Shown: piece after piece, positions 1-64,000 of the stretch | How the letters are laid out: every line of letters begins with the position of its first letter | Numbering within the stretch: the stretch's first letter is position 1 | Assembly (NCBI GenBank): GCA_019747795.1 | Contig: JAIEQK010000035.1 | Coordinates: 3,665-67,664 of the forward strand | Direction: 5' to 3' | DNA: 64,000 nt | From: Gammaproteobacteria bacterium | GTDB taxonomy: Bacteria; Pseudomonadota; Gammaproteobacteria; Ga0077536 | Notes under the pieces: model-generated | Told to the model about the DNA's origin: nothing | Databases searched by the model: none | What the model saw: the letters and a program-made list of their open reading frames with translations, nothing else | Made by a program: the position numbers and the translations under genes

Positions 1-2
1 CG

Positions 3-584
3 AGCGCGGTGCGCGCGATGGTGAGCGGCGCCGTGGCGCGTCACGGACGCTTGGACATCCTGGTCAACAACGCCGGCATCCAGCACGTCGCCCCGGTCGA
101 GGAGTTCCCGATCGACAAGTGGAACGACATCATCGCCATCAACCTCTCCTCCGCGTTTCATGCCAGCGCGGCGGCGATCCCGACGATGAAGGCGCGGCGC
201 GCGGGGCGCATCGTCATGATGGCCTCGGCCCACGCGCTCGCGGCCTCACCGTTCAAGGCCGCCTACGTCGCCGCCAAGCACGGCATCGCCGGCCTGACCA
301 AGACCATCGCGCTGGAACTGGCCGAGTTCGGCGTCACCTGCAACGCCATCTGCCCGGGTTACGTGCTGACGCCGCTGGTCGAGCGCCAGATCCCGGACAC
401 CGCCAAGGCCCGCGGCATCACCGAGGAAGAGGTCAAGCGCGACGTGCTGCTGGCCGCCCAGCCGACCAAGGACTTCGTTTCCATCGCCCAGGTGGCGAGC
501 CTCGCCCTCTACCTGTGCCGCCCGGAGGCCTCGCAGATTACCGGCACCACGCTCTCCATCGACGGCGGCTGGACCGCCAAGTGA
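3..584 (+). CDS. bdhA: 3-hydroxybutyrate dehydrogenase-type short-chain dehydrogenase (N-terminus outside window)
   Basis: ORF is open to the window edge. SDR motifs LVNNAGI and YxxxK (AAYVAAKHG) are present. The C-terminal ICPGYVLTPLVERQI...LLAAQPTKDFV...IDGGWTAK is typical of the BdhA family. Confidence 0.8.
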   Translation, partial: SAVRAMVSGAVARHGRLDILVNNAGIQHVAPVEEFPIDKWNDIIAINLSSAFHASAAAIPTMKARRAGRIVMMASAHALAASPFKAAYVAAKHGIAGLTKTIALELAEFGVTCNAICPGYVLTPLVERQIPDTAKARGITEEEVKRDVLLAAQPTKDFVSIAQVASLALYLCRPEASQITGTTLSIDGGWTAK

Positions 585-843
585 GGGCCGCGACCGGGGC
601 CGCGCCGCGTGGCGCCGGGGCCGCACGGGACGAACTGTCGAGCGCGTCGCGAGTTTGCCTGGCGGGGCGTGTGGAGCGACCGCTCGCACGCCTTTATGGG
701 CGGCCCGGTTTGGGGGCATACTTGCCTCTGCCGGGATGCTTCCGCCCGCCCGGTGCCCCCCTGGCATGCCGAGCCGCGAACGTGGCGGCCAGCCTGCCCG
801 GCAGCGCGTCGATGGGCACGAATTCGATGGTTATCGCGTGACG

Positions 844-1383
844 ATGAGTGTGAGCGACACAAGCGACGAAGCGCCCGCGGCGTCGGTATATCGGGATGAC
901 ATCAAGGCCGCCAGCGCGGCCCTGCGCGCGATCATCGCCGAGACCGACGGCCCGATGCCGCCCTCCTGGGTGGTGGCCTTCCTGTTGCGCAACTGGCGCC
1001 GGCACCTGGTGCTGGTGCATCACGACAACGGTCCCGACAGCGCCGCCTGGGCGCGGGCGCTGGACTGCACGCGGCGCCTGCTGACGAGCATCGTGCCGAC
1101 CGAGTCGCCCGAGAAACGCACGCAGCTCATCCGCGACCTGCCGCGGCTCGTGACCGATATCAAGATCGCCATCGACAAGGCACAGGTCGACCCGCTCGAG
1201 CGCGACAGCTTTCTCGACCAGCTCAGCCAGTTGCACATGAGCCTGCTGAAGCTGGACAAGCTCCCCCATAGGCCGGCGCAGGACTTCTCCGACACCATCA
1301 CGATGGACGTGCGCGATCCCAAGTACCGCGCGCTGCTGGACAAGCTGGACGGCGCGGACAGCGTCGAACACATCGAGATGTGA
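844..1383 (+). CDS. hypothetical protein resembling only the C-terminal part of DUF1631-type proteins
   Basis: Internal ATG at 844 of ORF 655..1383. The upstream 63 codons look non-coding. High GC3 after 844. Similarity to the DUF1631 C-terminal region is from memory only. Confidence 0.5.
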   Translation: MSVSDTSDEAPAASVYRDDIKAASAALRAIIAETDGPMPPSWVVAFLLRNWRRHLVLVHHDNGPDSAAWARALDCTRRLLTSIVPTESPEKRTQLIRDLPRLVTDIKIAIDKAQVDPLERDSFLDQLSQLHMSLLKLDKLPHRPAQDFSDTITMDVRDPKYRALLDKLDGADSVEHIEM

Positions 1384-1420
1384 CCCACGGCGGCCGGCCT
1401 CGGCCGGCCGTTCTCGCGGC

Positions 1421-2794
1421 TCAGATCGCCGTGCGCGCGATCTCGCTCACCACCCGCTCCAGGTGCTTCAAGGTCCGGCAGGCCTCGACCGTGTCGGCGC
1501 AGGCGCCGAGCTTCTGCATCTCCGAATCGCCCGAATTCCAGAACGCGCGCGGCTCCGGGTTCAGCCAGATCACGCGGCGTGCGCGCTGGTGCATGCGGCG
1601 CAGCGCGCGCTCGCCGGCGTCGCCGTCGTTGGAGCGCGCGTCGCCGAGGATCAGGAGCGTGGTGCGCTGGTCGATGTCGGCCATGGTCAGCCGTTCGAGC
1701 TCGGCGAGCGCGCCGCCGTAATCGGTGGAGCCCATGCCGTAGGTGTTGATGGTCTCGGTCAGCGCTTCCTCCACCGGCTTCTCTTCGAAGAGGTGCGTGA
1801 CCTCGCCCAGGTGGCTGGAGAAGGCGAAGGCGCGCACCTTGGGCAGCACCTCCGCGACGCTGTAGAGGAACAGCAGCAGGAAGCGCGCGACCTGTGCCAC
1901 CGAGCCCGACACGTCGCACACCGCGATGACCTTGGGACGGTCGACCCGCACGCGCTTCCATACCGTGTCGAACATCAGTCCGTCGTACTCGATGTTGCGG
2001 CGGATGGTGCGACGTACGTCGAGCTGGCCGCGGCGCGAGACGTGGCGTCGACGTGAGTGCAGTGACACCAGGCGCTTGGCAAGCTTGCGCACCAGTTCCT
2101 GCATGACCTTGAAGTCGCGCATCTCGATGCGCGCGAGCGGCGTCTTTTGCAGGACCTCCTCGCGGAGCTTCGGCCAGGCGTTGGCGGTGTACATCAGCAT
2201 CTGGCGGTCGACCATCTCGGCGACGCTCTCCACCAGGCGAGCCTTGGCTTCCTTGAGCCGCGCGCCGCGCGGGTCGTCGTCGTCGGCCTTGAGCAGGGCG
2301 TAGAGCAGGTCGTCCAGCGCCTCGATGCCCATGTCCTCCAGCACGCGGCGAATGTACATGCCGCGCTGGGTGAAGAGCCGGATGTTCTGCAGCTGCACGT
2401 TGCGCGCGGCGCTCGCCATGCTCTGCTGCAGGGCCGCCGTGTCGCCGCTCTCCAAGAGGCCGGCGAGTCCGCCTTCGCCACCGCCGCTGCCGGCCGCGCC
2501 CTGGCCGGACTGCGCCTCGTTGCCGTCGCCGCTGCCGTCGCTCGGCTCGCCGTCTCCGCTGCCGCCCGTGAGCTGCGCGTCCTCGAACACGAAGAAGCGC
2601 TCGAAGCAGTCGTCGAAACGCTGCTTGTCGTCGGGCGTCTTGGCCAGCACCTGGCCCAGCACTTCCTTGACCAGCGGCCGTCGCGCCCAGCCGACTAGAT
2701 CCAGCGCCGCCGCGGCGTCGATGCTCTCGGCGGTCGAGACGCGCACGTCGCTCGCGCGCAGCGCCTTGATGAAGTTCGACAGCACCTGGGTCAT
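1421..2794 (-). CDS. VWA domain protein, CoxE-like
   Basis: 457 aa. N-terminal FIKALRASDVRVSTAESIDA. VWA/MIDAS segment VIAVCDVSGSV...ILGDARSN. Located 10 nt downstream of a MoxR ATPase gene. Confidence 0.85.
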   Translation of the reverse strand: MTQVLSNFIKALRASDVRVSTAESIDAAAALDLVGWARRPLVKEVLGQVLAKTPDDKQRFDDCFERFFVFEDAQLTGGSGDGEPSDGSGDGNEAQSGQGAAGSGGGEGGLAGLLESGDTAALQQSMASAARNVQLQNIRLFTQRGMYIRRVLEDMGIEALDDLLYALLKADDDDPRGARLKEAKARLVESVAEMVDRQMLMYTANAWPKLREEVLQKTPLARIEMRDFKVMQELVRKLAKRLVSLHSRRRHVSRRGQLDVRRTIRRNIEYDGLMFDTVWKRVRVDRPKVIAVCDVSGSVAQVARFLLLFLYSVAEVLPKVRAFAFSSHLGEVTHLFEEKPVEEALTETINTYGMGSTDYGGALAELERLTMADIDQRTTLLILGDARSNDGDAGERALRRMHQRARRVIWLNPEPRAFWNSGDSEMQKLGACADTVEACRTLKHLERVVSEIARTAI

Positions 2795-2804
2795 GGCGTC
2801 GGGC

Positions 2805-3776
2805 TCAGCCCTTCTGCGCCTGGCGAATCAGCGTCGGCACCTCGGTGTCGACGTGCTCGATGTCGTCCTGGAACTTGAGCAGCACGTTCAGCGTGCTGCG
2901 CACCAGCGCCGGGTCGAGCTCTGCGGCGTGCAGCAGGAGCAGGGTGCGCGCCCAGTCGATGGTCTCGCTCACTGCCGGCACCTTCTTCAGATCCATGCCG
3001 CGCAGGCTCTGCACGAAGGCCACCAGCTGCGCGCGCAGGTCGGCCTCCAGCGCCGGCACGCGCGACTCGATGATGCGCTGTTCGAGACGCGCGTCGGGGA
3101 AGGGGATGTAGAGATGCAGGCAGCGGCGCTTCAACGCGTCGCCGATCTCGCGCGTGTTGTTCGAGGTCAGGAACACCACTGGCGGATGCTTGGCGCGGAC
3201 GGTGCCGATCTCGGGGATGGAGATCTGGTAGTCCTGCAGCAGTTCCAGCAGGAAGGCCTCGAACTCCTGGTCGGACTTGTCGATTTCGTCGATCAGGAGC
3301 ACCGCGCCTTTGGGCGCCCACAGCGCCTTCAAGAGCGGCCGCGGCTCGAGGAACTCCTCGTTGAAGAAGGTGTCGTCGAACTCGTGCAGGCGGGCGATGG
3401 ATTCCTTGAGGCCTTGCGCGCCCGCCATCAGATCGCCGAGCTTCTCCTTCAGCACCTGGGTGTAGAGCAGCTGCTTGCCGTACTTCCACTCGTAGAGCGC
3501 CTTGGCTTCGTCCAGGCCCTCGTAGCACTGCAGGCGGATGAGCGGCTTGTCCAGCAGTCGCGCGGTGGCGTTGGCGAGTTCGGTCTTGCCGACGCCCGGA
3601 GGCCCCTCCACCAGCACCGGCTTGGCGAGCGCCTCGGCGATGAAGACCGCGGTCGCGATCGCGTCGCTCGCGATGTAGCCGGAGTCCTGAAAGCCGCGCT
3701 GGATCTTGGCGATGGCCGCGGCGGCGGTGTCGGTGGCAGTGGTCACGTGTGCATGTCCTTCGTAACGAGCGTTCAA
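2805..3776 (-). CDS. MoxR/CoxD-like AAA+ ATPase
   Basis: Walker A LVEGPPGVGKT and Walker B LLIDEIDK, with a MoxR-type architecture. The track start at 3776 is TTG. An in-frame GTG at 3746 preceded by GAAGGA is an alternative start. Confidence 0.85.
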   Translation of the reverse strand: MNARYEGHAHVTTATDTAAAAIAKIQRGFQDSGYIASDAIATAVFIAEALAKPVLVEGPPGVGKTELANATARLLDKPLIRLQCYEGLDEAKALYEWKYGKQLLYTQVLKEKLGDLMAGAQGLKESIARLHEFDDTFFNEEFLEPRPLLKALWAPKGAVLLIDEIDKSDQEFEAFLLELLQDYQISIPEIGTVRAKHPPVVFLTSNNTREIGDALKRRCLHLYIPFPDARLEQRIIESRVPALEADLRAQLVAFVQSLRGMDLKKVPAVSETIDWARTLLLLHAAELDPALVRSTLNVLLKFQDDIEHVDTEVPTLIRQAQKG

Positions 3777-4456
3777 GTATGGCGGGCGAGCCAGGCGAGC
3801 CGGCCGCGCAGTTTCTTCAGCCAGTCGGGCCCAAGCGGTTCGAAGCCGGCCAGGCGTTCGAGCAGCGGCAGCGGTGGTCGCGGTTCGGCCAGCAGCGTAT
3901 GAAAGCTGGCCAGGCTGACCGCGTCGGGCGCGCGCTCGATCAACGTCAGGGCATCGCCGGACGCGACCTCACCGGCGTCCAGCACGCGGCAATACCAGCC
4001 GCAGCGGCCGGCCTGCTGCAGCCAGCGGGCGATGCCGTCCTCGCCGTAGCGTCGATCGATCTTCGCGCAGGGACTGCGCGGCTGGGTCACCTCCACCAGG
4101 GCGGCGCCGAGGCGGTAGACGTCCCCCAGGCAGACGCTGTTCTCATCCAGCCCGTCGAGCGCGACATTCTCGCCGATGGAGCCCGGCACCAGCAGTTCCC
4201 CGATAGCGGGGAAGCGCGCCGCGAGCAAGGCGTAGTGCGCGGCCGGGAACAGGTGCAGGGCCTTCAGCGGACCACCGTGCAGGCGGCGATCGGCCTGCTG
4301 GTCGCCCGCCAGGCCGTTCAGGCCGAGCAGGGCCGGGCCATGCAGCGCCTCCTTGACGATGGCACTGGGGCGGCCGCCGCCGAGCGGCCGCGGCGCGCCG
4401 GCGTAGAGGCCGAGCACGCGGGGTGCGGCGCGGGCGGGAGAGAGGTGAGAGGGCAT
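3773..4456 (-). CDS. MOSC domain protein (YiiM-like, with C-terminal 3-alpha domain)
   Basis: Internal ATG (cat 4454..4456) of ORF 3773..4915. Motifs GDQQADRRLHGG, GENV, VTQPRSPCAKID. The conserved Cys of MOSC is present. Confidence 0.8.
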   Translation of the reverse strand: MPSHLSPARAAPRVLGLYAGAPRPLGGGRPSAIVKEALHGPALLGLNGLAGDQQADRRLHGGPLKALHLFPAAHYALLAARFPAIGELLVPGSIGENVALDGLDENSVCLGDVYRLGAALVEVTQPRSPCAKIDRRYGEDGIARWLQQAGRCGWYCRVLDAGEVASGDALTLIERAPDAVSLASFHTLLAEPRPPLPLLERLAGFEPLGPDWLKKLRGRLAWLARHT

Positions 4457-4522
4457 GGCCCAGCATACCCGCTGGGCGGCGATCTGCGAAAATGCCCGCT
4501 TCATCAAGCAGACGAGGTCGGC

Positions 4523-5170
4523 ATGGGTTTCCAGGCAGTGCTGTGGGATTTCGGTGGGGTGATCACCACTTCGCCCTTCGACAACTTCAATCGCTATGAG
4601 GCCGCCCACGGCCTGCCGGCGAACTTCATCCGCGGCGTCAACGCGCTCAATCACACCGACAACGCCTGGGCGAAGTTCGAATCGAGCCGCTGCACGGTCG
4701 AGGAGTTCGACGTGCTGTTCGCCGCCGAGACCCGCGCCGCGGGCCACGAGATCCGCGGCCGCGACGTCATCGGCCTCCTGGGCGGCGACGTGCGGCCACG
4801 CATGGTCAAGGTGCTCGAGCGCTGCAAGCAGGACTACCGCGTCGCCTGTCTGACCAACAACGCCAAGGCCGGACAGGGCACCGGCATGTCGAGCAGCGAC
4901 GAGCAGGCCTCGCACGTGCGCGAGGTCATGCAGCTCTTCGACGTGGTGATCGAGTCCAGCAAGGAAGGGATCCGCAAGCCCGATCCGCGCATCTACCAGC
5001 TCGCCTGCGAGCGCGTCGGTGTCGCGCCCGAGGCCATCGTCTATCTCGATGATCTCGGCATCAACCTGAAACCGGCGCGCGAGCTCGGCATGACCACCAT
5101 CAAGGTGATGAACGAACAGCAGGCGATCGACGACCTGGCGCGCATCCTGGGCATCGATTTCGGGGTGTAG
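4523..5170 (+). CDS. HAD superfamily hydrolase (subfamily IA, epoxide-hydrolase N-terminal-like phosphatase)
   Basis: ATG at 4523 within ORF 3749..5170. Motif I is VLWDFGGV, then CLTNN, then K....YLDD. The stop TAG lies in a gtgtag REP-like edge. Confidence 0.85.
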   Translation: MGFQAVLWDFGGVITTSPFDNFNRYEAAHGLPANFIRGVNALNHTDNAWAKFESSRCTVEEFDVLFAAETRAAGHEIRGRDVIGLLGGDVRPRMVKVLERCKQDYRVACLTNNAKAGQGTGMSSSDEQASHVREVMQLFDVVIESSKEGIRKPDPRIYQLACERVGVAPEAIVYLDDLGINLKPARELGMTTIKVMNEQQAIDDLARILGIDFGV

Positions 5171-5204
5171 GGCGTTCCCTGGCCTCGGCCGTTGCCCTGG
5201 GATC

Positions 5205-5270
5205 GAATGGCGGGTTGAAACCCGCCCTACAGATGCCTTCGCTGTAGGGCCGATTTCAATCGGCCATGCA
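5205..5270. repeat. REP doublet (convergent pair of GTAG-hairpin units)
   Basis: Units are gaatggcgggttgaaacccgccctacag (5205..5232) and ctgtagggccgatttcaatcggccatgca (5242..5270). Both have the same architecture as the other REP loci but with compensated stems. Confidence 0.8.
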
Positions 5271-5281
5271 CGGCGGGATTC

Positions 5282-6202
5282 CTAGCCGCCCAGCGTTACG
5301 ATCACCAGCGCCGCGCCGAGCAGCAGAACACCGCTCATCTCGAGCGGTGTCAGCTTCTCCCGGAACAGCTTGCGCGACACGAGGTAGGCGAAGAAGAGTT
5401 CCACGAGCGCGAGCGTGCGCACGTGGGCGATGGGTTCGATGGCCATCGCCGTGAACCAGCCGGCCGAGGCGCTCGCGCCCGCGCAGCCCACCACCAGCGA
5501 GGAACGCCAGGCGCGCAGCGTGGCGCCGACCACCGCCGGCGTGCGTGCGAGCAGCCAGCCGCCGAGCAGCATGGTCTGCACCGATTGCGCGAGCAGCAGG
5601 CCGAAGGCCGCGGCCATCACGAAGGGCGTGTCCGGCAGGGCCAGCGCCGCGCCGCGGTAGCCGACCGCCGAGAAGCCGAAGCAGGTGCCGCTCGCGAGCC
5701 CGCACAGCGCGGCGCGGCTGGTCCAGCCGCTCACCAGCGCGCGCAGCGGGCGCTCGCGATCGATGGGCGACATCAGCATCACGCCGAGCGTGCCGCACAG
5801 CGCGGCCGCGTAGGCGCCGGGGCCGATGGGGTCGGCGAGGAACAGCGCGCCGAAGAACGCCACCTGCAGCGCCTCGGTCTTGGCGTAGGCGAGCCCCAGC
5901 GTGAAGTTGCGTTCCTGCATGGCGCGCAGCAGGAAGGCCGTGCCGCCAATCTGGCTCACCGCGCCGAACAAGAGCCAGCCGGCGAACGCCGGGTTCGGCT
6001 GCGGCAGCGCGTGGCCGCCGACCAGCGCCACCGCCGCCAGCCAGGTGAGCGCGAAGGGCAGGCCGTAGAGAAAGCGCACGAGCGTCGCGCCGAGCGTGCC
6101 GAGGCTTGCCGTCAGGTGTTTCTGCGCCGCGTTGCGCACGGTCTGCGCGGCGGCCGCGAACAGCGTGATGGGGATCCAGAGATGTTCGGCGGGCATGGGC
6201 AT
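5282..6202 (-). CDS. EamA/DMT family transporter
   Basis: 306 aa, about 10 hydrophobic segments. Two-fold EamA-like organisation. ATG start at 6202. Confidence 0.8.
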   Translation of the reverse strand: MPMPAEHLWIPITLFAAAAQTVRNAAQKHLTASLGTLGATLVRFLYGLPFALTWLAAVALVGGHALPQPNPAFAGWLLFGAVSQIGGTAFLLRAMQERNFTLGLAYAKTEALQVAFFGALFLADPIGPGAYAAALCGTLGVMLMSPIDRERPLRALVSGWTSRAALCGLASGTCFGFSAVGYRGAALALPDTPFVMAAAFGLLLAQSVQTMLLGGWLLARTPAVVGATLRAWRSSLVVGCAGASASAGWFTAMAIEPIAHVRTLALVELFFAYLVSRKLFREKLTPLEMSGVLLLGAALVIVTLGG

Positions 6203-6233
6203 GGGCGTGGGCTTCGGCGTCGCGCGGTGGCCG

Positions 6234-7319
6234 TCAGGGCACCGCGGTCATGAACAGGAACACCAGGAACAGGACCAGGTGCACGGCACCCTGCAGCACC
6301 GTGGCATGGCCACGCGACACGGTGATGCTGGCGATCAGGAGCGACAGCGCCAACAGCACGATGTCCTTGGATTCGAGGCCCAGTGTCAGCGGCAGTCGCA
6401 GCACGAGGCTCGTGGCGACCACGGCCGGAATGCTGAGACCGATGGTCGCGAGCGCCGAGCCCAAGGCCAGGTTGAAGCTGGTCTGCATGCGATTGCGCAG
6501 GGCGGCGCGCGCGGCGGCCCCGGTCTCGGGCAGGAGCACCAGCAGCGCGACCGCGACGCCGACCGCGGCCTGCGGCACGCCGGCCGCGTCGACCGCCTGC
6601 TCGATGCGTGGCGCGAGCACCTTGGCCAGCCCGACCACCGCCACCAGGCAGGCCAGCAGCAACGCGAAGCTCGCGAGCGTCGCGCCATTGCCCGGCCGCT
6701 CGGCATGCGCCTCGGGATCCTCGTCCAGCGGCAGGAAGTAATCGCGGTGACGCACCGTCTGCACGAACAGGAACACCGCGTAGAGCGCGAGCGAGACGAT
6801 ACCGGCGAACACCAACTGGGAGGTCGACAGCGTGGGACCCGGCGTGCTCGAGGTGAAGGACGGCAGGATCAGGGTCAGCGTGGCCAGGGTCGCGAGCACC
6901 GAGAGCCCCGGCGCGGTGCCTTCGACGCGAAAGTCGATGACGTGGTGACGCCAGGCGCCGAGCAGCAGGCACAGCCCGATCACACCGTTGACGATGATCA
7001 TCACCGTCGCGAAGACCGTGTCGCGCGCGAGCGCGGCGGTCGACTCACCGCCGCTCAGCATGAGGGCGACGATCAGCGACACCTCGATGACGGTCACCGC
7101 GAGCGCGAGCACCAGCGTGCCGAGCGGCTCGCCGAGCCTGAGCGCGATGACCTCCGCATGATGCACGGCGACCAGCACGCTCGCGAACAGCGCGAGCACC
7201 ACGCCGAGGCTCGCTGCCGCGCCGGGGGGTGCGCCCCACACCGCCGCGAGAACCGCGCAGGCGAGCAGCGGCACGAGCGCGTAGGGCGAACGCCACGAGA
7301 GCGTCGCGGGCGCGTTCAC
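6234..7319 (-). CDS. chaA: Ca2+/H+ (cation/proton) antiporter, ChaA/CaCA family
   Basis: Multi-TM protein with an alpha-repeat-like GEPLGTLVLALAVTVIEVSLI and a second repeat LLPETGAAARAA. A GTG at 7319 overlaps the upstream stop (GTGA), so it is preferred over the track start at 7391. Confidence 0.75.
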   Translation of the reverse strand: MNAPATLSWRSPYALVPLLACAVLAAVWGAPPGAAASLGVVLALFASVLVAVHHAEVIALRLGEPLGTLVLALAVTVIEVSLIVALMLSGGESTAALARDTVFATVMIIVNGVIGLCLLLGAWRHHVIDFRVEGTAPGLSVLATLATLTLILPSFTSSTPGPTLSTSQLVFAGIVSLALYAVFLFVQTVRHRDYFLPLDEDPEAHAERPGNGATLASFALLLACLVAVVGLAKVLAPRIEQAVDAAGVPQAAVGVAVALLVLLPETGAAARAALRNRMQTSFNLALGSALATIGLSIPAVVATSLVLRLPLTLGLESKDIVLLALSLLIASITVSRGHATVLQGAVHLVLFLVFLFMTAVP

Positions 7320-7708
7320 AGCGGCCGGCCCGCGAGCAGCCGCGCGAGTTCGTGACGATGGCAGTGGCGCTCGTCCTCCGCGCAGTGGCACATCACCGTC
7401 ACCGCGCCGCGCGCGGCCAGGGTCTGCAACAGGCGGAGCGTCGATTTCTGGCCGTGGTTCTTGATCGTGCGGCAGCGCGCGTCCACCGGTCCGTCCTCGA
7501 AGAGTTCGTCGCGATAGGCGCGCGCGAACGCGCGCCAGGGCAGCGCGCCGTCCTGCCAGCGCCGCAGCAGCGTCTCGCTCGGACCGAGCGCCGGCAGCCA
7601 GACGTCATAGCGCGCGCGGGGCAGACCGCGGCCGCGAAAGCGCGTGGCGAGCACGCGCAGGCCGTCGGCGGGCGCGCGCTCGGTGTGTACCGACTTGGTG
7701 AGGATCAC
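7316..7708 (-). CDS. DUF488 domain protein
   Basis: N-terminal ILTKSVHT...DGLRVLATRFRGRGL and C-terminal VTVMCHCAEDERHCHRHEL are typical of DUF488. A GTG at 7708 overlaps the VOC gene stop (GTGA). Confidence 0.75.
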   Translation of the reverse strand: MILTKSVHTERAPADGLRVLATRFRGRGLPRARYDVWLPALGPSETLLRRWQDGALPWRAFARAYRDELFEDGPVDARCRTIKNHGQKSTLRLLQTLAARGAVTVMCHCAEDERHCHRHELARLLAGRPL

Positions 7709-8109
7709 GCGGGCGCGTCCGGCGGCGCGTGGCACACGATGCACAGCTTGTTGCCGTCCGGGTCACGCAGGTAGGCGCCGAAATAGTCGGCGTGGTAGTG
7801 CGGGCGCAGTCCCGGCGCGCCCTCGTCGCTGCCGCCATGCGCGAGGCCTGCGCGCCAGGCGGCCTCCACCTCGGCGCGGGTCGCCGCGCTGAAGGCCACC
7901 ATCTGGCCGTTGCCGCGGTCGTGGGGCTCGCCATCGAAGGGATGACCGATGAGGAACAGTGGCCGCACGCTGTCCGGCGTCTGCCAGCCGGCCCAGGGAC
8001 GCGACTCGTCCCGGAAGCGCTGGGGAATGCCCAGCGCGTCGAGCACGGCCGCGTAGAAGGTGTGGGCGCGCGCGAAATCGCTGACGCCGACGAACACGTG
8101 GGAAAACAT
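7705..8109 (-). CDS. VOC (glyoxalase/bleomycin-resistance fold) family protein
   Basis: Internal ATG (cat 8107..8109). N-terminal MFSHVFVGVSDFARAHTFY and C-terminal YLRDPDGNKL are VOC signatures. Confidence 0.75.
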   Translation of the reverse strand: MFSHVFVGVSDFARAHTFYAAVLDALGIPQRFRDESRPWAGWQTPDSVRPLFLIGHPFDGEPHDRGNGQMVAFSAATRAEVEAAWRAGLAHGGSDEGAPGLRPHYHADYFGAYLRDPDGNKLCIVCHAPPDAPA

Positions 8110-8170
8110 CGCGCACCTCGCGAGGTCGTGGTCGCGCCTGCGCCGCGACCCTGGGTCGGCAACGCGCGCC

Positions 8171-8455
8171 TCAGTCAGGCGCGCGCAGGAATTCGACGTA
8201 GAAGCGCGCCCCGGGGCGCGGCTGGACGTCATGCTTCATGGTGGGCTCGACCACGCCGTGGGTGGCGGGCGAGAGCAGCACTTCCTCCGGCGTCGGCTCG
8301 AGGATGCGATACAGCACCTCGCCTTCCACCACCACGATCCGTCCCCACACGCCCGGCTTGGTGTCGTGCGCGTGGGTGAGCGCCTTCGGCACCGTCTCGC
8401 AGGTGAAGTCGGGCGTGCGCTTGTAAGGTCTGACGTCTTCGGGCAGGTCGCGCAT
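8171..8455 (-). CDS. DUF1971 domain protein (TehB C-terminal-like)
   Basis: 94 aa. Contains HDTKPGVWGRIVVVEGEVLY, typical of DUF1971. Confidence 0.7.
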   Translation of the reverse strand: MRDLPEDVRPYKRTPDFTCETVPKALTHAHDTKPGVWGRIVVVEGEVLYRILEPTPEEVLLSPATHGVVEPTMKHDVQPRPGARFYVEFLRAPD

Positions 8456-8590
8456 CGCCGCATTGTGCCCGGCGACGACGCGCCGTCAATGGTGGCGCGC
8501 TCAGTCGGGCAGACCGCCCAGCGCGGCGGCGGTGCGCGGCCGCGAGGCTTGCGCTAGCATGCCGCCGACCTGACCGACGCGGAGCCCGGA

Positions 8591-9607
8591 ATGAAGATCG
8601 ACACCCTGCTGGCGCCTGGCGCGCCGACCGCCATTGCCGCCACGGCACGCGAGTACGAAGCCCTGGGCTTCGACTGCCTGTGGACCTTCGAGGCCATGAG
8701 CGATGCCTTCATTCCGCTGGCCCACGCCGCCGCCGCGACCTCGCGCATCGACATCGGCACCAACATCGCGGTCGCCTTCGCCCGCTCGCCCTTCGCCATG
8801 GCGCAGATCGCCTGGGACCTGCAGCGCGATTCCGGCGGTCGCTTCCGTCTCGGCCTCGGCACCCAGGTGCGCGCGCACGTCGAGAAGCGCTTCTCCATGC
8901 CCTTCGACAAGCCGGCGGCGCGGGTCGCGGACTACATCCGCTGCGTGCGCGCGGTGTGGAACACCTTCCAGACCGGCGCGCGTCCGGACTACGAAGGGCC
9001 GTTCTACCGTTTCAAGCTGATCAACGCCTTCTTCAACGGCGGACCCATCGAGCATCCGCGCATCCCGATCTACCTGGCCGGCGTCAACACCGGCATGTGC
9101 CGCGTGGCGGGCGAGGTCGCCGACGGCTTCCACGTCCACCCGGTGAACACCGCCGATTACCTGCGCCAGGTGGTCCGGCCGGCCATCGAGGAGGGCACCC
9201 GGGCCGCCGGTCGCTCGATGGCCGACCTCGAACTCTACGCGCCGATCTTCATCATCACCGGCGAGACCCAGGCCGAGTTCGACCAGATGGAGCAGCTCGT
9301 GCGCCGGCAGATAGCGTTCTACGGCGCCACGCCGACCTACGCCAGCGTGTTCGAGCACCACGGCTACACCGAGCTCGGCCGCAAGCTCGGCGGGCTCCTG
9401 CGCGAGGGCAAGCTGGACGAGATGGGCGCGGCGATCCCGGCCGACCTGCTCGAGCAGATCGCGGTCATCGACCAGCCCGCCAACATCGGCACGCGCCTGC
9501 GCGAGCGTTACGACGGCGTGCTGGACCGGGTCGCGCTCTATCGCAGCATGGGCGGCGATGGCGAGTTCAACCGCTGGCGCGAGCTGGTGTCGGCCATCCA
9601 TGCCTGA
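8591..9607 (+). CDS. luciferase-like monooxygenase (LLM) family oxidoreductase, of the type usually annotated F420-dependent
   Basis: 338 aa. Contains FDCLWTFEA...IDIGTNIAVAFARSP...RFRLGLGTQVRAHVEKRF. Clear paralogue of the gene at 51372..52418. Confidence 0.8.
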   Translation: MKIDTLLAPGAPTAIAATAREYEALGFDCLWTFEAMSDAFIPLAHAAAATSRIDIGTNIAVAFARSPFAMAQIAWDLQRDSGGRFRLGLGTQVRAHVEKRFSMPFDKPAARVADYIRCVRAVWNTFQTGARPDYEGPFYRFKLINAFFNGGPIEHPRIPIYLAGVNTGMCRVAGEVADGFHVHPVNTADYLRQVVRPAIEEGTRAAGRSMADLELYAPIFIITGETQAEFDQMEQLVRRQIAFYGATPTYASVFEHHGYTELGRKLGGLLREGKLDEMGAAIPADLLEQIAVIDQPANIGTRLRERYDGVLDRVALYRSMGGDGEFNRWRELVSAIHA

Positions 9608-9660
9608 GAGTCCGCCCTCCGGCCACCGGGCCGGCGCGCGGGGGTGATCAACCGCGCGCG

Positions 9661-9683
9661 GCTTGACCTGGCTCAAGCCGCGC
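9661..9683 (+). promoter_or_regulatory. putative FNR/CRP-family box TTGAC-N4-CTCAA inside a 23-mer repeated at 53275..53297
   Basis: gcTTGACctggCTCAAgccgcgc lies about 40 nt upstream of the hemN ATG. 21 of 23 nt are identical to the second copy. Confidence 0.35.
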
Positions 9684-9708
9684 CCGTCGTCGTGGAGCAG
9701 AGTGGGCC

Positions 9709-11109
9709 ATGGTCGACGCCGCCACGAGTCAAGCTTCGTTGTTCTCGCCCGAACTGATCGCGAAATACGATCTGGCCGGGCCTCGCTACACCTCCTACCC
9801 GACCGCCGCGCAGTTCAGCGACGGCTACACAGTCGCGGACTACACCGCCGCGGCGACGGCCAGCAATCGCGCCGGCGCGGAGCTCTCGCTCTACGTGCAC
9901 ATTCCGTTCTGCAGCACGGTGTGCTTCTACTGCGGCTGCAACAAGGTCATCACCAAGAACCGCGCGCACGCGGCCAACTACCTCATGCGTCTCGGCGAGG
10001 AGATCCGCCTGCAGGGCGAGCTCTACGACGACACGCGCGCGGTGCGCCAGATGCACTGGGGCGGCGGCACGCCGACCTTTCTCGATCACGCCCAGACCGA
10101 GCAGCTGATGGGGCTGCTGGAAGCGCACTTCCGCTGCGAGAGCGGGCCGGACAGCGAGTTCTCCATCGAGATCGATCCGCGCGCCTGCCAGCCCGGCACG
10201 CTCGGGCACCTGCGTTCGCTCGGCTTCAATCGCGTGAGCTTCGGCGTGCAGGACTTCGATCCCAAGGTGCAGGTGGCGGTGAACCGGCTGCAGAGCCAGG
10301 CCATCACCTTCGGCGCCATCCAGGAGGCGCGCGACCAGGGCTTCGGCTCGGTGAGCCTCGATCTCATCTACGGACTGCCGTGCCAGACCCGCGCCTCCTT
10401 CGCGCGCACGCTCTCCGAGGTCATCGCCATCCGGCCCGAGCGGCTGTCGGTGTTCAACTACGCGCACCTGCCGCACCTGTTCAAGAGCCAGAATCGCATC
10501 GACGCGTCGACCCTGCCGTCGCCGGCCGAGAAGCTCGCCATCCTCGACTACACCATCGAGGTGCTGGGGGTGGCCGGCTACCAGTACATCGGCATGGACC
10601 ATTTCGCGCTGCCCCACGACGAGCTCGCGCGCGCGCAGCGCGCCGGCACCCTGCATCGCAACTTCCAGGGCTATTCCACCCACGCGGGCTGTGACCTGGT
10701 GGGGCTGGGCGTGAGCAGCATCGGCATGCTGGAAGGCAGCTATCACCAGAACCTGAAGACCCTGCCCGAGTACTACGCGGCATTGGACGATGGGCGCCTG
10801 CCGGTCACCCGCGGCGTGCTGCTGGATGACGACGATCGTCTGCGGCGGCACGTGATCATGCGCCTGGTATGCGCCCAGGATCTCGACATCGCCGCCACCG
10901 AGGCGCGCTTCGGCATCGACTTCCGCAGCTACTTCGCCGCGTCGCTGGCGCGGCTCGCCGGCATGGCCGAGGACGGGCTGGTCGAGATCCTGCCCGGTGT
11001 GATCCGCGTGCGTGACGCAGGACGCATGTTCCTGCGCCAGATCTGCATGTGTTTCGACCGCTATGTCGGCGCTGCCGAACAGGGCACACGTTTCTCACGC
11101 GCCATCTGA
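9709..11109 (+). CDS. hemN: oxygen-independent coproporphyrinogen III oxidase (radical SAM)
   Basis: GPRYTSYPTA, the radical-SAM CX3CX2C (CSTVCFYC) and full length of 466 aa match HemN. Confidence 0.9.
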   Translation: MVDAATSQASLFSPELIAKYDLAGPRYTSYPTAAQFSDGYTVADYTAAATASNRAGAELSLYVHIPFCSTVCFYCGCNKVITKNRAHAANYLMRLGEEIRLQGELYDDTRAVRQMHWGGGTPTFLDHAQTEQLMGLLEAHFRCESGPDSEFSIEIDPRACQPGTLGHLRSLGFNRVSFGVQDFDPKVQVAVNRLQSQAITFGAIQEARDQGFGSVSLDLIYGLPCQTRASFARTLSEVIAIRPERLSVFNYAHLPHLFKSQNRIDASTLPSPAEKLAILDYTIEVLGVAGYQYIGMDHFALPHDELARAQRAGTLHRNFQGYSTHAGCDLVGLGVSSIGMLEGSYHQNLKTLPEYYAALDDGRLPVTRGVLLDDDDRLRRHVIMRLVCAQDLDIAATEARFGIDFRSYFAASLARLAGMAEDGLVEILPGVIRVRDAGRMFLRQICMCFDRYVGAAEQGTRFSRAI

Positions 11110-11150
11110 GGCTACACTGGCCGGCCCCGCGGCCTGGTTCGAGCGTGCGC

Positions 11151-13292
11151 ATGCAGCCCCGTAATCTCCCTTCCGTCGACGACCGAGCGCTCCACCTGCC
11201 GCTGCAGCCCGTGGCCGAGGACATCTGGTCGCGCAAGTACTGCCTGCGCGCGGCCGACGGCAGCGCGCTGGATGCGTCGCCCGACGCGACCTTGGAGCGT
11301 GTCGCGACCGCGCTCGCGGTGGTGGAGGACGGCGCGGCGGCCCAGCGTCACTGGCGCGAGGAATTCCTGTGGGCGCTCAGGCAGGGCGCGCTGCCGGCCG
11401 GCCGCATCCTGGCCAATGCCGGCGCCGGGGCACACAAGCCCGCCACCTCGACCATCAACTGCACCGTGTCCGGCACCATCCACGATGCGATGGAGGACAT
11501 CCTCGGCAAGCTCTACGAGGCCGGCCTCACGCTCAAGGCCGGCTGCGGCATCGGCTACGAATTCTCGACCCTCAGACCACGCGACGCCTTCGTCTCCGGG
11601 GCCGGTGCGCGCACCTCGGGTCCGCTGTCCTTCATGGGCATCTACGACCGCATGTGTCTCACCATCTCGTCCGCCGGGGGCCGGCGCGGCGCGCAGATGG
11701 CGACCTTCGACGTCGGACACCCCGACGTGCTCGAGTTCATTCGCGCCAAGCGCGAGGACGGCGTACTGCGCCAGTTCAATCTCTCGCTCCTGGTGACGCG
11801 CGAGTTCGTGGAGGCGGTGCAGGCCGATGCCGAGTGGGCGCTGGCCTTTCCGGCCGCCGAGCGCGAGTTCGAACTCGAAGGCCTGGACCCGGCCGATCCG
11901 GCACGGATCGTCTGGCGGCATTGGCCGACCACCGACGGCTACCGGGTCGATGCCGAGGGACGGGTTGCGTGCCGCGTCTATCGCCGACTGCCGGCGCGCG
12001 AGGTGTGGGACGCGGTGATGCGCGCGACCTACGACTACGCCGAACCCGGGTTCATCCTCATCGACCGCTACAACGAGATGAACAACAACTGGTTCTGCGA
12101 GAACATTCGCGCGACCAATCCCTGCGGCGAGCAGGGCCTGCCGCCCTACGGCGCCTGCCTGCTGGGCTCGATCAATCTCACCGGCTTCGTGCTCGCGCCG
12201 CTCGGCGCCGCGGCGCGCTTCGACTGGGACAAGTTCCGCCGCGTGGTGGCGGTGTTCACCCGCATGCTGGACAACGTGGTCGAACTGCACGGCCTGCCGC
12301 TCTCGCGCCAGCGCGAGGAGATCGCGCGCAAGCGCCGCCATGGCATGGGTTTCCTCGGGCTCGGTTCGACCCTGGCGCTGCTCGGTCTGCGCTACGGCTC
12401 GCCCGAGGCGGTGAAGCTCACCGAGGACATCACCCGCGAGCTCGCGCTGGTCGGCTGGCGCACCGGGCTCGAACTCGCGCGCGAGAAGGGCGCGGCGCCG
12501 ATCATGGACGAAGAGTTCACCGTCACGCCGGCGATGCTGGCCGCGCGCCCTGAGATGGCGGCGGACGGCGTGCGGCCGGGCAGTGTCCTAAAGGGCCGCG
12601 TGCTGTGGGCGCGCTACAGTCGTTACATGCAGCAGGTGGCGAGCGTCGACCCGGAACTGGTCGAGGCCCTGTCGGCCGAGGGCGCGCGCTTCACCCATCA
12701 CAGTTCCATCGCGCCCACCGGCACCATCGCGCTGTCGCTCGGCAACAACGCGAGCAACGGCATCGAGCCGAGCTTCGCCCAGCGCTACCTGCGCAACGTC
12801 ATCACCAGCGGGCGCAAGACCAAGGAACAGGTCGAGGTCTGTTCCTACGAACTGCTCGCCTGGCGCGCGCTCGGGCACGGCCAGGGCGGCGAGGGTGTCG
12901 ACGCGCTGCCGGCGTCCTTCGTCACGGCCGATGACATTTCACCTGCCGAGCACATTGGGATGCAGGCGGCGGCGCAGCGCTGGATCGATTCGTCCATCTC
13001 CAAGACCGTGAACGTGCCGTCCGACCTGCCGTTCGACGAGTTCAAGGACTTGTATCTCATGGCCTACGCCCAGGGCCTCAAGGGCTGCACCACCTTCCGC
13101 TTCAATCCGAGCGCCTTCCAGGGCGTGCTGGTGAAGCAGGCGGATCTCGCCCGCACCGTGTACCGCTTCACGCTCGCCGACGGCAGCGTGGTCGAGGCGC
13201 GCGGTGACGAAGAGCTCGACTACGAGGGTGAGCGCCATACCGCGGCCAATCTCTACGACGCGATCAAGGAGGGCTACTACGGTGTGTACTGA
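11151..13292 (+). CDS. nrdJa: class II (adenosylcobalamin-dependent) ribonucleotide reductase, large N-terminal polypeptide
   Basis: ATG at 11151 within ORF 11049..13292. Contains STINCTVSG, GGRRGAQMATF and NPCGEQGLPPYGACLLGSINL. It ends before the usual C-terminal region. Confidence 0.9.
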   Translation: MQPRNLPSVDDRALHLPLQPVAEDIWSRKYCLRAADGSALDASPDATLERVATALAVVEDGAAAQRHWREEFLWALRQGALPAGRILANAGAGAHKPATSTINCTVSGTIHDAMEDILGKLYEAGLTLKAGCGIGYEFSTLRPRDAFVSGAGARTSGPLSFMGIYDRMCLTISSAGGRRGAQMATFDVGHPDVLEFIRAKREDGVLRQFNLSLLVTREFVEAVQADAEWALAFPAAEREFELEGLDPADPARIVWRHWPTTDGYRVDAEGRVACRVYRRLPAREVWDAVMRATYDYAEPGFILIDRYNEMNNNWFCENIRATNPCGEQGLPPYGACLLGSINLTGFVLAPLGAAARFDWDKFRRVVAVFTRMLDNVVELHGLPLSRQREEIARKRRHGMGFLGLGSTLALLGLRYGSPEAVKLTEDITRELALVGWRTGLELAREKGAAPIMDEEFTVTPAMLAARPEMAADGVRPGSVLKGRVLWARYSRYMQQVASVDPELVEALSAEGARFTHHSSIAPTGTIALSLGNNASNGIEPSFAQRYLRNVITSGRKTKEQVEVCSYELLAWRALGHGQGGEGVDALPASFVTADDISPAEHIGMQAAAQRWIDSSISKTVNVPSDLPFDEFKDLYLMAYAQGLKGCTTFRFNPSAFQGVLVKQADLARTVYRFTLADGSVVEARGDEELDYEGERHTAANLYDAIKEGYYGVY

Positions 13293-13319
13293 GGCATTGC
13301 GTGACTCGGAGAGCGGCCC

Positions 13320-13976
13320 ATGGTGAAGAAGATCGAGCAGCCCATCACCGGCGTGGAAGTGGTGAAGGCCGGCGCGGGCGCGGCGGTGGAGGCCGGCGCC
13401 GAGATCATCCAGATGCACGAGAAGGTCGAACGGCCGGAGGTGCTGGTCGGCGCGACCTACAAGATCAAGACGCCGCTGTCGGCCCACGCGCTGTACGTGA
13501 CCGTCAACGACATCGTGCTGAACGCGGGGACGTCCCACGAGCTGCGCCGACCCTTCGAGATCTTCATCAACTCGAAGAACATGGATCACTTCCAGTGGAT
13601 CGTGGCGCTCACGCGCATCATCTCCGCGGTGTTCCGCAAGGGCGGCGACGTGACCTTCCTGGTGGACGAGATGCGCAGCGTGTTCGATCCGCGCGGCGGC
13701 TACTTCAAGAAGGGCGGGCGCTACACGCCGTCCCTGGTGGCGGAGATCGGCGACGTCATCGAGGCCCACCTGCGTTCCATCGGCCTGCTCGGGCCGGCGC
13801 GCGGCAAGGGCGGCGAGAGCGCGTCACCCGAGCCGAGCGCGACCGTCGCGGACGCGGCCGAGTCCAGCGGTATTCCGCACGATGCCCTGCACTGCAGCCA
13901 CTGCTTCGCCAAGGCCGTCGTCGCGCTCGACAACTGCCTCACCTGCCTGAACTGCGGCGAGTCGAAGTGCGGGTGA
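13320..13976 (+). CDS. nrdJb: class II ribonucleotide reductase C-terminal polypeptide (TSCPD-type) with Cys-rich tail
   Basis: Starts 27 nt after the nrdJa stop, with GGAGAG upstream. Contains YKIKTPLSAHALYVTVNDI...PFEIFINSKNMDHFQWIVALTRIISAVFRKGGD. The tail is CSHC...CLTCLNCGESKCG. Confidence 0.85.
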   Translation: MVKKIEQPITGVEVVKAGAGAAVEAGAEIIQMHEKVERPEVLVGATYKIKTPLSAHALYVTVNDIVLNAGTSHELRRPFEIFINSKNMDHFQWIVALTRIISAVFRKGGDVTFLVDEMRSVFDPRGGYFKKGGRYTPSLVAEIGDVIEAHLRSIGLLGPARGKGGESASPEPSATVADAAESSGIPHDALHCSHCFAKAVVALDNCLTCLNCGESKCG

Positions 13977-13984
13977 GGTGACGG

Positions 13985-14139
13985 CTGTCGGGGTTCAAGC
14001 CGATATTCTGTTGTAGGTCGGGCTTCAGCCCGACATTCGGTTCCAGAGCCCTTATCGAGCACGGCGCGAATGTCGGACTGAAGTCCGACCTACACGCCTG
14101 GCTCGCAAGCCCTGTAGGTCGGGTTTCAACCCGACATTC
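13985..14139. repeat. REP cluster (three clear units plus one degenerate)
   Basis: Units are tgtaggtcgggcttcagcccgacattc (14012..14038), gaatgtcggactgaagtccgacctaca (14068..14094, inverted) and ctgtaggtcgggtttcaacccgacattc (14112..14139). A degenerate unit lies at 13985..14008. Confidence 0.85.
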
Positions 14140-14157
14140 CAATTCACCCGGCCTGGC

Positions 14158-16017
14158 TTACAGCCCCGCGATCTGCGGCAGGTTGGCGAATGCCGGGTCG
14201 TCCATGAACGAGATCTGATCGCTGAGCAGCTTGCGCATCTCCTCGACCTCGCGATAGAGCTGGTTGGCCGAGGCGAGCTTGGCCTCGAACTGCTTCTTCG
14301 CTTCCTGCAACTGGGCCTTCTGCCGGCTGATCTTGTTGGCGAGCCCGATGAGCTTCTTGTAGTAGCCGCGCAGCAGCTGTTCCTTGGCGCCGTACTCGCT
14401 GGCGTAGGTCTCGCGGATCAGCGCCTCGCGCCGCGCGAGTTCCTGTTCGTTGTCCTCGCGCATGCGCGCGAGCCGCGTCTGGTACTCGATGGCCGCGAGC
14501 GTGGTCTGGTTCTCCACCGCCTTGGCGATCTCGCCGCGCAGCCGGCCCTCCATCTCGGCCATCAGCTGGCCGATGGCGTCGCGCGGCGCGCGCTCCCTGG
14601 CGCCGGTCGCAGCGAGGTCGTCGCGATCCATCTCGGCGACCGGCGCGACGTAGGCCGCCGGCGTTGGCGCCGACGCCGGCGTCGCGAGGCTGTCGTGCTC
14701 GTCCTCCAGCGATTCGATGATCTCGGCCAGGGAGCGTCCCGTGGCCGTATCGGCAAAAGTCTCGACAGGCGTCGTGTCGTGCATGGCTCGTTCAGCCTCC
14801 GCGTAGGTCGATAGCCCAGCAATCTTGTTGAGGGTGTTTTCCAGCGGGTCGATGGGTCGGCCCGCCAGGCTGTTGGGATCCGCCGACGGCAGGGTCATCT
14901 CCGCGCCGGGGAAGTGGAGGACGGTGGCCTGGGTCGCATCGGCCTGTGGCAGGGCCACCAGGGCTTCCGGCAGGCGCGCGGCCACGGCCGCGATCGGCTC
15001 GCCCAAGTGGGCGACGGCGAAGCCGCGCTCTGCGAGCAGGAAGGCGCCGATGGCCGCCTGGTCGACCGCGTCGGCGCACACCACGTAACGAAAGTCCTTG
15101 CGCAGCCGGTTGCTCTGCAGGCGCAGCATGTTTACCGGGATGTTCTCGCTGCCGGCGAAGCCGCCGTTGGCGTGCTCCTCGGGATAGCGCACGTCGAGCC
15201 ACACCGCGCCGTCGGCGACGCGCGCCGCGGCGGCCTCGTAGCCCAGCGGCTCCAGCACGTGCGACAGGATCAGGTCGTCGAAGTCACGCTTCGGCAGTCG
15301 CATCAGCCGGCCGTCGGAGAGCATGGTGACGGTGGCGTTGCGCGGTGCGTTGGCGATAAGCGCCTCTTCGCCGAAGGCCGAGCCCGGCCCCAGGTCGGCC
15401 AGGTGGATCTGGCCGCGGCCGCCGACGATGGCGCGCGACACCTCGCAGTAGCCGCGCTCGATCACGTAGTAGTAGTCGCCGGGGGAGCCCTGCTGCACCA
15501 CCACCTCGTCGGCCTTCAGTTCGAGCTGTTCCATGCGCGCGAACACGCGCTGGATGCTGGTCGCCGGCAGGGTCGAGAAGAGCTCCGACTGCAGCATGCG
15601 GATCATCCAGTTGGACGAACGCGCGGTGGCTATCTCTGCGACCTCCAGTTCCTCACTGTCGGTCACGCCCTCGGCCTCGGCTTCGGTCACCAGGCGATCG
15701 AGCAGGCCCGCCGGCAGGACCACCACGCGCGCCGCGTCCACTGCGCGCACGCTATAGCGCTTGCGCCCGCTCGAATCCAGCGCGCGCAGCGCGGCCTTGT
15801 TGGTCGCGGAGAGGATGCGGTTGATCTTGCCGTGGTAGATGAGTTCCACCGTGCCGGAGAGCAGGTAGTAGACGAGGTCGTCCTCGAAGCCTTGCGCGTA
15901 GATCAGGGCCCCGCGCTCGTAGTGGCGCACCTCGGCCTGGCTGACCGCCTGGTCCTGCAGGTGGCGTGGCAGGCGCTGGAGCGGGATGAAAGCGCGGATA
16001 TGAGCGTCGGCGTCCAT
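14158..16017 (-). CDS. protein with two cyclic-nucleotide-binding domains, a rhodanese-like domain and a long C-terminal coiled coil
   Basis: Two cNMP-binding beta-barrels are present (GALIYAQGFEDD...; GDYYYVIERG...FGEEALI...RNATV). The rhodanese-like segment is VWLDVRYPEEH...YVVCADAVDQAA. The C-terminal 150 aa are heptad-rich. The ATG at 16017 is preferred over the track start at 16044. Confidence 0.8.
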   Translation of the reverse strand: MDADAHIRAFIPLQRLPRHLQDQAVSQAEVRHYERGALIYAQGFEDDLVYYLLSGTVELIYHGKINRILSATNKAALRALDSSGRKRYSVRAVDAARVVVLPAGLLDRLVTEAEAEGVTDSEELEVAEIATARSSNWMIRMLQSELFSTLPATSIQRVFARMEQLELKADEVVVQQGSPGDYYYVIERGYCEVSRAIVGGRGQIHLADLGPGSAFGEEALIANAPRNATVTMLSDGRLMRLPKRDFDDLILSHVLEPLGYEAAAARVADGAVWLDVRYPEEHANGGFAGSENIPVNMLRLQSNRLRKDFRYVVCADAVDQAAIGAFLLAERGFAVAHLGEPIAAVAARLPEALVALPQADATQATVLHFPGAEMTLPSADPNSLAGRPIDPLENTLNKIAGLSTYAEAERAMHDTTPVETFADTATGRSLAEIIESLEDEHDSLATPASAPTPAAYVAPVAEMDRDDLAATGARERAPRDAIGQLMAEMEGRLRGEIAKAVENQTTLAAIEYQTRLARMREDNEQELARREALIRETYASEYGAKEQLLRGYYKKLIGLANKISRQKAQLQEAKKQFEAKLASANQLYREVEEMRKLLSDQISFMDDPAFANLPQIAGL

Positions 16018-16061
16018 GGTTCGGCCCCGGAGTCGATCCGGCAAACCTCGCCAGATCCGTT

Positions 16062-16078
16062 AGTTACGGCGCATAACT
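16062..16078. promoter_or_regulatory. AT-rich island with inverted repeat AGTTA-N7-TAACT upstream of the cNMP-domain gene
   Basis: tagttacggcgcataacttaatttatttat is the only AT-rich stretch in this intergenic region of a very GC-rich sequence. Confidence 0.25.
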
Positions 16079-16170
16079 TAATTTATTTATGAGGAGAGGG
16101 GAAGGGTGGCGGAGAGCCGCCCGGGCGGGGGAGTGGTGGAAGGCCCGGGCGACGCGGCGGTGGGCGCCGC

Positions 16171-16959
16171 TCAGTCCGGGTAGTGGGCCGGCCGCTTGGC
16201 GAGGAAGGCGTCGATGCCCTCTTCGAAGAAGCCCGCGCTCGCGCACAGGATCTGGCCGCGATCCTCGAGCGCGATGGCGGCATCGAGGCTCGGCGCGTCG
16301 ATCGACAGGTTCAAGCCCTCCTTGGTCAGCCTGAGCCCCATGGGCGAGGTCTTCAGCATGTCTTCGGCAAAGCCGCGGCCGGTGGCCTCGAGCGACTCCC
16401 AGGGCACCACCGCCGACACCAGGCCCAGGCGCTCGGCGCGCTCCGCGGTGAGGAAGCGACCGGTCATCATCAGTTCCGCCGCCACCGAGGGGCCGACCGC
16501 GCGCGGCAGGAAGTAACTGATGCCGACGTCGCAGCCCGTGAGGCCGATCTTCACCATCGCCACGTTCATCTTGCAGTCGGGGGTGACAATCTTGACGTCG
16601 GATGCGAGCAGGAAGGCGAAGCCGCCGCCGGTCGCCGGCCCGTGGGCCAGGCAGATGATCGGCTGCGGGCAGCGACGCATGCGCTGGTAGACCTCGGCCA
16701 CCTGGCGCTGGAAACGCATGCCGACCACCGGGCCCGCGCTCACGCCGCCGGCCTCGTGCAGGTCGTAGCCGGCGCACAGCCCGCGGCCGGCGCCGCGCAG
16801 CATCACCACCCGCACCTCGTGGTTGAACTGCAGGCCGCCGAAGTAGTGCTGCAGTTCGTCGCACATCTGCGGCGTGATGGCATTGATGCGGGTCGGCCGG
16901 TTGAGCGTCAGCCAGTCCAGCGCGCCCTCGTGTTCGACGGTGATGGTTTCGTAGTGCAT
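16171..16959 (-). CDS. enoyl-CoA hydratase/isomerase (crotonase) family protein
   Basis: Internal ATG (cat 16957..16959). Contains LNRPTRINA...LRGAGRGLCAGYDL...GPATGGGF. Confidence 0.85.
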   Translation of the reverse strand: MHYETITVEHEGALDWLTLNRPTRINAITPQMCDELQHYFGGLQFNHEVRVVMLRGAGRGLCAGYDLHEAGGVSAGPVVGMRFQRQVAEVYQRMRRCPQPIICLAHGPATGGGFAFLLASDVKIVTPDCKMNVAMVKIGLTGCDVGISYFLPRAVGPSVAAELMMTGRFLTAERAERLGLVSAVVPWESLEATGRGFAEDMLKTSPMGLRLTKEGLNLSIDAPSLDAAIALEDRGQILCASAGFFEEGIDAFLAKRPAHYPD

Positions 16960-16983
16960 GTGTACTCTCCCTCGGAGCCGGCA

Positions 16984-17079
16984 TTGTAGGTCGGACTTCA
17001 GTCCGACATTCATCTAGCGCCGCTCTACGCTCTGAAATCGAATGTCGCACTGAAGTGCGACCTACAGTCCGACCTACAC
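16984..17079. repeat. REP doublet (REPIN-like) plus partial third unit
   Basis: Units are ttgtaggtcggacttcagtccgacattc (16984..17011), cgaatgtcgcactgaagtgcgacctacag (17039..17067) and tccgacctacac (17068..17079). Confidence 0.85.
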
Positions 17080-18258
17080 TCGGAGCAAGAACCCCTTCAG
17101 GTACTCGCCTTCGGGGAAGGCCAGCGCCACCGGGTGATCAGGCGTCGCGTGCAGCTGGCGCAGCAGCTGCGCGTCCACGCCCGCGTCCTGCGCGGCGCCG
17201 GCGACGATCTTGCGGAAGAGCTCCGCGCTCACGCCGCCGGAGCACGAGAAAGTCGCGAGCAGGCCGCCGGGGCGCAACAGCTTGAGCGCGAGCAGGTTGA
17301 TGTCCTTGTAGCCGCGCGCGGCGCGTTCGGCGGTGGCGGCGGTGGGCGCGAACTTCGGCGGGTCGAGCACGATCAGGTCGAACTGGCGGCCCTGGTCGCG
17401 CAGGCGGCGCAGATGCTTGAACACGTCGTCCTCGGTCGGCGTGCAACGCGCGGCCGGCAGCTCGTTCAGCGCGAGGTGACGTTCGAGCTGAGCCAGCGCT
17501 GCTGCCGAGCTGTCCAGCGAGGTCACGTGGCGCGCGCCGCCCGCCAGCGCGGCCAGCGTGAAGCCGCCGCTGTAGCAGAACGCGTCCAGCACCTCGGCAT
17601 CGGCCGCCAGGCTGCCGACCAGCGCGCGGTTCTCGCGCTGGTCGAGGTAATGCCCGGTCTTGTGCCCGTGCGCGAGATCGATTTCCAGTTGCAGGCCGTT
17701 CTCCACGCAGCGCACGTGGGTGTCGGACAGCGCGCCGCGGAGTGGACCACTCGCCGGCGGCAGGCCCTCCACCTCCAGCACGTCGCTGTCCGAGCGCTCG
17801 TAGAGCGCACGCGCGCCGGTCTCTCGCATCAGCGTGTCGGCCAGCGTGTCGCGCCAGCGCCGCGCGCCGGCGCTGGTGGTCTGCAGCACCAGCACGTCGG
17901 CGTAGCGGTCCACCACCACGCCGGGCAGACCGTCGGATTCGCCGTGCACCAGCCGCACCGCGCCGTCGGCGGCGGTCGGCACGAGCCGCGCGCGGAGCGC
18001 CAGCGCCGCGCGAATGCGCCGCGCGAAGAAGTCCGCGTCGATGGCCTCGTCGGCCGCGAAGCTCCACGCCCGCACGCGGATGTTGGACTGCGGGCTCCAG
18101 GCGCCGATGCCGAGCGCGCGTCCGTCGTGGGCTTCGAGCGCGACGGTGTCGCCGCTGCCGGGCTCGCCACGCACTTTGTCGATGGCGCCCGAGAACACCC
18201 AGGGATGGCGACGCAGCAGCGAGCGCTCGCGGTCGCGCTTCAAGATGACTTTGATCAT
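17074..18258 (-). CDS. rlmI: 23S rRNA m5C1962 methyltransferase (class I SAM-dependent, PUA-containing)
   Basis: Internal ATG (cat 18256..18258). N-terminus is MIKVILKRDRERSLLRRHPWVFSGAI. The SAM motif is VLDAFCYSGGF...DLIVLDPP. Confidence 0.85.
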   Translation of the reverse strand: MIKVILKRDRERSLLRRHPWVFSGAIDKVRGEPGSGDTVALEAHDGRALGIGAWSPQSNIRVRAWSFAADEAIDADFFARRIRAALALRARLVPTAADGAVRLVHGESDGLPGVVVDRYADVLVLQTTSAGARRWRDTLADTLMRETGARALYERSDSDVLEVEGLPPASGPLRGALSDTHVRCVENGLQLEIDLAHGHKTGHYLDQRENRALVGSLAADAEVLDAFCYSGGFTLAALAGGARHVTSLDSSAAALAQLERHLALNELPAARCTPTEDDVFKHLRRLRDQGRQFDLIVLDPPKFAPTAATAERAARGYKDINLLALKLLRPGGLLATFSCSGGVSAELFRKIVAGAAQDAGVDAQLLRQLHATPDHPVALAFPEGEYLKGFLLRV

Positions 18259-18422
18259 GGCCGATGGAATGCGGTGACGAGGGGCGCCATGGTAACCGTT
18301 CGCGCGGGCGGGCGGCGGTGGCGCGCTGAAGTCGCAAAGTGGACACACCCCGCGCGGGGTCTGTCCCGTCGGCGTTGGGTTAGGATCGGCAGCGGGCGCC
18401 GGGCCCGAGAGCGGAGAAGAAC

Positions 18423-19190
18423 ATGCCACGCAACCAGTTCGACCTGAGCGGCAAGATTGCCGTCGTCGCCGGCGCGAGCCGCGGCATCGGCCAGGAGATC
18501 GCCAAGATCCTCGGCGAGTACGGCGCCTACGTGATCGCGCTGAGCCGCGGCGCCGACGGCTGCGCGGAGACCCTGGCGGCCATCGAGGCCCTGGGCGGCA
18601 AGGGCGAGATGCGCGCCTGCCACATCGGTCGCGTCGAACACATCGAGGCCTTCTACCGCTGGCTGGACGAGACCCATGGGCGCATCGACATCCTGGTCAA
18701 CAACGCTGCCGCCAATCCCTACTACGGGCACATCCTCGACACCGACGTCGCGTCCTTCGACAAGACGCTGGAGGTGAACCTGCGCGGCTACTTCTTCATG
18801 GCGGTGAACGCCGGCCGGCGCATGCGCGACCAGGGCCGCGGCGGCGCCATCGTCAACGTCGCCTCGGCCAACGGCCTGTCGCCCGGCGACAAGCAGGGCG
18901 TGTACTCGATCACCAAGGCCGGCATCATCAACATGGGCAAGGCGCTCGCCCGCGAGTGCGGCCGCTACAACATCCGCGTGAACTCGCTGGTGCCGGGCCT
19001 GACCCGCACCAAGTTCGCGATGGCCCTGCACGACGACGAGGAGTTCATGGCCAAGATGATGCCGCACACGCCGCTCGGTCGCGGCGCGACGCCGGACGAG
19101 ATGGCCGCGGCCGTGCTCTACCTGGTGTCCGACGCCGCGTCCTATACCACCGGCAGCTCGATCGTGGTCGACGGCGGCTATCTCGCCTGA
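18423..19190 (+). CDS. SDR family oxidoreductase
   Basis: Contains GASRGIG, NNAA, YSITKAG and a C-terminal VVDGG. Confidence 0.85.
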   Translation: MPRNQFDLSGKIAVVAGASRGIGQEIAKILGEYGAYVIALSRGADGCAETLAAIEALGGKGEMRACHIGRVEHIEAFYRWLDETHGRIDILVNNAAANPYYGHILDTDVASFDKTLEVNLRGYFFMAVNAGRRMRDQGRGGAIVNVASANGLSPGDKQGVYSITKAGIINMGKALARECGRYNIRVNSLVPGLTRTKFAMALHDDEEFMAKMMPHTPLGRGATPDEMAAAVLYLVSDAASYTTGSSIVVDGGYLA

Positions 19191-19210
19191 CGGAAAGAAG
19201 GATCGGGGCC

Positions 19211-19885
19211 ATGGCAGCGGACAATCTCGCCATCGTGTTTCGCGGCAAGCTGGTCGAAGGCGCGGCGCTCGCGCAGGTGAAGGCCAACTTCGCGCGGCTG
19301 TTCAACGCCGACGCGGCGCGCGTCGAGCAGATGTTCGCCGGCCAGGCCGTGATGATCAAAAAGGGCCTGGACGCGGCCGGCGCCGAGAAGTATCGGCAGG
19401 CGCTGGAGAAGGCCGGCGCGCTGGTGGAGATCCTGGATCTCACGGCCAGCGCACAGCCCGTGGCCAGACCGGCGGCGCCCGCGTCATCGCCCGCGCCCGC
19501 CGCAACTCCAGCCGCCGCGCCGGCCGCGAGCGCTTCTCCACCACCAACGGCGAGCGCGAACCGCGCGAACGATCCGGCCCTGGCCCGCGCAGCGCCCCCC
19601 GCGGCGCTGCGCGGCACGCCGCAGGCGCTCGAGTCCTCGCTCGCCGAGCCCGGCGTGGTGCTGGTCGAGGCGCAACACGTGGCCGCGCCGGACATCGCGA
19701 CCGATCACCTGAGCGTGGCCGCGGTCGGCGAGCGCCTGGTCGACTACACGCCGCCGCCCCCGCTGGCCTACGACCTGTCCGGGCTCAGCCTGGACGCGCC
19801 CGGTGTGACCCTGTCCGACGCGCGGCCGGCGCCGCCGCCCGAGTTCGATCTCTCCGGTTTGTCGCTGGACGACACACCGCGCTGA
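19211..19885 (+). CDS. hypothetical protein: about 75-aa N-terminal domain, Pro/Ala-rich linker and duplicated C-terminal (Y/F)DLSGLSLD motif
   Basis: ATG at 19211 within ORF 18956..19885. High GC3. No family recognised. Confidence 0.6.
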   Translation: MAADNLAIVFRGKLVEGAALAQVKANFARLFNADAARVEQMFAGQAVMIKKGLDAAGAEKYRQALEKAGALVEILDLTASAQPVARPAAPASSPAPAATPAAAPAASASPPPTASANRANDPALARAAPPAALRGTPQALESSLAEPGVVLVEAQHVAAPDIATDHLSVAAVGERLVDYTPPPPLAYDLSGLSLDAPGVTLSDARPAPPPEFDLSGLSLDDTPR

Positions 19886-19988
19886 CCTGCACCGCGCGCC
19901 GCCCGTAGGGGCGGTCGCTTCAGCGGTTCTGTGGTTCAATACCGGGCCCGGCCCACGGGGCGCCCCCAAAGCATCCGATCGAACCGAC

Positions 19989-21788
19989 ATGAGCCTGCTC
20001 CTCAACCCGCGCGACCTCGATTTCAATCTCTACGAACTGCTGGATGCCGAAGCCCTGCTGCGCACGCCGCGCTACGCGGAGCACGATCGCGCGGTGTTCG
20101 ACGCGGTGATCGAGGCGGCGCGGGTGCTGGCCGAAGAGAAGTTCGCGCCCTTCGCCGCCAAGCTCGACGCCAACGAGCCGACCTTCGACGGCGAGCGCGT
20201 GCACTGCATCCCGGAACTTCAGGAGGCGCTGGACGCGCTGGTCGCCGGCGGCTTCATGGGCATCGCGGCCGAGGCCGAGGACGGCGGCATGCAGCTGCCC
20301 TGGGTCATCTGCCAGGCGGTCGCCGCCTGGTTCGGCGCGGCCGACGTCTCGGCCGACGCCTACCGCCTGCTCGCGCAGGGCGTGATCAACCTGCTGACCG
20401 AGTTCGGCAGCGACGAGCAGAAGGCACGCTACCTGCGGCCGCTGATCGAAGGCCGCTTCTTCGGCACCATGTGCCTGTCCGAGCCGCAGGCCGGCTCGTC
20501 CCTGTCCGACATCCAGCTGCGCGCCGAGCCGAGCGAGCACGGCTGGTATTCGATCAAGGGCACCAAGATGTGGATCTCGGGCGGCGAGCACTCGCTGTCC
20601 GAGAACATCGTGCACATGGTGCTGGCGAAGATTCCCGGCGGCCCGCCGGGCGTGAAGGGCATCTCGCTGTTCGTGGTACCGAAGTTCCGCGTGGAGGACG
20701 ACGGCAGCCTGGGCGCGCACAACAACGTGCAGCTCATGGGCTTGAATCACAAGATGGGTTTCCGCGGCACCACCAACACGGTGCTGTCCTTCGGCGAGAA
20801 GGGCGAGTGCCGCGGCTGGCTGGTGGGGCCGATGCACCAAGGCCTGTTCTGCATGTTCCGCATGATGAACGAGATGCGCATCGGCGTGGGCCTGTGCGCG
20901 ACGGTGCTGGGCTACACCGCCTACCTGCATTCGCTGAAGTACGCGCGCGAGCGCCCCCAGGGCCGCCATCCGCAGGAGAAGAATCCGCAGGCGCCGCAGG
21001 TGCCGATCATCCAGCACGCCGACATCAAGCGCCTGCTGCTCGCGCAGAAGGCCGCGGCCGAGGGCGCCTTCGCGCTGGTCATGCACTGCGCGTGGCTGAT
21101 CGACCAGCAGCGCACCCTGACCGACGCGGCCGAGAAGCAGCACGTCTCGCGCCTGCTCGACATCCTGACGCCGATCGCCAAGTCCTGGCCGTCGGAGTTC
21201 TGCCTCGAGGGCAACAAGCACGCCATCCAGATCCTCGGCGGCTACGGCTACACCCGCGAGTTTCCGCTCGAGCGCCTGTATCGCGACGGTCGGCTGAACC
21301 CGATACACGAGGGCACCCATGGCATCCAGGCACTGGATCTCCTCGGGCGCAAGGTCAGCCTGGAAGGCGGCGCGGTGCTGGATGCGCTTCTGATCGAATA
21401 CCGCCGGACCCTGGCCGAGGCCGCGCCGGTCGCGGCGCTGTCCGAGTACCGTGCGGCCCTGACCGCCGCCATCGCGGAGATCACCGACGCCACTGCCGCG
21501 CTGACCGCGCTCAGGGACAGCGGCGAGGTGAACCTCGCGCTCGCCAATGCCACGCCCTATCTCGATGCCTTCGGCCACGTCGTGCTGGGCTGGATGTGGC
21601 TGCGCCAGGCCCTGGTCGCGCAGCGCGCGCTCGGCACCGCCACCGGCAGCGACCTCGACTTCTACCGCGGCAAGCTCTCCGCCTGCCGTTACTTCTACCG
21701 TTACGAACTGCCCAAGGTGGCCGAGCGCTGTGCGTTGCTGAAGAGCTTCGACGACACCTGCCTCGCCGCCGACGAGCAGTGGTTCTGA
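19989..21788 (+). CDS. large acyl-CoA dehydrogenase (FadE-like, with extra C-terminal domain)
   Basis: 599 aa. Contains GTMCLSEPQAGSSLSD, WISGGEH and ILGGYGYTREFPLERLYRD. Confidence 0.85.
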   Translation: MSLLLNPRDLDFNLYELLDAEALLRTPRYAEHDRAVFDAVIEAARVLAEEKFAPFAAKLDANEPTFDGERVHCIPELQEALDALVAGGFMGIAAEAEDGGMQLPWVICQAVAAWFGAADVSADAYRLLAQGVINLLTEFGSDEQKARYLRPLIEGRFFGTMCLSEPQAGSSLSDIQLRAEPSEHGWYSIKGTKMWISGGEHSLSENIVHMVLAKIPGGPPGVKGISLFVVPKFRVEDDGSLGAHNNVQLMGLNHKMGFRGTTNTVLSFGEKGECRGWLVGPMHQGLFCMFRMMNEMRIGVGLCATVLGYTAYLHSLKYARERPQGRHPQEKNPQAPQVPIIQHADIKRLLLAQKAAAEGAFALVMHCAWLIDQQRTLTDAAEKQHVSRLLDILTPIAKSWPSEFCLEGNKHAIQILGGYGYTREFPLERLYRDGRLNPIHEGTHGIQALDLLGRKVSLEGGAVLDALLIEYRRTLAEAAPVAALSEYRAALTAAIAEITDATAALTALRDSGEVNLALANATPYLDAFGHVVLGWMWLRQALVAQRALGTATGSDLDFYRGKLSACRYFYRYELPKVAERCALLKSFDDTCLAADEQWF

Positions 21789-21802
21789 AGCAGGATCCCG
21801 TC

Positions 21803-23437
21803 ATGAGCCAGCAGCCGTCTTCCAGCCAGACCTACGACCAGGCACGCGCCGCCTTCCAGTGGGCGCCCCCCGCGCAGTTCAACTTCGCGCGCGACGTCAT
21901 CGACCAGTGGGCAATGAAGGATCCCGCCAAGCTCGCGATCTGGTGGGTGGACGATCACGGTCACGAACAGAAGCGCACCTTCGCCGAGGTGCGCGATCGC
22001 TCCTGCATGCTGGCCAACGCGCTCAGCGCCGCGGGCGTCAAGCGCGGCGACACCATCGTGCTGATGCTCGGGCGCAACCTCGAATGGTGGGAAATCGTCA
22101 CCGCCGGTATCCGCATGGGCGTGGTGCTGTCGCCGGGCACCACCCAGTTGTCGCCCAAGGACATTGCCTACCGCATGAACGCGGCCAAGGCGGTGGCCTT
22201 CATCACCGACGCGGCCAACGCCGCCAAGCTCGATGAAGTCGCGGACCAGTGCCCGACGCTCCGCGCGCGCATCCTGGTGGATGGCCGACGCGACGGCTGG
22301 ACGAGCTATGCCGACCTCATGCAGGGCGCGTCCAAGGACTTCACCGCGGCCGACACCGCGTTCACCGAGGACGCGCTGTGCTACTTCACGTCCGGCACCA
22401 CCGGCTACCCGAAGATGACCATGCATGGTCACGGCTACGGCCTCGCGCACCAGATCACCGGGCGCTTCTGGCTCGATCTCACGCCTGACGACCTGCACTG
22501 GAACATCAGCGACACCGGCTGGGCCAAGGCCGCCTACAGCTCCTACTTCGGCCCGTGGAACATGGGCGCGACGCTGTTCGTGCATCACTCGCCGGTGTTC
22601 GATCCAAAGAAGACGCTGGATCTGCTCTCGACCTATCCCATCACCACGCTGTGCGGCGCGCCGACCGTGTATCGCATGGTGGTGCTGCAGGATCTCTCGC
22701 AGTATCGCTTTCCCCACCTGCGCCACTGCGTCGGCGCGGGCGAGCCGCTCAACCCCGAGGTCATCGAGACCTGGCAGCGCGCCACCGGCCTCGTGATCCG
22801 CGACGGCTACGGCCAGACCGAAACAGTGCTGGTGTGCGGCAACCATCCGTCCATCGAGCCGCGCTTCGGCTCCATGGGCAAGCCCATGCCGGGCATCGAG
22901 ATGGCGATCATCGACGAGCAGGGCCAGCCGCTGCCGCCCGACCAGGAGGGTGACATCGCGATCCGCGTGAAGCCGCGGCGCGCGCCGGGCCTCTTTACCG
23001 ACTATCGCGGCGATCCGGACCGCTACAACGCCTGCTTCCTCGGCGACTGGTACCTGACCGGTGACCGCGGCACGGTCGACGCCGATGGTTACTTCTGGTT
23101 CGTCGGCCGCGCCGACGACGTGATCCTCTCGGCCGGCTATCGCATCGGACCGTTCGAGGTCGAGAGCGCGCTGATCGAACACCCGGCGGTCGCGGAGTCC
23201 GCGGTGGTGGCGAGTCCCGACGCGCTGCGCGGCGACGTGGTCAAGGCCTTCGTCGTGCTCGCGCCCGGCTACACCGGCAGCGACGCGCTGGTGGTCGAGC
23301 TGCAGGAGCACGTGAAACGCGTCACCGCGCCCTACAAGTACCCGCGGCGCATCGAGTTCGTCGAGAGCCTGCCGAAGACCGTGAGCGGCAAGATTCGCCG
23401 CGTGGAGCTCCGCCAGCGGGAGGCGGGGACGGGTTGA
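21803..23437 (+). CDS. AMP-forming acyl-CoA synthetase (medium-chain/ACSM-like)
   Basis: ATG at 21803 inside the 1168-aa read-through ORF. Contains YFTSGTTGYPK, DGYGQTE, YLTGDRG and PKTVSGKIRR. Confidence 0.85.
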   Translation: MSQQPSSSQTYDQARAAFQWAPPAQFNFARDVIDQWAMKDPAKLAIWWVDDHGHEQKRTFAEVRDRSCMLANALSAAGVKRGDTIVLMLGRNLEWWEIVTAGIRMGVVLSPGTTQLSPKDIAYRMNAAKAVAFITDAANAAKLDEVADQCPTLRARILVDGRRDGWTSYADLMQGASKDFTAADTAFTEDALCYFTSGTTGYPKMTMHGHGYGLAHQITGRFWLDLTPDDLHWNISDTGWAKAAYSSYFGPWNMGATLFVHHSPVFDPKKTLDLLSTYPITTLCGAPTVYRMVVLQDLSQYRFPHLRHCVGAGEPLNPEVIETWQRATGLVIRDGYGQTETVLVCGNHPSIEPRFGSMGKPMPGIEMAIIDEQGQPLPPDQEGDIAIRVKPRRAPGLFTDYRGDPDRYNACFLGDWYLTGDRGTVDADGYFWFVGRADDVILSAGYRIGPFEVESALIEHPAVAESAVVASPDALRGDVVKAFVVLAPGYTGSDALVVELQEHVKRVTAPYKYPRRIEFVESLPKTVSGKIRRVELRQREAGTG

Positions 23438-23449
23438 AGCTGCGCCGCC

Positions 23450-23550
23450 CCGTAGGTCGGACTTCAGTCCGACATTGTCTGCCAGAGTTTGAACATCGAC
23501 CTCTTGGTGGGCGCAGGGTCATGAATGTCGGACTGAAGTCCGACCTACAG
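23450..23550. repeat. REPIN (inverted REP doublet)
   Basis: ccgtaggtcggacttcagtccgacattg (23450..23477) and gaatgtcggactgaagtccgacctacag (23523..23550) are in inverted orientation, about 45 nt apart. Confidence 0.9.
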
Positions 23551-23564
23551 GGCGGGTGGGCTCG

Positions 23565-24965
23565 ATGCTGACCGCCGCGCCCGAAGACGTCGACGACGCC
23601 ACGCGGCGCGCGGCGATGGTCATGATCATGCTGAGCTCGGTGGCGACGGCGATGATGCTCTCCACCGTGCACGTTGCCCTGCCGGGCATCGCGCGCTCGC
23701 TGCACGTCGATGCGGTCACGCTGTCCTGGGTGCCGATGGCCTACCTGCTGGCGAGCGCGTCCTGCGTGCTGGCCTTCGCGCGCCTGGCGGACATGTACGG
23801 GCGCCGGCGACTGTTCCTGATCGGCACGGTCGGCGTGGTGGTCGCCTCGCTGATCGCCGCCGGCGCCATCAACACGCCCATGCTGCTCGCCGCGCGCGTG
23901 CTGCAGGGCGCTTCGGCGGCCGGCCTGTTCGCCACGCAGATCGCGATCGTGTCCTCGGTGTATTCAGCGGCGCAGCGCGGCGCGGCCATCGGTGCGACCA
24001 TCTCGGCGGTGTACGTCGGCCTGTCCCTCGGACCCGTGGTGGGCGGACAGCTGATCGAGTGGGCCTCGTGGCGTGCCGCTTTCCTCCCCCACCTGCCGCT
24101 GACGCTCGTCGCCCTGTGGCTGGGGCTCGCGCGCATGCGCTTCGAGTGGCGCGAGGAGCGGCCCGGCGCCTTCGACATCGGCGGCGCGCTGCTCTACGCC
24201 TGTTCGATGATCGCGCTCATGGTCGGTCTCTCGCGCCTGCCCGCGCTGAACGGTGCGCTGCTCGCGCTGCTCGGCGCTGGACTGCTGTGGCTCTTCTTTC
24301 GCCACGAGCACGGTCGACCCGACGCGCTGTTCGACGTGGAGCTCTTCTACACCAACCGCGTGTTCACGCTGTCCTGTCTCGCCTCGCTCGTGATGTACAC
24401 CGCGACCTTCGCCAACGTCATGCTGGTGAGTCTTTATCTCCAGTACCTGAAGGACGTGCCACCGTCGCGGGCCGGGCTCATCATGATGACCCAGCCGCTG
24501 GTGATGGCGGTGTTCTCGCCGCTCGCCGGCAAGCTGTCGGACCGCATCGAACCGCGCGTGATCGCGTCCATCGGCATGGGCGTCACCGCGCTCGGACTCG
24601 CCGGCTTCGCCTTCCTGCGCGCGGATTCACCTCTCGGTCTCACGGTCGCCTGCCTCGGCGTGTGCGGCTTCGGCTTCAGTCTCTTCAGCTCACCCAACGT
24701 CAACGCCATCATGGGCGCGGTCGACAGGAGCGCGTATTCCCGCGCCTCCGGCGCGATGTCGGTGATGCGCGTGATGGGCCAGCTGACCAGCATGGCGCTG
24801 GTCGCGGTGCTGATGGCGCTGTGGCTCGGGCCGGTGACCATCGAACCGAGCGTCTATCCGCAGCTCGCGCGCGCCATCGACGGCTGCTTCGCGGTCGCGG
24901 CGGTGCTGTGCACGCTCGGCATCGCGCTGTCCCTGTCCCGCGGCCGCATGCACGCGGCGCGGTGA
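23565..24965 (+). CDS. MFS transporter (DHA2/EmrB-like, about 14 TM)
   Basis: Hydrophobic profile fits. The MFS loop motif is LADMYGRRRLF. The ATG at 23565 is used; a GTG at 23556 is also possible. Confidence 0.8.
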   Translation: MLTAAPEDVDDATRRAAMVMIMLSSVATAMMLSTVHVALPGIARSLHVDAVTLSWVPMAYLLASASCVLAFARLADMYGRRRLFLIGTVGVVVASLIAAGAINTPMLLAARVLQGASAAGLFATQIAIVSSVYSAAQRGAAIGATISAVYVGLSLGPVVGGQLIEWASWRAAFLPHLPLTLVALWLGLARMRFEWREERPGAFDIGGALLYACSMIALMVGLSRLPALNGALLALLGAGLLWLFFRHEHGRPDALFDVELFYTNRVFTLSCLASLVMYTATFANVMLVSLYLQYLKDVPPSRAGLIMMTQPLVMAVFSPLAGKLSDRIEPRVIASIGMGVTALGLAGFAFLRADSPLGLTVACLGVCGFGFSLFSSPNVNAIMGAVDRSAYSRASGAMSVMRVMGQLTSMALVAVLMALWLGPVTIEPSVYPQLARAIDGCFAVAAVLCTLGIALSLSRGRMHAAR

Positions 24966-26137
24966 ACGCGACCGCCGGTCTCCACCGGCGGCTGTGGCTG
25001 CCGCTCTACCTGCCCGCGCTGCTGCTCGGCGTGCCCGCGCAGGCGGGCTTCGTGCTGCTGCCGCTCGCGGTCCTCGATCGAGGCGCGGGCGCGGCGGCAG
25101 CGGCGGCGGTGGTCGGTCTGCGCGGCCTCGGCATGATGGCGCTCGACATCCCCGCCGGCATGCTCGCCGCGCGTTACGGCGAACGCGCGGTGATGAGCGT
25201 GGCGGTCGCCCTGCTGGCGCTGTCCTTCGTCGGCTACGGGCTCGCGGAGGACGTCGGCTGGTTCTATCTGGTCGCCTTCCTGAACGGCGCCGGCAGCAGC
25301 ACCTTCCTGGTCGGACGACTCAGCTACGTCTCGGCCTACTGCGCGGCGGGCGAGCGCGGCCGCGCGATCTCGATGATCGCCGCCACTGTGCGCGCGGCCG
25401 CGCTGCTCGGGCCGCTGGCCGGGGGCGCCGCGGCCCACGCCTTCGGCTACCAGGCGACCTTTCTCGGCGCCGCGCTGTGCATGCTGGTCGGGCTGGTGTG
25501 CGTGTTCCTCTTCACCACCGGCGGCGCGCAGGGCGAGCGCGCGCTTGGCTGGCGCGGCGTGCCGCGGCTCGCGTGGGAACAGCGCCGCGTGTTCGCCACC
25601 TACGGGGTGGCGGCCGTGTGCTTCATGCTGATGCGCGAGGCGCGCAGCGTGCTGCTGCCGCTGATCGGCGCCTCGCTGCACCTGGACGCGCGCGCCATCG
25701 GCGGCATCGTCTCGGCATCGGCCCTGGTCGACGTGGCCTGCACCTATCCGGCGGGCGTGATCATGGACAGGCATGGCCGGCGCGCGACGGCGGTGCCGAG
25801 TTCGCTCCTCTTCGTCGTGAGCCTGGTCGCGCTGGCCTGTACCAGCGGCTACTACAGCCTGCTCGCCGCGGCGCTGCTCGCGGGGCTCGCCAACGGGCTC
25901 TCCTCCGGCATCGTCATGACGCTCGGCACCGATCTCGCGCCGCCCGAGCGGCGTGGTGAATTCTTAGGCGTGTGGCGCCTGCTGACCGACGCCGGCAGCG
26001 TGCTCGGGCCGATGGCGATCAGCGCGGTGGTGACGGTCGCGCCGCTGGCGCTGGCGACGCTCGCGGTCGCGGGCTTGGGGGGACTGGGGAGCTGGGTCGT
26101 GTATCGCTACGTGCGGGAGACGCTTACGGACGTGTAG
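24962..26137 (+). CDS. MFS transporter (12 TM type)
   Basis: An in-frame GTG at 24962 overlaps the upstream stop (GTGA). The hydrophobic profile fits. The loop is DRHGRRAT. The upstream 300 codons of ORF 24059..26137 look non-coding. Confidence 0.75.
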   Translation: MNATAGLHRRLWLPLYLPALLLGVPAQAGFVLLPLAVLDRGAGAAAAAAVVGLRGLGMMALDIPAGMLAARYGERAVMSVAVALLALSFVGYGLAEDVGWFYLVAFLNGAGSSTFLVGRLSYVSAYCAAGERGRAISMIAATVRAAALLGPLAGGAAAHAFGYQATFLGAALCMLVGLVCVFLFTTGGAQGERALGWRGVPRLAWEQRRVFATYGVAAVCFMLMREARSVLLPLIGASLHLDARAIGGIVSASALVDVACTYPAGVIMDRHGRRATAVPSSLLFVVSLVALACTSGYYSLLAAALLAGLANGLSSGIVMTLGTDLAPPERRGEFLGVWRLLTDAGSVLGPMAISAVVTVAPLALATLAVAGLGGLGSWVVYRYVRETLTDV

Positions 26138-26247
26138 GTCGGACTTCAGTCCGACATTCCTTTCGGAGCCCCGATGAGCGCCCTGGAATCGAATGGCGGG
26201 TTGAAACCCGCCCTACACTCGAATGTCGGACTGAAGTTCGACCTACG
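26132..26247. repeat. REP cluster (three units)
   Basis: Units are gtgtaggtcggacttcagtccgacattc (26132..26159), gaatggcgggttgaaacccgccctacac (26191..26218) and cgaatgtcggactgaagttcgacctacg (26220..26247). Confidence 0.9.
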
Positions 26248-26268
26248 GGCCTCTCTTCCGAGCCGCCG

Positions 26269-26919
26269 TCACGCTTCGACGTTGTGCCGCCTGCCACCGC
26301 GAAAGAACATACGCCGCGCCGCCGCATTCCGGCCCGCGAGGCGGTGACGCAGGGTGTCGAGCACCAATGCCTGCACCTCCATCATCTCGATGCCGCCCAG
26401 GTCGTCGAGCCGCACCCAGCGCAGGTCCTCAAGTTCACCGTCGCCGCCGAGTTCGCCACTGAAGAGATCCGCGTGCGCGGCGAAGAAGCGCGCGTGGTAG
26501 CGGATGGGCTGGTGGCTCGGCGTGATCGCGCGTCCGAGAAAGTCGAGCGCGCCGAGGTCGGGCGCCAGCGCGGCATCGCGAAAGCGCGCCCAGGTGTCGT
26601 GACGGACGCGCCCCACGGTGCCCGGCACGCCGAGCATCAGGCCCGCTTCCTCCGACGCTTCGCGCACCGCCGCCATGGCGAGCGCGGTGGCCTTGCTGGT
26701 GGACGAGGCGACCCCGAGCTGCGGCACGATGTGCTCGGCCAGCGCGCGGGCCGGCCGCGCGTGATAGTCGCCGCGCTCGAGGCCGCCGCCGGGAAACACG
26801 TAGACGCCGGGCTTGAAGCGCGCCTTCTGGCCGCGCCGGCCCATCAGGACTTCGTGGTGGGTGGGGCGCTGGCGGTGGATCACCAGGCTGGCAGCGTCGC
26901 GCGGGCGGACCGGTGGCAT
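26269..26919 (-). CDS. NUDIX family hydrolase
   Basis: Internal ATG (cat 26917..26919). The Nudix-box core is AVREASEEAGL, preceded by FPGGGLE. Confidence 0.75.
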   Translation of the reverse strand: MPPVRPRDAASLVIHRQRPTHHEVLMGRRGQKARFKPGVYVFPGGGLERGDYHARPARALAEHIVPQLGVASSTSKATALAMAAVREASEEAGLMLGVPGTVGRVRHDTWARFRDAALAPDLGALDFLGRAITPSHQPIRYHARFFAAHADLFSGELGGDGELEDLRWVRLDDLGGIEMMEVQALVLDTLRHRLAGRNAAARRMFFRGGRRHNVEA

Positions 26920-27031
26920 GGGTAAGGACTCTCCTGGACTGCACCGGAATCTACCACGCCGACGCGCGCTGGGCAGGGCGGCGAGGGCACGCTTATACTG
27001 CAGGCCCGATGTCGCCCGCGCCCGCCTCGCC

Positions 27032-29212
27032 GTGAACCTCCGCCGCTCGCTTCGCCAACTGCTGCTGGGCGTGTGGGTGTGCCTGTGCGCCGCGTTGCCG
27101 GCCGCGGCCGCGCCCGATCTGAACCTGCTGGCCGGCGCCAGCGCGGCGGACACGACGGCCGCGGCGCCGGTCCTGCCCGATCCGCTCAAGCTCGAACCGG
27201 ACTGGTGGAATTACTTCGTGGTCGGCGACGACCCGGGCAACAAGCGCCTGGACGAACGCTACGCCGCCTTCATCAAGCAACTCGACAAGCTCATCGCGCC
27301 CCTCGCCGGCGAGACGCGCTCGGAGCTCGACCAGCTGCGCGCCAGCATCGAGCGGCACTTCGGGCGCTACAAGCGCACGCTCGCGACGCCGCCACCGCCG
27401 CCGCCACCGCCGCCCGCGGTGAAGGATGCCTACCCACTGGACGACGTGCTCGAGCTCGGCCGCGAAGCCGAGCAGCTGAAGCGTGCGGCAGATCTCGAAG
27501 CCCAGGAGATCACGCTGATCGAGCGCTCGCTCACGCTCGGCCGCGACGAGCAGGACGCCGCCAAGCTGCGCTACCGCGACCTCCCACCCGACACGCCGGA
27601 GCGCCTGGTGGAGGGTGTGCGCCTGGTGCGCGATCGCCTGCGCATCGAGACTCTGAACCAGGAGCTGCGCTGGCGTCGCGCGCACCAGACGGCGCTGGCA
27701 ACCGAGCTCGAAATGCAGCATCGCCAGCTGTCCACTGCCGCCGAGCGCATCGAATGCACCGCCAACGCGCTCGAGGAATGGCAGCGCATCGAACAGGATG
27801 CGACCCGCCAGGCGAAGTCGGCCGGCGCCGATCTCATGAAGCTGCAGCTGAGCGGCTCGATGGCGCTCGCGACCAGTCCGGACGAGCGCGCCCAGGCGCG
27901 CTACCACGACATCAAGACGCTGCGCCGTGGCGTGGAAATCAAGATTGCCGAGGTGCGTCGTGCGACCGCGGTCATGGCGCAGCGCCTGTTGCAGCGCGTA
28001 GCCGAGCGCAACACCGCCGAGCCCGCCGCCGATCGCGGGCTGCTGCGCAAGCAGCAGGCGCTGCTCGACAAGTACGCCGAGTCCACCACCGAGTTCGCGA
28101 ACCGCGCCGTGCAGCTGCGCGGCGCGGTCAACATCGAGCGCGAGGCGGCGGAGGACGCCAGCGTGGTGGCGGTCTACGAACGCGCGCGCAACGAACTCGT
28201 GGCGGTGGAGACCGCGCTCGAGGATCTGCGCGCCCAGGAGCGCAGCGGCCAGCAGCTGGCCAGCATGCTGGACGATCGGCTGCGCGAGCGCGAGGGCCGG
28301 GTGGGGCAGAGCGTCCGCCTGGTGAAGGACGCCATTCGCACGACGCTCGCCGAGGCCACCGGCTGGCTGTCCGCGCCGCTGTTCGGGATCAATGAAACCC
28401 CGGTCACCACTCTCGGCCTGCTGCGCGTGGTGTTGATCCTGACCGCCGCCTGGTGGGTGTCGAAGCTCGGCCGGCGCGCGCTCACGCGTTTCGGTCCGGG
28501 CAACAGCGCGTTCAGTCCGGCCTCGCTCTACGCCGTCGGCCGGGTGGTGCACTACCTGCTGCTGACGCTCGGCCTGGTGGTCGGTCTGTCGTCCATCGGC
28601 GTCGATCTCACCAAGTTCGCGCTGCTTGCGAGCGCGCTCGGCATCGGCGTCGGTTTCGGCCTGCAGACGCTCATCAGCAATTTCGTCGCCGGCCTCATCA
28701 TCCTGTTCGAGAAGAGCATGAACGTCGGCGACTTCATCGAGCTGTCGTCAGGCGCGACCGGCGTGGTGAAGGAAATCAACATGCGCGCGACGCGCATCAC
28801 CAGCGGTGACAACGTCGACATCCTGGTGCCGAACTCCGAGTTCATGACCAGCAAGGTGTTGAACTGGACGCTGGAGGACGCCTTTCGCCGCATCCACGTG
28901 CCGTTCTCGGCGGTGTACGACAGCGACAAGGACGCGGTGAAGGCCGCCGCGCTGGCCGCCGCGGACCTGGTCGAACACACGGTGAAAGACCCGCCCATCC
29001 GCGCGCCGCAGCTGTGGCTGACCAAGCTCACCGACGTCGGCATGGATTTCGAACTGGTCGTGTGGGTGAACCTGCGCGCCATCAGGAAACCCGGCTCGCT
29101 GGTCTCCGACTACCTGTGGGCGCTGGACGACGCCCTGCATCGCCACGGCGTGGAGCGTCCGCATCCCGCCGCGCCGCCGCGTCCGCCCACGCCGCCGACG
29201 CACATCGACTGA
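27032..29212 (+). CDS. mechanosensitive channel, MscS family with long periplasmic coiled-coil N-terminus (MscK/KefA-like)
   Basis: An in-frame GTG at 27032 gives the signal peptide LLLGVWVCLCAALPAAAA. The C-terminal MscS core is GIGVGFGLQTLISNFVAGLIILFEKSMNVGDFIE. Confidence 0.8.
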   Translation: MNLRRSLRQLLLGVWVCLCAALPAAAAPDLNLLAGASAADTTAAAPVLPDPLKLEPDWWNYFVVGDDPGNKRLDERYAAFIKQLDKLIAPLAGETRSELDQLRASIERHFGRYKRTLATPPPPPPPPPAVKDAYPLDDVLELGREAEQLKRAADLEAQEITLIERSLTLGRDEQDAAKLRYRDLPPDTPERLVEGVRLVRDRLRIETLNQELRWRRAHQTALATELEMQHRQLSTAAERIECTANALEEWQRIEQDATRQAKSAGADLMKLQLSGSMALATSPDERAQARYHDIKTLRRGVEIKIAEVRRATAVMAQRLLQRVAERNTAEPAADRGLLRKQQALLDKYAESTTEFANRAVQLRGAVNIEREAAEDASVVAVYERARNELVAVETALEDLRAQERSGQQLASMLDDRLREREGRVGQSVRLVKDAIRTTLAEATGWLSAPLFGINETPVTTLGLLRVVLILTAAWWVSKLGRRALTRFGPGNSAFSPASLYAVGRVVHYLLLTLGLVVGLSSIGVDLTKFALLASALGIGVGFGLQTLISNFVAGLIILFEKSMNVGDFIELSSGATGVVKEINMRATRITSGDNVDILVPNSEFMTSKVLNWTLEDAFRRIHVPFSAVYDSDKDAVKAAALAAADLVEHTVKDPPIRAPQLWLTKLTDVGMDFELVVWVNLRAIRKPGSLVSDYLWALDDALHRHGVERPHPAAPPRPPTPPTHID

Positions 29213-29219
29213 AGCGCCC

Positions 29220-30167
29220 TCAGGGCGGCGTCGCCAGGCGACACGCGTGGCCGCGCTGGCCGGTCTCCACCTGCAAGGTTGCGTGCTGGATGCCGTGCTC
29301 GTGGGCGAGTGCCAGCGCCAGCGCATCCAGCCAGTCGTCGCCCGGATGACCGTCAGGCATCACCAGGTGCGCGGTGAGCGCGACCTCGGTGGTGCTGAGC
29401 GCCCACACGTGCAGGTCGTGCACGCCCGCGACTCCGGGCTGGGCGGCGAGGAAGGCCTCGATGGACGCGCTCGCGAGGTGCGCCGGCACCGCGTGCAGGG
29501 ACAGGAGCGCGCTGTCGCGCAGCAGTCGCCAGGTCGCGCCCAGCACCACCGCCACCACCAGCAGCGACACGGCCGGATCGAGCCAGGTCCAGCCGGTGCG
29601 CAGCATGGCGAAGCCGGCGAGCGCGACGCCGAGCGACACGAGCGCGTCGGTCAGCATGTGCAGGAAGGCGCCGCGCTGATTGAGGTCGTGCTGGTGCCCG
29701 TGGTGAAACAGCAGGGCCGTGCCGCCGTTCACCACCACGCCGGCCAGCGCGACAGCGATGACCACGCCGCCCGCCACCGGCGCGGGCGCCAGCAGGCGCT
29801 GCACCGCCTCCAGTACCAGGCCGCCGCACGCGAGCAGCAGGAGCACCGCGTTGGCCAGCGCCGCGAGGATGGTGGAGCTGCGCAGACCATAGGTGAAGCG
29901 CGGATTGGCCGCGCGCCGCGCGAGCCAGGCGGCGAACCAGGCGAGCGCCAGCGCCGCTACGTCGCTCAGGTTGTGTACCGCGTCCGCCACCAGCGCGGTC
30001 GACTGCGCGGCGAAGCCGAAAGCCAGTTCCAGCGCGACGAAGCTGCCGTTCAGCACGATGCCCCAGGCAAAGGCGCGCTGCCGATCCGGCACGGCCCCCG
30101 GGCCATGCGCGTGGGCATGAGCGTGGTGGTGATCGTGGCCGTGGCCGTGATCGTGGGGCGGCGTCAT
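29220..30167 (-). CDS. cation diffusion facilitator (CzcD/ZitB-like) metal exporter with His-rich N-terminus
   Basis: The ATG (cat 30165..30167) overlaps the upstream stop (ATGA). N-terminus is MTPPHDHGHGHDHHHAHAHAHG. CDF motifs are ADAVHNLSD and HMLTDAL. Confidence 0.85.
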   Translation of the reverse strand: MTPPHDHGHGHDHHHAHAHAHGPGAVPDRQRAFAWGIVLNGSFVALELAFGFAAQSTALVADAVHNLSDVAALALAWFAAWLARRAANPRFTYGLRSSTILAALANAVLLLLACGGLVLEAVQRLLAPAPVAGGVVIAVALAGVVVNGGTALLFHHGHQHDLNQRGAFLHMLTDALVSLGVALAGFAMLRTGWTWLDPAVSLLVVAVVLGATWRLLRDSALLSLHAVPAHLASASIEAFLAAQPGVAGVHDLHVWALSTTEVALTAHLVMPDGHPGDDWLDALALALAHEHGIQHATLQVETGQRGHACRLATPP

Positions 30168-30924
30168 GTCTTGCCCGTCTCGGCGCGCGGCGTCGCGCCG
30201 CACAGGAAATTCACCAGCCAGCGTGCGAGCAGCGCGCCGTCGGTGGGCGCGTCCATGCCGCCGAGCGCGGCGTCGATTAGTGCGTCCGGCGCCAGCCCGC
30301 GCTTGTTGGTGGTGATCGCCTCGGCGTAGGCGCGCTCGAACTCCGGGTGACCCTGCACGCCGAGCATCACCTCGTCCAACACGAACATGGCGTTCTCGCA
30401 GTGCGCATTGGTGGCGAGCCGCGTGGCGCCCGGCGGCAGCGTCAGCACCTGGTCCTGGTGCACGGCGTAGAGCGTGAAGTCGCGCGCGGCGGGCAGCATC
30501 CAGGGACGCGTCTCCAGCACCGCGCTGCGCTGCGTGCCGAGGCCCCAGCCCTGCGGCGCGCGGGCGGCGTGGCCGCCGAGCGCGTGGCCGATCAGCTGAT
30601 GACCGAAGCAGATGCCGACGGTGCGGCGCCGCGCCGTGTGCAGCGCGCGCAGGAACGCGGCGAGCCGCGCGATCCACGGCAGGTCCTCGTACACCGAGCG
30701 GCGCGAACCCGAGATAAGCCAGGCATCGCATTCGTCGACGCTCGCGGGAAACTCGTCGGCGTGCACGCGGTACACGCGCAATTCAACCCGCGGCGCGGAC
30801 GACGTCAGCAGGCGCGCGAACATGTCGGCGTACTGCCCGTGGGCCTCGCCGAGCGGCGCGTCAACCGTGTCGCAGGCCAGGAGGCCGACGCGTAGCGACT
30901 CACAGGGTGTGGAGGTACCAGTCA
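30164..30924 (-). CDS. class I glutamine amidotransferase-like protein
   Basis: The nucleophile elbow is GICFGHQ, and the C-terminal half contains HPEF. The start at 30924 would overlap the upstream gene by 25 nt, so it is uncertain. Confidence 0.7.
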
Positions 30925-32258
30925 TAGTCCTGCTGTGGCACCTGCGCGAACCAGCGTTCGCTCTCGGTGCGCTTGACGGCGATGAACACGTCGATGAAAC
31001 GCTCGCCCAAGGCTTCGCGCGCGAAGCGCGACGCGGCGAGCGCCTCGATGGCCTGCGGCCAGTGGCGCGGCAGCGGCACGCCGCCCGTCTGGGCATAGCC
31101 GTCGCCCTCGACCGGCGGCCCGGGATCGAGCGCGTGCACGAGGCCGTGGCGCGCACCGGCCAGCACGGCCGCGGCCGCGACATAGGGATTGGCGTCGGCG
31201 CCGCAGACTCGGTGCTCGATGTGTCGCGAGGCGGCCGCGCCACTTGGAATGCGCAGCGCCACGGTGCGGTTGTTGACGCCCCAGCTCGGCGTCAGCGGCA
31301 CGCAGTTGTAGGGCGCGAAGCGGCGGTAGGAATTGGCGAAGGGCGCGAACAGTGCCATCAGTTCCGGCGCGGTCGCCGCCATGCCGGCGAGCGCGTGGCG
31401 CAGCAGCGCGTTGCCGCCTGGATCCTCGCTCGCGAACACATTGCGTCCGTCAGCGTCGTTCAGGCTGAGATGCAGGTGCATGCCGGAGCCGGGTTTCGCC
31501 GCGAGCGGCTTGGCCATGAAGGACGCGAGCAGGCCATGGCGCCGTGCGACGCCACGCACCGCGCGCTTGAACAGCACGGCCTGGTCGAGCGCGCGCAGCG
31601 CGTCGTCCTGGTGGGCGAGCGTGACTTCGAACTGCCCCGGCCCGAACTCCGACAGGCTGTTGACGAGCGGCAGACCCTGCAGTGCGCAGCAGCGGTGCAG
31701 GTCATCGAGGAAGGCCTGCTGCGCTTCGATCTCCTCGACGCCGTAGACGTGCGGATGGGCACCGCGCGGCGTCGCGGTGCGCGGCGCGCCGCCGCGGTAG
31801 TCGGCCTCGAACAGGTAGAACTCCCACTCCACGGCGAGCACCGGCGTGTAGCCGAGCTCGGCGAGTCCGGCGATGGCGCGCGCGGCGAGATGGCGCGGAT
31901 CGGCGAGCGTCGCCGGGCCGCCGTGCGCCGGGTCGAAGCTCAGCAGCGCCTGCGCGCTCGGCGTCGCGAGCCACGGACAGGGCAGCAGGGTGCCGGGCAC
32001 CAGGCGCGCGAGCCCGTCCATGTCACCGACCTCCCACACCAGCCCCGAGCCCTCGGAGTCGTCACCGTCGACGGTCAGCGCGGCGATGGAGCTCGGCAGC
32101 GGCAGGCCGTCGTGGAAGACGTGATCGAAGGCCTCGATGCGCACCGACTTGCCGCGCGCGATGCCGTTCAGATCGGTGAACAGGAGCTGCACCTGGCGCA
32201 CCTCCGGATGGCGCGCGCGCCACGCGGCGAGCTGGGCCGCGGCGTCTTCAGTGCTCAT
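30900..32258 (-). CDS. glutamine synthetase family protein (gamma-glutamyl-polyamine synthetase, PuuA/SpuB-like)
   Basis: The ATG (cat 32256..32258) overlaps the permease stop (ATGA). Contains EWEFYLF, GSGMHLHLSL and NRTVALRIP. Confidence 0.85.
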   Translation of the reverse strand: MSTEDAAAQLAAWRARHPEVRQVQLLFTDLNGIARGKSVRIEAFDHVFHDGLPLPSSIAALTVDGDDSEGSGLVWEVGDMDGLARLVPGTLLPCPWLATPSAQALLSFDPAHGGPATLADPRHLAARAIAGLAELGYTPVLAVEWEFYLFEADYRGGAPRTATPRGAHPHVYGVEEIEAQQAFLDDLHRCCALQGLPLVNSLSEFGPGQFEVTLAHQDDALRALDQAVLFKRAVRGVARRHGLLASFMAKPLAAKPGSGMHLHLSLNDADGRNVFASEDPGGNALLRHALAGMAATAPELMALFAPFANSYRRFAPYNCVPLTPSWGVNNRTVALRIPSGAAASRHIEHRVCGADANPYVAAAAVLAGARHGLVHALDPGPPVEGDGYAQTGGVPLPRHWPQAIEALAASRFAREALGERFIDVFIAVKRTESERWFAQVPQQDYDWYLHTL

Positions 32259-33064
32259 CGGGGGCTCGCCTCGTCGGCGCGGAGGTTGAGCAGGGTGGCG
32301 ACGACCACGCTCGCGCCGACCACCAGGAGCAAGATCGTGGCCAGCGCATTGATCTCCGGCGACAGGCCGAGCCGCACCTTGGAGTAGATGACCATCGGTA
32401 GCGTCGTCGCGCCGGGCCCGGACACGAAGCTCGACGTGACGAGATCGTCCAGCGACAACGTGAAGGCCAAGAGCCAGCCCGCCAGCAGCGCGGGCGCGAT
32501 CAGCGGCAGGGTGACATGCTGGAACACGCGCCACGGCGGCGCGCCGAGGTCCTGCGCCGCTTCTTCGACCGCCGGGTCCATGCCCACCAGCCGTGCCTGC
32601 ACGACCACTGTCACGTAGGCGGTGGCGAAGGTCGAGTGCGCGAGCACGATGGTCAGCATGCCGCGCCGCGCGGGCCAGCCCAAGGTCTGTTCGAGCGCGA
32701 CGAACAAGAGCAGCAGGGACAGACCGATGATCACCTCCGGCATCACCAGCGGCGCGGTGACGAGGCCGGAGAAGAGCGCGCGGCCGCGAAACGGCCCGAA
32801 ACGCGCCAGCGCGAGCGCGGCCAGCGTGCCGAGCACCACGGCCAGGGTGGCGGTCACGGCCGCGATGCGCAGCGACAGCCATGCGGCGTCCAGCACCTGC
32901 GTGTCGTGCAGGAGCGCGCCGTACCACTTGGTCGAGAAGCCCGACCACAGCGTGACCAGGCGTGATTCGTTGAACGAGTAGATGACCAGCGAGGCCATCG
33001 GCAGGTAGAGAAAGGCGAGCCCGGCGATGAGCCAGGCGCGCAGCCAGATGCCGCCGCGCTTCAT
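32255..33064 (-). CDS. potI: polyamine ABC transporter permease (PotC/PotI-like)
   Basis: The ATG at 33064 overlaps the upstream stop (ATGA). The EAA-type loop is EEAAQDLGAPPWRVF. Confidence 0.85.
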   Translation of the reverse strand: MKRGGIWLRAWLIAGLAFLYLPMASLVIYSFNESRLVTLWSGFSTKWYGALLHDTQVLDAAWLSLRIAAVTATLAVVLGTLAALALARFGPFRGRALFSGLVTAPLVMPEVIIGLSLLLLFVALEQTLGWPARRGMLTIVLAHSTFATAYVTVVVQARLVGMDPAVEEAAQDLGAPPWRVFQHVTLPLIAPALLAGWLLAFTLSLDDLVTSSFVSGPGATTLPMVIYSKVRLGLSPEINALATILLLVVGASVVVATLLNLRADEASPR

Positions 33065-33957
33065 GGCGCGGTACGCGCGGCGCGGCGCGCGAGCCCGTGC
33101 TGCAAGGCCATCAGCACCACCACCAGCGCGAGCATTGCGATGGCGACCGCAGAGGCCACAGGCCAGGCGCGGTTGGCGAAGAACTCGTCCCACAGCACCT
33201 TGCCGATCATGAGCGTGTTCGAACCACCCAGCAGGTCGGGAATCACGAACTCGCCGAGGGCCGGAATGAACACCAGCGCGCTGCCCGCCAGTACCCCTGG
33301 CAGGGACAGCGGCAAGGTCACGCTGAGGAAGGCCCGCCAAGGCGGACAGCCGAGATCGGCGGCGGCTTCCAGGAGCGCGTGGTCGTGCTTCTCCAGATTG
33401 GCGTAGAGCGGCAGCACCATGAACGGCAGGTAGGAGTAGACGATGCCGAGATACACCGCGAAGTTGGTGCGCAACAGCGTGAGCGGCTGGTCGACGAGCC
33501 CGAGCGCGAGCAGGAGCTGATTGATCGTGCCCTGACTGTTCAGAAGGCCCATCCAGGCGTACACGCGCAGCAGGAAGGAGGTCCAGAACGGCAGCACCAC
33601 CAGCATCAGCAGCAGGTTGCGCCGCGCGGGCCGCGCGCGGGCGATGGCATAGGCCATGGGATAGCCGATCAGGAGACACAGGAGCGCGGAGACGAAGGCC
33701 ACCTGCACGGAGTTCAGGTAGGCGCGCCAGTAGAGCGCGTCCTCGACCAGGTAGCGATAGTTCGCGAGATGCAGCGCGAGGTGCAGGCCGCCGTCGGCGT
33801 CGCGCGAGAAGAGCGGGCTGTAGGGCGGCTGCGCGATCAGCTGCTCGGCGAAGGAGATCTTGAGCACGATGAGACAGGGCAGGGCGAAGAACAGGCCGAG
33901 CCACGCGTAGGGCACGAGGATCACGCCACGATGGCCGGCGTGTTCGCGGGCGTTCAT
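33061..33957 (-). CDS. potH: polyamine ABC transporter permease (PotB/PotH-like)
   Basis: The ATG at 33957 overlaps the ATPase stop (ATGA). The loop is LEAAADLGCPPWRAF. Confidence 0.85.
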   Translation of the reverse strand: MNAREHAGHRGVILVPYAWLGLFFALPCLIVLKISFAEQLIAQPPYSPLFSRDADGGLHLALHLANYRYLVEDALYWRAYLNSVQVAFVSALLCLLIGYPMAYAIARARPARRNLLLMLVVLPFWTSFLLRVYAWMGLLNSQGTINQLLLALGLVDQPLTLLRTNFAVYLGIVYSYLPFMVLPLYANLEKHDHALLEAAADLGCPPWRAFLSVTLPLSLPGVLAGSALVFIPALGEFVIPDLLGGSNTLMIGKVLWDEFFANRAWPVASAVAIAMLALVVVLMALQHGLARRAARTAP

Positions 33958-35093
33958 TGCGCGAGCAGCACGCCGCTGGTGGCGGACCAGCGCAGCCACA
34001 CGCGGTCGCCGCGCTCGAGGCTCGCCGCACCGTCGTCCGCGACGTTGGCGCGCGACACCTTCACGCCGCGGCCGGACGGCAGCACCACCTGGTAGAACGA
34101 TGCGCCGCCCTGGTAGGCCACTTCACGGATCACGCCCGCCACGCAGTTGGGGCCGCGCTCGACGGGTGACTCGCGCGCCATGACGAATTGCTCCGGGCGC
34201 AGGGCGAGCCACAGCGGACCACCCGGCGAGGGCGGCGTCGCGTTGCTGAGCAGGAGCGTGCAGTCGAGCTCCGTCGCGCGCAGGTGCAGGCCGTGCGCGT
34301 CGCGCTTCTCGAGCTCGACCTCGAACAGGTTGGTCGAGCCGACGAAGTCGGCCACGTGGCGGCTCCCCGGACGTTCGTAGATCTCGCGCGGCGTGCCGAC
34401 CTGCACGAGGCGTCCCTGGTCCATCACGCCGATGCGGGTCGCGAGTGTCATCGCCTCGGCCTGGTCATGGGTCACGACCACGAAGGTGATGCCGAGCGCC
34501 TGCTGGAGTTGCTTGAGTTCGAACTGGGTCGCTTCGCGCAGCTTGCGATCGAGCGCGCCGAGCGGTTCGTCGAGCAGCAGCAGGCGTGGTTGCTTGACGA
34601 GCGCGCGCGCCAGCGCCACGCGCTGGCGCTGGCCGCCGGACAGCTGGTGCGGACGCCGCCGCTCGAGTCCTTCGAGCTGCAGCAGTTCGAGCATCGCACC
34701 CACGCGCGCCTCGCGTTCGGCGCGCGGGCAGCGCTCCTGCTCGAGGCCGAAGGCGATGTTGTCGCGCACGTTCTTGTGCGGGAACAGCGCGTAGGACTGG
34801 AACATCATGTTGACCGGCCGGCGATGGGGCGGCAGCGCCGTGACGTCCACGCCGTCCAGCAGCACGCGCCCGGCGCTCGGCGCCTCGAAGCCGGCCAGCA
34901 TGCGCAGGAGCGTGGTCTTGCCGCAGCCCGAGCCACCCAGCAGGCAGAACAGCTCGCCGCGCGCGACGTCGAGCGAGACGTCGTCCACCGCGAGCTGCGC
35001 GCCGAAGCGCTTGCTCAAGCCCGCGATGCGCAGATGGGGCGCGCCGGTCTCGGCGAGCGTGGACGAATGCGACGCGCGCGCGGCCTGGTCCAT
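33954..35093 (-). CDS. potG: polyamine ABC transporter ATP-binding protein (PotA/PotG-like)
   Basis: Walker A is GGSGCGKTT, the signature is LSGGQRQR and Walker B is LLLDEP. A C-terminal TOBE-like region is present. Confidence 0.9.
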   Translation of the reverse strand: MDQAARASHSSTLAETGAPHLRIAGLSKRFGAQLAVDDVSLDVARGELFCLLGGSGCGKTTLLRMLAGFEAPSAGRVLLDGVDVTALPPHRRPVNMMFQSYALFPHKNVRDNIAFGLEQERCPRAEREARVGAMLELLQLEGLERRRPHQLSGGQRQRVALARALVKQPRLLLLDEPLGALDRKLREATQFELKQLQQALGITFVVVTHDQAEAMTLATRIGVMDQGRLVQVGTPREIYERPGSRHVADFVGSTNLFEVELEKRDAHGLHLRATELDCTLLLSNATPPSPGGPLWLALRPEQFVMARESPVERGPNCVAGVIREVAYQGGASFYQVVLPSGRGVKVSRANVADDGAASLERGDRVWLRWSATSGVLLAQ

Positions 35094-35096
35094 CGG

Positions 35097-36257
35097 CTAC
35101 TGGTGGGTCTTCACGCGCGTCCAGGCGCGGGTCAGCAGGCGGTCGAAGGCCGGCGTGTTGACCACGCTCGGGAACAGCGTCGCGCGCACCGCCTCGTCCG
35201 GGTACACCGACTTGTCGGCGGCGAGGGTCGGCTCCAGCAGTGGCGTGGAAGCGAGATTGGCGTTGGCGTAGCCGATGGTGTTGCTGATCGCCGCCGCGAC
35301 CTCGGCGCGCAGGATGTAGTCGATGAAGCGGTGCGCGTTCAGCGGATGGGGCGCGTCCTTGGGGATGGCCATGGTGTCGGCCGCGATCATCGCGCCTTCC
35401 CTGGGGATCACGTAGACAATCTCGGTGCCCTGGCCGGCTTCGCGCGCGCGGCTGCGCGCCTGGAACACGTCGCCCCCCCAGCCCATGGCCACGCACACTT
35501 CGCCGGCCGCGAGGTCGTTCAGGTACTGCGAGGAATGGAAGTAGCGCACCTGCGCGCGCATGGCGGCCAGCGCCTGTTCGACCTTGGCGAGATCCGCCTC
35601 GCTCTGGCTCCCGGTCGGCAGGCCGAGGTAGCGCAGCATCGCCGGCACCACTTCGCTCGGCGCGTCGAGCAGGCTGACGCCGCAGTCCTTGAAGTGCGCC
35701 ACCACCGCCGGGTCGAACAGCAGGCGCCAGCTGTCCACCGGCGCGTCCGGCATACGCTCGCGCACCTTGGCGACGTTGTAGCCGAAGCCGGTGGTGCTCC
35801 ACAGGTAGGGCACGGCGTAGCGGTTGTCCGGGTCGTAGGCCGCGAGGGTCTTCAGCATCGTCGGGTCGAGGTTGGCGTAATTCTTGAGCAGGCTGCGATC
35901 GAGCGGCTGGAACACGCCCGCCTGGATCTGGCGCGCGACGAAGTTGGCGGTCGGCACGACGATGTCGTAGCCGGTGTTGCCGGCCAGGAGCTTCGCCTCC
36001 AGCACCTCGTTGCTGTCGAACACGTCGTAGCGCACCTTGATGCCGGTCTCGCGCTCGAAGTTGGCGATGGTGTCCGGGGCGATGTAGTCGGACCAGTTGT
36101 AGACGTTGAGCACCGGCTCTTCGGCGCTCGGGGCAACGGCCGGCGCGGCGCTGTCCGCGCTCTTGGCCGGCTCGGCGTCGCCGCCGCCGCAGGCGGCGAG
36201 CAGCAGCAGGCAGGCGGCCGCGATGAAGTGGCGCAGGGCGAAGGGCAGGGCGGGCAT
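35097..36257 (-). CDS. potF: periplasmic polyamine (putrescine/spermidine)-binding lipoprotein (PotF/PotD/SpuD-like)
   Basis: Lipobox is LLLAAC. Contains LNVYNWSDYIAPDTIANFE. Confidence 0.85.
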   Translation of the reverse strand: MPALPFALRHFIAAACLLLLAACGGGDAEPAKSADSAAPAVAPSAEEPVLNVYNWSDYIAPDTIANFERETGIKVRYDVFDSNEVLEAKLLAGNTGYDIVVPTANFVARQIQAGVFQPLDRSLLKNYANLDPTMLKTLAAYDPDNRYAVPYLWSTTGFGYNVAKVRERMPDAPVDSWRLLFDPAVVAHFKDCGVSLLDAPSEVVPAMLRYLGLPTGSQSEADLAKVEQALAAMRAQVRYFHSSQYLNDLAAGEVCVAMGWGGDVFQARSRAREAGQGTEIVYVIPREGAMIAADTMAIPKDAPHPLNAHRFIDYILRAEVAAAISNTIGYANANLASTPLLEPTLAADKSVYPDEAVRATLFPSVVNTPAFDRLLTRAWTRVKTHQ

Positions 36258-36276
36258 CGAGGGCTTTCCAGGCGGT

Positions 36277-37659
36277 TCAGGGATGAGCGTGCACAGCGGC
36301 GGCGGTGAGATCGAGGCAGCGCGCGACGAGCGTGATCATTTCATCGATCTCCGCGCGGGTCATGACCAGCGCCGGCGAGAGCACCATGGTATCGCCCACC
36401 GCGCGCATCACCAGGCCCTCCTCGAAGCAGATGTCGCGGCACACCGTGCCGACTTCGCCGACCGGCGCGTGGCGGCGGCGCGTGGCCTTGTCCTTCACCA
36501 GTTCGAGCGCGGCGATAAAACCGATGCCCCGCACTTCGCCGACCAGAGGGTGCGCGGCGAACTCGCGCAGCCGCGCCTGCAGGTAGGGGCCGGTGTCGTC
36601 GTGCACGCGCTCCACGAGACGCTCGTCCTCGAGGATGCGCAGGTTGCGCTCGGCGACCGCGCAGCAGGTCGGATGGCCGGAGTAGGTGTAACCGTGGTTG
36701 AACTCCCCGCCGTGCTCGATGAGCGTCGTGGCTACCTCGTCGGAGACCATCACGCCGCCTATGGGCAGGTAGCCCGAGGACAGGCCCTTGGCGATCACCA
36801 TCAGGTCTGGTGTCACGCCGAAGTGCTCGCACCCGAACCAGCGGCCCAGTCGGCCGAAGCCACAGATCACTTCGTCGCTCACCAGCAGCACGTCGTACTT
36901 GCGGCAGATGCGTTCGATCTCGGGCCAGTAGCTGTCCGGCGGCACGATCACGCCGCCCGCACCCTGCACGGGCTCGCCGATGAAGGCCGCCACGCGCTCC
37001 GGACCGAGCGCCAGGATGCGCTCTTCCAGCAGGCGCGCCGCGCGCAGGCCGAACTCCTCGGGCGACAGGTCGCCGCCGCGCTCGAACCAGTAGGGCGGGT
37101 CGATGTGTTCTATGCCCGGAATGGGCAGTCCGCCCTGGGCGTGCATGTAGGGCATGCCGCCCAGGCTCGCGCCGGCCATGGTGCTGCCGTGGTAGGCGAG
37201 CCAGCGGCTGATGATGATGTCCTTGCGCGGCCTATGGCGGGTCGCCCAGTAGTGCCGCACCAGGCGCACCACGGTGTCGTTCGCCTCCGAGCCGGAGCTG
37301 GTGAAGAACACGTGGTTCAGGTGCGGCGGCGTCAACGCGGCGAGCCGCGACGCGAGCGCGAGCGTCGGCGGCGTCGCGGTCTTGAAGAAGCTGTTATAGA
37401 AGGGCAGGGTCTGCATCTGCGCGCTCGCGGCCTCGGCCAGTTCGCGCCGGCCGTAGCCGACGTTCACGCACCAGAGGCCCGCCATGCCGTCCAGCAGGCG
37501 GCGCCCCTCGGAGTCCCACAGGTAGACGCCCTCGGCGCGGGTGATGATGCGCGCGCCGCGCGCGTGCAGCGCACGGCTGTCGGTGAAGGGATGCAGGTAG
37601 TGCTGCCGGTCCAGTGCCTGCCAGCCGGCGGTGTCGTGCAGCGAGGCGAGCGTGCTCAT
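36277..37659 (-). CDS. class III (omega) aminotransferase, polyamine:pyruvate type (SpuC-like)
   Basis: 460 aa. Contains GLWCVNVGYG and DEVICGFGRLG, and the PLP Lys context VIAKGLSSGY. Confidence 0.85.
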   Translation of the reverse strand: MSTLASLHDTAGWQALDRQHYLHPFTDSRALHARGARIITRAEGVYLWDSEGRRLLDGMAGLWCVNVGYGRRELAEAASAQMQTLPFYNSFFKTATPPTLALASRLAALTPPHLNHVFFTSSGSEANDTVVRLVRHYWATRHRPRKDIIISRWLAYHGSTMAGASLGGMPYMHAQGGLPIPGIEHIDPPYWFERGGDLSPEEFGLRAARLLEERILALGPERVAAFIGEPVQGAGGVIVPPDSYWPEIERICRKYDVLLVSDEVICGFGRLGRWFGCEHFGVTPDLMVIAKGLSSGYLPIGGVMVSDEVATTLIEHGGEFNHGYTYSGHPTCCAVAERNLRILEDERLVERVHDDTGPYLQARLREFAAHPLVGEVRGIGFIAALELVKDKATRRRHAPVGEVGTVCRDICFEEGLVMRAVGDTMVLSPALVMTRAEIDEMITLVARCLDLTAAAVHAHP

Positions 37660-37826
37660 GGCGGGCTGGATCGATGGTTGGAAACGGACCGGCGGGCGCC
37701 GCGACGCCCAGCGGTAATTTGCATCAATTCCCCGCGAGCGTCGAGCCGCGCGGGCAGGCTGGTGAGAAGCGTCGCGAGCGCCGGCGGGATGCAGAATGAC
37801 GAGCGCGGTCGTTATCCACCCGCCTG

Positions 37827-39206
37827 CTAGAGGACGAAGTCCGTTGCGGTCAGGTTGTGCAGGCCCGCGAGGTCGATGCGGAAGTCGGCCTGGCGATCGC
37901 CGTTCACGTCACCCTCCACGGTGGTGCGATCGTTGGCCGTGCCGGCGGGGTTGGTGAAGAAAAACCGGAGATCGCCGGCCGTACCGTCGAATGCCGCCTT
38001 GCCGACGAACTTGAAGGCGTTGTTGGCGCCGCCGGTGATGGCGTCGATGCCGGACAGGTCGATGTCGTCGGTGCCGCGCAGGAAGTCCTTGATGAGGTCG
38101 CGGCCGTTGCTGGCCACGGTGCTCTCGCTCAACTGGTTGTAGTCGAAGATGTCGCGCGCCGCGCCGCCGCTGAGGGTGTCGCGGCCGCTGCCGCCGGTCA
38201 GGGTGTCGGTGCCATCACCGCCGTTCAAGGTGTCGTGGCCGGCCACGCCGAGCAGTCTGTCGTTGCCGTCGGCGCCCCCCAGTACGTTGTTGCCCTTGTT
38301 GCCGAGCAGCTGGTTGTTGCCGGTGTTGCCGGTGGCCTTGAGCGGTGCGACGCCGAGCAGGGTGGCGCTGCCGGCGCCCGCGCCCAAGGTGATGTTGCCG
38401 GAGGCCAGGATCTCGCTCGTGCCGGCCAGGTCGACCTTGACGTTGGCGTTGGCCGTGACGGTGACGTTCACCGCGCGGGCGAGGTCGCCGCCGCTGAACT
38501 CGACCACGTAGCTGCCGGCGTCGAGCGCGAGCGCATAGCCGCCGGCCGTGGCGGTGGTGGTGCTGTCCAGCGCGTTCCCTGCCTGCTTCGCGGTGACGCT
38601 GATGCCGGCGCGCTGCTCGCCGATGTCGTAGAAGTTGTCGCCGTCCGCGTCGGCGATGGCGACGCCGGTGATGAAGACCTGGTCGCCGCTGAAGGCGAAG
38701 TTCTGGGTGGCGAGCAGCGAGTCGAAGTTGGTGCCGCTGTCCTGGAAGCCACCGCGCTTGAGGCCGATGCCGAGCTCCTGGAAGTCCTCGAACAGGATGT
38801 TCTCGCGGTGCGGCGGGCTGACGAACAGGCCTTCGTGCTCGTCGAGGGTGAAGCCCGTGAGATTGAAGCCGTTGCCCGTAGTGCCCTGGAAGGCGATGTT
38901 CTCACCCGACGCGGCCGGCGGCGTGAACACGTAGCCGGCCAGTTCCATGCGGCTCTGCGGTGTGCCGTCGCCGATGCCCTCGTGCTCGAACAGGTCGACA
39001 TCGATCATGTGCTGGCTGTGGGCGCGCGCGGCGTCCACCAGCAGCAGGTTGCCGGCCAGCACCTGCTTGGCGGTGGCGGTCAGCGTGCCGGCCGCGAGGC
39101 CCTGGTTCAGATCGATGCCGAAACGCGCCGCTTCCCCCTTGGGATCGAGGCGGGCGCGATTGACGAGTTCGAGCATCAGCTGCTCTTGCACCGTGAACTG
39201 GGCCAT
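37827..39206 (-). CDS. secreted CAP/SCP-domain protein with RTX Ca-binding repeats and serralysin-type C-terminal secretion domain
   Basis: Internal ATG (cat 39204..39206). The CAP region is ELVNRARLDP...AHSQHM...GENIAF. The nonapeptide repeats are GGADGNDRLLGVAGHDTLNGGDGTDTLTGGSGRDTLSGG. The C-terminus is ...GDVNGDRQADFRIDL...TATDFVL. Confidence 0.75.
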   Translation of the reverse strand: MAQFTVQEQLMLELVNRARLDPKGEAARFGIDLNQGLAAGTLTATAKQVLAGNLLLVDAARAHSQHMIDVDLFEHEGIGDGTPQSRMELAGYVFTPPAASGENIAFQGTTGNGFNLTGFTLDEHEGLFVSPPHRENILFEDFQELGIGLKRGGFQDSGTNFDSLLATQNFAFSGDQVFITGVAIADADGDNFYDIGEQRAGISVTAKQAGNALDSTTTATAGGYALALDAGSYVVEFSGGDLARAVNVTVTANANVKVDLAGTSEILASGNITLGAGAGSATLLGVAPLKATGNTGNNQLLGNKGNNVLGGADGNDRLLGVAGHDTLNGGDGTDTLTGGSGRDTLSGGAARDIFDYNQLSESTVASNGRDLIKDFLRGTDDIDLSGIDAITGGANNAFKFVGKAAFDGTAGDLRFFFTNPAGTANDRTTVEGDVNGDRQADFRIDLAGLHNLTATDFVL

Positions 39207-39371
39207 GGGCACTCCTGCGTGAACGATGACGCTATGGTCGCGCGAAGTGTAATGCCGCGTCTGCGAAGCGTTGCAAACAACCGTGGCTTGCGGCACGCAT
39301 TGCCGATCGCGCGGTCGAACCACGAGGCCGGGAGCGCGACGAACCCGGCTGCCAGGGACTAGACTTTGACC

Positions 39372-39863
39372 ATGACCCGCCATCCACCTCCGTTGTTCGC
39401 CGCCGTGCTGGCCACGGCGCTCGCCGCGCCGGTGGGCGCGGTGACCGTGCACACCTGGGTGGACGAGCAGGGCGTGACCCATTTCGCCGACGCGCCGCCC
39501 GGCGGGGCGCAGCCATCAAACGAAGTGGAAGTGGACGAGGGGCCCATGGACGCGCGGGCGGAGGACGACTACTACTCCATCGTGAACCAGTGGCAGCGGC
39601 TGCGCGCCGAGCGCGAGGCGCAGGACGCGCTGGCGCTGGAGCGCGATCGCCTGGACGCCGAGCGCGCGCCGTCACCGCCGGTGGCGCCGACGCCAGCGCC
39701 CGAGGACGACCCGATGTTCCTATCGCCGTACTACGGTTTCGGCGCCGGGCGCTACCCGGGGCACCATCACCACCCGCCGCCGCTGGAGGATTACAGCGGA
39801 CCGCCGTCGCCGCCCGGGTCCTTCGTCAACATCAAGCCGCCGACCTGGCCCAGCCGGCGCTGA
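39372..39863 (+). CDS. DUF4124 domain protein with Pro-rich C-terminus
   Basis: A signal peptide is followed by VHTWVDEQGVTHFADAPP, which is typical of DUF4124. The ATG at 39372 is used; the track start at 39366 is TTG. Confidence 0.7.
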   Translation: MTRHPPPLFAAVLATALAAPVGAVTVHTWVDEQGVTHFADAPPGGAQPSNEVEVDEGPMDARAEDDYYSIVNQWQRLRAEREAQDALALERDRLDAERAPSPPVAPTPAPEDDPMFLSPYYGFGAGRYPGHHHHPPPLEDYSGPPSPPGSFVNIKPPTWPSRR

Positions 39864-39869
39864 AACCGT

Positions 39870-40097
39870 TTAGCGCGTGCGCTTGAGCACGAAGCGGTAG
39901 ACGCCGTCCTTGACCTCGGCGATGAGCAGTTCGTGGCCACTCGCCTCGCAGAAGGCGCGAAAGTCGGCGTCGGCGGCCGGATCGGTCGCCAGCACTTCGA
40001 GCGTCCCGCCGAGCGCGACTTCGCGCAGCGCCTTCTTGGTCTTCAGGATCGGCAGCGGGCAGTTGAGGCCCTGGGTATCGAGGCTGAGGTCGGCCAT
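39870..40097 (-). CDS. TusA/YeeD-family sulfur-carrier protein
   Basis: 75 aa from the internal ATG (cat 40095..40097). The active-site context is LDTQGLNCPLPILKTKKAL. Confidence 0.8.
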   Translation of the reverse strand: MADLSLDTQGLNCPLPILKTKKALREVALGGTLEVLATDPAADADFRAFCEASGHELLIAEVKDGVYRFVLKRTR

Positions 40098-40380
40098 GGT
40101 GACTCGCAGTAGGAACGGCAAGAGTTGCGCGGCGCGACGACTATACTGCTCGCCCGACGCAGCGCGGAGCCAAGGGCCCTGGTCGCAATCATCTCGTTCA
40201 CACCGAGGATGCGCCAGGGTAGTCGCCGCAAGGCGCGATTCGCGGGCAATAGCGCGTTATCGCCAAGAGTCGCGACGCCACCGAGTCAGGCCAGGCGCGG
40301 CCGGGTGTATAGAGAGTTGTGACCAGAATTCTTAGCACGACACACGGTGGCCGTCACGGCCCGCGCGGGCGACGAGGTTC

Positions 40381-41472
40381 ATGACCAGCCTGCGCGAATA
40401 CCTGATCCTCGCGGGGCCGGAGGCCTTGGCCTGGGGCGGACTCGTGCTCGGCTGCCTGTTCGGCGCGCTGGTCGAGGGTACGCGTTTCTGCGCCATGGGC
40501 GCGCTGTCCGACCGGCGCAACTTCGGCGACGGCCGGCGCCTGCGTGCCTGGCTGCTGGCGAGCGCGGTGGCGCTCGTCGGTACGCAGGCGCTTGCGGCGG
40601 GCGGCGTGGTGGAACTGCAGCTTTCCATGTACCTCGCGCCGCGCCTCGACTGGGCCGGGCATCTCCTTGGCGGTCTGCTGTTCGGTATCGGCATGGTGTT
40701 CGCCGGCGGCTGCGCGAGTCGCAACCTGGTCCGCCTGGGCGGCGGCGACCTGCGCGCGGCGGTGGTGCTCGGCGTGACCGGCGTGTTCGCCTACATGACG
40801 CTCGGGGGCGTGCTGGCGCCGCTCCGCGCGGCGCTGGAGACGGCTACGCGCATCGAGTGGCAATCCGCGGCGGACGGTTCGTTGCCGGCGGTGCTGGCGG
40901 CCGCCACCGGCGGCTCGCTCTCGACGCTGCGCGTGGCCGTCCTCGTGCTGGTGGCGGGCGGACTGCTGTTCTACTGCTTCGCCGATCCCGCGTTCCGCCG
41001 CGCGCCGCGCCAGCTGTGGGGCGGGGTCGGTGTCGGCCTGTGCGTGGTCGCCGCCTGGGCGCTGACCGGGCTCGCCTACGACGAGTTCGCGGATCTGCCG
41101 GTGCCGCCCCAGGCGCTGTCCTTCGTGCGTCCGGCGGGCGACACCCTCGACTACCTGCAGCGCTATACCGCGGGCGCGGTGCCGGGCTTCGGCGTGGCGA
41201 CGGTGCTGGGCGTCGTGCTCGGCGCGGCGGCGATGGCGCTGGTCACCCGGCGCTTCCGCCTGACCGGTTTCGCCGATTCGGCCGACACGCTGCGTAACCT
41301 GGCCGGCGGCGCCTTGATGGGCGTCGGCGGCGTGACCGCCATGGGCTGCAGCATCGGCCAGTCGGTCAGCGGGCTGTCGACGCTCGCGCTCGGTTCCTTC
41401 ATCGCCGCGCCGGCGCTGATCGCCGGCGGCTTGATCGGTCTCGCGCTGCTCGAGCGCTCGCTGGAGGGGTGA
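40381..41472 (+). CDS. YeeE/YedE family inner-membrane protein (thiosulfate/sulfur-compound transporter type)
   Basis: 363 aa and multi-TM. Cys-containing motifs are EGTRFCAMGA, FAGGCASRNL and AMGCSIGQ. Confidence 0.85.
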   Translation: MTSLREYLILAGPEALAWGGLVLGCLFGALVEGTRFCAMGALSDRRNFGDGRRLRAWLLASAVALVGTQALAAGGVVELQLSMYLAPRLDWAGHLLGGLLFGIGMVFAGGCASRNLVRLGGGDLRAAVVLGVTGVFAYMTLGGVLAPLRAALETATRIEWQSAADGSLPAVLAAATGGSLSTLRVAVLVLVAGGLLFYCFADPAFRRAPRQLWGGVGVGLCVVAAWALTGLAYDEFADLPVPPQALSFVRPAGDTLDYLQRYTAGAVPGFGVATVLGVVLGAAAMALVTRRFRLTGFADSADTLRNLAGGALMGVGGVTAMGCSIGQSVSGLSTLALGSFIAAPALIAGGLIGLALLERSLEG

Positions 41473-41481
41473 GGGCCGGAC

Positions 41482-42483
41482 TCAGAGCCCGGCCAGGATC
41501 TGCTGCGCGCGGCGATACATGGGCAGCACGCCCAAGCCTATCTTCTCCCACGCCGGGTCATGGCGCTTGCCGGTGCGATGCAGCTTGACGTTCAGGCAGC
41601 CGATGGACGCCAGCCGGTAGCCGGCCAGCGCCTGGTACCAGGGGATCTGCTCGTGACGCCGGCCGACGCCGGCCTCGAAGATCGCGCGGATCTCGTTCGG
41701 CGGCAGCGGATGGATGGGGTGATAGACCGGCGTCCAGTTGGCGTGGTCGGCGATCATCATCAGCCAGCCGACGTCCAGCAGCTTGGCGCCGATGCCGGAG
41801 ATCTCCCAGTCGATGATGCCGGTGAGCTTGCCGTTGGCGTAGAGCAGGTTGCCCGGCTGGTAGTCGCCGTGGAAGAGCCCCACCGGTTCGCCGTCCGGCA
41901 TGCTGTCCAGGAGCGCGCGCTCGGTGCGCTCGGCTTCCTCGACCCAGCTCGAGTCCAGCGCCTGCTGGTAGATGCGTTCCCAGCGGGTGATCTGTTCACG
42001 CAGGGGTTCCGGCTTCTCCCAGTCCGGCAGGTGCGTGCGCCAGTCGAACAAGTGAACCTGCACCAGCGCCTCGGCGCATTGCCGCCACAGCGGCTCGGCC
42101 GCCGCCGCGCTGCGGTCGAATTCGGCCGGCGGATCCCACACGAAGAACACATTGCCCGGCAGCCGTTCCATGACGATGAAGGGCACGTCGAAGTAGGGAT
42201 TCTCGTCGAAGGCGAAGGGCGTGGGCGGCACCGGCACGCCGGCGGCGAGCAGGGCGCGCATCAGCGGCGCCTGGCGATAGACGTCGGTATTGCCGTGGCG
42301 GCGCACGCCGCGCGGCGCGAGCTTGACGACGTAGCCGCGCCGCGCGCCGCCGTCGTCGACTTCGAACAGGAAGGTCAGGCCGGCATGGCCGTCGGAGACC
42401 TTGAGATTCACCACGCGCGCCCGCGTGCCGATTTCGCCGGCGACGAAGGCGTCGAGGCCGGTCTGTACTTCTGCGATGTCCAC
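41482..42483 (-). CDS. phosphotransferase (APH/choline-kinase-like) family protein
   Basis: The Brenner motif is LFHGDYQPGNLLY, followed by IIDWE. The start is taken as an in-frame GTG (cac 42481..42483). The upstream part of ORF 41482..42681 looks non-coding. Confidence 0.7.
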   Translation of the reverse strand: MDIAEVQTGLDAFVAGEIGTRARVVNLKVSDGHAGLTFLFEVDDGGARRGYVVKLAPRGVRRHGNTDVYRQAPLMRALLAAGVPVPPTPFAFDENPYFDVPFIVMERLPGNVFFVWDPPAEFDRSAAAAEPLWRQCAEALVQVHLFDWRTHLPDWEKPEPLREQITRWERIYQQALDSSWVEEAERTERALLDSMPDGEPVGLFHGDYQPGNLLYANGKLTGIIDWEISGIGAKLLDVGWLMMIADHANWTPVYHPIHPLPPNEIRAIFEAGVGRRHEQIPWYQALAGYRLASIGCLNVKLHRTGKRHDPAWEKIGLGVLPMYRRAQQILAGL

Positions 42484-42683
42484 CTTCGAGCCTCGAGCTG
42501 TTGGCGAGGCGTCACGTCTGTGCACGCGCGCCGCAGCGCATGATAACGCAGCGCGACTGGACGCCGGCAGGCGTCCGCGCCACTCAAGAATTCGCCTCGA
42601 GAGCCGCTGCAACAGGTGTCGTCGCGCCCGGCCGCGTGGGTGGGGCGCTGTTCCGATGACGAGCGCGGCGATCGAGGTCACTC

Positions 42684-43379
42684 TTGAATTGCAAGCCGAC
42701 TTGGATTCGTCCTGTCGCCCGCCACGCAGCCTCCGCGCTCGCCGCGCTGCTGCTCAGCCTGGCGCGGCCGGGTCAGGCGCTCGAACTCACGGTGCACGTC
42801 AGGGACGGCACCGGACAGCCAGTAGAGCGCGCCGTGGTGGCGCTGCATCCGGTGGCCGGCGCGCCCCCCGCCGCGGCTCGTGAATGGCTCGTGGACCAGG
42901 TCGACAAGCGCTTCGTGCCGGCCTTGCTCGCCATCCAGGTCGGCGACCGTGTGAACTTTCCGAACAGCGACAACATCCGTCACCACGTCTACTCGTTCTC
43001 ACCGGCAAAGACCTTCGAGCTGCCGCTCTATCACGGCATTCCGGCCGCGCCCGTCACCTTCGAGCGGGCGGGCAAGGTGGTGCTCGGCTGCAACATCCAC
43101 GATCGCATGGCGGCCCACATCTACGTGCTCGACACGCCCTGGTTCGCCGTCGTCGAGAACGGCAGCCATCGGTTCGACGGGCTCGCGCCCGGCGACTACG
43201 AGGCGGAAGTGCTGCACCCGGCCCAGGCCGAGGCCGCGCAGCGCACGCTGGTGCATCTCGCGGCGGCTACCGAGGTCCTGACCATGACCCCGACGCTGCA
43301 GCCGCCGCGGCCTGTCGATGACACGGCACTCTCCCCGCTGGCGCGCAAGTTCAAGGCGCTGCGCGATGCGCGACCTTAG
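42684..43379 (+). CDS. exported cupredoxin-like protein with amicyanin-type copper ligand set
   Basis: Signal peptide is ALAALLLSLARPGQA. Contains FPNSDNIRHHVYSF...LGCNIHDRMAAH, i.e. His ... Cys-x2-His-x2-Met. The only in-frame start is TTG at 42684. Confidence 0.7.
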   Translation: MNCKPTWIRPVARHAASALAALLLSLARPGQALELTVHVRDGTGQPVERAVVALHPVAGAPPAAAREWLVDQVDKRFVPALLAIQVGDRVNFPNSDNIRHHVYSFSPAKTFELPLYHGIPAAPVTFERAGKVVLGCNIHDRMAAHIYVLDTPWFAVVENGSHRFDGLAPGDYEAEVLHPAQAEAAQRTLVHLAAATEVLTMTPTLQPPRPVDDTALSPLARKFKALRDARP

Positions 43380-45702
43380 CTTCGGCCGCCGCATCGTCCT
43401 GCTGCTGGTCGCGGCCCTGGGCGCGGCCCAGGTGCTGGCGCTGGTCGCGGTGCTGCTCGCGACCCACGCCAACGTGCGCCGCGAGTCCCATGCGAACCTC
43501 GAGGTCGCGGAGGGCTTGTTCGAACGGCTCTACGAGGCGCGCTTCAGCCAGCTGACGGCCTCGGTCGAGGTGCTGGCGGCCGATTTCGGTTTCAAGCAGG
43601 CGATGGCCACCGCCGATCTCGCCACCATCAGTTCCGTGCTCGACAATCACGGCGCGCGCGCCGGCGCCGATCTCGCGGCGATCGTCGGCCTCGATGGCCA
43701 GGTGCTGCGCAGCGATGCTCGCCACCCCGCGCTCGAGCGGGAAGCGGCCTGGCCGGGCATCGTCGCGCAACTGCGGCGCGACAACTACGCACTCGCGACC
43801 CTGGCACTGGACGGCGCGGCGCATCAAGTGGTGGCGGTCCCGGTACTGGCACCCGAAGCCATCGGCTGGCTGTTGATGGGATTCGACGTGGGCGCGCCGC
43901 TGGCGGCGGAGATGCGGCGCCTGACCGGACTCGAAGTGTCCTTTCTGGCCGGCGGCGCTCGACCGGCCCTGCTCGGGTCGACCCTCGCGCCGCCTGCCCA
44001 GGCGGCGCTGGCCGCGCTCGCGCCTCACGTCGCGCCGGGTGAACTGCGCCTCGGGCAGGAAGACTACCTGACCCGCACCCTGCCGCTCGGCAGCGTTACC
44101 GCGGTCCTGCAGCAGTCCCTGACCGCGGCGCTTGCGCCCTATCACCGCCTGGCCTGGCAGCTCGCCGGCTGTTTCGCTGTGGTACTGGCGCTGGCGCTCA
44201 GCGCCGGGGTGTCATTGGCGCGCAGCCTCTCCAGGCCGGTGCGCGATCTCGCCGCCGCCGCGGCGCGCATCGGTGAAGGCCGGTACGACGTGGAAGTCGC
44301 GGTGCGCTCGCAGGACGAGATCGGCCAGCTCGCCGCCACCCTGAACAGCATGCAGTTCGAGATCGCCGAGCGCGAGCATCGCCTGGTGCACCAGGCGCAT
44401 CACGATGACCTCACGGGCCTGCCCAACCGCTGGCTGGCGCAGGACCGGCTGCAGGGGGCGATCCACCGCGCGCGGCGCGCATGCCGTCCCTTCACCGTGG
44501 TGCTGCTCGACATGGCGCGCTTCAAGCAGATCAACGACAGCCTCGGCCATCACGTCGGCGACGTGGTGCTGAAGGAGATCGCCCGGCGCCTGGTGGCGCG
44601 GGCGCGTCGCTCCGACACGGTCGCGCGCCTCGGCGGCGATGATTTCCTGCTGCTGCTAGAAGCGACCGACGCCATCCAGGCGCGGGTCATGCTCGGCGTG
44701 CTGCGCGACGCCCTTACCCAGCCCATCGAACTCGAGGGCATGAGCGTGGCGCTGGATTTCCGCGCGGGCCTGGCCAGCTTTCCCGACCACGGCGAAGACG
44801 CGAGCGCGCTGATGCGTCGCGCCGAGATCGCGATGTACGACGCACGCGAAGCCCACGACTGGCTGGTGACCTACCGTCTCGGCCGCGACGACGGGCACCT
44901 GCGCCAGCTGGCGATCGTCGCGACGCTGCCCGGCGCCCTGGCGCGCGACGAACTCACGCTCGTCTACCAGCCCAAGGCGGACATGGCGAGCGGCGGCATC
45001 CACCAGGCCGAGGCCCTGGTGCGCTGGGTCCATCCGGAATTCGGCTACCTGCCGCCCGACGAGTTCGTCACGGTCATCGAGCAGTCCGGCAACATCTCGC
45101 TGCTCACCGCCTGGATCATCGACCGCGCCGCGCGCCAGTGTCGCGACTGGTTGCAGCGCGGCCTGGACGTGCGCGTGAGCATCAACCTCTCGGCGCTGGA
45201 CCTGGCCAATGACGCGCTGCCGGCCTTGCTCGACCGCACGCTCGCGGCCTATGGCCTGGCGCCCCGCCAACTGGGCCTGGAGGTGACCGAGAGCGCGGTG
45301 ATGCGCGATCCGGGCGCCGCGCTGGCGGTGCTGGCCAGGCTGCGCGCGTCGGGCTACGGGCTCGCCATCGACGACTTCGGCACCGGTTACTCCTCCCTGG
45401 CCCAGCTGAAGCGCATGCCGGTGGAGGAACTCAAGATCGACAAGTCCTTCGTGCTGCATCTCAGCGAGGACGCCGAGGACGCGGTGATCGTGAAGTCCAC
45501 CATCGATCTCGCCCACACCCTGGGCCTCAAGGTGGTAGCGGAGGTCGTGGAGAACATCGACGCGTGGCACACCCTGCGGCTTTTCGGCTGCGATCTCGCC
45601 CAGGGCTATTTCATCGCCAAGCCGCTGGCGCCGGCGGACTTCGAAGCCTTCTTGCGTGGCAATGGTCAATCCTGCGCGGCCCTGCTCGAGCGCGCGGCAT
45701 GA
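43366..45702 (+). CDS. membrane sensor with periplasmic domain, HAMP, GGDEF (GGDDF variant) and EAL domains
   Basis: The ATG at 43366 overlaps the upstream gene by 14 nt. Two TM segments flank about 250 aa. HAMP follows. RRSD-x5-GGDDF is present. EAL motifs are EALVRW, DDFGTGYSSL and KIDKSFV. Confidence 0.85.
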   Translation: MRDLSFGRRIVLLLVAALGAAQVLALVAVLLATHANVRRESHANLEVAEGLFERLYEARFSQLTASVEVLAADFGFKQAMATADLATISSVLDNHGARAGADLAAIVGLDGQVLRSDARHPALEREAAWPGIVAQLRRDNYALATLALDGAAHQVVAVPVLAPEAIGWLLMGFDVGAPLAAEMRRLTGLEVSFLAGGARPALLGSTLAPPAQAALAALAPHVAPGELRLGQEDYLTRTLPLGSVTAVLQQSLTAALAPYHRLAWQLAGCFAVVLALALSAGVSLARSLSRPVRDLAAAAARIGEGRYDVEVAVRSQDEIGQLAATLNSMQFEIAEREHRLVHQAHHDDLTGLPNRWLAQDRLQGAIHRARRACRPFTVVLLDMARFKQINDSLGHHVGDVVLKEIARRLVARARRSDTVARLGGDDFLLLLEATDAIQARVMLGVLRDALTQPIELEGMSVALDFRAGLASFPDHGEDASALMRRAEIAMYDAREAHDWLVTYRLGRDDGHLRQLAIVATLPGALARDELTLVYQPKADMASGGIHQAEALVRWVHPEFGYLPPDEFVTVIEQSGNISLLTAWIIDRAARQCRDWLQRGLDVRVSINLSALDLANDALPALLDRTLAAYGLAPRQLGLEVTESAVMRDPGAALAVLARLRASGYGLAIDDFGTGYSSLAQLKRMPVEELKIDKSFVLHLSEDAEDAVIVKSTIDLAHTLGLKVVAEVVENIDAWHTLRLFGCDLAQGYFIAKPLAPADFEAFLRGNGQSCAALLERAA

Positions 45703-46580
45703 GGCAGATGGCGGGACGCCTGCTGGGCGCCGTGCTCCTGCTGCTGGCGGGCGCCGCGTCCGCCGAGATGCCGCGCTTGCCGCACAACAGCCGCATTCTC
45801 GCCACCGGCGGCGCGACGATGATCGAGGGCGCGGCGGGCGGCGGCATCGTGCCCTGGGCGGTGCTGGCGGGTTACGGCTCGAGTGACGAGGTCGGCGCCA
45901 GCGGGTTCTATACCCACGTCGACCTGAAGGACTACTCGCTCGACGCCTTTGGCGTGGCGGCGAGCTGGCACAACCGGGTGGAGGTGTCCCTCGCGCGCCA
46001 GGCCTTCGATCTCGGCACCCTGGGGCGGGCGCTGGGACTGGACGACCATGAACTGCGCCAAAACATTCTCGGTGTGAAGCTGCGCCTGTCGGGCGACCTC
46101 ATCTACGGTCGCTGGCCGCAGGTCGCGGCCGGCATGCAGTACAAGCACAACCTCGACTTCGGCATTCCCGACGCGGTCGGCGCGCGGCATGACGACGACG
46201 TGGAGCTCTACATAAGCGCCGCCAAGCTGTGGCTGGCAGGCCTGTTCGAGCGCAACGTGTTCGGCAACCTCACCCTGCGCTGGTCGCGCGCCAACCAGGG
46301 TGGCCTGCTGGGCTTCGGCGGCGATCGCGGCGACGGGCGCGAGCTGCTGGTCGAGGGCGCGGCCGGCATTTTTCTCACCCGTCATATCGCCCTGGGCGGC
46401 GAGTACCGCCAGCAGCCGGACAAGCTGAGTTTCTCACCGCAGAGCGACTGGTTCGACGCCTTCGTCGCGGTGTTCCCGAACAAGCACCTGTCGCTGGTGG
46501 CGGCCTACGCCGATCTCGGCACGGTCGCGACCTTGCCCGGCCAGCGTGGCTGGTACCTGTCGCTGCAACTCGCGTTCTGA
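45699..46580 (+). CDS. DUF3034 family exported protein (probable outer-membrane beta-barrel)
   Basis: The ATG overlaps the upstream stop (ATGA). Signal peptide is LLLLAGAASA. The GGATMIEGAAGGGIVPWAVLAGYG start is typical of DUF3034. The protein ends in an aromatic residue (LQLAF). Confidence 0.75.
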   Translation: MRQMAGRLLGAVLLLLAGAASAEMPRLPHNSRILATGGATMIEGAAGGGIVPWAVLAGYGSSDEVGASGFYTHVDLKDYSLDAFGVAASWHNRVEVSLARQAFDLGTLGRALGLDDHELRQNILGVKLRLSGDLIYGRWPQVAAGMQYKHNLDFGIPDAVGARHDDDVELYISAAKLWLAGLFERNVFGNLTLRWSRANQGGLLGFGGDRGDGRELLVEGAAGIFLTRHIALGGEYRQQPDKLSFSPQSDWFDAFVAVFPNKHLSLVAAYADLGTVATLPGQRGWYLSLQLAF

Positions 46581-46591
46581 GGGCTCGCACC

Positions 46592-47029
46592 ATGCGTTCA
46601 CCAACGACTCATCGTGTCGCAGGCCTGCTGCTCTTGATGTGCGTGGCGGTCGGCATGGACGCGCGCGCCGCGGACCGTCTCTACGACGACCTCGGCGGCG
46701 CCGACGGCGTCGCGGCGCTGGTCGACCAGTTCCTGGGCAACCTCGCCGACGACGCCCGTATCAACCACTTCTTCGCCGAGACCAACCTGGAGCGTTTTCG
46801 CAGCAAGCTGATCGAGCACCTGTGCGCCCTGGCGGGGGGACCGTGCACCTACTCCGGCGACAGCATGCACCAGGTGCACGCCGGTCTCGGCATCGGCGAG
46901 GCTGCGTTCAACGCGGTGGTCGAGGACCTGATCGAAGCGATGGAGCGCCGGGACATCGGCACCGGCACCCAGAACCGGCTGCTGGCGCTGCTCGCGCCCA
47001 TGCACGGCGACATCGTCGAGCGCCGCTGA
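46592..47029 (+). CDS. group I truncated haemoglobin (trHbN-like) with N-terminal signal peptide
   Basis: Contains LYDDLGG...DDARINHFF...GGPCTYSGDSMHQVHAGLGI, which aligns to trHbN. A 26-aa hydrophobic leader ends in ARA. Confidence 0.8.
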   Translation: MRSPTTHRVAGLLLLMCVAVGMDARAADRLYDDLGGADGVAALVDQFLGNLADDARINHFFAETNLERFRSKLIEHLCALAGGPCTYSGDSMHQVHAGLGIGEAAFNAVVEDLIEAMERRDIGTGTQNRLLALLAPMHGDIVERR

Positions 47030-47051
47030 ACGCGGCACTCGCGATCCAGAC

Positions 47052-47597
47052 TCACGCCGCCGGCGGCGGCGCCGGGTACCACTGCTCGGGCTCCGGCATC
47101 GGCCGGTCAGTCGGGATGATGAAGAGCTCCGCCGTGGTGGTGGTCGCGCCCTCGGTGTCGTAGTAGGCGTAGGGCACCACGCCCTGCCACACGCCCGACT
47201 GGATCATCTTGAAGCCGCGCCGCTCGAACTCCGCGCAGCGCGCTTCCCAGCTCATCTCGCCGCAATGGAAGGCGGTGTGGTGGATGCCCTCGCCGTGCTT
47301 GTCGAGGAACTCGGTGTAGATGCTCGGTCCCTTGGTCGGCTGGATGATCTCCCACATCATGTTGCCGCAGAAGGCGAGGCACAGCTTCATGGCGTAGTCG
47401 GCGGGCTGACCGCGAAAGGTCATGTCGCTGACGGTGGTACGGTCGAAGGTGTAGACCGCCCAGGGCCCGATGCCGAGCTTGAGAAAGCCGTCCATGGTGC
47501 GGTAGATGTCACGGGTCACCACGCAGGTCTGCATGGTCTCGGTCAGGAAACTGTTGCTGAGCGTGGTCGCGCTGGTCGGTGTGGGCACGGCGGCCAT
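47052..47597 (-). CDS. VOC family protein
   Basis: Internal ATG (cat 47595..47597) preceded by GGGGAGAA. Contains GIHHTAF and a VOC-like beta-alpha-beta-beta-beta repeat pattern. Confidence 0.7.
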   Translation of the reverse strand: MAAVPTPTSATTLSNSFLTETMQTCVVTRDIYRTMDGFLKLGIGPWAVYTFDRTTVSDMTFRGQPADYAMKLCLAFCGNMMWEIIQPTKGPSIYTEFLDKHGEGIHHTAFHCGEMSWEARCAEFERRGFKMIQSGVWQGVVPYAYYDTEGATTTTAELFIIPTDRPMPEPEQWYPAPPPAA

Positions 47598-47737
47598 GAT
47601 TCTCCCCCTGGGTGGTGTTGTAACTCGCCTCGAATCAACGACAATACGGCGACGTACGGCGTGCATCTTCGCCCGCCGCCGTGGCCGCAGCCGAGGAGTG
47701 CCCATTGAACCTTCTGAACCACAATTCCTTCAAGGAC

Positions 47738-49135
47738 ATGATGAACGACGTGGTGGACCACGGCAGTTGCTGCGAATGCGGCTCCTGCGTGGTGGTCTGC
47801 CCGCACAACGTCATCGAGTACATCGATGGCAAGCCGAAGCAGACCGCGAAGGAATCCGCCGCCTTTGATTTCTGCGGCGTCAGCGAGGGCGCCGGCTGCG
47901 ACGTGTGCGCGACCGCCTGCCCGCGCCTGTGGCCGCGCGAGTCCCACCTGAAGGACGCGGTGTTCGGCCCGGGGCCCGAGCGGGGCTTCGAGGACATCTT
48001 CGGCGTGTTCAAGCACATCTTCGTCGCCCGCACCAAGCGGCCGGACCTGGCCGAGGCCGGGCAGGACGGCGGCATCGTCACCGCGCTGCTCGCCTGGGCG
48101 CGCGAGACCGGGCGCATCGACGGCGCGGTGGTGTCCGCGGTGGGTGCCGAGGACAAGCCCTGCTTCCCGACTCCCAAGGTCGTCACCACCTACGACGAGA
48201 TCAAGTCCAGCGCCGGCAGCTGGTACACCTACTGCGCGAACAATCTCGCGCTGAACGAAGTCGAGGAGCGTGACCTCAAGCAGGTCGCCTTCGTCGGCGT
48301 GCCCTGCCAGATCACGCCGCTGCGCAAGATGGAGCACATGGATCCGAGCTTCCTGGTGCGCGATGCCAAGAAGCCGAAGATCATCGGTCGCCAGCGCGGC
48401 TTCCTGCGTGGCTACAGCGATCGCGTGGCGTTCAGCGTCGGCCTGTTCTGCACCGAGGTCTTTCAGCCCGAGCTGATGACCGAGAGGATCGAGAAGCAGA
48501 TGGGCATTCCGCTGACCGAGATTCGCCAGTTCAACGTCAAGGGCGAGGTGCTCATCTACCGCAAGAACGGCGACATCGGCCGCATTCCGCTCGAAGAGGC
48601 GATGCACGAGTACCAGCGTCCGGAGTGCAAGCACTGCGGCGACTTCTCCGCCGAGATGGCCGACATCGCCTGCGGTGGCGTCGGCACCGATCGCGCCACC
48701 ATCGTCGTGCTGCGCACCGAGAAGGCGGTCGAGATCTGGCGCGAGTTCCAGGCGACCGGCGAGGTCGAGGTCGAGCCGATCAAGGACAACAAGCGCGCGT
48801 GGAACGTGCTGCTGCGCCTCGCGCGCCGTCAGCGCGAGCGCCCGCCCATCGGTACCGCCCGCGGCGGCGCCGCGCCGGACCTGCCGCAGTACGACAAGGG
48901 GCAGGACCGCGCGCTCGCGCTGTCGCGCCTGACCGGCAAGCTGTCGCCGGCCGAGGTCGAGGCGAATCTCGCCGCCGCCTACGGCGACGAGTCCGCGCCG
49001 CCGGAGATCATGGGCTACATCGCCGGTACCCCGATTCCAGGCGACCCGGGCGATCCGGGCGCGGGCGAGAAGCGCAAGCTGCCACCGCCGCTGTCGCCCG
49101 AAGCGGGCGGCGCGCCGCCCGGCTGGACCGGCTGA
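47738..49135 (+). CDS. FrhB/FdhB-family (coenzyme F420 hydrogenase/dehydrogenase beta-like) Fe-S flavoprotein with Pro/Gly-rich C-terminal tail
   Basis: Two ferredoxin-type Cys clusters are present (CCECGSCVVVCP; CDVCATACP). FrhB_N/C-like motifs are QDGGIVTALL and VAFVGVPCQI...CKHCGDFSAEMADIACGG. The ATG at 47738 is used; a GTG at 47681 is also possible. Confidence 0.75.
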   Translation: MMNDVVDHGSCCECGSCVVVCPHNVIEYIDGKPKQTAKESAAFDFCGVSEGAGCDVCATACPRLWPRESHLKDAVFGPGPERGFEDIFGVFKHIFVARTKRPDLAEAGQDGGIVTALLAWARETGRIDGAVVSAVGAEDKPCFPTPKVVTTYDEIKSSAGSWYTYCANNLALNEVEERDLKQVAFVGVPCQITPLRKMEHMDPSFLVRDAKKPKIIGRQRGFLRGYSDRVAFSVGLFCTEVFQPELMTERIEKQMGIPLTEIRQFNVKGEVLIYRKNGDIGRIPLEEAMHEYQRPECKHCGDFSAEMADIACGGVGTDRATIVVLRTEKAVEIWREFQATGEVEVEPIKDNKRAWNVLLRLARRQRERPPIGTARGGAAPDLPQYDKGQDRALALSRLTGKLSPAEVEANLAAAYGDESAPPEIMGYIAGTPIPGDPGDPGAGEKRKLPPPLSPEAGGAPPGWTG

Positions 49136-49146
49136 GGCGCGCGGCT

Positions 49147-49180
49147 CGAGGTCGTTTGCGCGGTGGCGCGAACGACCTCG
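49147..49180 (+). terminator. strong GC hairpin after the FrhB-like gene (no U-tract)
   Basis: A 14-15 bp stem forms from gaggtcgtttgcgc / gcgcgaacgacctc, with one G-U pair and a ggtg loop. It starts 12 nt after the stop codon. Confidence 0.35.
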
Positions 49181-49263
49181 CGGGTCCCGCGCGAATTTGC
49201 AAAGCACGGAATCTTCTGTGCGCCCGGTTGGCGCGGGGACGTTTCGCCGCTAGGCTGCGCGCG

Positions 49264-49719
49264 GTGACCAGTCGATTCGTTCACCTCCTTGCCCTGGGCT
49301 TGATCGGCGGCGTCGTGCAGGGCGCGACCGCGGCCGAGGGGCCGAGCGCTCCGAATTATGAAATCAAGGATTACGCGATTCCGAGCCCGCTGACGTCCTC
49401 GCCCGGCTCTCCCGAGCGGGGTCGCGCCGTGATCCTCGAGCGCGAACTCGGCAACTGCCTTGCCTGTCACGCCATCCCGCTGGACGCCGAGTTCCCCGGC
49501 AGCGTGGGGCCGCCGCTCGCGGGCGTCGGCGCGCGCCTCACACCGGCACAGTTGCGCCTGCGCGTGGTCGATTCGAAGGTGTTGAACCCCGCGAGCGCCA
49601 TGCCCGCCTATTTCCGCAGCAGCGGTCTGAACCGTGTGCAGGCCGAGTATGTCGGCAAGACCATCCTGACGGCGCAGCAGGTGGAGGACGTCGTGGCCTT
49701 CCTGGCGACCCTGAAGTGA
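49264..49719 (+). CDS. soxX: SoxX, mono-haem c-type cytochrome of the SoxAX complex
   Basis: GTG start with a signal peptide. Single CLACH haem motif. Contains MPAYF..., typical of SoxX. Confidence 0.8.
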   Translation: MTSRFVHLLALGLIGGVVQGATAAEGPSAPNYEIKDYAIPSPLTSSPGSPERGRAVILERELGNCLACHAIPLDAEFPGSVGPPLAGVGARLTPAQLRLRVVDSKVLNPASAMPAYFRSSGLNRVQAEYVGKTILTAQQVEDVVAFLATLK

Positions 49720-49739
49720 GCGCGCGACGCGGAGACCCG

Positions 49740-50216
49740 ATGAACGCACCCGACGACAAGCCGCTGCTCGAGCGCCGCGCCCTGCTGGCGGCGAGTCTCG
49801 GCGTCCTGGGTCTCGCCCTGCCGTCCTGGCTCCTGGCCGCGGACGGCGAGGGCAAGGCGCGCGCCGCGGCCGCCATGGCCAAGCTGCTGGCCGGCCGCAA
49901 GCCGGCCGGCGAGGGCCTCAAGCTCACCACGCCCGCCATTGCCGAGAACGGCAACACGGTGCCGATCAGCATCGAGGTCGCGAGTCCGTTCACCGCGAAC
50001 GACTACGTGAAGGCCATTCACGTGTTCGCGGAGGACAACCCGGCGCCCGAGGTGGTGAGCTTCTACTTCACGCCGAGAAGCGGCCGCGCCGCGATCGCGA
50101 CGCGCATCCGTCTCGCGCGCAGCCAGCGCGTCGTCGCGCTCGCCGAACTGTCCGACGGGCGGGTGCTGGAGGCGGCCAACCAGGTCAAGGTCACCATCGG
50201 TGGCTGCGGCGGCTGA
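49740..50216 (+). CDS. soxY: SoxY sulfur-carrier protein
   Basis: Tat-like leader (ERRALLAASLG). The C-terminus is the invariant GGCGG. The ATG at 49740 follows GGAGA; a GTG at 49716 is an alternative. Confidence 0.9.
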   Translation: MNAPDDKPLLERRALLAASLGVLGLALPSWLLAADGEGKARAAAAMAKLLAGRKPAGEGLKLTTPAIAENGNTVPISIEVASPFTANDYVKAIHVFAEDNPAPEVVSFYFTPRSGRAAIATRIRLARSQRVVALAELSDGRVLEAANQVKVTIGGCGG

Positions 50217-50231
50217 CGGAGAGCGCGACTG

Positions 50232-50558
50232 ATGGATGCCCCGCGAGTGAAGGTGCCGGCCAGCGTCAAGGCCGGCGAGCCGTTTCTGATTAAGGTACTG
50301 GCCGCCCATCCCATGGAGTCCGGTCAGCGCAAGGACGAAGCCACCGGCGCGCGCATCCCGCGCAAGATCCTGAACGCGTTCCGCTGCACCTTGGATGGCG
50401 AAGAGATCCTGCGCGTGACGCTGCACCCGGCGGTGTCCGCCAACCCCTACCTGTCGTTCTACGCGACCGCGACCCAGAGCGGTGAACTGCGTTTCGAGTG
50501 GACCGACGACGACGGCAGCGTGACGACCGCAAAGGCCCGGTTCGAGGTCGTGCCATGA
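50232..50558 (+). CDS. soxZ: SoxZ
   Basis: 108 aa. The N-terminus RVKVPASVKAGEPFLIKVLAAHPMESG is typical of SoxZ. Confidence 0.9.
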   Translation: MDAPRVKVPASVKAGEPFLIKVLAAHPMESGQRKDEATGARIPRKILNAFRCTLDGEEILRVTLHPAVSANPYLSFYATATQSGELRFEWTDDDGSVTTAKARFEVVP

Positions 50559-51349
50559 GGCGCCCGCGCATGGCGGCCGTGCTGTGTACGGCCGCGCTGC
50601 TGTGCGCGGCCTGGGTACAGGCCGAGGACTGGGGACGCTACGCGGTGGACGGTCGGCGCAGCGGCTACACCTATGCCGCCGCCGAGACCCGCGCGATGCA
50701 GGACGACGAGTTCGACAACCCCGGCTCGCTGTGGCTCGCGCGCGGCGCGGAACTCTGGCAGACCGCAGAGGGGCAGGCGGGCAAGAGCTGCGCGTCCTGT
50801 CACCAGGAGGCCGCCGCCAGCATGCGCGGGGTGGGCGCGCGTTACCCGGTGTTCGCGCCCGAACTCGGCCGCCTGGTGAACGTCGAGCAACGCATCAACC
50901 AGTGCCGGCGCGAGCACATGGGCGCGGCACCCTGGGCGACCGAGTCCGAGCCGCTGCTCGCCATGACGGCCTACGTGAAGCACCAGTCGCTCGACCTTCC
51001 GGTGAACCCGGCGATCGACGGGCCGGCCGCGCCGTTCTTCGCGCGCGGCCGCCACATCTACCACACGCGCCGTGGCCAGCTCGACCTGGCCTGCATCCAC
51101 TGCCACGAGATGAACCACGGCAACATGCTGCGCGCCCAGCGGCTGAGCGAGGGCATGTCGAACGGCTTCCCCGCCTATCGCCTGAAGTGGCAGACGCTGG
51201 CGTCGCTGCAGCGGCGCATGGAGGGCTGCATGCGCGATGTGCGCGCCGAGCCCTACGCCGATGGCGCGGAGGAGTACGTGGATCTCGAGCTCTACCTCGC
51301 GTGGCGCGCGCGCGGCCTGCCGGTGGAGACGCCGGCGGTGCGCAACTGA
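50555..51349 (+). CDS. soxA: SoxA, di-haem cytochrome c
   Basis: The ATG overlaps the soxZ stop (ATGA). Haem motifs are CASCH and CIHCH. The conserved Cys ligand context is MEGCMRD. Confidence 0.9.
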   Translation: MRRPRMAAVLCTAALLCAAWVQAEDWGRYAVDGRRSGYTYAAAETRAMQDDEFDNPGSLWLARGAELWQTAEGQAGKSCASCHQEAAASMRGVGARYPVFAPELGRLVNVEQRINQCRREHMGAAPWATESEPLLAMTAYVKHQSLDLPVNPAIDGPAAPFFARGRHIYHTRRGQLDLACIHCHEMNHGNMLRAQRLSEGMSNGFPAYRLKWQTLASLQRRMEGCMRDVRAEPYADGAEEYVDLELYLAWRARGLPVETPAVRN

Positions 51350-51371
51350 ACCGCCGGCGCGCGTCTCGAGC

Positions 51372-52418
51372 CTAGGCGCGCGGCGCGAAGCCGGTGAAAG
51401 TCGCCGGCAGCGCCTGGATGCGGGCCACCACTTCGGCCGGCAGGTCCGAGGGCTGCTCGGAACTCGCGCTCGCATGCACGGTGTCCACCCGACCGGCGAA
51501 GCGCTTCGCGATGGCGTCCGCTATCTGGTCGTGGCGGCCGATGGCCGCGCAGGCTTCGAGCAGGCGATCGGGCACTTCGCGTGCGAGCTCGTTCCAGCGG
51601 CCCTGCTTGGTCATATCGTTCAGCTTCGGCCCCAGCGCGCCGAGACCCTCGGCCTCCAGCACCGGCCAGTAGGCGGGCGTCGACGCGTAGAACGCCACGC
51701 GGTAGCGGACCCACTCGGCCATCTTGCTCACCGCGGCGTCGTCGGGTCCGGTGGCGACGAAGCCACCGCCGTTGATCTCGAAGTTCGCGCGCGCGCGGCC
51801 TGCGCGGGCGAGTCCCGCTTCGATGATCGGCGCCACCGTATCGTCGAAATAGCGCGGCGTGCAGAAGGGATGCAGGCGCACGCCGTCGGCGCTCTCGGCC
51901 GCGAGCTTCAGCATCGCCGGGCCGACCGCCGCCAGGGTCACGGGCGGCGGCGGCAGTTTTCCGCCTTCGGGCACGAAGTTCGGCGGCATCAGCGTGAAGC
52001 GGTAGTGTTCGCCCTCGTGGCGCAGCGGCGCGCCGCTGCGCCAGCTGTGCCAGATCGCGCGCAGCGCCGTCACGAGTTCGCGCAGGCGCGGCGCCGGTGC
52101 GCTCCACGGCACGCTGTAGCGCTTTTCGTTGTGTGCCTTGATCTGGGGACCCAGGCCGAGCACGAAGCGTCCGCGCGAGGATTCGTTCAGATCCCAGGCG
52201 ACGTGGGCGAGCGCCATCGGCGAGCGCACGAAGGCCAGCGCGATGCCGGTCGCGAGCTCCACGCGCTCGGTGGCCACCGCCGCGACCGCCAGCGGCATGA
52301 AGGGCTCGTGGCGATTCTCGAGCGAACAGAGTCCGTCGAAGCCGCGGGCCTCGATGTCCAGCGCCGCATCGCGCGTCGCGCGGAGATCGTGCTGGGGAAC
52401 GGTGGTGACGATGCGCAT
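51372..52418 (-). CDS. luciferase-like monooxygenase (LLM) family oxidoreductase, paralogue of 8591..9607
   Basis: Internal ATG (cat 52416..52418). GIALAFVRSPMALAHVAWDLNESSRGRFVLGLGPQIKAHNEKRY parallels the first copy. Confidence 0.8.
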   Translation of the reverse strand: MRIVTTVPQHDLRATRDAALDIEARGFDGLCSLENRHEPFMPLAVAAVATERVELATGIALAFVRSPMALAHVAWDLNESSRGRFVLGLGPQIKAHNEKRYSVPWSAPAPRLRELVTALRAIWHSWRSGAPLRHEGEHYRFTLMPPNFVPEGGKLPPPPVTLAAVGPAMLKLAAESADGVRLHPFCTPRYFDDTVAPIIEAGLARAGRARANFEINGGGFVATGPDDAAVSKMAEWVRYRVAFYASTPAYWPVLEAEGLGALGPKLNDMTKQGRWNELAREVPDRLLEACAAIGRHDQIADAIAKRFAGRVDTVHASASSEQPSDLPAEVVARIQALPATFTGFAPRA

Positions 52419-52507
52419 GCGGGTGCTCCACGGCTGCGGGGCCTCGAATTGTGCATCAAGCGGCGCGCGTCCCATACTCGCGACGTTTCCATCGGGGGCG
52501 ACCGGGC

Positions 52508-53131
52508 ATGGCGCGCATCATCCATTACTTCGACTACAAGAGTCCCTACGCCTACCTGGCGCAGGAGGCGGCGTTCGATCTCGCGGCACGCGCGGCGTTC
52601 GAGATCGAGTGGCGACCCTACACGCTCTTGATCGACAAGTACCTCGGCAGCGCGACCCTGGACGCCAACGGGCAGGACACCCTCGGCACGCGCAACGATC
52701 ACCAGTGGCGCCGCGTGCGCTACTCCTACATGGACTGCCGACGCGAGGCGAACCGTCGTGGCCTCACGATCCGCGGGCCGCGCAAGATCTTCGACAGCGT
52801 GCCGGCCCACGTCGCCTTCCTGTTCGCGCGTGAGCGCGGACCTTGGCGCGCGCTGCACGAGGCGATGTTCGCGCGCTTCTGGCGGCGCGAACTCGACATC
52901 GAAGACGTCGCGGTGCTGTGCGCGCTGCTGGACGAACACGGCTTCGACGGCGCAGCCTTTCCCGCCTATCTCGCCGGCGAGGGGCGCGCGCTGCACGATG
53001 CGATGCAGCGTGAGGCCGAGGACGATGGTGTGTTCGGCGTACCGAGCTGGTGGGTGGAGGGCGAGCTCTTCTGGGGCCTCGAGCGACTCGAACGCGTCAC
53101 GGAGCGGCTGGTTTCGCTGCCATCGCGCTGA
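52508..53131 (+). CDS. DsbA-family 2-hydroxychromene-2-carboxylate isomerase-like protein
   Basis: ATG at 52508. The N-terminus is IIHYFDYKSPYAYL and the C-terminus is GVFGVPSWWVEGELFWGLERL. Confidence 0.8.
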   Translation: MARIIHYFDYKSPYAYLAQEAAFDLAARAAFEIEWRPYTLLIDKYLGSATLDANGQDTLGTRNDHQWRRVRYSYMDCRREANRRGLTIRGPRKIFDSVPAHVAFLFARERGPWRALHEAMFARFWRRELDIEDVAVLCALLDEHGFDGAAFPAYLAGEGRALHDAMQREAEDDGVFGVPSWWVEGELFWGLERLERVTERLVSLPSR

Positions 53132-53274
53132 GCGTCCACGCGAGATGCCCAGGACGAGGACCACGCCAACGCCAGCGTGACCCTCGCCCCAGGCGGAGAG
53201 CGCTAGGGACGACGTTGCGGGGGAGAGCGCCGCGCCGGCCCTGGTGACGACTGTGCTACAGCCCGGCCGCGCGC

Positions 53275-53297
53275 GCTTGACCTGGATCACGCCGCGC
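53275..53297 (+). promoter_or_regulatory. second copy of the 23-mer containing an FNR/CRP-type box TTGAC-N4-ATCAC
   Basis: gcTTGACctggATCACgccgcgc lies about 60-75 nt upstream of the transglutaminase-like gene. Confidence 0.35.
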
Positions 53298-53352
53298 GCG
53301 CGGTCTGCGGCGCGATTGCCGCGGGCGAGCGCCATTGCCTACACTCGCGGCC

Positions 53353-54042
53353 ATGAATGCCCTGCCCAAAGCCGACGAACAGGCCTGTCTCGCGTCCGGC
53401 GCGACGGTCGACAGCTCCCATCCCGCCGTGCGCGCCTATGCGGAACAGCACAGCGCCGGCCAGCGCGATCCACGCGCGCGCGCCATCGCGCTCTACTACG
53501 CGGTGCGCGACGGCATTCGCTACGACCCCTATGGTCTCGACCTGTCGGAGCACGGGCTGCGCGCCAGCACCACGCTCGCCGCCGGCCGCGGCTGGTGCGT
53601 GCCCAAGGCCGTGCTGCTCGCGGCGGCCTGCCGCGCGGTCGGCATTCCCGCCGCGCTCGGCTACGCGGACGTGCGTAACCATCTCTCGACCGAGCGCATG
53701 CGCGCGACCATGAAGACCGACGTGTTCTTCTGGCACGGCTACACCGCCATCCTGCTGGACGGCGTGTGGGTCAAGGCGACGCCCGCCTTCAACATCGAGC
53801 TGTGCGAGAAATTCCGCATTCGCCCGCTCGAGTTCGATGGGCGCGAGGACTCCATCTACCATCCCTACGATCTCGACGGTCGCCAGCACATGGAGTACCT
53901 CGCCTACCGCGGCGAGTTCGCTGAAGTGCCGCTGGCCGCGATGCGCGCGGATTTCGAGCGCCACTACCCCGGGGTCGCCGAGAACCTGGCGCGCAGCGAC
54001 TTCGAGCGCGACGTCGCCGTCGAGGTGGGCGCGTCGAACTGA
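53353..54042 (+). CDS. transglutaminase-like cysteine peptidase family protein
   Basis: Contains the GRGWCVPKAVLLAAACRAVGIPA nucleophile context, with later His/Asp residues (FFWHGYT...DG). Confidence 0.75.
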   Translation: MNALPKADEQACLASGATVDSSHPAVRAYAEQHSAGQRDPRARAIALYYAVRDGIRYDPYGLDLSEHGLRASTTLAAGRGWCVPKAVLLAAACRAVGIPAALGYADVRNHLSTERMRATMKTDVFFWHGYTAILLDGVWVKATPAFNIELCEKFRIRPLEFDGREDSIYHPYDLDGRQHMEYLAYRGEFAEVPLAAMRADFERHYPGVAENLARSDFERDVAVEVGASN

Positions 54043-54073
54043 AGGTGAGGCGGTCGACGGGTCGGCCCTCGTC

Positions 54074-55942
54074 GTGACACGCGCCGCCGCGCCCGGCCTG
54101 CGGCTTGCGGTGGGCGGGCTCATCGCGCTCTACGCGCTGGGCTACCTGCTGTGGTACTCGGCCACGCCGCTCGGTCTCTATCCCGTGCTGGACGGCCGCG
54201 AGCAGCTCGCGCTGGCTGGCGCCATCGCGCGCGGCGAACTGCCGCACGAGCCCTTCTACCGCGCGCCGCTCTATCCTGCGCTGATCGCGCAGGTGATCGA
54301 TCTCGGCGCGGGCGCGCGCGACCTGCCGCTGCTGGTGCGCCTGCTGAACGCGCTCCTGCACCTGTTGAATGCCGCGCTGGTGTGGAGGCTCGCGCTGCGC
54401 GTGTGGCGCGCGCCGCGCGCGGCCGCGCTGGCGGCCATGCTCGCGGGCTTGAGCCCGGTGGCGCTGTTCTTCGCCGCCGACCCGCTCGACATCACGCTTG
54501 CCACCAGTTTCATGCTCGGCGCCTGCCTCGCCACCGTGCGCGCGACAGAAGACGAGCAGGGCGCTTCCACCAGCCTTGCGCTGGCCGGCGCGCTGCTCGG
54601 CGCGGCGCTGCTCACGCGTCCCCAGATGCTGCTTGTGGTGGGCGCCCTTGCGCTCTGCGCCTGGCAGGGCTCGCCTGCCGGGCGGGCGCAGCGGCTGCTG
54701 GCCGCGAGTCTGCCGGTGCTCGCACTCGCGCTCGCGATGGGCGCCATCAACCTGCGGGTTGGCGGCAGCTTCGCGGTGTTGCCCTGGCAGGGCGCCTACA
54801 ACCTGTGGGCGGCCAACGGGCCCGAGGCCGACGGGCGCTACTTCGTGCAGCGTGAACGCCTGGCGATGTACACCGAGGGCGTGAACCCGGCGCGGGTCGA
54901 ATCCGAGCGCCTGTATCGCGCGGCGAACCCGGGCGCACCGGACGATCCGGCGAGCATGTCGCGCTACTGGCAGGCGCGCACGCTGGCGGCGCTGCGCGCC
55001 GAGCCGCTGCGCTGGCTCGAACTCGAGGCGCGCAAGGCCTGGTACCTCCTGAACGACTTCGAGCAGTACGACCTGAAGACCTACTTCGTGCACAAGGCGC
55101 AATCGCCCTGGCTGCGCTGGAATCCGCTCGGCTGGGGGGTGCTGCTGGTCGGCGCGGTGCTCGCGCTCGGTCTGCGTGGTCTGCCGCGCGCGGGCAGGGT
55201 GGTGGTGCTGTTCAGCTTCGCCTACGGCGCGAGCCTGTTGTTGAGCTACGTCAGCGCGCGCTTTCGCCTGCCACTCGCGCCCTTGCTGGCGGTGCTCGCG
55301 GGCGGCGTGCTGGCGAACGGTGTCGAGGCGGTGCACTGGCGCCGCGCGCTGCCGGTCGCCGCGCTGACGGCGACGCTCACGTTCTGGCCGCTGCCGGCCG
55401 CCGAGCGCGAGCGTACGGTGGTGCAGGACTACCTGCTGGAAGCGCGCGCGGCGCTGATGGTGGGTGACACGACGATCGCCGTCCAGCGCGCGCGCCAGGC
55501 CTTGACGCGCGCGCCGCGCGACGAAGCCGCGCGCGAGGTGCTGTGCGTCGCGCCGTTCAACGCCTGGCTGCACGGCCCGCTGGCGCCGGACCCCGCGCTG
55601 CGTACGGCGTGTGCCGACGCCGCGCCGTTTTCACCCGTCGCCCGGCGCGCGCTCGGTGTGCTGGCCTGGCGTGCGGGCGACGACGACTTGGCGAAAGACG
55701 CCTGGCGAGGCCTGTCCCTTCAGGCGGGGCCGGAGCGCGACGCGGCCGCGGCGGCGCTCATCATGAGTGGCGAGGCCGTGGCACCGCTGGACGACGCCGG
55801 CCTCACGCGCAGCGCGGACGTGCTGCTGCTCGCCCGCGCGCTGCGCGGCGACCGCCGCGCCGAGGCCCGTCTGCGGGCGCGGCTGCCCGAGGCCGAACTG
55901 GCGCGGCAGGCCGATAACCTCGAGCGGCTGTTCGCACGCTGA
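54074..55942 (+). CDS. polytopic membrane glycosyltransferase (GT39/ArnT/PMT-like) with C-terminal TPR-like region
   Basis: About 11 hydrophobic segments are followed by a soluble, Ala-rich helical repeat region. The start is taken as an in-frame GTG at 54074 and is uncertain. Confidence 0.6.
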   Translation: MTRAAAPGLRLAVGGLIALYALGYLLWYSATPLGLYPVLDGREQLALAGAIARGELPHEPFYRAPLYPALIAQVIDLGAGARDLPLLVRLLNALLHLLNAALVWRLALRVWRAPRAAALAAMLAGLSPVALFFAADPLDITLATSFMLGACLATVRATEDEQGASTSLALAGALLGAALLTRPQMLLVVGALALCAWQGSPAGRAQRLLAASLPVLALALAMGAINLRVGGSFAVLPWQGAYNLWAANGPEADGRYFVQRERLAMYTEGVNPARVESERLYRAANPGAPDDPASMSRYWQARTLAALRAEPLRWLELEARKAWYLLNDFEQYDLKTYFVHKAQSPWLRWNPLGWGVLLVGAVLALGLRGLPRAGRVVVLFSFAYGASLLLSYVSARFRLPLAPLLAVLAGGVLANGVEAVHWRRALPVAALTATLTFWPLPAAERERTVVQDYLLEARAALMVGDTTIAVQRARQALTRAPRDEAAREVLCVAPFNAWLHGPLAPDPALRTACADAAPFSPVARRALGVLAWRAGDDDLAKDAWRGLSLQAGPERDAAAAALIMSGEAVAPLDDAGLTRSADVLLLARALRGDRRAEARLRARLPEAELARQADNLERLFAR

Positions 55943-55954
55943 GGCGCGCGGTCT

Positions 55955-56089
55955 TCAGCCACCCGGGAGGCTCACGGTCTGCACGGCCTGGCTCGAGGTG
56001 GTGCCGGCCAGGGACTCGATCGCGACCACGCTCGCGAAGCACACGGCGAAGAAGATCAGAACGGACAGGGTGGCGGTCAGGTAGCGCAT
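55955..56089 (-). CDS. small hydrophobic protein, 44 aa (MRYLTATLSVLIFFAVCFASVVAIESLAGTTSSQAVQTVSLPGG)
   Basis: Not in the ORF track because it is under 60 aa. AGGAG lies 9 nt upstream of the ATG and overlaps the upstream stop. 42 of 44 codons end in G/C. Confidence 0.5.
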   Translation of the reverse strand: MRYLTATLSVLIFFAVCFASVVAIESLAGTTSSQAVQTVSLPGG

Positions 56090-56100
56090 GGGGGCTGCTC

Positions 56101-56448
56101 CTAGCTGTGGGCGCCGCGCGTCTCGAGACGCGGCGCGATCGACAAAGAACTCGATGGATAGCCGGCCATCCCCCCGCTATCGAACCGAGCCGGCGCGGCC
56201 GGCTCGATGGGAATAGCGGCGTGGGTCTGGCGAAATTCAGACCAGGCGACCAGCAACGCGAAGGCCAGCGCGAACACGCGCAGGGCGAGTGCCAGGGACG
56301 GTTCCGACGCGTTCGACGGCCGACTGGTCGGTCTGTTTTCAGGCACGACCAGGCGCAATGCGTGCCGCTCGGCGCGGGGCTCGGCGACGCGCTCGGCATG
56401 AACATCGATTGCGGCGCAGGCTTGGGGCCTGGTGCAAGAACTGGACAT
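56101..56448 (-). CDS. hypothetical protein, 115 aa, one predicted TM segment
   Basis: A strong SD (AAGAGGAGAcgaccATG) is present. A palindromic operator-like site lies just upstream. GC3 is lower than in neighbouring genes, so the coding status is tentative. Confidence 0.4.
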   Translation of the reverse strand: MSSSCTRPQACAAIDVHAERVAEPRAERHALRLVVPENRPTSRPSNASEPSLALALRVFALAFALLVAWSEFRQTHAAIPIEPAAPARFDSGGMAGYPSSSLSIAPRLETRGAHS

Positions 56449-56470
56449 GGTCGTCTCCTCTTTTCCACAA

Positions 56471-56492
56471 CGACCGACTGGTTGGTCGGTCG
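56471..56492. promoter_or_regulatory. inverted repeat CGACCGAC-N6-GTCGGTCG, putative TetR operator
   Basis: Perfect 8-bp arms. It lies between the tetR stop and the 115-aa ORF, and next to an AT-rich aaaaaattt tract. It shares ACCGACYGGTT with the site at 57135..57154. Confidence 0.5.
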
Positions 56493-56506
56493 AAAAGCAA
56501 ATTTTT

Positions 56507-57121
56507 TCAGGTCGCCGGCATCTTCAGGTCGTGAAGATACTTCTTCAAGCCGTTGATCGAGGACCGAAAGATGCCGCAATCCTGAGAGTTCTTCGCAAGT
56601 CCCACGGCGCCCTGCAGCGACGCGATGACGAAGTAGGCGACCTCGTTCGCATCGACCTCCGGCCGCAGCAGACCGCGCTGCTGGGCGCCGGCCAGGGCGT
56701 TCTGCACCGCGCGATGCCAGCGCCGATAGACGCGCTCGATGCGCTGGCGAAAGCCCTCGTCCAGCGGCGACATCTCCTGCGCCAGGTTGTTGATCGGGCA
56801 GCCACAGGCGAGGCGCTGGCCGGCGAGGAACTGCTCTTCTTCGTCGAGCAGGCGGCAGATGCCCTCGATGGGATCCTCCGCGCTGAGCGCCGCGTCCCAG
56901 GCCGCCACCGCGCGGGGGGCGAGCACGTCGTCCAAGACCGCGTAGCCGAGCTCTTGCTTGCTGGCGAAATGGTGATAGAGCGCGCCCTTGGAGATCCCCA
57001 GCCGCTTCAGCATCTCGCACAGCGAGGCGGACTGGTAACCGACCCGGTAGATCTCCTCGGCGGCGGCCTCGAGGATCTTCTCGCGGGTCACTTCGGCCTT
57101 GAGGTCGCGTTGTGTCACCAT
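56507..57121 (-). CDS. TetR/AcrR family transcriptional regulator
   Basis: Internal ATG (cat 57119..57121). The HTH is ILEAAAEEIYRVGYQSASLCEMLKRLGISKGALYHHFASK. Confidence 0.85.
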   Translation of the reverse strand: MVTQRDLKAEVTREKILEAAAEEIYRVGYQSASLCEMLKRLGISKGALYHHFASKQELGYAVLDDVLAPRAVAAWDAALSAEDPIEGICRLLDEEEQFLAGQRLACGCPINNLAQEMSPLDEGFRQRIERVYRRWHRAVQNALAGAQQRGLLRPEVDANEVAYFVIASLQGAVGLAKNSQDCGIFRSSINGLKKYLHDLKMPAT

Positions 57122-57134
57122 GGAGCGAAGAATA

Positions 57135-57154
57135 CAAACCGGTCGGTCGGTTTG
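57135..57154. promoter_or_regulatory. inverted repeat CAAACCG-N6-CGGTTTG, putative TetR autoregulatory operator
   Basis: It lies 14 nt upstream of the tetR ATG and is preceded by the same AT-rich tgaaaaattttt module found after the tetR stop. Confidence 0.45.
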
Positions 57155-57176
57155 CAAGGCGTGAACGAAAAATTTT

Positions 57177-58034
57177 TCAGGGCGCCGACTGCTCGGTCGG
57201 CGGACGCGTGTTCGCGTTGGGTATGAACAGCTGACGACCCTGGGGCCGGAACGCGGCAATGGCGGCCTGGCCCTCCGTGCCGAGCAACCAGTCCTGCAGG
57301 CGGCGGGCTTCGACCGCATGCACGTGCGGATGGCGTCGTGGGTCGACCAGGATCAGGCTGTACTGGTTGCGCAGCGCCGGGTCGCCGGACAAGAGTTCAG
57401 CCAGCCCCTGGCGGTCGGTATAGGTCGCCCAGCTCGCGCTGTCGGTCAGCGTGTAGGCGCCGAGTTCGCGCGCCACGTTGAGCGTCGACAACATGCCGCT
57501 GCCGGTGTCGCGGTACCAGCGCTGGAGCGCGGGGTCCGGGCTGTGGCCCGCGGCCTTCCACAGTGCCTGCTCGCGCACATGGGTGCCGCTCAGATCGCCG
57601 CGGGAGGCGAACAGCGCGCCGTGAACGGCAATACGTCGAAAGGCCTCGGCGGCATCCGGCGCGCCGCGCACGCCGGCCGGATCTTTCACGGGTCCGACCA
57701 GCACGAAGTCGTTGTACATCAGGGGTTCGCGGGCCAGGCCTTCGCCGTCGGCGATGAAGCGCGCCTCGGCATCCGGGGCGTGGACCAGGGCGAGATCGCC
57801 GTTACCCGCCCGGCAGTTGGCGAGCGCCTGCCCGGTGCCGACCGCGATGACGTGGACCTCGATGCCGGTCGCGGCGGTGAAGCGGGGCAGCAGGGCGTCG
57901 AACAATCCCGACGCCTGGGTGGAGGTGGTGGACTGCAGCAGCAGGTAGGACCTGTCGGCGGCCTGCGCCGCCAGCGCCAGCAGGGCGAGCAGCGCGCCGA
58001 GGGCGCGCCGCCACGCGAACTCAGTCGCGCGCAC
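57177..58034 (-). CDS. periplasmic oxyanion-binding protein, TupA (tungstate)-like, without cognate ABC permease/ATPase
   Basis: Signal peptide is ALLALLALAAQA. Contains STTSTQASGLFDALLP...VIAVGTGQAL...DLALVHAP, resembling the TupA TTTS-motif family. Confidence 0.7.
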   Translation of the reverse strand: MRATEFAWRRALGALLALLALAAQAADRSYLLLQSTTSTQASGLFDALLPRFTAATGIEVHVIAVGTGQALANCRAGNGDLALVHAPDAEARFIADGEGLAREPLMYNDFVLVGPVKDPAGVRGAPDAAEAFRRIAVHGALFASRGDLSGTHVREQALWKAAGHSPDPALQRWYRDTGSGMLSTLNVARELGAYTLTDSASWATYTDRQGLAELLSGDPALRNQYSLILVDPRRHPHVHAVEARRLQDWLLGTEGQAAIAAFRPQGRQLFIPNANTRPPTEQSAP

Positions 58035-58602
58035 CGCCCGCGGCCCGCCGCGAGAGGTCGACCAGCAGCGTGCCGATCACCGCGCCCACCGCACCGAAGC
58101 CGAAGTGGGTCATGATCGAGAACAGCGGGCCATGGCGCAGCTTGCCGAGATGCAGCTGCACGCCATGGGCGAGCAGGTAGACCGCGAGCGGCTTCAGCAT
58201 GAAGGCGACGCCGCCGGTCAGCGCGACCAGTGCGAGGTGCCGGCTGCGACGCAGGCCGGCAAGCCACGCGCCGTCGACCGCCAGCGCGCAGAGCCCGTAG
58301 ATTGGCGCCTGCATGCTGGCGCCCGCGCCGTGCGCGAGCAGCGCGATGGTGCCCACGTAGCCCGCGGCGGTGGTGACCGCCGCCCAACGCATGTTCGACC
58401 CGTTACGCGCCACCATCACGCCGGCCATCCACACCAGGCCGTAGTGGCCGGGCAGGCCCAGGTCGATGTCCCAGGCGCGATGGCCGAAGGCCAGCAGCGC
58501 GCCCAGGCCGAGCAGCGCGAGCAGGTGGCCGAGGCCCGCCTGCTCAGGGACGGAAGCGCTTGATGCGCTGCTTGTCTGCGACGACGTAATCGTGCGAGCC
58601 AT
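58021..58602 (-). CDS. hypothetical integral membrane protein (about 5-6 TM)
   Basis: 193 aa, with a hydrophobic profile and high GC3. It overlaps both neighbours (14 nt and 59 nt). No family recognised. Confidence 0.55.
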   Translation of the reverse strand: MARTITSSQTSSASSASVPEQAGLGHLLALLGLGALLAFGHRAWDIDLGLPGHYGLVWMAGVMVARNGSNMRWAAVTTAAGYVGTIALLAHGAGASMQAPIYGLCALAVDGAWLAGLRRSRHLALVALTGGVAFMLKPLAVYLLAHGVQLHLGKLRHGPLFSIMTHFGFGAVGAVIGTLLVDLSRRAAGGARD

Positions 58603-59362
58603 CTGTCGTGTTCTCCACCAAAAGTACCGAAAGTCCGCCCACGCGTACCGGCCGTGCCCAGTCGCCGAGCGTCACCCGCGCCGTGTCCGGCAGGCAGTCG
58701 CCGACCGTGTCACTGTTGAACGTGCGCACTGCGTCCAGGCCGGTCTGCGCGCGCAGCGCGCCGACTTCGTGCACGCCGCCACCGAGTTCGCGCAGTCGCT
58801 TCAGCCACAGGTACCGGCCGTCGTCGCCCTGCATGAACAAACCCACCCCGGCCAGCGCGCCGATGATACCGCCGTGGGTGCCCGTCAGTCCCGTGAGACG
58901 GATGCCGGCCGCTGCCGCGGTCGCGCGCGCCCGTTCGCGGTCCAGCACTTCGCGCTGCGCCGAGAGCGCGTAGTCGACGACGCGCGCGGCGGCGTCTGGT
59001 GTCGCCACGCACAGACCGACGTCCGCACCGACCGCCGCGACTTCCAGCAGGAATTCGCGGCAGTAGGTTTCGACTTCATCCTCGGACGCGCGCGCGGCGA
59101 GTTGCAGGCAGGCCGAGCTGTTGTGCGAGGTGTAGGGAATGCGCGGGTCGACCAGCAGCTGATGGCGCGTGATGCCGCGCATCTCGGCGAGGCCGGCGTC
59201 GGCCAGGCCGCGCGCCAGCGTGCGGGCGCGATAGCCCGTGCCGCGCGTGTCGAGATTGTCGGTGTCGTCGATGCCGACCAGCAGATCGATGCCGGCGGCC
59301 GACGTCCGCGCGAGCGCGGGATTCATCGTGGGAGCCTTGCCATGGGTGGCATTGTCTTGCAC
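58544..59362 (-). CDS. protein resembling the N-terminal kinase-type domain of archaeal TiaS (DUF1743-like), lacking the OB/Zn-ribbon parts
   Basis: LLVGIDDTDNLDTRGTGY, LLVDPRIPYTSHNSS and THGGIIGALAGVGL parallel the TiaS segments GIDDTDS..G.CTTY, LNPNIPYKTRGNG and GRGLIGALAAVG as I recall them. The track start is GTG at 59362; an ATG at 59326 is an alternative. Confidence 0.55.
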   Translation of the reverse strand: MQDNATHGKAPTMNPALARTSAAGIDLLVGIDDTDNLDTRGTGYRARTLARGLADAGLAEMRGITRHQLLVDPRIPYTSHNSSACLQLAARASEDEVETYCREFLLEVAAVGADVGLCVATPDAAARVVDYALSAQREVLDRERARATAAAAGIRLTGLTGTHGGIIGALAGVGLFMQGDDGRYLWLKRLRELGGGVHEVGALRAQTGLDAVRTFNSDTVGDCLPDTARVTLGDWARPVRVGGLSVLLVENTTDGSHDYVVADKQRIKRFRP

Positions 59363-59376
59363 GTAAGGCGCATGCG

Positions 59377-62139
59377 CTAGAGCAGTTCGAGATCGAAACC
59401 GAGATAGAGAAAGCGCCCGGCCTGCGGCAGGCCGTAGGCTTCGGCATAGGACTCGTCCAGCACGTTGTCCGCGCCGACGAAGACCTTCAGCCGCGGCGTG
59501 CCGAGCGGCCGCGCCACGCGCAGGTTGAGCAGCGCATAGGGCGACAGCATGCGCGTGCGCGGCGGGCCGAAGCGCGAGAAGTAGAACTCGCCGCCGACGA
59601 ACTGGAAGCTCGCGCTCGCCAGGGTGCCGTCGTCGAAGCGCTGACTGGCCTGCGCCGCCACCTTGTGCCTGGGCCGGTACTGGAGCTCGTCGCGCAGCGA
59701 GGCGTCGGAACGATCGCGGGCGTGCAGGTAGGACCAGGACGCCGCCAGCTCGCGCCCACCGGCGAGCGCCGCCCGCGCCGCGAGTTCCAGACCTTGAAAG
59801 CGGAAGCGCTGGTTGTTGGCGAACTCCTCGGTCACCGGATCGCGGTCGATGAAGTTCTCCACGTCGCTGCGGAACAGCGTCACTCCGAGCACCGCCGGCG
59901 CCAGGCCCGCGTACTCGGCGCCGAGTTCATAGGTCATCGCGCGCTCCGGCGCGAGTTCGGGGTCACCGGACAGCGTGTCGTAGAGCTGCTGCACCGAGGG
60001 CAGACGCAGCTTGCGCGCGAAGCCGGCGCGCAGCCGCAGGTCAGGCGTCACCGCCCGCGACAGGCCGCCGGAGAAGCTGCCGTGCACTTCGCTCGCGCCG
60101 TCGTCGCGCTCGAGCCAGTGCACGGCGTAGCCGAACACCACGTCCACCCAGCCGAGCGGCGCGGCACTGAGTTCGAGCGCGCTGCTCGCGATGTGCAGCG
60201 TGCGCGACTGGCTGAAGGGGCGCAGATCGAAGGTCACGGCGTCGAAGCGCGTCGGCGTGCCGCCGCCCGAGCCGTCGCCACCGCTGCCGCAGCCAGTGCC
60301 GGCCGGCGGTACGTTGACGACCGGCGTGGTGTCCGGCGGCTGCGCGCCGGTCAGCGCGGTGGCGCTGGTGGGCGCGACCAGGAACACCGCCAGACCGCCG
60401 GGGCCGCCGGTCGGCGGCTCGGACGGACCCCAGAAGCCGTTCGCGTCGACCTGGCGAAGTTCCAGTGCGGCGTAGGCGGGCGGGCGGCCGCCGCTGCTGG
60501 TGGCGGAGAAGCGCAGCAGTTCGGCGAGCGTCGCGCGCTCGTAGGTCCAGCGCGCGGTCTCGCCGTCGAACAGCGGATCGGCCGCGCCGTTGGCGCCGCC
60601 GGGACGCTGCCAGCCGATACGCGCGCGGAAGCGGTAGTTGTTGATCACGTCGCCCGCACCGGGGGCGGCGAAGGCGCTGGCGTTGCCGGTGCTCGCATCG
60701 CTGGTGGGGTCGTAGAGCAGGTTCCAGTCGCTGATGTCGAGGCCCTGGTCGGGCAGCAGGTAGAGGCGCGACGCGTAGGCCGCGGGCACCGCCGGCCCCG
60801 AGCCGCCGTTGACGAAGAAATTGCCGGCCGCGAGGCTCTTGAAGCTGAAGTCGACGCCGCCGCGCCCGTTGTCGGTCATGGTCAGGCTCGCGATCGGCTC
60901 GTTGTCGCCGGCCGCGTTGGTCGCGCCGAAGTTGTTGGTCGCGAGGTAGTTGAACAAGAGCGTGGCGCTGGTCGCGTTGCCGAGAGTGACGGGGCGCGGC
61001 CTGGTCGGCGGCGGCAGGCGTGGCACGTCGCGGGTCAGGCAGTCCTGGCTGAAGTGCTCCTGGCGCGCCTCTACCATCCAGGTCAGCGCGCCGCCCCAGT
61101 CGTGGGCGAGGCTCAGCTCGTTGTGGAATCCGAATACCCGCGAGTCGGCGTCGTCGGCGAAGGTGCCGCGCACGTGCGGGTCGTCGAGCCGGGGCGCGAA
61201 CGGTGAGCTGTAGCGGTTGGTGTTCTCGGCCAGGGTGTTGACGTAGGCCCAGCCGCGGTCGGCGAGCCGGCCGTCCGGGTCCCACTCGAAGCCGGCCTGC
61301 AGCGACAGGGTCTCGTCGTCGTCCACGCGCTGCCAGCGCGGACGGTTGGCGAAGCCGTCGGCCTCGTCGTCCACCACCGTGCCGGGCGCGCCGAAGCCGC
61401 CGCGACTGTAGGTGAAGGTGCCGCCGAGGGCGAGATCGTCGTTCACCCGGTGCCAGCCGTTCAGGTAGGCGTGGTTGCGTTCGCGATCGCTGTTGGCGCG
61501 CAGGCCGCCGTGCTCGAGGCTGGTTTCGCGCAGGTTGGCCGAGAGCGGAAAGCCGTCGCGCGCGTTCCGTCCGGCCGCGGCGAACACGCCGCTGGTCTCG
61601 CTGCCCCAGCCATAGGTGCCGTACACGCGATGGTGATCGCCGCTGCCGTATTCGGCGTGGGTCGTGGCACTCTGGCCCGGCTCGGCCTGGCGCGTGATGA
61701 CGTTGATGACCGCACCGACCGCGCCGTCGCCGTAGAGCGTGGAGCTCGCGCCGGTGGTGAGCTTGATGCGCGCGATGTTCTCCGCCGGGATGAGCGTCGG
61801 GTCGAACTGGCCGTCGAAGGTGTTGCCGAAGGGCACGCCGTTCAAGAGCAGCTTGACCTGGCGGGTGCGGTAGCCGCGCACGTCGATGCGCGGGCTGCCG
61901 TTGCCGCCGGTGCGGACGTTGAGTCCGGGCAGCAGCTCGAGCGCATCTTCGAGGCTGCGCGCGCCGCGCAGCTCGATGTCGGCGCGGTCCACCGAGTACA
62001 CGGTGGCGACGCGCTCGACGGTCGGCTGGCGCGCGCTCACCACCACTTCGTTCAGGCCGTCGGGGGCGTTCGCGGCGTGCGCCGAGCGCATGCCGAGCAG
62101 CAGGAGCGCCAGGCTCAAAATCGGAAGAAGCCTGCACAT
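59377..62139 (-). CDS. TonB-dependent outer-membrane receptor with about 260-aa insertion
   Basis: The ATG at 62139 gives the signal peptide MCRLLPILSLALLLLGMRSAHA. Plug motifs are VVVSA, IELRGARSLEDALELLPG and IDVRG. The C-terminal barrel ends LGFDLELL. Confidence 0.85.
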   Translation of the reverse strand: MCRLLPILSLALLLLGMRSAHAANAPDGLNEVVVSARQPTVERVATVYSVDRADIELRGARSLEDALELLPGLNVRTGGNGSPRIDVRGYRTRQVKLLLNGVPFGNTFDGQFDPTLIPAENIARIKLTTGASSTLYGDGAVGAVINVITRQAEPGQSATTHAEYGSGDHHRVYGTYGWGSETSGVFAAAGRNARDGFPLSANLRETSLEHGGLRANSDRERNHAYLNGWHRVNDDLALGGTFTYSRGGFGAPGTVVDDEADGFANRPRWQRVDDDETLSLQAGFEWDPDGRLADRGWAYVNTLAENTNRYSSPFAPRLDDPHVRGTFADDADSRVFGFHNELSLAHDWGGALTWMVEARQEHFSQDCLTRDVPRLPPPTRPRPVTLGNATSATLLFNYLATNNFGATNAAGDNEPIASLTMTDNGRGGVDFSFKSLAAGNFFVNGGSGPAVPAAYASRLYLLPDQGLDISDWNLLYDPTSDASTGNASAFAAPGAGDVINNYRFRARIGWQRPGGANGAADPLFDGETARWTYERATLAELLRFSATSSGGRPPAYAALELRQVDANGFWGPSEPPTGGPGGLAVFLVAPTSATALTGAQPPDTTPVVNVPPAGTGCGSGGDGSGGGTPTRFDAVTFDLRPFSQSRTLHIASSALELSAAPLGWVDVVFGYAVHWLERDDGASEVHGSFSGGLSRAVTPDLRLRAGFARKLRLPSVQQLYDTLSGDPELAPERAMTYELGAEYAGLAPAVLGVTLFRSDVENFIDRDPVTEEFANNQRFRFQGLELAARAALAGGRELAASWSYLHARDRSDASLRDELQYRPRHKVAAQASQRFDDGTLASASFQFVGGEFYFSRFGPPRTRMLSPYALLNLRVARPLGTPRLKVFVGADNVLDESYAEAYGLPQAGRFLYLGFDLELL

Positions 62140-62227
62140 TTTAGGCGAGGAGGGCGTCAAGTATCCTGGGCTCGGCGGGTTGCGCACACTACCGACGTGA
62201 CGGCGCCGTCCTCAATCAGCATAGTCG

Positions 62228-62240
62228 TTCATATATGGAA
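62228..62240. promoter_or_regulatory. AT-rich near-palindrome TTCATATATGGAA in divergent promoter region
   Basis: It is the only AT-rich element between the TBDR and the ModE-type regulator. The core CATATATG is palindromic. It is followed by the hairpin ccgtggccc-tcc-gggccgcgg. Confidence 0.35.
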
Positions 62241-62299
62241 GCCGTGGCCCTCCGGGCCGCGGGAACAGGAGTCCGTGTGACCAGCCCTTCCCTCTACCC

Positions 62300-63364
62300 A
62301 TGGGCACGCCCATGAAGATCGGCCTCGCGCTCGCCTGGCGCATCGAACTCGATGGTGTGGAGTACGACCTCGAACCATTGCTGTTCGATCTTCTGGCCGC
62401 GGTCGAGAAGGGCGGTCATCTGAACTATGCCTCGCGCGCCACCGAGGTCTCCTACCGTCACGCCTGGGGACTGATGCGCACCTGGGAGGCTCGCTTCAAG
62501 GCGCCGCTGGTCGACCTGCAGCGCGGCCGCGGCGCGACCCTCACTGACATTGGCCGCGCGCTGCTTGAGGCGCGCGAACGGGCCCAGCTCGCGACCGGGC
62601 CGACGCTCGCCGACGCCGCAGGTGAGGCCGGAGGGCGCCTGCAGCAGAGCATGGGCGATGCGCGCGTCACGCTCCGGGTCGCGTCCAGTCATAGCGATCT
62701 CCTGACCGGCCTGGTCGACGCCCTGGACGCCTCGCGCTGGCAGGCGGTGCTGGACGTCATCGGCAGCGAGGCCGCGCTGCGGCGCTACCAGCGCGGCGAC
62801 ATCGATATCGCCGGATTCCATCTGCCGCTCGGCGAACTCGGACCGACCGTCGGGCTCAACCTGCTGGCCCTGCTGGACGACGCGCGCGACCAGGTCTTCC
62901 TGCTGGAGATGCGCGCCCTGGGCCTGGTCTCATCGCCCCAGGCGCCCGTGACCACGCTCGAGGCGCTGCCGGGAAGCGCGCTCCGCTTCATCAATCGACA
63001 GCCGGGATCCGGCACGCGCCTCGTGTTCGACGGACTGCTCGGGCTGCGCGGCATCGCGCCCGGCGCCATCCTGGGCTATCGCAACGAGGAGTACACCCAC
63101 TCGGCGGTGGCGGCGATGGTGGCGAGCGGCGGCGCCGACGCGGGCTTCTGCACCGCCAGCGCGGCGGCCCGTTTCGGGCTGCACTTCCAGCCTTTCGTGC
63201 AGGAGCGCTTCTACCTCTGTCTACGGCGCTCGGCACGGCGCGAGCTCGTCGAAGCCGTCACGAGCTATGTCGCGAATGCGCTGAACGCCGGTGCCACGCC
63301 CCGCAGCCTGAACGAGGTGCAGCCCGGCGTCGCGCTGCTGCGACGCCTGCACACCTCGCTCTGA
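62300..63364 (+). CDS. transcriptional regulator with ModE-type N-terminal wHTH and PBP-like (type II periplasmic-binding-fold) ligand domain
   Basis: GHLNYASRATEVSYRHAWGLMRTWE resembles the ModE HTH (...ISYKSAWDAI...). The C-terminal part has FINRQPGSGTR and a PBP-like pattern. An alternative ATG is at 62312. Confidence 0.7.
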   Translation: MGTPMKIGLALAWRIELDGVEYDLEPLLFDLLAAVEKGGHLNYASRATEVSYRHAWGLMRTWEARFKAPLVDLQRGRGATLTDIGRALLEARERAQLATGPTLADAAGEAGGRLQQSMGDARVTLRVASSHSDLLTGLVDALDASRWQAVLDVIGSEAALRRYQRGDIDIAGFHLPLGELGPTVGLNLLALLDDARDQVFLLEMRALGLVSSPQAPVTTLEALPGSALRFINRQPGSGTRLVFDGLLGLRGIAPGAILGYRNEEYTHSAVAAMVASGGADAGFCTASAAARFGLHFQPFVQERFYLCLRRSARRELVEAVTSYVANALNAGATPRSLNEVQPGVALLRRLHTSL

Positions 63365-63374
63365 TCGCGACGCC

Positions 63375-64000
63375 TTACTTGCGCAGCACCTTCGCGCAGG
63401 ACTCGAGGAAGTAGTCGACGTTGGCGCCGTTGATGCCGGCGACGTTGATGCGGCTGGAGCCCACCATGTAGATGCCGCACTCCTGGCGCAGGCGATCCAC
63501 CTCCGCCGGCGTGATCCCGAGGAAGGAGAACATGCCGCGCTGCCGGCGGATGAAGCCGAAGTCCTGGCCGGTCACCTCGGTCAGCTTCTGCGCCAGCAGT
63601 TCACGCAGGCCGTTGATGCGATCGCGCATCGCGTCCAGTTCCTTCACCCAGGCGACGTTCAGTGCTTCGTCGCCGAGGATGATCTCGACGATCGCCGCGC
63701 CGTGGGCCGGCGGCATGGAGTAGCTGGTGCGCACCACCGAGTCGAGCTGGCTCTGGATGGCCGGCGCGCGCGCGGCGTCCGACGTGACCACCTGCAGCGC
63801 GCCGACGCGCTCGCGGTACAGACCGAAGTTCTTCGAATACGAACTGGCGACGATCACCTCCGGGCAGACGTCGGCCACGATGCGCAGACCCGCCACGTCC
63901 TCTTCCAGGCCATCACCGAGGCCCTGGTAGGCGAGGTCGATGTAGGGCGTGAGGCCACGCTCGACCATGATCTTCGCCGCCTCGCGCCAGGTCTCGGCGT
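63375..64000 (-). CDS. aspartate/aromatic amino-acid aminotransferase (AspC/TyrB family), N-terminus outside window
   Basis: The PLP-Lys context is SSYSKNFGLYRERVG. The C-terminus is MFSFLGI...IYMVGSSRINVAG. The ORF is open to the window end. Confidence 0.85.
   Translation of the reverse strand, partial: AETWREAAKIMVERGLTPYIDLAYQGLGDGLEEDVAGLRIVADVCPEVIVASSYSKNFGLYRERVGALQVVTSDAARAPAIQSQLDSVVRTSYSMPPAHGAAIVEIILGDEALNVAWVKELDAMRDRINGLRELLAQKLTEVTGQDFGFIRRQRGMFSFLGITPAEVDRLRQECGIYMVGSSRINVAGINGANVDYFLESCAKVLRK

Follow-up and report, generated by a model that had tools for sequence, protein, structure and literature searches.

Four adjacent genes encoding a cupredoxin (g1), a GGDEF-EAL protein (g2), a DUF3034 protein (g3) and a truncated haemoglobin (g4) constitute a real four-gene unit that is kept across many bacteria, and we lean moderately towards the view that they form one trans-envelope redox or gas sensory module setting c-di-GMP hydrolysis. 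If so, a blue-copper protein and an exported haemoglobin would control, from outside the cytoplasm, an enzyme degrading the biofilm signal c-di-GMP. The genes lie, all on the same strand according to the ORF list, at 42684-47029 of the window, i.e., the whole 64,000-nt stretch of DNA that was analysed, corresponding to positions 3,665-67,664 of the forward strand of contig JAIEQK010000035.1 (GCA_019747795.1, Gammaproteobacteria bacterium).

The preliminary description of this DNA had made its proposal depend on synteny elsewhere, and this was found in a DUF3034-anchored sample of 80 species genomes. In 80/80 of them the globin gene adjoins the DUF3034 gene, all four genes occur together in at least 67 (60 colinear and 7 in divergent arrangement), and a further 5 loci are broken by a contig end and compatible with the full module. 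One locus (L007) retains the module in flanks entirely different from those of the window, and the synteny as a whole spans Gamma- and Betaproteobacteria in differing flanks. DUF3034 and globin genes with no cupredoxin or phosphodiesterase gene within 7 kb were found at 6-8 loci; therefore, the DUF3034-globin pair and the cupredoxin-sensor pair can work apart. The idea of a chance adjacency of functionally unrelated genes, or of mis-annotated ORFs, is effectively refuted by these counts, and is further contradicted by the overlap of stop and start codons and by the strong family matches of all four products.

Operon packing had been described for the locus, and each junction was reproduced: g1 (42684-43379, + strand, TTG start, 231 aa) overlaps g2 (43366-45702, + strand, ATG start, 778 aa) by 14 nt, g2 and g3 (45699-46580, + strand, 293 aa) share an ATGA overlap, and 11 nt separate g3 from g4 (46592-47029, + strand, 145 aa). 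Identical junctions were given by an independent gene caller in the close relatives L001-L003. Lying on one strand in a conserved order, joined by overlaps or very short gaps and with no terminator between them, the four genes are a predicted single transcription unit, in which g1 and g2 are, judging from the sequence, translationally coupled. A probable divergent promoter region (42484..42683) lies between g1 and an APH-family kinase gene on the - strand; this stretch is free because the APH gene spans only 333 aa in relatives, leaving ~200-210 nt before g1, the 399-aa APH ORF of the window being over-extended. Upstream of g1, no sigma-70 consensus, no Rfam match and no FNR, Fur or CopR-like box was found. 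Likewise, no enrichment was detected upstream of the module for a CopR-like box or for an O2/NO-type (FNR/Dnr) box, the latter result counting against a gas or redox reading.

The output of the unit is assigned to g2, a predicted inner-membrane dCache_3-HAMP-GGDEF-EAL protein (43366..45702; Pfam and hydropathy). On the + strand it comprises TM1 (43393-43449, residues 10-28, by hydropathy), a periplasmic dCache_3 domain of 237 aa (43450-44160), TM2 (44161-44217, residues 266-284, by hydropathy), HAMP (44215-44361, residues 284-332), a degenerate GGDEF domain reading GGDDF (44395-44856, PF00990) and EAL (44923-45624), with Pfam E-values of 1e-70 for EAL, 2e-41 for GGDEF, 1.6e-16 for dCache_3 and 1.5e-15 for HAMP. 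The dCache_3 match (PF14827, 61.1 bits, cut-off 25.7, residues 39-241) falls between the two TM helices and is followed by HAMP, in agreement with the periplasmic sensor domain of roughly 250 aa that had been placed between two TM segments. The EAL catalytic set is complete (EAL/EVL, QPK, N, ExxE, DDFGTG loop 6, KID, E(G)VE, QG) and its motifs are conserved across 73 g2 orthologues; one point against is that g2 has AEVVE where AEGVE is expected (EGVE to EVVE), with both Glu retained. Conversely, the GGDEF motif varies in the 73 orthologues: GGDEF in 25, GSDEF in 9, GGDDF in 7, GGGEF in 7, AGDEF in 4, and others. With an intact EAL site and a degenerate GGDEF motif, g2 is therefore a phosphodiesterase; c-di-GMP hydrolysis is strongly predicted to be its conserved activity and cyclase activity is not conserved, so that from the dual assignment as "phosphodiesterase/cyclase" the first part is retained and the second dropped.

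The first gene (42684..43379, + strand) encodes a predicted exported two-domain cupredoxin with a signal peptide of ~32 residues. Its cupredoxin domain (residues ~67-149) is set between N-terminal strands (33-56) and C-terminal strands (153-201) that, from the strand order, appear to form a CarboxypepD_reg-like beta-sandwich, and a C-terminal helix occupies residues 218-229. The type-1 copper ligand codons span 42981..43109 on the + strand (H100 at 42981-42983; the C136-x2-H139-x2-M142 loop at 43089-43109), and H100/C136/H139/M142 (GCNIHDRM) line up with amicyanin H53/C92/H95/M98. These ligands are invariant in 120/120 homologues of one set and 43/43 of another, which sustains the original claim of an exported cupredoxin with a complete amicyanin-type ligand set. 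An AF2 model (pLDDT 91.4) displays the Greek-key beta-sandwich cupredoxin fold, and Foldseek returned amicyanin, pseudoazurin, plastocyanin and the NirK type-1 copper domain (E ~1e-6 to 1e-4, probability 1.00). No Pfam cupredoxin family, Copper-bind and Cupredoxin_1 included, matches at E<=0.01, nor does any NCBIfam cupredoxin model at E<=0.1, and the only match in a PDB profile search was NirK (E=0.0014); hence the assignment rests on ligand motif and fold, from which g1 is strongly predicted to be a type-1 blue copper cupredoxin. The export calls for g1, g3 and g4 were made from a hydropathy scan and visual inspection of the sequences; each begins with a basic stretch, followed by a hydrophobic core and an AxA-like cleavage site, as predicted for the three products said to carry signal peptides.

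Relatives of g1 are named "methylamine utilization protein" or "plastocyanin" in databases. Since no mau-type or methylamine dehydrogenase genes were found among the window ORFs scanned or in related loci, the former name is unsupported. An identity as amicyanin (MauC) was ruled out, given the lack of mau genes alongside and a size of 231 aa with an extra domain versus a single domain of ~105 aa. In fold and ligand set g1 resembles amicyanin, pseudoazurin and plastocyanin, its C-x2-H-x2-M loop being as long as that of amicyanin, but it differs from them in its roughly doubled size, the additional CarboxypepD_reg-like sandwich and the missing Pfam cupredoxin match.

Six distant homologues of the cupredoxin were taken from Acidobacteria, Nitrospirae, Thermoanaerobaculia and soil/metagenome contigs, and in 6/6 loci a HAMP sensor gene adjoins the cupredoxin gene: three encode dCache_3-HAMP-cyclases, another, transcribed divergently, encodes a dCache_3-HAMP-PAS histidine kinase, and the remaining two, cut or fragmented, show HAMP only. 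Over their N-terminal ~340 aa, 5/6 sensors share 31-37% identity with g2 (E 1e-35 to 1e-51), and the motif DF[GA]FK..AT.D..T..SA..N...R is common to g2 and these five proteins. Furthermore, cupredoxin and sensor genes overlap in the window and in several distant loci. As far as these sequences indicate, the cupredoxin and a g2-type dCache_3-HAMP sensor stay together across phyla, be the output domain an EAL, a nucleotide cyclase or a histidine kinase. Because the distant lineages carry the pair and have no globin, the core unit does not require haem.

This pairing suggests a role for the cupredoxin as a dedicated co-sensor that would dock on the g2-type dCache_3 domain, which in turn would read the state of the cupredoxin instead of binding a small molecule itself. 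In LuxP-LuxQ and TorT-TorS, a separately encoded periplasmic protein, its gene lying beside that of the receptor, is the true ligand binder, and the double-PAS/Cache periplasmic domain of the receptor reads its state; by analogy, g1 may be a separately encoded periplasmic co-sensor for g2, although LuxP and TorT are solute-binding proteins whereas g1 would be a redox metalloprotein whose contact with g2 is putative. One could instead suppose that the cupredoxin reports periplasmic copper (apo versus holo) to dCache_3 and that the barrel serves as a channel for copper or metals, on the model of the PcoB/CopB, CopC-like and sensor components of copper-resistance operons. The invariant copper site agrees with such a copper-status sensor, as do the outer-membrane barrel accompanying the cupredoxin-sensor pair in Proteobacteria, a second barrel family beside the pair in 4/6 distant loci, and a multicopper oxidase 3 kb away in one distant locus. 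We nevertheless regard it as unlikely: cop, cus and pco genes are neither present in the window nor recurrent in the 80 loci, the CopR-like box is, as stated above, not enriched upstream, the invariant globin partner would be left unexplained, and electron carriers use His/Cys/His/Met as a tight, redox-active type-1 site, unlike the Met/His-rich labile site of CopC/CusF.

The third gene (45699..46580, + strand; PF11231, E=3e-107, 358 bits) had been described as encoding a DUF3034 exported protein; family and signal peptide (residues 1-22, from the hydropathy scan by eye) were upheld, and the product is now refined to a predicted outer-membrane beta-barrel. A conserved Gly-rich N-terminal segment (residues 28-60, 45780-45878, + strand) precedes 12 beta-strands (residues 65-292, 45891-46574, + strand) in the AF2 model (pLDDT 77.5), the C-terminus (...LQLAF) ends in an aromatic residue, and Foldseek matched the FapF, OmpG, NanC, KdgM and COG4313 barrels; DUF3034 thus models as a 12-stranded outer-membrane beta-barrel. 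It shares predicted fold, size and C-terminal aromatic residue with the 12- to 14-stranded barrels FapF, NanC/KdgM, OmpG and COG4313, but sequence identity to these is only 8-13%, and the invariant Gly-rich N-terminal segment is a feature of DUF3034's own.

The last gene (46592..47029, + strand) encodes a predicted exported group-1 truncated haemoglobin with a type-I signal peptide of ~26 residues. Matches to Pfam Bac_globin (PF01152, E=3e-18, 66.6 bits, cut-off 21) and to M. tuberculosis HbN (E=1e-16 to 2.5e-17), with which it shares the group-1 2-on-2 globin class and the proximal His, corroborate the trHbN-type exported globin of the preliminary description. The group-1 marks include invariant H96 (F8; 46877-46879, + strand), conserved F61 (Phe CD1) and GG at 35-36 and 82-83; the proximal His is invariant in 84/84 DUF3034-linked globins and 120/120 homologues, and globin alignments also revealed an invariant Cys78-x6-Cys85 (46823-46846, + strand). 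The distal residues of g4 are apolar (Leu48 at B10, Phe69 at E7, Leu73 at E11), and among the 84 linked globins and 120 homologues B10 is L/I/V, never Tyr, and E11 is L/I/M/F. This apolar pocket, which resembles that of NO-selective H-NOX sensors, makes NO sensing, redox sensing or weak binding of O2 likelier than tight O2 binding. A lipobox occurs in 58/80 linked globins, with the residue at +2 after the lipobox Cys never Asp, and is missing from g4 itself; the globin is thus predicted to be lipid-anchored in most relatives and soluble in the g4 lineage. By sequence, the linked globins are a distinct exported subfamily, mostly lipoproteins, with an apolar distal pocket and invariant CX6C. Haem b in an exported globin would raise the question of haem delivery.

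The B10/E11 residues of the linked globins fit the hydrophobic TrHbN-2 type (PMC11904497). They resemble Shewanella benthica SbHbN in their group-1 2-on-2 class, proximal His, hydrophobic B10, E7, E11 and G8, and Cys at E16, but depart from both SbHbN and M. tuberculosis HbN in the signal peptide or lipobox, in another invariant Cys seven positions further along (CX6C) and in always lying beside DUF3034; the words "signal peptide" and "periplasm" are absent from both the SbHbN paper (PMC11904497) and the trHb family survey.

An enzymatic role for the globin, as NO dioxygenase, peroxidase, or sulfide- or NO-binding protein, would make the locus one of periplasmic detoxification or electron transfer, with the cupredoxin re-reducing the globin, DUF3034 as substrate channel, and the phosphodiesterase merely co-expressed or sensing an unrelated dCache_3 ligand. 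HbN relatives are NO dioxygenases, DUF3034-globin pairs stand alone in the 6-8 genomes mentioned, cupredoxins are electron donors, with the NirK type-1 copper domain among the best fold matches of g1, and the fold matches of DUF3034 include the small-molecule channels COG4313, OmpG and NanC. However, Tyr B10 and Gln E11, the O2-stabilising network for NO dioxygenation, are missing in all members, and g4 was accordingly rejected as an HbN-type NO dioxygenase. In addition, the cupredoxin follows the dCache_3 sensor rather than a globin in distant phyla, and g1 and g2 are apparently coupled in translation; we consider this explanation doubtful.

In the sensory module that we prefer, the parts would be the DUF3034 outer-membrane barrel, the exported haem globin, the periplasmic type-1 copper cupredoxin and the inner-membrane dCache_3-HAMP-GGDEF*-EAL enzyme. 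In Proteobacteria the primary stimulus would come from the globin-barrel pair, where an oxidant, a reductant or one of the diatomic gases NO and O2 would meet haem near the outer membrane and alter the redox or ligation state of haem and copper; the exposed His of the short C-x2-H-x2-M loop might then change with the Cu(I) or Cu(II) state, and this change might be transmitted through HAMP to the EAL domain, the altered c-di-GMP level affecting motility, biofilm behaviour or virulence. In reduced amicyanin, a His flip is tied to the short ligand loop. As a point against, Cu(I) and Cu(II) cupredoxin structures differ little, so a redox read-out by a Cache domain is, to our knowledge, without precedent. 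We infer extracytoplasmic redox or gas sensing into c-di-GMP from these observations, strengthened by the co-inheritance of cupredoxin and dCache_3, the conserved EAL site and the lack of a published characterisation: as the preliminary description had supposed, no characterised example of such a module was found in the literature searched.

The nearest architectural parallel is YfiBNR (TpbB) of Pseudomonas and E. coli, in which a HAMP-containing c-di-GMP enzyme is controlled by two proteins of the same operon, one in the outer membrane and the other a periplasmic accessory (PMC3375315, PMC4887326). The likeness to this three-tier envelope-spanning control is architectural only: the OmpA-like lipoprotein YfiB and the repressor YfiR are unrelated to the DUF3034 barrel, globin and cupredoxin, and the YfiBNR output is a diguanylate cyclase, with no metal cofactors, as opposed to a predicted phosphodiesterase. 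Homology was rejected, as g2 matches the DgcN/YfiN model only via HAMP-GGDEF (160 bits versus a cut-off of 325) and g1, g3 and g4 belong to other families. By analogy with YfiB-YfiR-YfiN or RcsF/OMP-IgaA, the locus might be an envelope-integrity sensor in which a lipoprotein-barrel pair reports outer-membrane or periplasmic-distance disturbance and the metal cofactors are structural or vestigial. Its topology of outer-membrane barrel, outer-membrane lipoprotein, periplasmic protein and inner-membrane HAMP c-di-GMP enzyme would match, but neither the copper ligands nor the proximal His vary at all in thousands of sequences, which argues for functional cofactors, and g4 of the window has no lipobox, making this reading very improbable.

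Haem proteins that control GGDEF/EAL enzymes, as the proposed module would, include the stand-alone NO sensors H-NOX/HaCE and NosP and the globin-coupled sensors DgcO and PdeO (PMC8846402). These are cytoplasmic, fused to or binding cytoplasmic domains, whereas the module globin is a predicted 2-on-2 trHbN that would be exported, usually lipidated, and face a periplasmic Cache domain. In that 2022 census of c-di-GMP inputs, the terms "copper" and "outer membrane" are absent and only cytoplasmic globin-coupled sensors are discussed. Separately, one Xanthomonas virulence mutant provides a lead.

The module spans window positions 42684-47029 on the forward strand (+) and comprises g1, encoding a cupredoxin (42684-43379, 231 aa from a TTG start); g2, encoding a sensor c-di-GMP phosphodiesterase, PDE (43366-45702, 778 aa); g3, encoding a DUF3034 protein (45699-46580, 293 aa); and g4, encoding a globin (46592-47029, 145 aa), all on the + strand. 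The ORF coordinates reproduce exactly the junctions reported in the preliminary description, namely a 14-nt overlap, an ATGA overlap and an 11-nt gap, and identical junctions were obtained from an independent gene caller in three close relatives (L001-L003). The unit is bordered upstream by a divergent APH-family kinase gene and downstream by a convergent glyoxalase-family gene. In the window, the kinase ORF runs over 41482-42681 (-), with 399 aa from a GTG start; it is probably over-extended, since the versions found in relatives reach only 333-334 aa, leaving a divergent intergenic region of about 200 nt ahead of g1. In this DNA of approximately 70% GC, neither a sigma-70 consensus nor a promoter-like site was found in a promoter scan of the module region, and an Rfam scan of 41400-47800 gave no match. 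The terminator scan returned a single terminator-like site, located inside g3 and below shuffle expectation, and no internal terminator above chance.

A DUF3034-anchored search using one genome per species recovered at least 555 loci, of which the best-scoring 80 were kept and searched with the four window proteins. The globin gene lies within 600 nt of the DUF3034 gene in 80/80 of these loci, and in 60 of them all four genes are colinear in the order cupredoxin, PDE, DUF3034 and globin. Seven further loci, from Betaproteobacteria and Steroidobacter, have a globin-cupredoxin-PDE unit divergent from DUF3034; another five are cut by a contig end and are consistent with a full module; and the remaining eight (one or two of them truncated) carry DUF3034 and globin alone, including those of Granulosicoccus and Dokdonella, where the pair lies between pyrG and parE. 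The four-gene arrangement initially observed in the window is borne out by its junctions, by family matches and by its recurrence among the best-scoring 80 loci, the hosts of the module including Xanthomonas, Dyella, Arenimonas, Marinobacter, Idiomarina, Shewanella, Halopseudomonas and Cellvibrio. A Rosetta-stone search for fusion proteins yielded no cupredoxin-sensor or globin-barrel fusion, the sole long match being P0420, a tandem-duplicated paralogue. A second database protein, P0274, bears both the globin and the DUF3034 Pfam matches and was rejected as a fusion, as it derives from a 1-kb contig and looks like a read-through call.

In the window, the module is flanked by sulfur-handling genes, with TusA (39870-40121, -) and a YeeE-like Sulf_transp gene (40381-41472, +) on one side, and an FrhB-like Fe-S protein (47681-49135) followed by soxY, soxZ and soxA (49716-51349) on the other. 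A general link between the module and these genes (TusA, Sulf_transp, sox) was rejected, given that they are common to the close relatives only and absent from most of the 80 loci, and they are best regarded as incidental because locus L007 holds the module, at roughly 50-67% identity, amid entirely different flanks. As a separate observation, about 20 of the 80 loci have one more GGDEF or GGDEF-EAL gene immediately next to the module, and the window has none; this gene lies downstream and convergent in L013, L019, L021, L025, L032, L038-L040, L043, L048, L050, L057, L061, L068 and L085, and just upstream of the cupredoxin gene in L015, L034, L058, L063 and L067. Such a gene may encode a partner cyclase for the module PDE.

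The curated cupredoxin models of Pfam and NCBIfam gave no match to g1, and its assignment as a cupredoxin was kept on the evidence of ligands and modelled fold. In a weak alignment with amicyanin, residues H100, C136, H139 and M142 fall on the four copper ligands, and these, together with the surrounding motifs FPNxDxxRHHVYSFS and GCNIHDxM, are invariant among 120 homologues. Fold matches to the AF2 model (pLDDT 91.4) include amicyanin, pseudoazurin, plastocyanin and the NirK type-1 copper domain, and the strand order of the model places the cupredoxin domain between N- and C-terminal strands that form a CarboxypepD_reg-like beta-sandwich. Along with a predicted Sec-type signal peptide, these features agree with the exported cupredoxin of full type-1 ligand set that had been proposed. 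One rival reading of a module headed by such a protein is copper-status sensing. A scan of the DNA ahead of g1 in 74 loci showed no enrichment of FNR/Dnr, Fur or CopR-like boxes relative to shuffles. In size, the cupredoxin family far exceeds DUF3034, with more than 5,630 word-indexed matches and, at 50% identity, 2,966 clusters (E<=1e-10). The paralogue P0420 (575 aa, metagenomic) carries a lipoprotein signal and the motifs FPNxDDILHNVFS and HCDVHHAM, with the same C-x2-H-x2-M loop as g1, and represents a separate subfamily of this family.

The second protein, g2, is organized as a transmembrane segment (residues 10-28), the periplasmic sensor domain dCache_3, a second transmembrane segment (266-284), HAMP, GGDEF and EAL, in accordance with the membrane GGDEF-EAL protein with a periplasmic sensor first described. 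It had been regarded as a phosphodiesterase/cyclase, and only the former activity stands: the predicted conserved activity of the family is c-di-GMP hydrolysis, since all EAL catalytic motifs are kept among 73 orthologues while the GGDEF motif drifts (GGDEF, GSDEF, GGDDF, GGGEF, AGDEF and others; GGDDF in the window). Within the EAL domain, the window reads AEVVE at 45538-45552 (g2 residues 725-729), AEG[V/I/L]E being found in 66 of the 73 orthologues, and both Glu residues are kept.

The g3 protein matches DUF3034 with E=3e-107, and its model displays a signal peptide and 12 beta-strands, ending in LQLAF, with a fold resembling the outer-membrane barrels FapF, OmpG, NanC, KdgM and COG4313; a Gly-rich segment at residues 28-60 is strictly conserved and modelled with low confidence. 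Its earlier description as an exported protein is upheld by the signal peptide and can be sharpened, as the model indicates a 12-strand outer-membrane barrel rather than a protein that is exported merely.

Export is also predicted for g4, which had been described as an exported trHbN-type globin, and which matches the group-1 truncated haemoglobins and bears a predicted type-I signal peptide. When the 84 distinct DUF3034-linked sequences of the retrieved loci were set beside the top 120 homologues, the proximal His proved invariant, as did two Cys residues (at E16 and seven residues on, CX6C) that M. tuberculosis HbN lacks; furthermore, B10 is Leu, Ile or Val and never Tyr, and E11 is apolar and not Gln. 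Nearly all members begin with a predicted signal peptide, and the DUF3034-linked globins are, as judged from sequence, a distinct exported subfamily. A lipobox is present in 58 of the 80 linked globins, its place being taken in the window lineage by the type-I signal peptide. Since the +2 residue after the lipobox Cys is never Asp, the lipobox-bearing globins are predicted by the sorting rule of E. coli lipoproteins to be outer-membrane lipoproteins beside the barrel. Alternatively, the module could encode a periplasmic detoxification or electron-transfer enzyme pair. The hydrophobic pocket of these globins corresponds to the 'TrHbN-2' type of Shewanella benthica SbHbN (PMC11904497); the terms 'signal peptide' and 'periplasm' are absent from that paper and from the trHb family survey.

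Outside the DUF3034 set, six contexts of cupredoxin homologues were sampled from Acidobacteria, Nitrospirae, Thermoanaerobaculia and soil or metagenome contigs. A HAMP sensor adjoins the cupredoxin in 6/6: three sensors have the form dCache_3-HAMP-nucleotide cyclase; a fourth, transcribed divergently, is a dCache_3-HAMP-PAS histidine kinase; and the other two are cut or fragmented genes in which HAMP alone is seen, together with an EAL fragment in one case. The cupredoxin and the sensor module are co-inherited with swapped output domains, since five of the six sensors share 31-37% identity with g2 over their N-terminal ~340 residues (E 1e-35 to 1e-51), with specific periplasmic motifs in common. 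Just upstream of the cupredoxin, four of the six loci (Acidobacteria, Nitrospirae, Thermoanaerobaculia) encode a second family of ~280-340 aa (L089:5141-5986, L090:5097-6044, L091:5072-5971 and L093:3998-5011), whose members have a signal peptide, a C-terminal aromatic residue, weak porin matches, 25-32% mutual identity and no significant Pfam match. They are probably outer-membrane barrels, and their identity as DUF3034 was rejected (hhalign probability <1%). Their presence in these four loci suggests that the cupredoxin-sensor unit generally has an outer-membrane protein as its third partner. Against a strictly unitary module, either gene pair can be found without the other, and the globin is missing from distant lineages.

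The four envelope locations, the intact copper and haem ligands, the conserved EAL site and the tight genetic coupling are shown or strongly predicted, and the proposed reading of the module as a route from redox or gas input to c-di-GMP is supported as far as this kind of analysis goes, and sharpened in several respects. The cupredoxin would act as a co-sensor read by the dCache_3 domain, as LuxP is by LuxQ; the globin-barrel pair would supply the input, a gas or a redox signal, close to the outer membrane; and the redox or ligation state of haem and copper would modulate the PDE through HAMP. In amicyanin, a His at the patch where the partner docks flips with redox state, a behaviour tied to the short C-x2-H-x2-M loop, and in H-NOX sensors an apolar distal pocket confers a preference for NO over O2. 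A cupredoxin signalling co-receptor joined to an outer-membrane haemoglobin is a more radical reading, plausible and unproven. Jointly, and quite tentatively, the module may belong to an unrecognised class of extracytoplasmic metalloprotein sensor in which a dedicated Cache-type domain has a blue-copper protein as its signalling co-receptor, a cassette reused across phyla for c-di-GMP hydrolysis, cyclic-nucleotide synthesis or phosphorelay and, in Proteobacteria, receiving its input from an exported haemoglobin anchored in the outer membrane, the first of its kind known, and a dedicated barrel, so that a haem-to-copper relay would report NO, O2 or external redox potential from surface to cytoplasm.

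Among known systems, the module resembles YfiBNR and RcsF/OMP-IgaA in architecture, H-NOX/HaCE, NosP and globin-coupled DgcO/PdeO in function, and LuxPQ in logic, and it is a member of none; we class it as accessory-protein-dependent extracytoplasmic sensing. A cofactor-independent envelope-stress sensor is a further rival to metal-based sensing. To our knowledge, most c-di-GMP enzymes have periplasmic domains with unknown signals, and the module makes this question testable, by a specific hypothesis, in a large family that numbers at least 555 DUF3034 loci in species-representative genomes and ~3,000 cupredoxin clusters at 50% identity. The family is found in Xanthomonas oryzae, citri, perforans and arboricola, all of them important plant pathogens, and in marine Marinobacter, Idiomarina and Shewanella. 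If the mechanism is true, it would constitute the first signalling role for a cupredoxin and a new exported or lipoprotein globin class, raising the question of haem b delivery; DUF3034 would gain a function, and NO, O2 or redox state would have a periplasmic route to the control of biofilm dispersal and virulence.

The module seems to be widespread and uncharacterised: the literature searched contained nothing on it and nothing relevant on DUF3034, in line with the initial description, which knew of no characterised example with these partners. A 2022 census of c-di-GMP sensory inputs (PMC8846402) nowhere contains 'copper' or 'outer membrane' and discusses cytoplasmic globin-coupled sensors only; Xanthomonas GGDEF-EAL surveys name the HAMP proteins XOC_2120/XOC_2944 and GEdpX2/8 without characterising them; and a paper on periplasmic c-di-GMP and BtsD of S. 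maltophilia proved unrelated. In X. arboricola, the first gene of the module is AKU48960, a 'methylamine utilization protein' by its PGAP name, adjoining AKU48958 (DUF3034) and AKU48957 (globin); the coordinates given with this lead are L065:3871-4560. This naming was rejected for g1, as the window has no mau genes. In X. arboricola pv. pruni, a mutant with Tn5 inserted in WDL40_08210, likewise a 'methylamine utilization protein', was prototrophic with reduced virulence, one of 34 reduced-virulence mutants among 2,400 (PMC12942743); WDL40_08210, a candidate by annotation name, is likely the module first gene, and the mutant may provide the earliest phenotype known for the module. B. pseudomallei BPSS0404, a candidate relative by the same name alone, was induced 23-49-fold in macrophages (PMC3418162).

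Elsewhere in the window, genes with signalling or envelope roles encode a cNMP-binding protein (14158-16044, -), an MscS-family channel (26813-29212, +), a DsbA-like oxidoreductase (52451-53131, +) and a TonB-dependent receptor (59377-62187, -), with no evident tie to the module. Further, the gene at 37827-39482 (-) encodes a secreted protein of the RTX/serralysin-C-terminal type, with HemolysinCabind repeats and a CarboxypepD_reg-like domain, the same accessory fold as in g1.

Follow-up and report, generated by a model that had tools for sequence, protein, structure and literature searches.

A possible tungsten/molybdenum-responsive acquisition operon built around a TiaS-like enzyme and a small S-component-like membrane protein

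Parts of the locus considered here resemble several systems that are already described. TiaS, the archaeal tRNA(Ile2) agmatidine synthetase, contains a kinase domain (TCKD) that autophosphorylates Thr18, together with FLD, OB and Zn-ribbon tRNA-binding domains. PnuC-NadR and RibU with riboflavin kinase exemplify the pairing of a facilitator with a trapping kinase. To our knowledge, neither a TonB-dependent receptor (TBDR) nor an S-component is known to serve a small oxyanion, and both would be unprecedented in such a role. TaoR is a tungstate-responsive regulator with an HTH and PBP-like architecture, under whose control stand the tungsten AOR and the tup/mod transport genes (PMC11980592, PMC12327845). 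Solitary S-components operating behind a TBDR have precedents in BtuM and BioY, and bacterial receptors also make use of the S-component fold (PMC11109136).

The locus lies within a gammaproteobacterial window, by which is meant the whole 64-kb stretch of DNA analysed. Four genes are packed on the minus strand and encode a TBDR (59377-62139; 920 aa), a TiaS-like protein, TIA (58544-59362; 272 aa, with an alternative ATG start at 59326), a membrane protein, TM (58021-58602; 193 aa), and a TupA-family binding protein, PBP (57177-58034; 285 aa). A regulator of 354 aa, REG, is encoded divergently on the plus strand (62300-63364; alternative ATG start at 62312). All five open reading frames listed in a preliminary description of this DNA were recovered at the same positions, as were their junctions: a gap of 14 nt between TBDR and TIA, and overlaps of 59 nt between TIA and TM and of 14 nt between TM and PBP. 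GC3 is of coding type in each of the five (0.84-0.92), no terminator-like site was found between the minus-strand genes and the ATG of TM (58602) is preceded by GGAG, 10 nt upstream. TM is predicted to be translationally coupled to TIA through the 59-nt overlap. The packing of the minus-strand genes is not due to chance: TIA and TM overlap by roughly 50-60 nt in different phyla. On the same strand, 55 nt downstream of the PBP gene, lies a gene for a TetR-family regulator (56507-57121; TetR_N E=1e-12, TetR_C_13 E=6e-17), which occupies this place in L001, L005 and L006, is absent from other lineages and may, in this clade alone, belong to the unit as a sixth gene. The preliminary description had also stated that the 64 kb contain no ABC permease or ATPase; taken literally this is incorrect, since a PotF/G/I-type putrescine ABC system (PotFGHI) is encoded at about 32.2-36.3 kb on the minus strand, but it is accurate for tupBC and modBC. 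Neither genes of the tupBC or modBC type nor any Moco gene or Mo/W enzyme is present in the 64-kb window.

Comparison with related loci identified TIA and TM as a widespread, previously undescribed two-protein core, of which no description was found in the literature or profile libraries searched. Of 83 related loci, 78 have the two genes side by side. The complete five-gene neighbourhood, by contrast, is kept by the closest relatives (L001, L005 and L006) alone. What is deeply conserved is TIA-TM, accompanied by a TBDR in diderms or by a lipoprotein in monoderms. Among proteobacterial loci 36 of 42 have a homologous TBDR beside the pair, as do 18 of 19 from Bacteroidota; in Chloroflexota (16 of 17 loci) and Gram-positives its place is taken by a lipoprotein of ~157 aa. 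This exchange according to the type of cell envelope is consistent with uptake from outside.

At least one tungsten/molybdenum (W/Mo) gene lies within 10 kb of the pair in 56 of 82 loci (36 of the 52 that span at least 15 kb), and genes of several such kinds are found repeatedly next to the module in three phyla. These neighbours include transport and regulatory genes (TupA with an intact site, a TupB-like permease with its ATPase, and TaoR/ModE-type regulators), enzymes (an FdnGHI-like formate dehydrogenase with a TorD-like chaperone, and tungstoenzymes of the AOR family, AFOR_N/AFOR_C) and the cofactor genes MoaA, MoaC, MoeA and MoaB. In the array of L068, which comprises AOR, ModE-HTH, TIA, TM, lipoprotein, TBDR, a secreted protein, MoeA, MoaA and MoaC, the module is the sole transporter candidate. 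The remaining 26 of the 82 loci lack a W/Mo neighbour, and some cores are isolated; a Czc/Cus-type RND system flanks one locus, L085. The expectation that the neighbourhood would anticorrelate with tupBC failed, since 11 of 17 Chloroflexota loci have tupB/tupC immediately next to TIA-TM-TupA, and TupBC also adjoins the pair in L018 and L019.

The N-terminal half of TIA bears out its earlier designation as TiaS-like, having both the TiaS kinase (TCKD) fold and the catalytic motif. The family profile matches the TiaS TCKD over 150 residues (E~1e-7), and the AF2 model (pLDDT 89) superposes on 3amu with an rmsd of 2.2 A (Foldseek E=3.5e-9). The N-terminal ~155 residues share with TiaS the fold, the GIDDTD motif and the G.IGALAAVG helix, with the invariant D32/D33/D35 and T42 aligned with D8/D9/D11 and T18 of TiaS. 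However, the tRNA-binding domains of TiaS are missing and a unique C-terminal beta domain of ~90 aa is present instead. Five conserved positions of the family have no counterpart in TiaS: H67, H80 and C101, which never vary, and C85 and C118, which are retained in at least 90% of sequences. A second tier of fold matches consists of HPPK, a pterin pyrophosphokinase (E~1e-2). The domain had been described as known only from archaeal tRNA modification, yet the bacterial family represented by TIA gave more than 4,700 matches in a 90%-clustered protein database and is encoded by at least 586 species-level genomes. Unlike the archaeal enzyme, TIA has a membrane-protein partner and lies amid transport and W/Mo genes. 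As judged from the models, TIA is a cytoplasmic TiaS-TCKD-like ATP-utilising enzyme. The TCKD fold, the invariant DDTD...T motif and its retention in loci that also carry EcfAA'T suggest that it is an active enzyme rather than an energiser of transport.

TM has no sequence match in Pfam, NCBIfam or the PDB. Its AF2 model (pLDDT 84) contains six helices and most closely resembles the S-component YkoE (5edl; TM-score 0.61/0.59, prob 1.0, E=0.07), followed by PanT and RibU (4rfs_S, 3p5n). The protein, previously put forward as a small permease candidate, therefore models as an ECF S-component-like inner-membrane protein, a likeness that is structural only, at a TM-score of about 0.6. It shares with ECF S-components its size (about 190 aa) and its six helices, and the combination of TBDR and TM is reminiscent of BtuB with BtuM. 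Nevertheless, TM shows no sequence similarity to any S-component family, an ECF module is missing from most loci, known S-components lack an obligate overlapping partner such as TIA, and the presumed substrate is inorganic, unlike theirs. None of the 270 family representatives at 50% identity is fused to another domain. In L026 and L028 genes for EcfA-A' and CbiQ/EcfT are inserted in the module.

The identification of the receptor as a TBDR was upheld by matches to Plug (E=5e-23) and TonB_dep_Rec_b-barrel (E=4e-25), and the protein possesses a signal peptide and a TonB-box-like motif, EVVVSA. It scores below all NCBIfam equivalog cut-offs (the top match, of BtuB type, reaches 165 bits against a cut-off of 600) and contains a clade-specific insertion of ~270 aa (residues ~373-660; nt 60160-61023) for which a Pfam search gave no match. 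PBP, in which the STTSTQASGL motif noted earlier is indeed present, is a clear, full-length homologue of TupA from D. alaskensis (5my5; E=2e-60) and G. sulfurreducens (3lr1; E=1e-56). It carries a signal peptide and matches PBP_like_2 (E=7e-32) and NF041772 TupA, the latter at 203 bits, under the cut-off of 400. The site residues T10, T11, S12, H59, R118, T124 and D170 of DaG20 TupA are identical in PBP and T9 is replaced by S, so that the TTTS-type motif reads STTS. Its sequence thus marks PBP as a periplasmic TupA-family (class 1) oxyanion-binding protein, with a tungstate site predicted to be intact. A TupABC set adjoins the same TIA-TM pair in Chloroflexota relatives, but here PBP shares its operon with a TBDR, an S-component-like protein and a TCKD enzyme. 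TupB and TupC were found neither in the window nor in most of the PBP-bearing proteobacterial loci; tupBC elsewhere in the genome may serve this protein. Twelve related proteobacterial loci instead have as neighbour a PBP of a His-rich class (class 2) without the tungstate/oxyanion site, and the ligand may therefore vary across the family.

REG was assigned, in agreement with the earlier proposal of a ModE-like wHTH joined to a PBP-fold domain, to the TaoR type on the strength of its profile matches (PF12727 PBP_like E=1e-40; HTH_1 E=8e-5; TIGR00637 ModE_repress domain E=1.7e-7). A winged HTH of ModE type precedes its PBP-like ligand domain, which is the architecture of TaoR, and it lacks the TOBE/Mop domains present in ModE. 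A REG homologue adjoins the module in 41 of 82 loci. The regulators of Proteobacteria and Chloroflexota possess their own ligand domain, the adjacent regulator of Bacteroidota is an HTH-only protein of ~123 aa without a sensor domain, and many loci have no regulator at all. An AT-rich palindrome had been reported between the two transcription units, and in the 160-nt intergenic region, between the divergent starts, CATATATG (62230-62237) is found to be the sole ATATAT in the 64 kb. No sigma-70 consensus match was found at this element, and L001, L009 and L011 have similar elements, CATATAT(G/C)A or ATGAT-T-ATCAT, in the intergenic region divergent from REG. CATATATG is a candidate operator or -10 region.

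Taken together, these observations are best explained if the locus is a W/Mo-responsive acquisition operon built around the TIA-TM core, a reading to which we assign a probability of about 0.5. Of the original hypothesis, the W/Mo theme is strongly supported by comparative context, namely the W/Mo neighbours in other genomes, whereas a generally conserved five-gene set and the predicted relationship to tupBC were not borne out. In the proposed scheme the TBDR would move a W/Mo species, either trace free oxyanion or a chelated form, through the outer membrane using TonB energy. Capture of tungstate/molybdate in the periplasm by the TupA-type PBP is strongly suggested, as every named site residue is conserved. 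The ligand would then be handed to TM, whose modelled fold suits carriage across the inner membrane. In this genome TM presumably works as a solitary S-component, whereas in a few Chloroflexota it would be joined by an EcfAA'T module. On the cytoplasmic side TIA may trap or activate the incoming species with ATP at its TiaS-type kinase site, possibly with participation of the family-specific Cys/His cluster; such a step would provide directionality and feed cofactor assembly. The pairing of a small membrane carrier with a cytoplasmic ATP-using enzyme would parallel PnuC-NadR and RibU with riboflavin kinase, a functional analogy drawn from gene order, since the folds are unrelated (P-loop/ribokinase types versus TCKD). 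REG would sense cytoplasmic oxyanion through its PBP-like domain and regulate the two promoters, perhaps by way of the AT-rich element CATATATG. The module, which would transport, trap or process W/Mo, may represent a novel way of taking up or processing these metals. Against the acquisition reading count the lack of precedent for a TBDR or an S-component serving a small oxyanion, the purely structural nature of the likeness between TM and S-components, and the possibility that tupBC elsewhere in the genome serves PBP. A metal cation would equally suit the conserved His/Asp residues of TM and Cys/His residues of TIA. Further points against it are the 12 loci with a His-rich PBP, the 26 of 82 without a W/Mo neighbour and the complete TupABC in the module operon of Chloroflexota, which would be redundant if both import tungstate.

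That redundancy disappears if the module instead salvages an organic, vitamin-like compound linked to the W/Mo cofactor (a pterin or Moco precursor) or a metallophore, with the metal supplied separately by TupA/TupABC. The compound would be captured by the TBDR, with a surface lipoprotein in Bacteroidota, imported by TM in the way that S-components import vitamins, and trapped by TIA through phosphorylation, as ThiD and NadR trap their substrates. TBDR, surface lipoprotein and S-component form the classic layout for scarce organic cofactors, YkoE is an S-component for a thiamine precursor, TIA has a kinase fold with HPPK among its matches, and the class 2 PBPs lack an oxyanion site. We nonetheless consider this unlikely. 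In Bacteroidales arrays the de novo genes MoaA and MoaC share the operon, we know of no bacterial uptake of Moco, MPT or cPMP, and the resemblance to HPPK is a weak one that may be due only to a generic alpha/beta fold. Furthermore, a search of the window and 13 other loci for Moco, TPP and cobalamin riboswitches revealed none, and the orphan class 1 TupA of the window would be left without a partner. The presence of TupBC beside the pair in Chloroflexota, L018 and L019, which shows that TIA-TM is no replacement for it there, also agrees with TIA being a cytoplasmic enzyme of W/Mo cofactor maturation, storage or selectivity, with TM doing no more than anchoring or regulating it at the membrane, inner-membrane transport being left to TupBC/ModBC encoded elsewhere and serving the orphan TupA. 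The conserved Cys/His cluster of TIA could bind W/Mo, and a precedent by analogy is the Mo storage protein MoSto, a kinase-fold protein with ATP-dependent molybdate handling. However, the strict exchange of TBDR and lipoprotein argues that the core handles something from outside, and this, together with the ECF modules inserted in L026 and L028, the lack of any other transporter in the Bacteroidales arrays and the transporter-type fold of TM, renders such a role rather improbable.

The same ECF ATPase and T genes point to transport rather than to signalling by TM and TIA, in which an S-component-fold receptor would sense an extracytoplasmic ligand and control an autophosphorylating TCKD kinase acting on the adjacent ModE-type HTH protein. 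Receptors with this fold do exist in bacteria (PMC11109136), Thr42 of TIA, aligned with the autophosphorylated Thr18, is invariant and the HTH-only regulator of Bacteroidota lacks a sensor domain. Yet the proteobacterial and Chloroflexota regulators have ligand domains, many loci lack a regulator and a known output domain is absent, making a signalling pair very unlikely. Most improbable is an ordinary uptake locus for cobalamin, a siderophore or another metal cation, with coincidental W/Mo signals. Its top NCBIfam matches liken the TBDR to BtuB and siderophore receptors, BtuB with solitary BtuM is a known pairing (PMC11109136), and the RND system beside L085 would fit this reading. A metal cation would also suit the conserved Cys/His residues of TIA and the His/Asp-rich conserved positions of TM and the class 2 PBPs. 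Nevertheless, the receptor scores all fall far under the family cut-offs, the cobalamin riboswitch is absent from the loci searched, the TupA site in PBP is complete and several kinds of W/Mo gene accompany the module in three phyla.

Five genes make up the locus, four of them tightly packed on the minus strand and the fifth divergent on the plus strand: a TonB-dependent receptor (TBDR, 59377-62139, -, 920 aa), a TiaS-like protein (TIA, 58544-59362, -, 272 aa), a membrane protein (TM, 58021-58602, -, 193 aa), a TupA-like periplasmic binding protein (PBP, 57177-58034, -, 285 aa) and a divergent regulator (REG, 62300-63364, +, 354 aa). The preliminary description had placed all five open reading frames exactly, and its account of the junctions, a 14-nt gap followed by overlaps of 59 nt and 14 nt, was likewise correct. 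The five frames fit real genes, since their GC3 is 0.84-0.92 throughout in a genome of ~70% GC, and a scan of the locus found no terminator-like hairpin between the minus-strand genes. A GGAG lies 10 nt 5' of the TM start. Within the first overlap (58544-58602) the same 59 nt are read in two frames, as the final 19 codons of TIA and the initial 19 of TM. The TM N-terminus, 'MARSITSS.TSSAS', is kept among relatives and is disordered in the structural model (pLDDT <55); its conservation is probably due to this dual coding.

The AT-rich palindrome reported previously was recovered as CATATATG at 62230-62237, which contains the sole ATATAT of the 64-kb window, and a comparison of REG-divergent intergenic regions across loci revealed a shared AT-rich element that is suggestive at most. 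No Rfam family of any kind was matched between 55.5 and 64 kb of the window even at relaxed thresholds, no riboswitch attained gathering score in 13 regulator-less loci, and control by Moco, cobalamin or TPP riboswitches is ruled out in these regions by the Rfam negatives. A TetR-family gene, AcuR/ScbR-like by NCBIfam (56507-57121, -), follows 55 nt downstream of PBP; it holds the same place in three compared loci of other genomes (L001, L005 and L006) and is missing in other lineages.

Genes for TIA and TM form the conserved core of this arrangement. The TIA family has >4,700 matches in a protein database clustered at 90%, almost all of them annotated as 'hypothetical', and at least 586 species-level reference genomes encode a member. 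In 83 loci, analysed with our own ORF calls and family HMMs and checked against database gene calls, TM follows TIA in 78, mostly overlapping it by ~50-60 nt. The five-gene neighbourhood as a whole, which had been proposed as a conservation test, is retained with the downstream TetR gene in the close relatives L001, L005 and L006, and breaks up beyond them. The third partner of the pair follows cell-envelope type, being either a TBDR or a lipoprotein of ~157 aa (LIPO). A TBDR accompanies the pair in 36 of 42 proteobacterial loci and in 18 of 19 from Bacteroidota/Chlorobiota, with LIPO in none of either; in the 17 loci of Chloroflexota the counts are zero and 16, and in six others (Firmicutes, Actinomycetes, Acidobacteriota) one and four. 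This exchange of TBDR for LIPO with envelope type argues that the core handles something from outside the cell. Apart from its signal peptide, LIPO has neither a Pfam match nor a meaningful PDB sequence match.

The receptor, binding protein and regulator each belong to a known family or are closely related to one. TBDR has the attributes of a TonB-dependent receptor, with an N-terminal plug (PF07715, E=5e-23), a C-terminal 22-strand barrel domain (PF00593, E=4e-25) and, read from the sequence, a signal peptide and a TonB-box-like EVVVSA motif. It falls far under every NCBIfam equivalog cut-off, the top model being BtuB-type at 165 against 600 bits. It shows neither the equivalog scores nor the cobalamin-riboswitch control of BtuB (TIGR01779 165 vs 600, NF007926 129 vs 836; no Rfam cobalamin match). 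An insertion of ~270 aa (residues ~373-660; 60160-61023, -), Gly/Pro/Thr-rich at its end and lacking a Pfam match, separates the plug-proximal and C-terminal parts of the barrel. It is confined to receptors of 910-1030 aa (L001, L006, L007, L009, L010, L018, L019 and L050), other module-linked TBDRs being 665-740 aa. Just upstream of such long-type receptors, a secreted protein of ~227 aa with a weak PEP-CTERM-like end is encoded in L009 (12195-12926), L010, L011, L012 and L050. In Bacteroidota, a lipoprotein of ~310 aa is added in 17 of 19 loci; specific to that group, it lies between TM and TBDR in L068 (11290-12222) and 17 other Bacteroidota loci. A second Bacteroidota-specific protein, of ~281 aa and with a T9SS sorting tail, follows TBDR in L068 (14352-15197) and 11 other loci. 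Both proteins lack a Pfam domain and may be surface capture proteins. The TBDR insertion, the 227-aa protein secreted by Gammaproteobacteria and the T9SS-tailed protein of Bacteroidales were compared, and homology was rejected (hhalign probability 7%, no cross-hits).

PBP has a PBP_like_2 fold (PF12849, E=7e-32) and aligns over ~250 residues with solved TupA structures, namely 5my5 from D. alaskensis (E=2e-60) and the Geobacter tungstate-binding protein 3lr1 (E=1e-56). The oxyanion site of TupA is formed by T9-T11, S12, H59, R118, T124 and D170 (PMC5517513); the corresponding places in PBP read S-T-T-S, VHAP, SRGDLSGTH and TLTD, so that all site residues are identical save T9, which is Ser. 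It is a TupA-family protein, predicted from this site to bind tungstate, although it scores under the NCBIfam TupA equivalog cut-off (NF041772, 203 vs 400 bits) and, unlike TupA of a TupABC system, has neither a TupB permease nor a TupC ATPase nearby in the 64-kb window. Module-linked binding proteins divide into two classes, of which class 1, including the window PBP, has the TupA site and class 2 does not. The latter, found in 12 proteobacterial loci (L007-L012, L022, L023, L027, L031, L043 and L050; for example L009:11270-12127, -), are His-rich, distant TupA relatives (E~1e-5), in which motifs such as IAHAH and RHEHAG replace the TTTS/R/T/D oxyanion site at aligned positions; their ligand is possibly a cation or a complex.

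REG combines a ModE-type HTH (TIGR00637, E=1.7e-7) with a following PBP-like domain (PF12727, E=1e-40), the layout described for TaoR (PMC11980592). TaoR responds to tungstate and regulates both the tungsten aldehyde oxidoreductase and the tup/mod transport genes (PMC11980592, PMC12327845). By architecture REG is therefore TaoR-type, and tungstate-dependent regulation of its targets is putative. The name TunR gave no literature match in connection with tungstate.

The TIA family profile matches the TiaS kinase domain (TCKD) with E~1e-7 (3amt, E=8e-8), and Foldseek aligns 153 columns of the AlphaFold model (pLDDT 89) with TiaS at 2.2 A (E=3.5e-9). In common with TiaS, TIA has the kinase domain, its DDTD motif and an equivalent of Thr18: residues D32/D33/D35 and T42 are invariant and align with TiaS D8/D9/D11, which we take to be the Mg/ATP site, and with T18, presumably the autophosphorylated threonine. 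By this correspondence, TIA has probably kept an active site that uses ATP. Nevertheless, TIA scores under the TiaS cut-offs (NF040849 of NCBIfam, 26.6 vs 600; PF22641 of Pfam, 21.4 vs 27) and differs from TiaS (~420 aa) in lacking the FLD, OB-fold and Zn-ribbon tRNA-binding domains. In their place is a C-terminal beta domain of ~90 aa, peculiar to the family and without a detectable relative among PDB sequences, which we suspect to be a candidate TOBE/Mop-like oxyanion domain. Five conserved His/Cys residues are also absent from TiaS: H67, H80 and C101, which do not vary in the family, and C85 and C118, kept in at least 90% of sequences.

TM has no match in Pfam or NCBIfam and no PDB sequence match at E<=10. 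Its AF2 model (pLDDT 84) has six helices, and by this model the protein fits the fold of the ECF S-components, six-helix bundles of ~160-230 aa, the top Foldseek match being YkoE (5edl; TM-score 0.61/0.59, prob 1.0, E=0.07), with 4rfs_S, 3p5n and 5kbw next, among them PanT and RibU. It belongs, however, to no described S-component sequence family. The TM family comprises 270 representatives at 50% identity, all of ~190 aa, and an exhaustive search for domain fusions found none, including any TIA-TM fusion that would prove interaction. ECF genes are absent from the window and most loci, and occur within the module in the Anaerolineae loci L026 (4715-8726) and L028 (10001-14015), where a fused double ABC ATPase and a CbiQ/EcfT gene lie between TIA and LIPO-TM, and where LIPO has an N-terminal membrane anchor and no lipobox. 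Each of these looks like a complete ECF-type transporter with TM as its S-component. The insertions thus support such a role for TM and, as the ECF ATPase and T genes sit beside TIA, argue that TIA is not merely an energiser.

The association of the module with tungsten/molybdenum (W/Mo) genes was assessed within 10 kb of TIA. TaoR/ModE-type regulators are found in 41 loci, and 19 have a TupA whose site is intact. A TupB-like permease with an ABC ATPase occurs in 13, mainly of Chloroflexota, in the order REG-LIPO-TIA-TM-TupA-TupB-TupC. Directly upstream of the module in 10-13 gammaproteobacterial loci are an FdnGHI-like formate dehydrogenase and a TorD-type chaperone, and MoaA and MoeA are nearby in 5-6 loci. 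Genes of the tungsten-type aldehyde oxidoreductase (AOR) family neighbour TIA in five Bacteroidales loci (AFOR_N 157 bits, AFOR_C 319 bits). On the Bacteroidales chromosome of L068, a same-strand array encodes AOR, a ModE-HTH protein, TIA, TM, a lipoprotein, TBDR, a secreted protein, MoeA, MoaA, MoaC and MOSC/MoaB, and contains no transporter candidate besides the module. At least one W/Mo-linked neighbour is present in 56 of 82 loci, and in 36 of the 52 of at least 15 kb, as raw counts; the remaining 26 of the 82 have none nearby, some being TBDR-TIA-TM cores alone. Neighbours of several kinds in three phyla are hard to put down to chance.

The observed order of the genes, the protein folds and conserved motifs, and the genomic neighbours can be accommodated in a model of W/Mo uptake, each functional step of which we infer and to which, as a whole, we assign a probability of about 0.5. 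TBDR would bring W/Mo species into the periplasm, where the TupA-type PBP would capture the oxyanion. TM would then carry the oxyanion over the inner membrane in the manner of solitary S-components such as BioY and BtuM, the latter working behind BtuB (PMC11109136), and TIA would use ATP to trap or activate the incoming species, whilst REG would sense cytoplasmic oxyanion and control the divergent promoters. The locus could thus serve W/Mo-regulated trace-nutrient uptake with a mechanistically new core. To our knowledge, just three uptake systems, all ABC-type, are established for W/Mo, namely ModABC, TupABC and WtpABC. That TIA-TM constitutes a fourth and mechanistically new route, in which an S-component-type carrier delivers an oxyanion or W/Mo complex to a TiaS-type kinase that activates or traps it with ATP, is a tentative proposal and rather doubtful as it stands; TIA might, for example, phosphorylate an oxo group and pass the product to its Cys/His site.

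The preliminary description had proposed testing whether the neighbourhood anticorrelates with tupBC. Such a relation fails in Chloroflexota, where a full TupABC stands beside the module, and TIA-TM is hence no simple replacement for TupBC. Under one alternative, the module salvages an organic cofactor-related compound and Tup supplies the metal; this coexistence sits comfortably with it and the MoaA and MoaC genes of the L068 array less so, and we consider it rather unlikely. Alternatively, TIA could be an enzyme that matures or stores W/Mo in the cytoplasm, where TM would tether it, and TupBC would lie at another place in the genome. The lone PBP of the window would suit such an arrangement, the S-component-like fold of TM would not, and we hold it to be distinctly unlikely. 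The kinase-like site of TIA and its pairing with a membrane protein would also be compatible with a receptor-kinase signalling pair, an improbable reading given the ECF genes of L026 and L028. A conventional system for B12, siderophores or cations, to which the receptor and the His-rich class 2 binding proteins might point, is very improbable beside the W/Mo neighbours.

The cycling of carbon, nitrogen and sulfur, the production of short-chain fatty acids in the gut and biocatalysis for CO2 reduction all rest on W/Mo enzymes, among them formate dehydrogenases, AORs and reductases of the nitrate/DMSO type. A widespread module that has no name in the libraries searched, and that neighbours W/Mo genes across Proteobacteria, Bacteroidota and Chloroflexota, may fill some of the gaps in uptake. 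It could account for metal supply in organisms without ModABC, TupABC or WtpABC, or at picomolar W/Mo, and may reveal how the metal passes the outer membrane of diderms and how W and Mo are discriminated before cofactor insertion. If the proposal is true, the TiaS kinase fold would gain a second, non-tRNA function and the TCKD its first small-molecule or inorganic substrate, and the S-component fold would gain a new partner type, TM being the first S-component to have an enzyme as obligate partner, replacing or supplementing the ECF module. No description of the pair was found in Pfam, NCBIfam or the literature searched; an earlier mention in TaoR regulon tables is possible. The W/Mo hypothesis is directly testable, as two of the organisms that carry TIA, Herminiimonas glaciei and Oxalicibacterium faecigallinarum, are in culture.

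Elsewhere in the window, the earlier statement that no ABC permease or ATPase occurs in the 64 kb is incorrect if read literally, and stands for TupB- or ModB-type permeases, of which there are none. The sole ABC transporter, unrelated to the TIA-TM module, is a putrescine-type system (~32.2-36.3 kb, -) with a PotI-like permease, a PotG-like ATPase (33954-35093, -) and a PotF-like binding protein (35097-36257, -), which together with an adjacent class-III aminotransferase (36277-37659, -) spans 32255-37659 (-). Our own HMMs for TupB-type permease, formate dehydrogenase, MoaA and MoeA found nothing further in the window, and none of its remaining large ORFs is related to Mo/W. Two other genes have no link to the module, one encoding a 551-aa protein with RTX/serralysin-type calcium-binding repeats (37827-39482, -) and one of the FrhB/FdhB family (F420 hydrogenase/dehydrogenase beta-like; 47681-49135, +). 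Among the compared loci, a lone TBDR-TIA-TM in L085 is followed directly downstream by genes for an OmpR/HisKA two-component pair and an RND efflux system of the CzcB/CusB type (10827-18768), an arrangement that could be fortuitous or could point to a wider metal context. In Gammaproteobacteria as well as Bacteroidales, a gene for an NAD-dependent aldehyde dehydrogenase recurs a few kb away from the module (L007:17084-18667, -; L009, L010, L018, L019, L054, L067 and L071); it is pure speculation that this enzyme backs up AOR without needing tungsten and is regulated together with it.

Follow-up and report, generated by a model that had tools for sequence, protein, structure and literature searches.

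The stretch of DNA analysed here (the window; 64,000 nt of contig JAIEQK010000035.1 from a gammaproteobacterium) encodes a bacterial homologue of the kinase domain (TCKD) of the archaeal enzyme TiaS, together with an overlapping gene for a membrane protein whose fold resembles that of ECF S-components. The reading that we lean towards, without strong commitment, is that the TCKD-like protein is a cytoplasmic ATP-using enzyme that works with an S-component-type importer in the acquisition of tungsten or molybdenum (W/Mo), as an oxyanion or as a pterin cofactor. Because the pair is coupled among W/Mo uptake and regulator genes in many phyla, it probably represents an undescribed acquisition route for these metals or their cofactor. 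To our knowledge, the TiaS kinase fold has been known from a single enzyme activity, archaeal tRNA modification; it is now seen in a widespread bacterial family with another architecture and a non-translational context. The features of the region are as follows.

57177..58034, (-) strand: TupA-like periplasmic oxyanion-binding protein (PBP_like_2, E 6.6e-32)
58021..58602, (-) strand: six-helix membrane protein of 193 aa with an ECF S-component-like fold (ORF, model and fold match)
58544..59362, (-) strand: TiaS-TCKD-like protein (ORF listing and family matches)
58547..58828, (-) strand: predicted beta-rich C-terminal domain specific to the family, residues 179-272 (modelled secondary structure)
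58829..59284, (-) strand: TCKD-like domain, residues 27-178 (profile and fold alignment to TiaS)
59377..62187, (-) strand: TonB-dependent outer-membrane receptor, BtuB-like in plug and barrel, opening the operon (Plug and TonB_dep_Rec_b-barrel domains)
62228..62240, no strand assigned: TTCATATATGGAA box in the divergent promoter region, candidate operator (sequence inspection)
62300..63364, (+) strand: divergent regulator with a ModE/LysR-type HTH and a PBP_like domain (PF12727, E 1.1e-40; ModE repressor domain, E 1.7e-7)

An earlier note on this DNA had proposed that the gene at 58544..59362 encodes a stand-alone bacterial homologue of the kinase-type domain of TiaS. The open reading frame is real and gives 272 aa from a GTG at 59362. 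An in-frame ATG at 59326, which gives 260 aa, is the likelier start because it has AAGG 8 nt upstream and yields a product equal in length to homologue P0001 (98% identical, 260 aa); homologues range from 240 to 265 aa. All three motif blocks on which the proposal rested were found, in collinear order: LLVGIDDTDNLDTRGTGY (residues 27-44), RHQLLVDPRIPYTSHNSS (residues 66-83) and GTHGGIIGALAGVGL (residues 161-175). The TiaS blocks to which they had been likened agree with the A. fulgidus TiaS sequence (GIDDTDSSRGMCTTY; LNPTIPYKTRGNGA; GRGLIGALAAVGA). The domain carries G30-x-D32-D33-T34-D35-N36, R40-G41-T42-G43, T65-R-H-Q-L69, P76-Y-T-S-H-N-S82 and G161...G165-x-x-G168...G174-L175. Residues D32, D33, T34, D35 and T42 align with D8, D9, T10, D11 and T18 of TiaS and do not vary among 46 family members, so that the aspartates of the DDTD motif (D32/D33/D35) map onto D8/D9/D11. 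Catalytic roles for TiaS D8/D9/D11 and Thr18 were reportedly described in 2011 by Terasaka and by Osawa, and the active-site mapping covers only these positions. ATP binding and catalysis by the bacterial protein are inferred from motif conservation alone, with no experiment on ATP use.

Profile searches identified the same relationship at scores below those of curated families. The NCBIfam TiaS model (NF040849) matched residues 27-176 at its positions 3-153 with an E-value of 2e-6 and 26.6 bits, against a 600-bit cut-off. The best NCBIfam match was methanogenesis marker 11 (TIGR03280; E 2.8e-10), at 39.8 bits against a cut-off of 255.8 and over model positions 135-285 only. Pfam TiaS_TCKD (PF22641) matched at E 2.6e-4 and 21.4 bits, below its gathering score of 27. 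This profile was matched at E<=1 by 39 of 46 relatives, is a precomputed Pfam domain in five among the 120 relatives listed, and was the only domain returned by a domain search of the 46 members. In the reverse direction, a profile of the family found the TiaS chains of the PDB at E 1.5e-7, covering TiaS residues 2-151. The AlphaFold model of the protein (pLDDT 91) was aligned by Foldseek with TiaS structures 3AMU, 3AMT, 4RVZ and 5XOB over about 153 columns (E 5e-9 to 5e-8, rmsd 2.1-2.5 A), the best alignment having an E-value of 5e-9, an rmsd of 2.1 A and 25% identity over 153 columns. HMM search and structural superposition thus both gave significant similarity to TiaS, and homology, fold and conserved motifs are all observed. 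Judged from sequence profiles and the predicted structure, the protein is genuinely, if remotely, homologous to the TCKD domain of TiaS, and the stand-alone homologue that had been proposed is upheld by these two lines together with the motif alignment.

The protein is not itself a TiaS, since the FLD, OB-fold and zinc ribbon are missing. Domain searches detected neither an OB-fold nor a zinc ribbon, as the earlier note had read it, and the FLD is absent, with the structural alignment to TiaS ending at about residue 178. The FLD of TiaS adjoins its active site. The remaining C-terminal domain has invariant residues G179, G182, R183, W186, R191, W235, L247 and K268. It gave zero Pfam matches at E<=10 and no real match to PDB sequences with a 19-sequence profile, and it lies outside the TiaS alignment when the whole-protein model is used in Foldseek. 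On these searches it appears to have no known relative; with fold searching limited to the whole-protein model, they leave a TOBE-like or OB-like fold possible without showing one.

The family is present in at least 588 species genomes and forms 363 clusters at 50% identity. Literature searches on TCKD, TiaS-like, DUF1743, COG1571, methanogenesis marker 11 and TunR found no bacterial family of this kind. One JGI record labels a homologue TiaS. The name "ABC transporter substrate-binding protein" in a few NCBI records was rejected, as the protein has neither a signal peptide nor a binding-protein fold. Longer relatives, among which fusions to the membrane partner were sought, contained none and carry only N-terminal extensions and a Cys-rich tail. 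Cultured carriers of the gene pair include Herminiimonas, Oxalicibacterium and Lentisalinibacter.

The gene neighbours named in the earlier note, a TonB-dependent receptor upstream and a membrane protein downstream, are both in place. The ATG of the membrane-protein gene lies within the TCKD gene, giving a 59-nt overlap, with GGAG ahead of the ATG. This coupling is observed well beyond the window: the membrane gene directly follows the TCKD gene in 73 of 81 loci, usually overlapping it, and the pair occurs in Proteobacteria, Chloroflexota, Bacteroidota, Actinomycetes and Firmicutes. A physical partnership between the two products is inferred, with no experiment behind it. The model of the membrane protein (pLDDT 87.6) has six helices, and its best fold match is the S-component 5edl (TM 0.61, probability 1.0), followed by other S-components among the matches (4rfs_S, 5kbw, 5kc0, 4hzu_S). 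The profile of this protein found nothing among PDB sequences, leaving the fold search as the only informative one, and a sequence match to an S-component family was obtained for only 2 of 30 members. The conserved positions LPGHHG, D110, K-P and H166 are peculiar to this membrane protein, and a Ser-rich cytoplasmic N-terminus is also conserved.

An EcfT/EcfAA' module accompanies the pair at three of 87 loci, all from Anaerolineae (L030, L028 and L049). At L030 the membrane protein passes Pfam PF09819, and its gene follows those of EcfAA' and EcfT in an operon that the TCKD gene opens; L028 and L049 have the same EcfAA'T arrangement. The TCKD protein is therefore kept even alongside a canonical ATPase motor. 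The genome of the window has no such module, so the membrane protein would be a solitary S-component here.

W/Mo-like genes are observed around the pair. The receptor at 59377..62187 has TonB-B12 as its best NCBIfam match, under the cut-off of that model, and a TonB-dependent receptor adjoins the pair in 46 of 87 loci. The TupA-like protein of the window scores 203 bits with the TupA model NF041772 (cut-off 400 bits) and has STTS in place of the TupA motif TTTS (PMC5517513), which is intact in L004. The genome has no second copy, and its tupBC-like genes are on contig C287, next to moaA and mobA. TupA-like binding proteins are present in 32 loci, and TupA was the only family matched by four other associated binding proteins. 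Chloroflexi operons add a TupB/ModB-like permease and a WtpC/ModC-like ATPase, and Oxidored_molyb-like exported proteins recur near the pair, some of them fused to the TupA-like protein. Since the Tup-like components fall under NCBI equivalog cut-offs (about 200-230 against 400 bits), the anion could differ from tungstate or molybdate.

The predicted domains of the divergent regulator give it the architecture of the W/Mo regulators TaoR and TunR; the combination of HTH and PBP_like is that of TaoR (PMC11980592). Homologous regulators lie beside the pair in L001, L011-L014 and Chloroflexi loci. The TTCATATATGGAA box at 62228..62240 is a candidate operator without statistical support; similar GCATATATCA boxes stand between the regulator and TCKD genes in L012, L013 and L014, with weaker ones in L011 and L001. 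Rfam found nothing over the whole window, including no Moco riboswitch, and none in 17 related loci, where only opposite-strand SAM riboswitches were returned. Several loci have the pair with a TonB-dependent receptor only, or beside two-component and RND genes.

The earlier note had further suggested that the domain was recruited to a small-molecule substrate outside translation. Only genomic context supports a role of this kind, probably with a small molecule: the coupling to an S-component-like protein and the TupABC-like, TonB-receptor and W/Mo-type regulator genes. Transport direction and substrate are likewise inferred, without experiment. As we picture it, the enzyme would combine the TiaS TCKD fold with a new C-terminal domain in the cytoplasm, and with its membrane partner, encoded by the overlapping gene, would form the inner-membrane and cytoplasmic stage of a W/Mo acquisition operon in this gammaproteobacterium. 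The TonB-dependent receptor would carry the substrate over the outer membrane, periplasmic handling of the oxyanion would fall to the TupA-like protein (the TupBC genes are elsewhere, next to moaA and mobA), and the divergent HTH and PBP_like regulator would control the operon. The S-component-like protein would most likely import a W/Mo-related solute, which could be a metal-pterin cofactor, a breakdown product of that cofactor, or simply the oxyanion. The TCKD-like enzyme would then modify this solute with ATP, transferring a phosphoryl or pyrophosphoryl group once the alpha-beta bond is cleaved, as TiaS does, which would trap or activate it in the manner of the salvage kinases that partner vitamin S-components. 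Counted against this acquisition role are the missing TiaS FLD, the lack of a Moco riboswitch, the presence of moaA and mobA, the Tup-like scores under the cut-offs, and the loci where the pair has a TonB-dependent receptor only or lies beside two-component and RND genes.

A narrower form, which we regard as possible yet doubtful, makes the pair the core of an unrecognised uptake system for the Mo/W pterin cofactor, whole or in part, which would enter Gram-negatives by way of a TonB-dependent receptor, with re-phosphorylation or pyrophosphorylation following in the cytoplasm. With moaA and mobA in the genome, cofactor salvage would not be obligatory. If true, bacteria would be pirating the cofactor much as they take up haem or B12, and the TiaS kinase fold would gain its first small-molecule substrate.

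A protein-kinase or signalling role of the TCKD-like protein is not excluded, although we consider it unlikely. The S-component-fold protein would then be a receptor for a periplasmic or imported ligand and the TCKD-like protein a protein-kinase output, acting on itself, on the membrane protein at its N-terminal tail, which is rich in Ser/Thr, or on a regulator. The invariant T42 aligns with Thr18 of TiaS, which is autophosphorylated, TiaS is reported to be a kinase for both RNA and protein (PMC11938285), and the S-component fold also serves as a histidine-kinase sensor domain (PMC11109136); the conserved Ser-rich tail fits as well, as do the response regulator and histidine kinase just downstream at some loci. 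Yet the operon already has a ligand-binding regulator with its PBP_like domain, no conserved neighbour of the pair is a known phospho-acceptor, and the membrane protein sits within a complete ECF transporter operon at three loci, which argues for transport.

There is only a slim chance, in our estimate, that the TCKD-like protein is a new energising subunit, docking on a solitary S-component without EcfT or EcfA and driving toppling or substrate release by ATP cleavage, in which case the pair would be a new kind of primary transporter. Tight translational coupling, near-universal adjacency, the absence of an EcfT homologue from the genome of the window and of any other ATPase gene from the operon would all suit such a subunit, but the TCKD gene persists at the head of the operon where a full EcfAA'T motor exists, and solitary S-components that have no dedicated motor, such as BtuM, are known (PMC6072759). 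Retained RNA modification, by a cytidine or other nucleoside kinase or ligase acting like TiaS on tRNA or other RNA, would account for the kept catalytic-type motifs and the JGI name, but is rejected for a tRNA modifier and very improbable overall given the missing domains, an NCBIfam TiaS score of 26.6 against 600 bits, an alignment that stops at the TCKD, a context of transport rather than translation, and a TilS-type PP-loop candidate for AUA decoding in the genome, itself below its cut-off. The gene context likewise speaks against ATP-dependent agmatinylation of C34 in tRNA(Ile2), the activity of TiaS itself.

W/Mo acquisition beyond ModABC, TupABC and WtpABC remains an open question, as do outer-membrane passage and possible cofactor salvage, and the conserved pair is a concrete, genetically tractable candidate in cultured bacteria. 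Should its substrate prove to be an oxyanion or a pterin, the enzyme would bring new chemistry to the TiaS fold and a new type of partner to ECF S-components.

Compared with known systems, the closest is TiaS, the archaeal tRNA(Ile2) 2-agmatinylcytidine synthetase (PF22641; PDB 3AMT, 3AMU, 3AU7, 4RVZ, 5XOB), which has the same N-terminal Thr18-Cyt34 kinase fold with G-x-DDTD, the Thr18 equivalent, the PY-T-x-x-N block and the G-x-x-I-G-A-L-A-x-V-G helix. TiaS is about 420 aa, against 260-272 aa here, and its ferredoxin-like, OB and zinc-ribbon domains are replaced by the 95-residue beta-rich domain. Invariant N36, R40, R47, TRHQL, SHNS, C101 and D114 are specific to the TCKD-like family, which is bacterial and whose genes neighbour those for a membrane transporter and W/Mo functions, not translation genes. 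TCKD-type domains are also found in marker 11, matched through its C-terminal half, and in P. furiosus 3U02, a 252-residue structural genomics chain (profile E 1e-6, fold E 3e-7) that may be short in nature or may have been truncated for the structure. Both are archaeal, with other architectures and contexts.

The partner membrane protein shares its six-helix fold with ECF S-components (YkoE-type group I, 5EDL, PF09819). Salvage kinases are encoded beside vitamin S-components, and the arrangement here is similar in that a putative cytoplasmic ATP-using enzyme is encoded with an S-component-like protein; the partner enzyme is instead of TiaS type, and the regulon is W/Mo rather than vitamin. 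We know of no report of a TiaS-type enzyme partnered with transporters. As with BtuM behind its receptor BtuB (PMC6072759), Gram-negative loci have a BtuB-like receptor, and the genome of the window has no ECF module. The S/TTTS binding protein, TupB/ModB-like permease, WtpC/ModC-like ATPase and HTH and PBP_like regulator resemble TupABC/ModABC and TaoR/TunR/ModE. Unlike in Tup, the binding protein of the window is an orphan apart from tupBC, and no described Tup or Mod system includes the TCKD/S-component pair, a TonB receptor or Oxidored_molyb-like exported domains.

The TCKD-like gene, a relative of the kinase-type domain (TCKD) of the archaeal tRNA(Ile2) agmatidine synthetase TiaS, overlaps its downstream neighbour by 59 nt, and the two genes are arranged as follows.

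58544-59362, minus strand: TCKD-like ORF, 272 aa from a GTG start
58021-58602, minus strand: membrane protein (MEM), the next gene after the TCKD-like gene, with its ATG inside that gene behind a GGAG

An in-frame ATG at 59326 is the likelier start of the TCKD-like gene because AAGG is located 8 nt upstream and the resulting 260 aa product has the length of its 98%-identical homologue, P0001; the GTG is without such a site. The three motif blocks quoted in the earlier note are present at residues 27–44, 66–83 and 161–175, and the TiaS motifs compared with them there are those of the A. fulgidus TiaS sequence in the HMMER alignment. Its claim of a stand-alone bacterial homologue of the TiaS N-terminal domain is borne out by profile, predicted structure and motif alignment.

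Single-sequence searches with the protein gave weak hits, yet all point one way: Pfam TiaS_TCKD (E 2.6e-4, 21.4 bits, under the gathering score of 27), NCBIfam TiaS (E 2e-6, residues 27–176 against model positions 3–153), methanogenesis marker 11 (E 2.8e-10, via the C-terminal half of marker 11) and PDB entry 3U02 from P. furiosus (E 0.003). An alignment of 46 family members strengthens this signal, its profile matching TiaS chains 3AU7, 3AMT and 4RVZ at E 1.5e-7 to 3e-7 with the entire TCKD covered, and 3U02 at E 1e-6. An AlphaFold model built from the alignment (pLDDT 91, pTM 0.88) exhibits five TiaS entries as its top PDB fold matches (E 5e-9 to 1e-5, rmsd 2.1–3.0 Å, approximately 153 aligned columns, 19–26% identity), with 3U02 next; beyond these, the fold search of the PDB returned nothing under E 0.01. 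Residues G30, D32, D33, T34, D35 and T42 are invariant across the 46 sequences and align by HMMER with TiaS G6, D8, D9, T10, D11 and T18, placing the DDTD aspartates on their TiaS counterparts. Thr18 of TiaS is the residue that gives the TCKD domain its name. The TiaS kinase domain is described as having dual specificity, for RNA and for protein (PMC11938285).

The next structural neighbours after TiaS are the 6-hydroxymethyl-dihydropterin pyrophosphokinases (HPPK), a weak match (E ~0.02, probability 0.9–0.98). HPPK cleaves ATP at the alpha-beta bond with a pterin as substrate, and the fold linking it to the TCKD-like domain is a common alpha/beta sandwich. Three cysteines (C85, C101 and C118), which TiaS lacks, are invariant or nearly so among the bacterial proteins. 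Within the TCKD core they occupy adjacent strands and a helix, and they might make up a metal or redox site.

The short bacterial form, whose distribution the earlier note proposed to survey, is encoded in at least 588 of 185,579 species genomes from several phyla. Carriers include Gamma-, Beta- and Alphaproteobacteria, Chloroflexota (Anaerolineae), Bacteroidales, Actinomycetes, Acidobacteria and one Bacillaceae MAG, with Oxalicibacterium, Herminiimonas glaciei and Lentisalinibacter sediminis among the cultured organisms. Of the 8,000 candidates scored in a word-indexed search, over 4,700 proteins reached E<=1e-3, nearly all of them 240–265 aa long and unnamed. An exhaustive profile search of 50%-identity representatives identified 363 clusters at E<=1e-30, 809 at <=1e-10 and 1,129 at <=1e-3. 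No mention of a bacterial TiaS-like family was found in the literature search.

The TonB-dependent receptor and membrane protein described as flanking the gene are both confirmed, the operon order being TonB-dependent receptor, TCKD-like protein, S-component-like protein (MEM) and TupA-like binding protein. By HMM search, 73 of the 81 loci with room for MEM carry it immediately after the TCKD-like gene and in the same orientation; two additional loci have it a few kb further on. The MEM family alignment features an LPGHHG motif, an invariant Asp (D110), a Lys-Pro, a His (H166) and a Ser-rich N-terminal tail. Sequence methods alone detected next to nothing for MEM. Its six-helix model (pLDDT 87.6) has the ECF S-component 5EDL as top PDB fold match (TM 0.61, probability 1.0), with PanT, RibU and one more S-component among the others. 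An independent check on this assignment is provided by an Anaerolineales locus (L030) encoding, in order, the TCKD-like protein, a fused EcfAA', EcfT (CbiQ), a further membrane ORF and a MEM-family member that passes the S-component family PF09819 and matches the partner proteins of 36 loci at approximately 30% identity. Loci L028 and L049 are arranged in the same way. No EcfT was found in the window's genome, so MEM would be a solitary S-component there, for which BtuM, acting behind BtuB, is a precedent (PMC6072759). The MEM N-terminus (58545-58602, minus strand) forms a Ser/Thr-rich cytoplasmic tail, MARTITSSQTSSASSAS, before the first helix; its Ser positions are kept across phyla, and the kinase-like protein encoded next door might phosphorylate it.

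The divergent regulator of the window carries a ModE/LysR-type HTH and a PBP_like (PF12727) domain, an architecture shared by TunR. TaoR, which has been characterised as regulating a tungsten enzyme, is built in the same way (PMC11980592). The divergent promoter contains a CATATAT box, and several relatives have similar boxes at the equivalent place (no statistics). Gene order was compared across 87 loci, and the following orders recur.

Proteobacteria: TonB-dependent receptor, TCKD, MEM, with or without a binding protein
Bacteroidales: regulator, TCKD, MEM, 310-aa lipoprotein, TonB-dependent receptor
Anaerolineae: regulator, 150-aa lipoprotein, TCKD, MEM, TupA-like, TupB-like, ATPase

The associated binding proteins match only TupA in NCBIfam (~220 bits, cut-off 400), the permease matches TupB and then ModB, and the ATPase matches WtpC first. 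The 150-aa lipoprotein shows homology to the C-terminal region of exported proteins of 500 aa that match Oxidored_molyb; its domain occurs solo upstream of the TCKD-like gene, repeated in the 500-aa proteins and fused to some TupA-like proteins. The ~310-aa Bacteroidales lipoprotein always lies between MEM and the receptor (9 loci) and has no Pfam match. The TupA-like gene is followed by a TetR-family regulator gene (56507-57319, minus strand), which the closest two relatives, L007 and L008, also have. Anaerolineae operons have a SAM riboswitch upstream on the opposite strand, which probably controls the divergent neighbouring gene, outside the TCKD/MEM system.

150-residue exported lipoprotein domain: L045 9524-9943, L049 10838-12352, L030 7073-8380 and relatives
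~310-aa lipoprotein: L056 11269-12222 and Bacteroidales relatives
SAM riboswitch, minus strand: L054 8133-8230, L045 8326-8421, L062 457-553; also L065, L033, L035 and L038
moaA, tupB-like permease, tupC-like ATPase, mobA: contig C287 of the window's genome, ~29700-33100, minus strand

The TCKD-like protein, MEM and the TupA-like protein are each single-copy in the window's genome. The tupB- and tupC-like genes between moaA and mobA encode an oxyanion ABC transporter embedded among Moco biosynthesis genes. Since no binding-protein gene accompanies them, the single-copy TupA-like protein is probably their orphan partner.

It is regarded as reasonably probable that the TCKD-like protein is a cytoplasmic enzyme which depends on ATP and is coupled to an importer of the S-component type in tungsten/molybdenum acquisition. 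S-components encoded with a salvage kinase are a known pattern, which by analogy suggests that the enzyme would use ATP on the imported solute, trapping or activating it. The Tup-like and PBP-like proteins suggest an oxyanion as this solute. Three features, namely a carrier of the vitamin type, the requirement for a TonB-dependent receptor and a Tup system encoded separately within these operons, suggest a metal-pterin cofactor or fragment, although uptake of such a cofactor specifically remains doubtful. A receptor-plus-kinase signalling pair is a rival, as the S-component fold is also used by sensor kinases (PMC11109136). A residual RNA-modifying role is another; the recruited, non-translational role inferred in the earlier note is supported by gene context only, namely transport and W/Mo-type neighbours. 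A third rival is that the TCKD-like protein is a new energising subunit. Its gene is kept, and comes first in the operon, even in loci with a full ECF motor, so the protein is unlikely to be no more than a stand-in motor.

Widespread but unstudied, the TCKD/MEM gene pair is linked to tungsten/molybdenum acquisition, and its function awaits experimental proof. TiaS splits ATP between the alpha and beta phosphates and then transfers a phosphoryl group. The structural match to TiaS ends near residue 178, and residues 179–272 form a beta-rich domain in the model, with no Pfam match in any of the 46 members and no PDB sequence match. A subgroup of relatives, represented by P0206 (316 aa) and P0267 (301 aa), has a C-terminal extension carrying a CFNC...RRW...C motif, possibly a small metal-binding tail. 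A TilS-type PP-loop candidate is present in the window's genome, with a score under its cut-off. The OB and zinc-ribbon parts are absent, as had been noted, and the FLD is also missing; TiaS identity is therefore rejected for the TCKD-like protein, which scores 26.6 bits against the TiaS equivalog cut-off of 600. The family is a variant of the TiaS kinase fold that is new in architecture and, by inference, in function.
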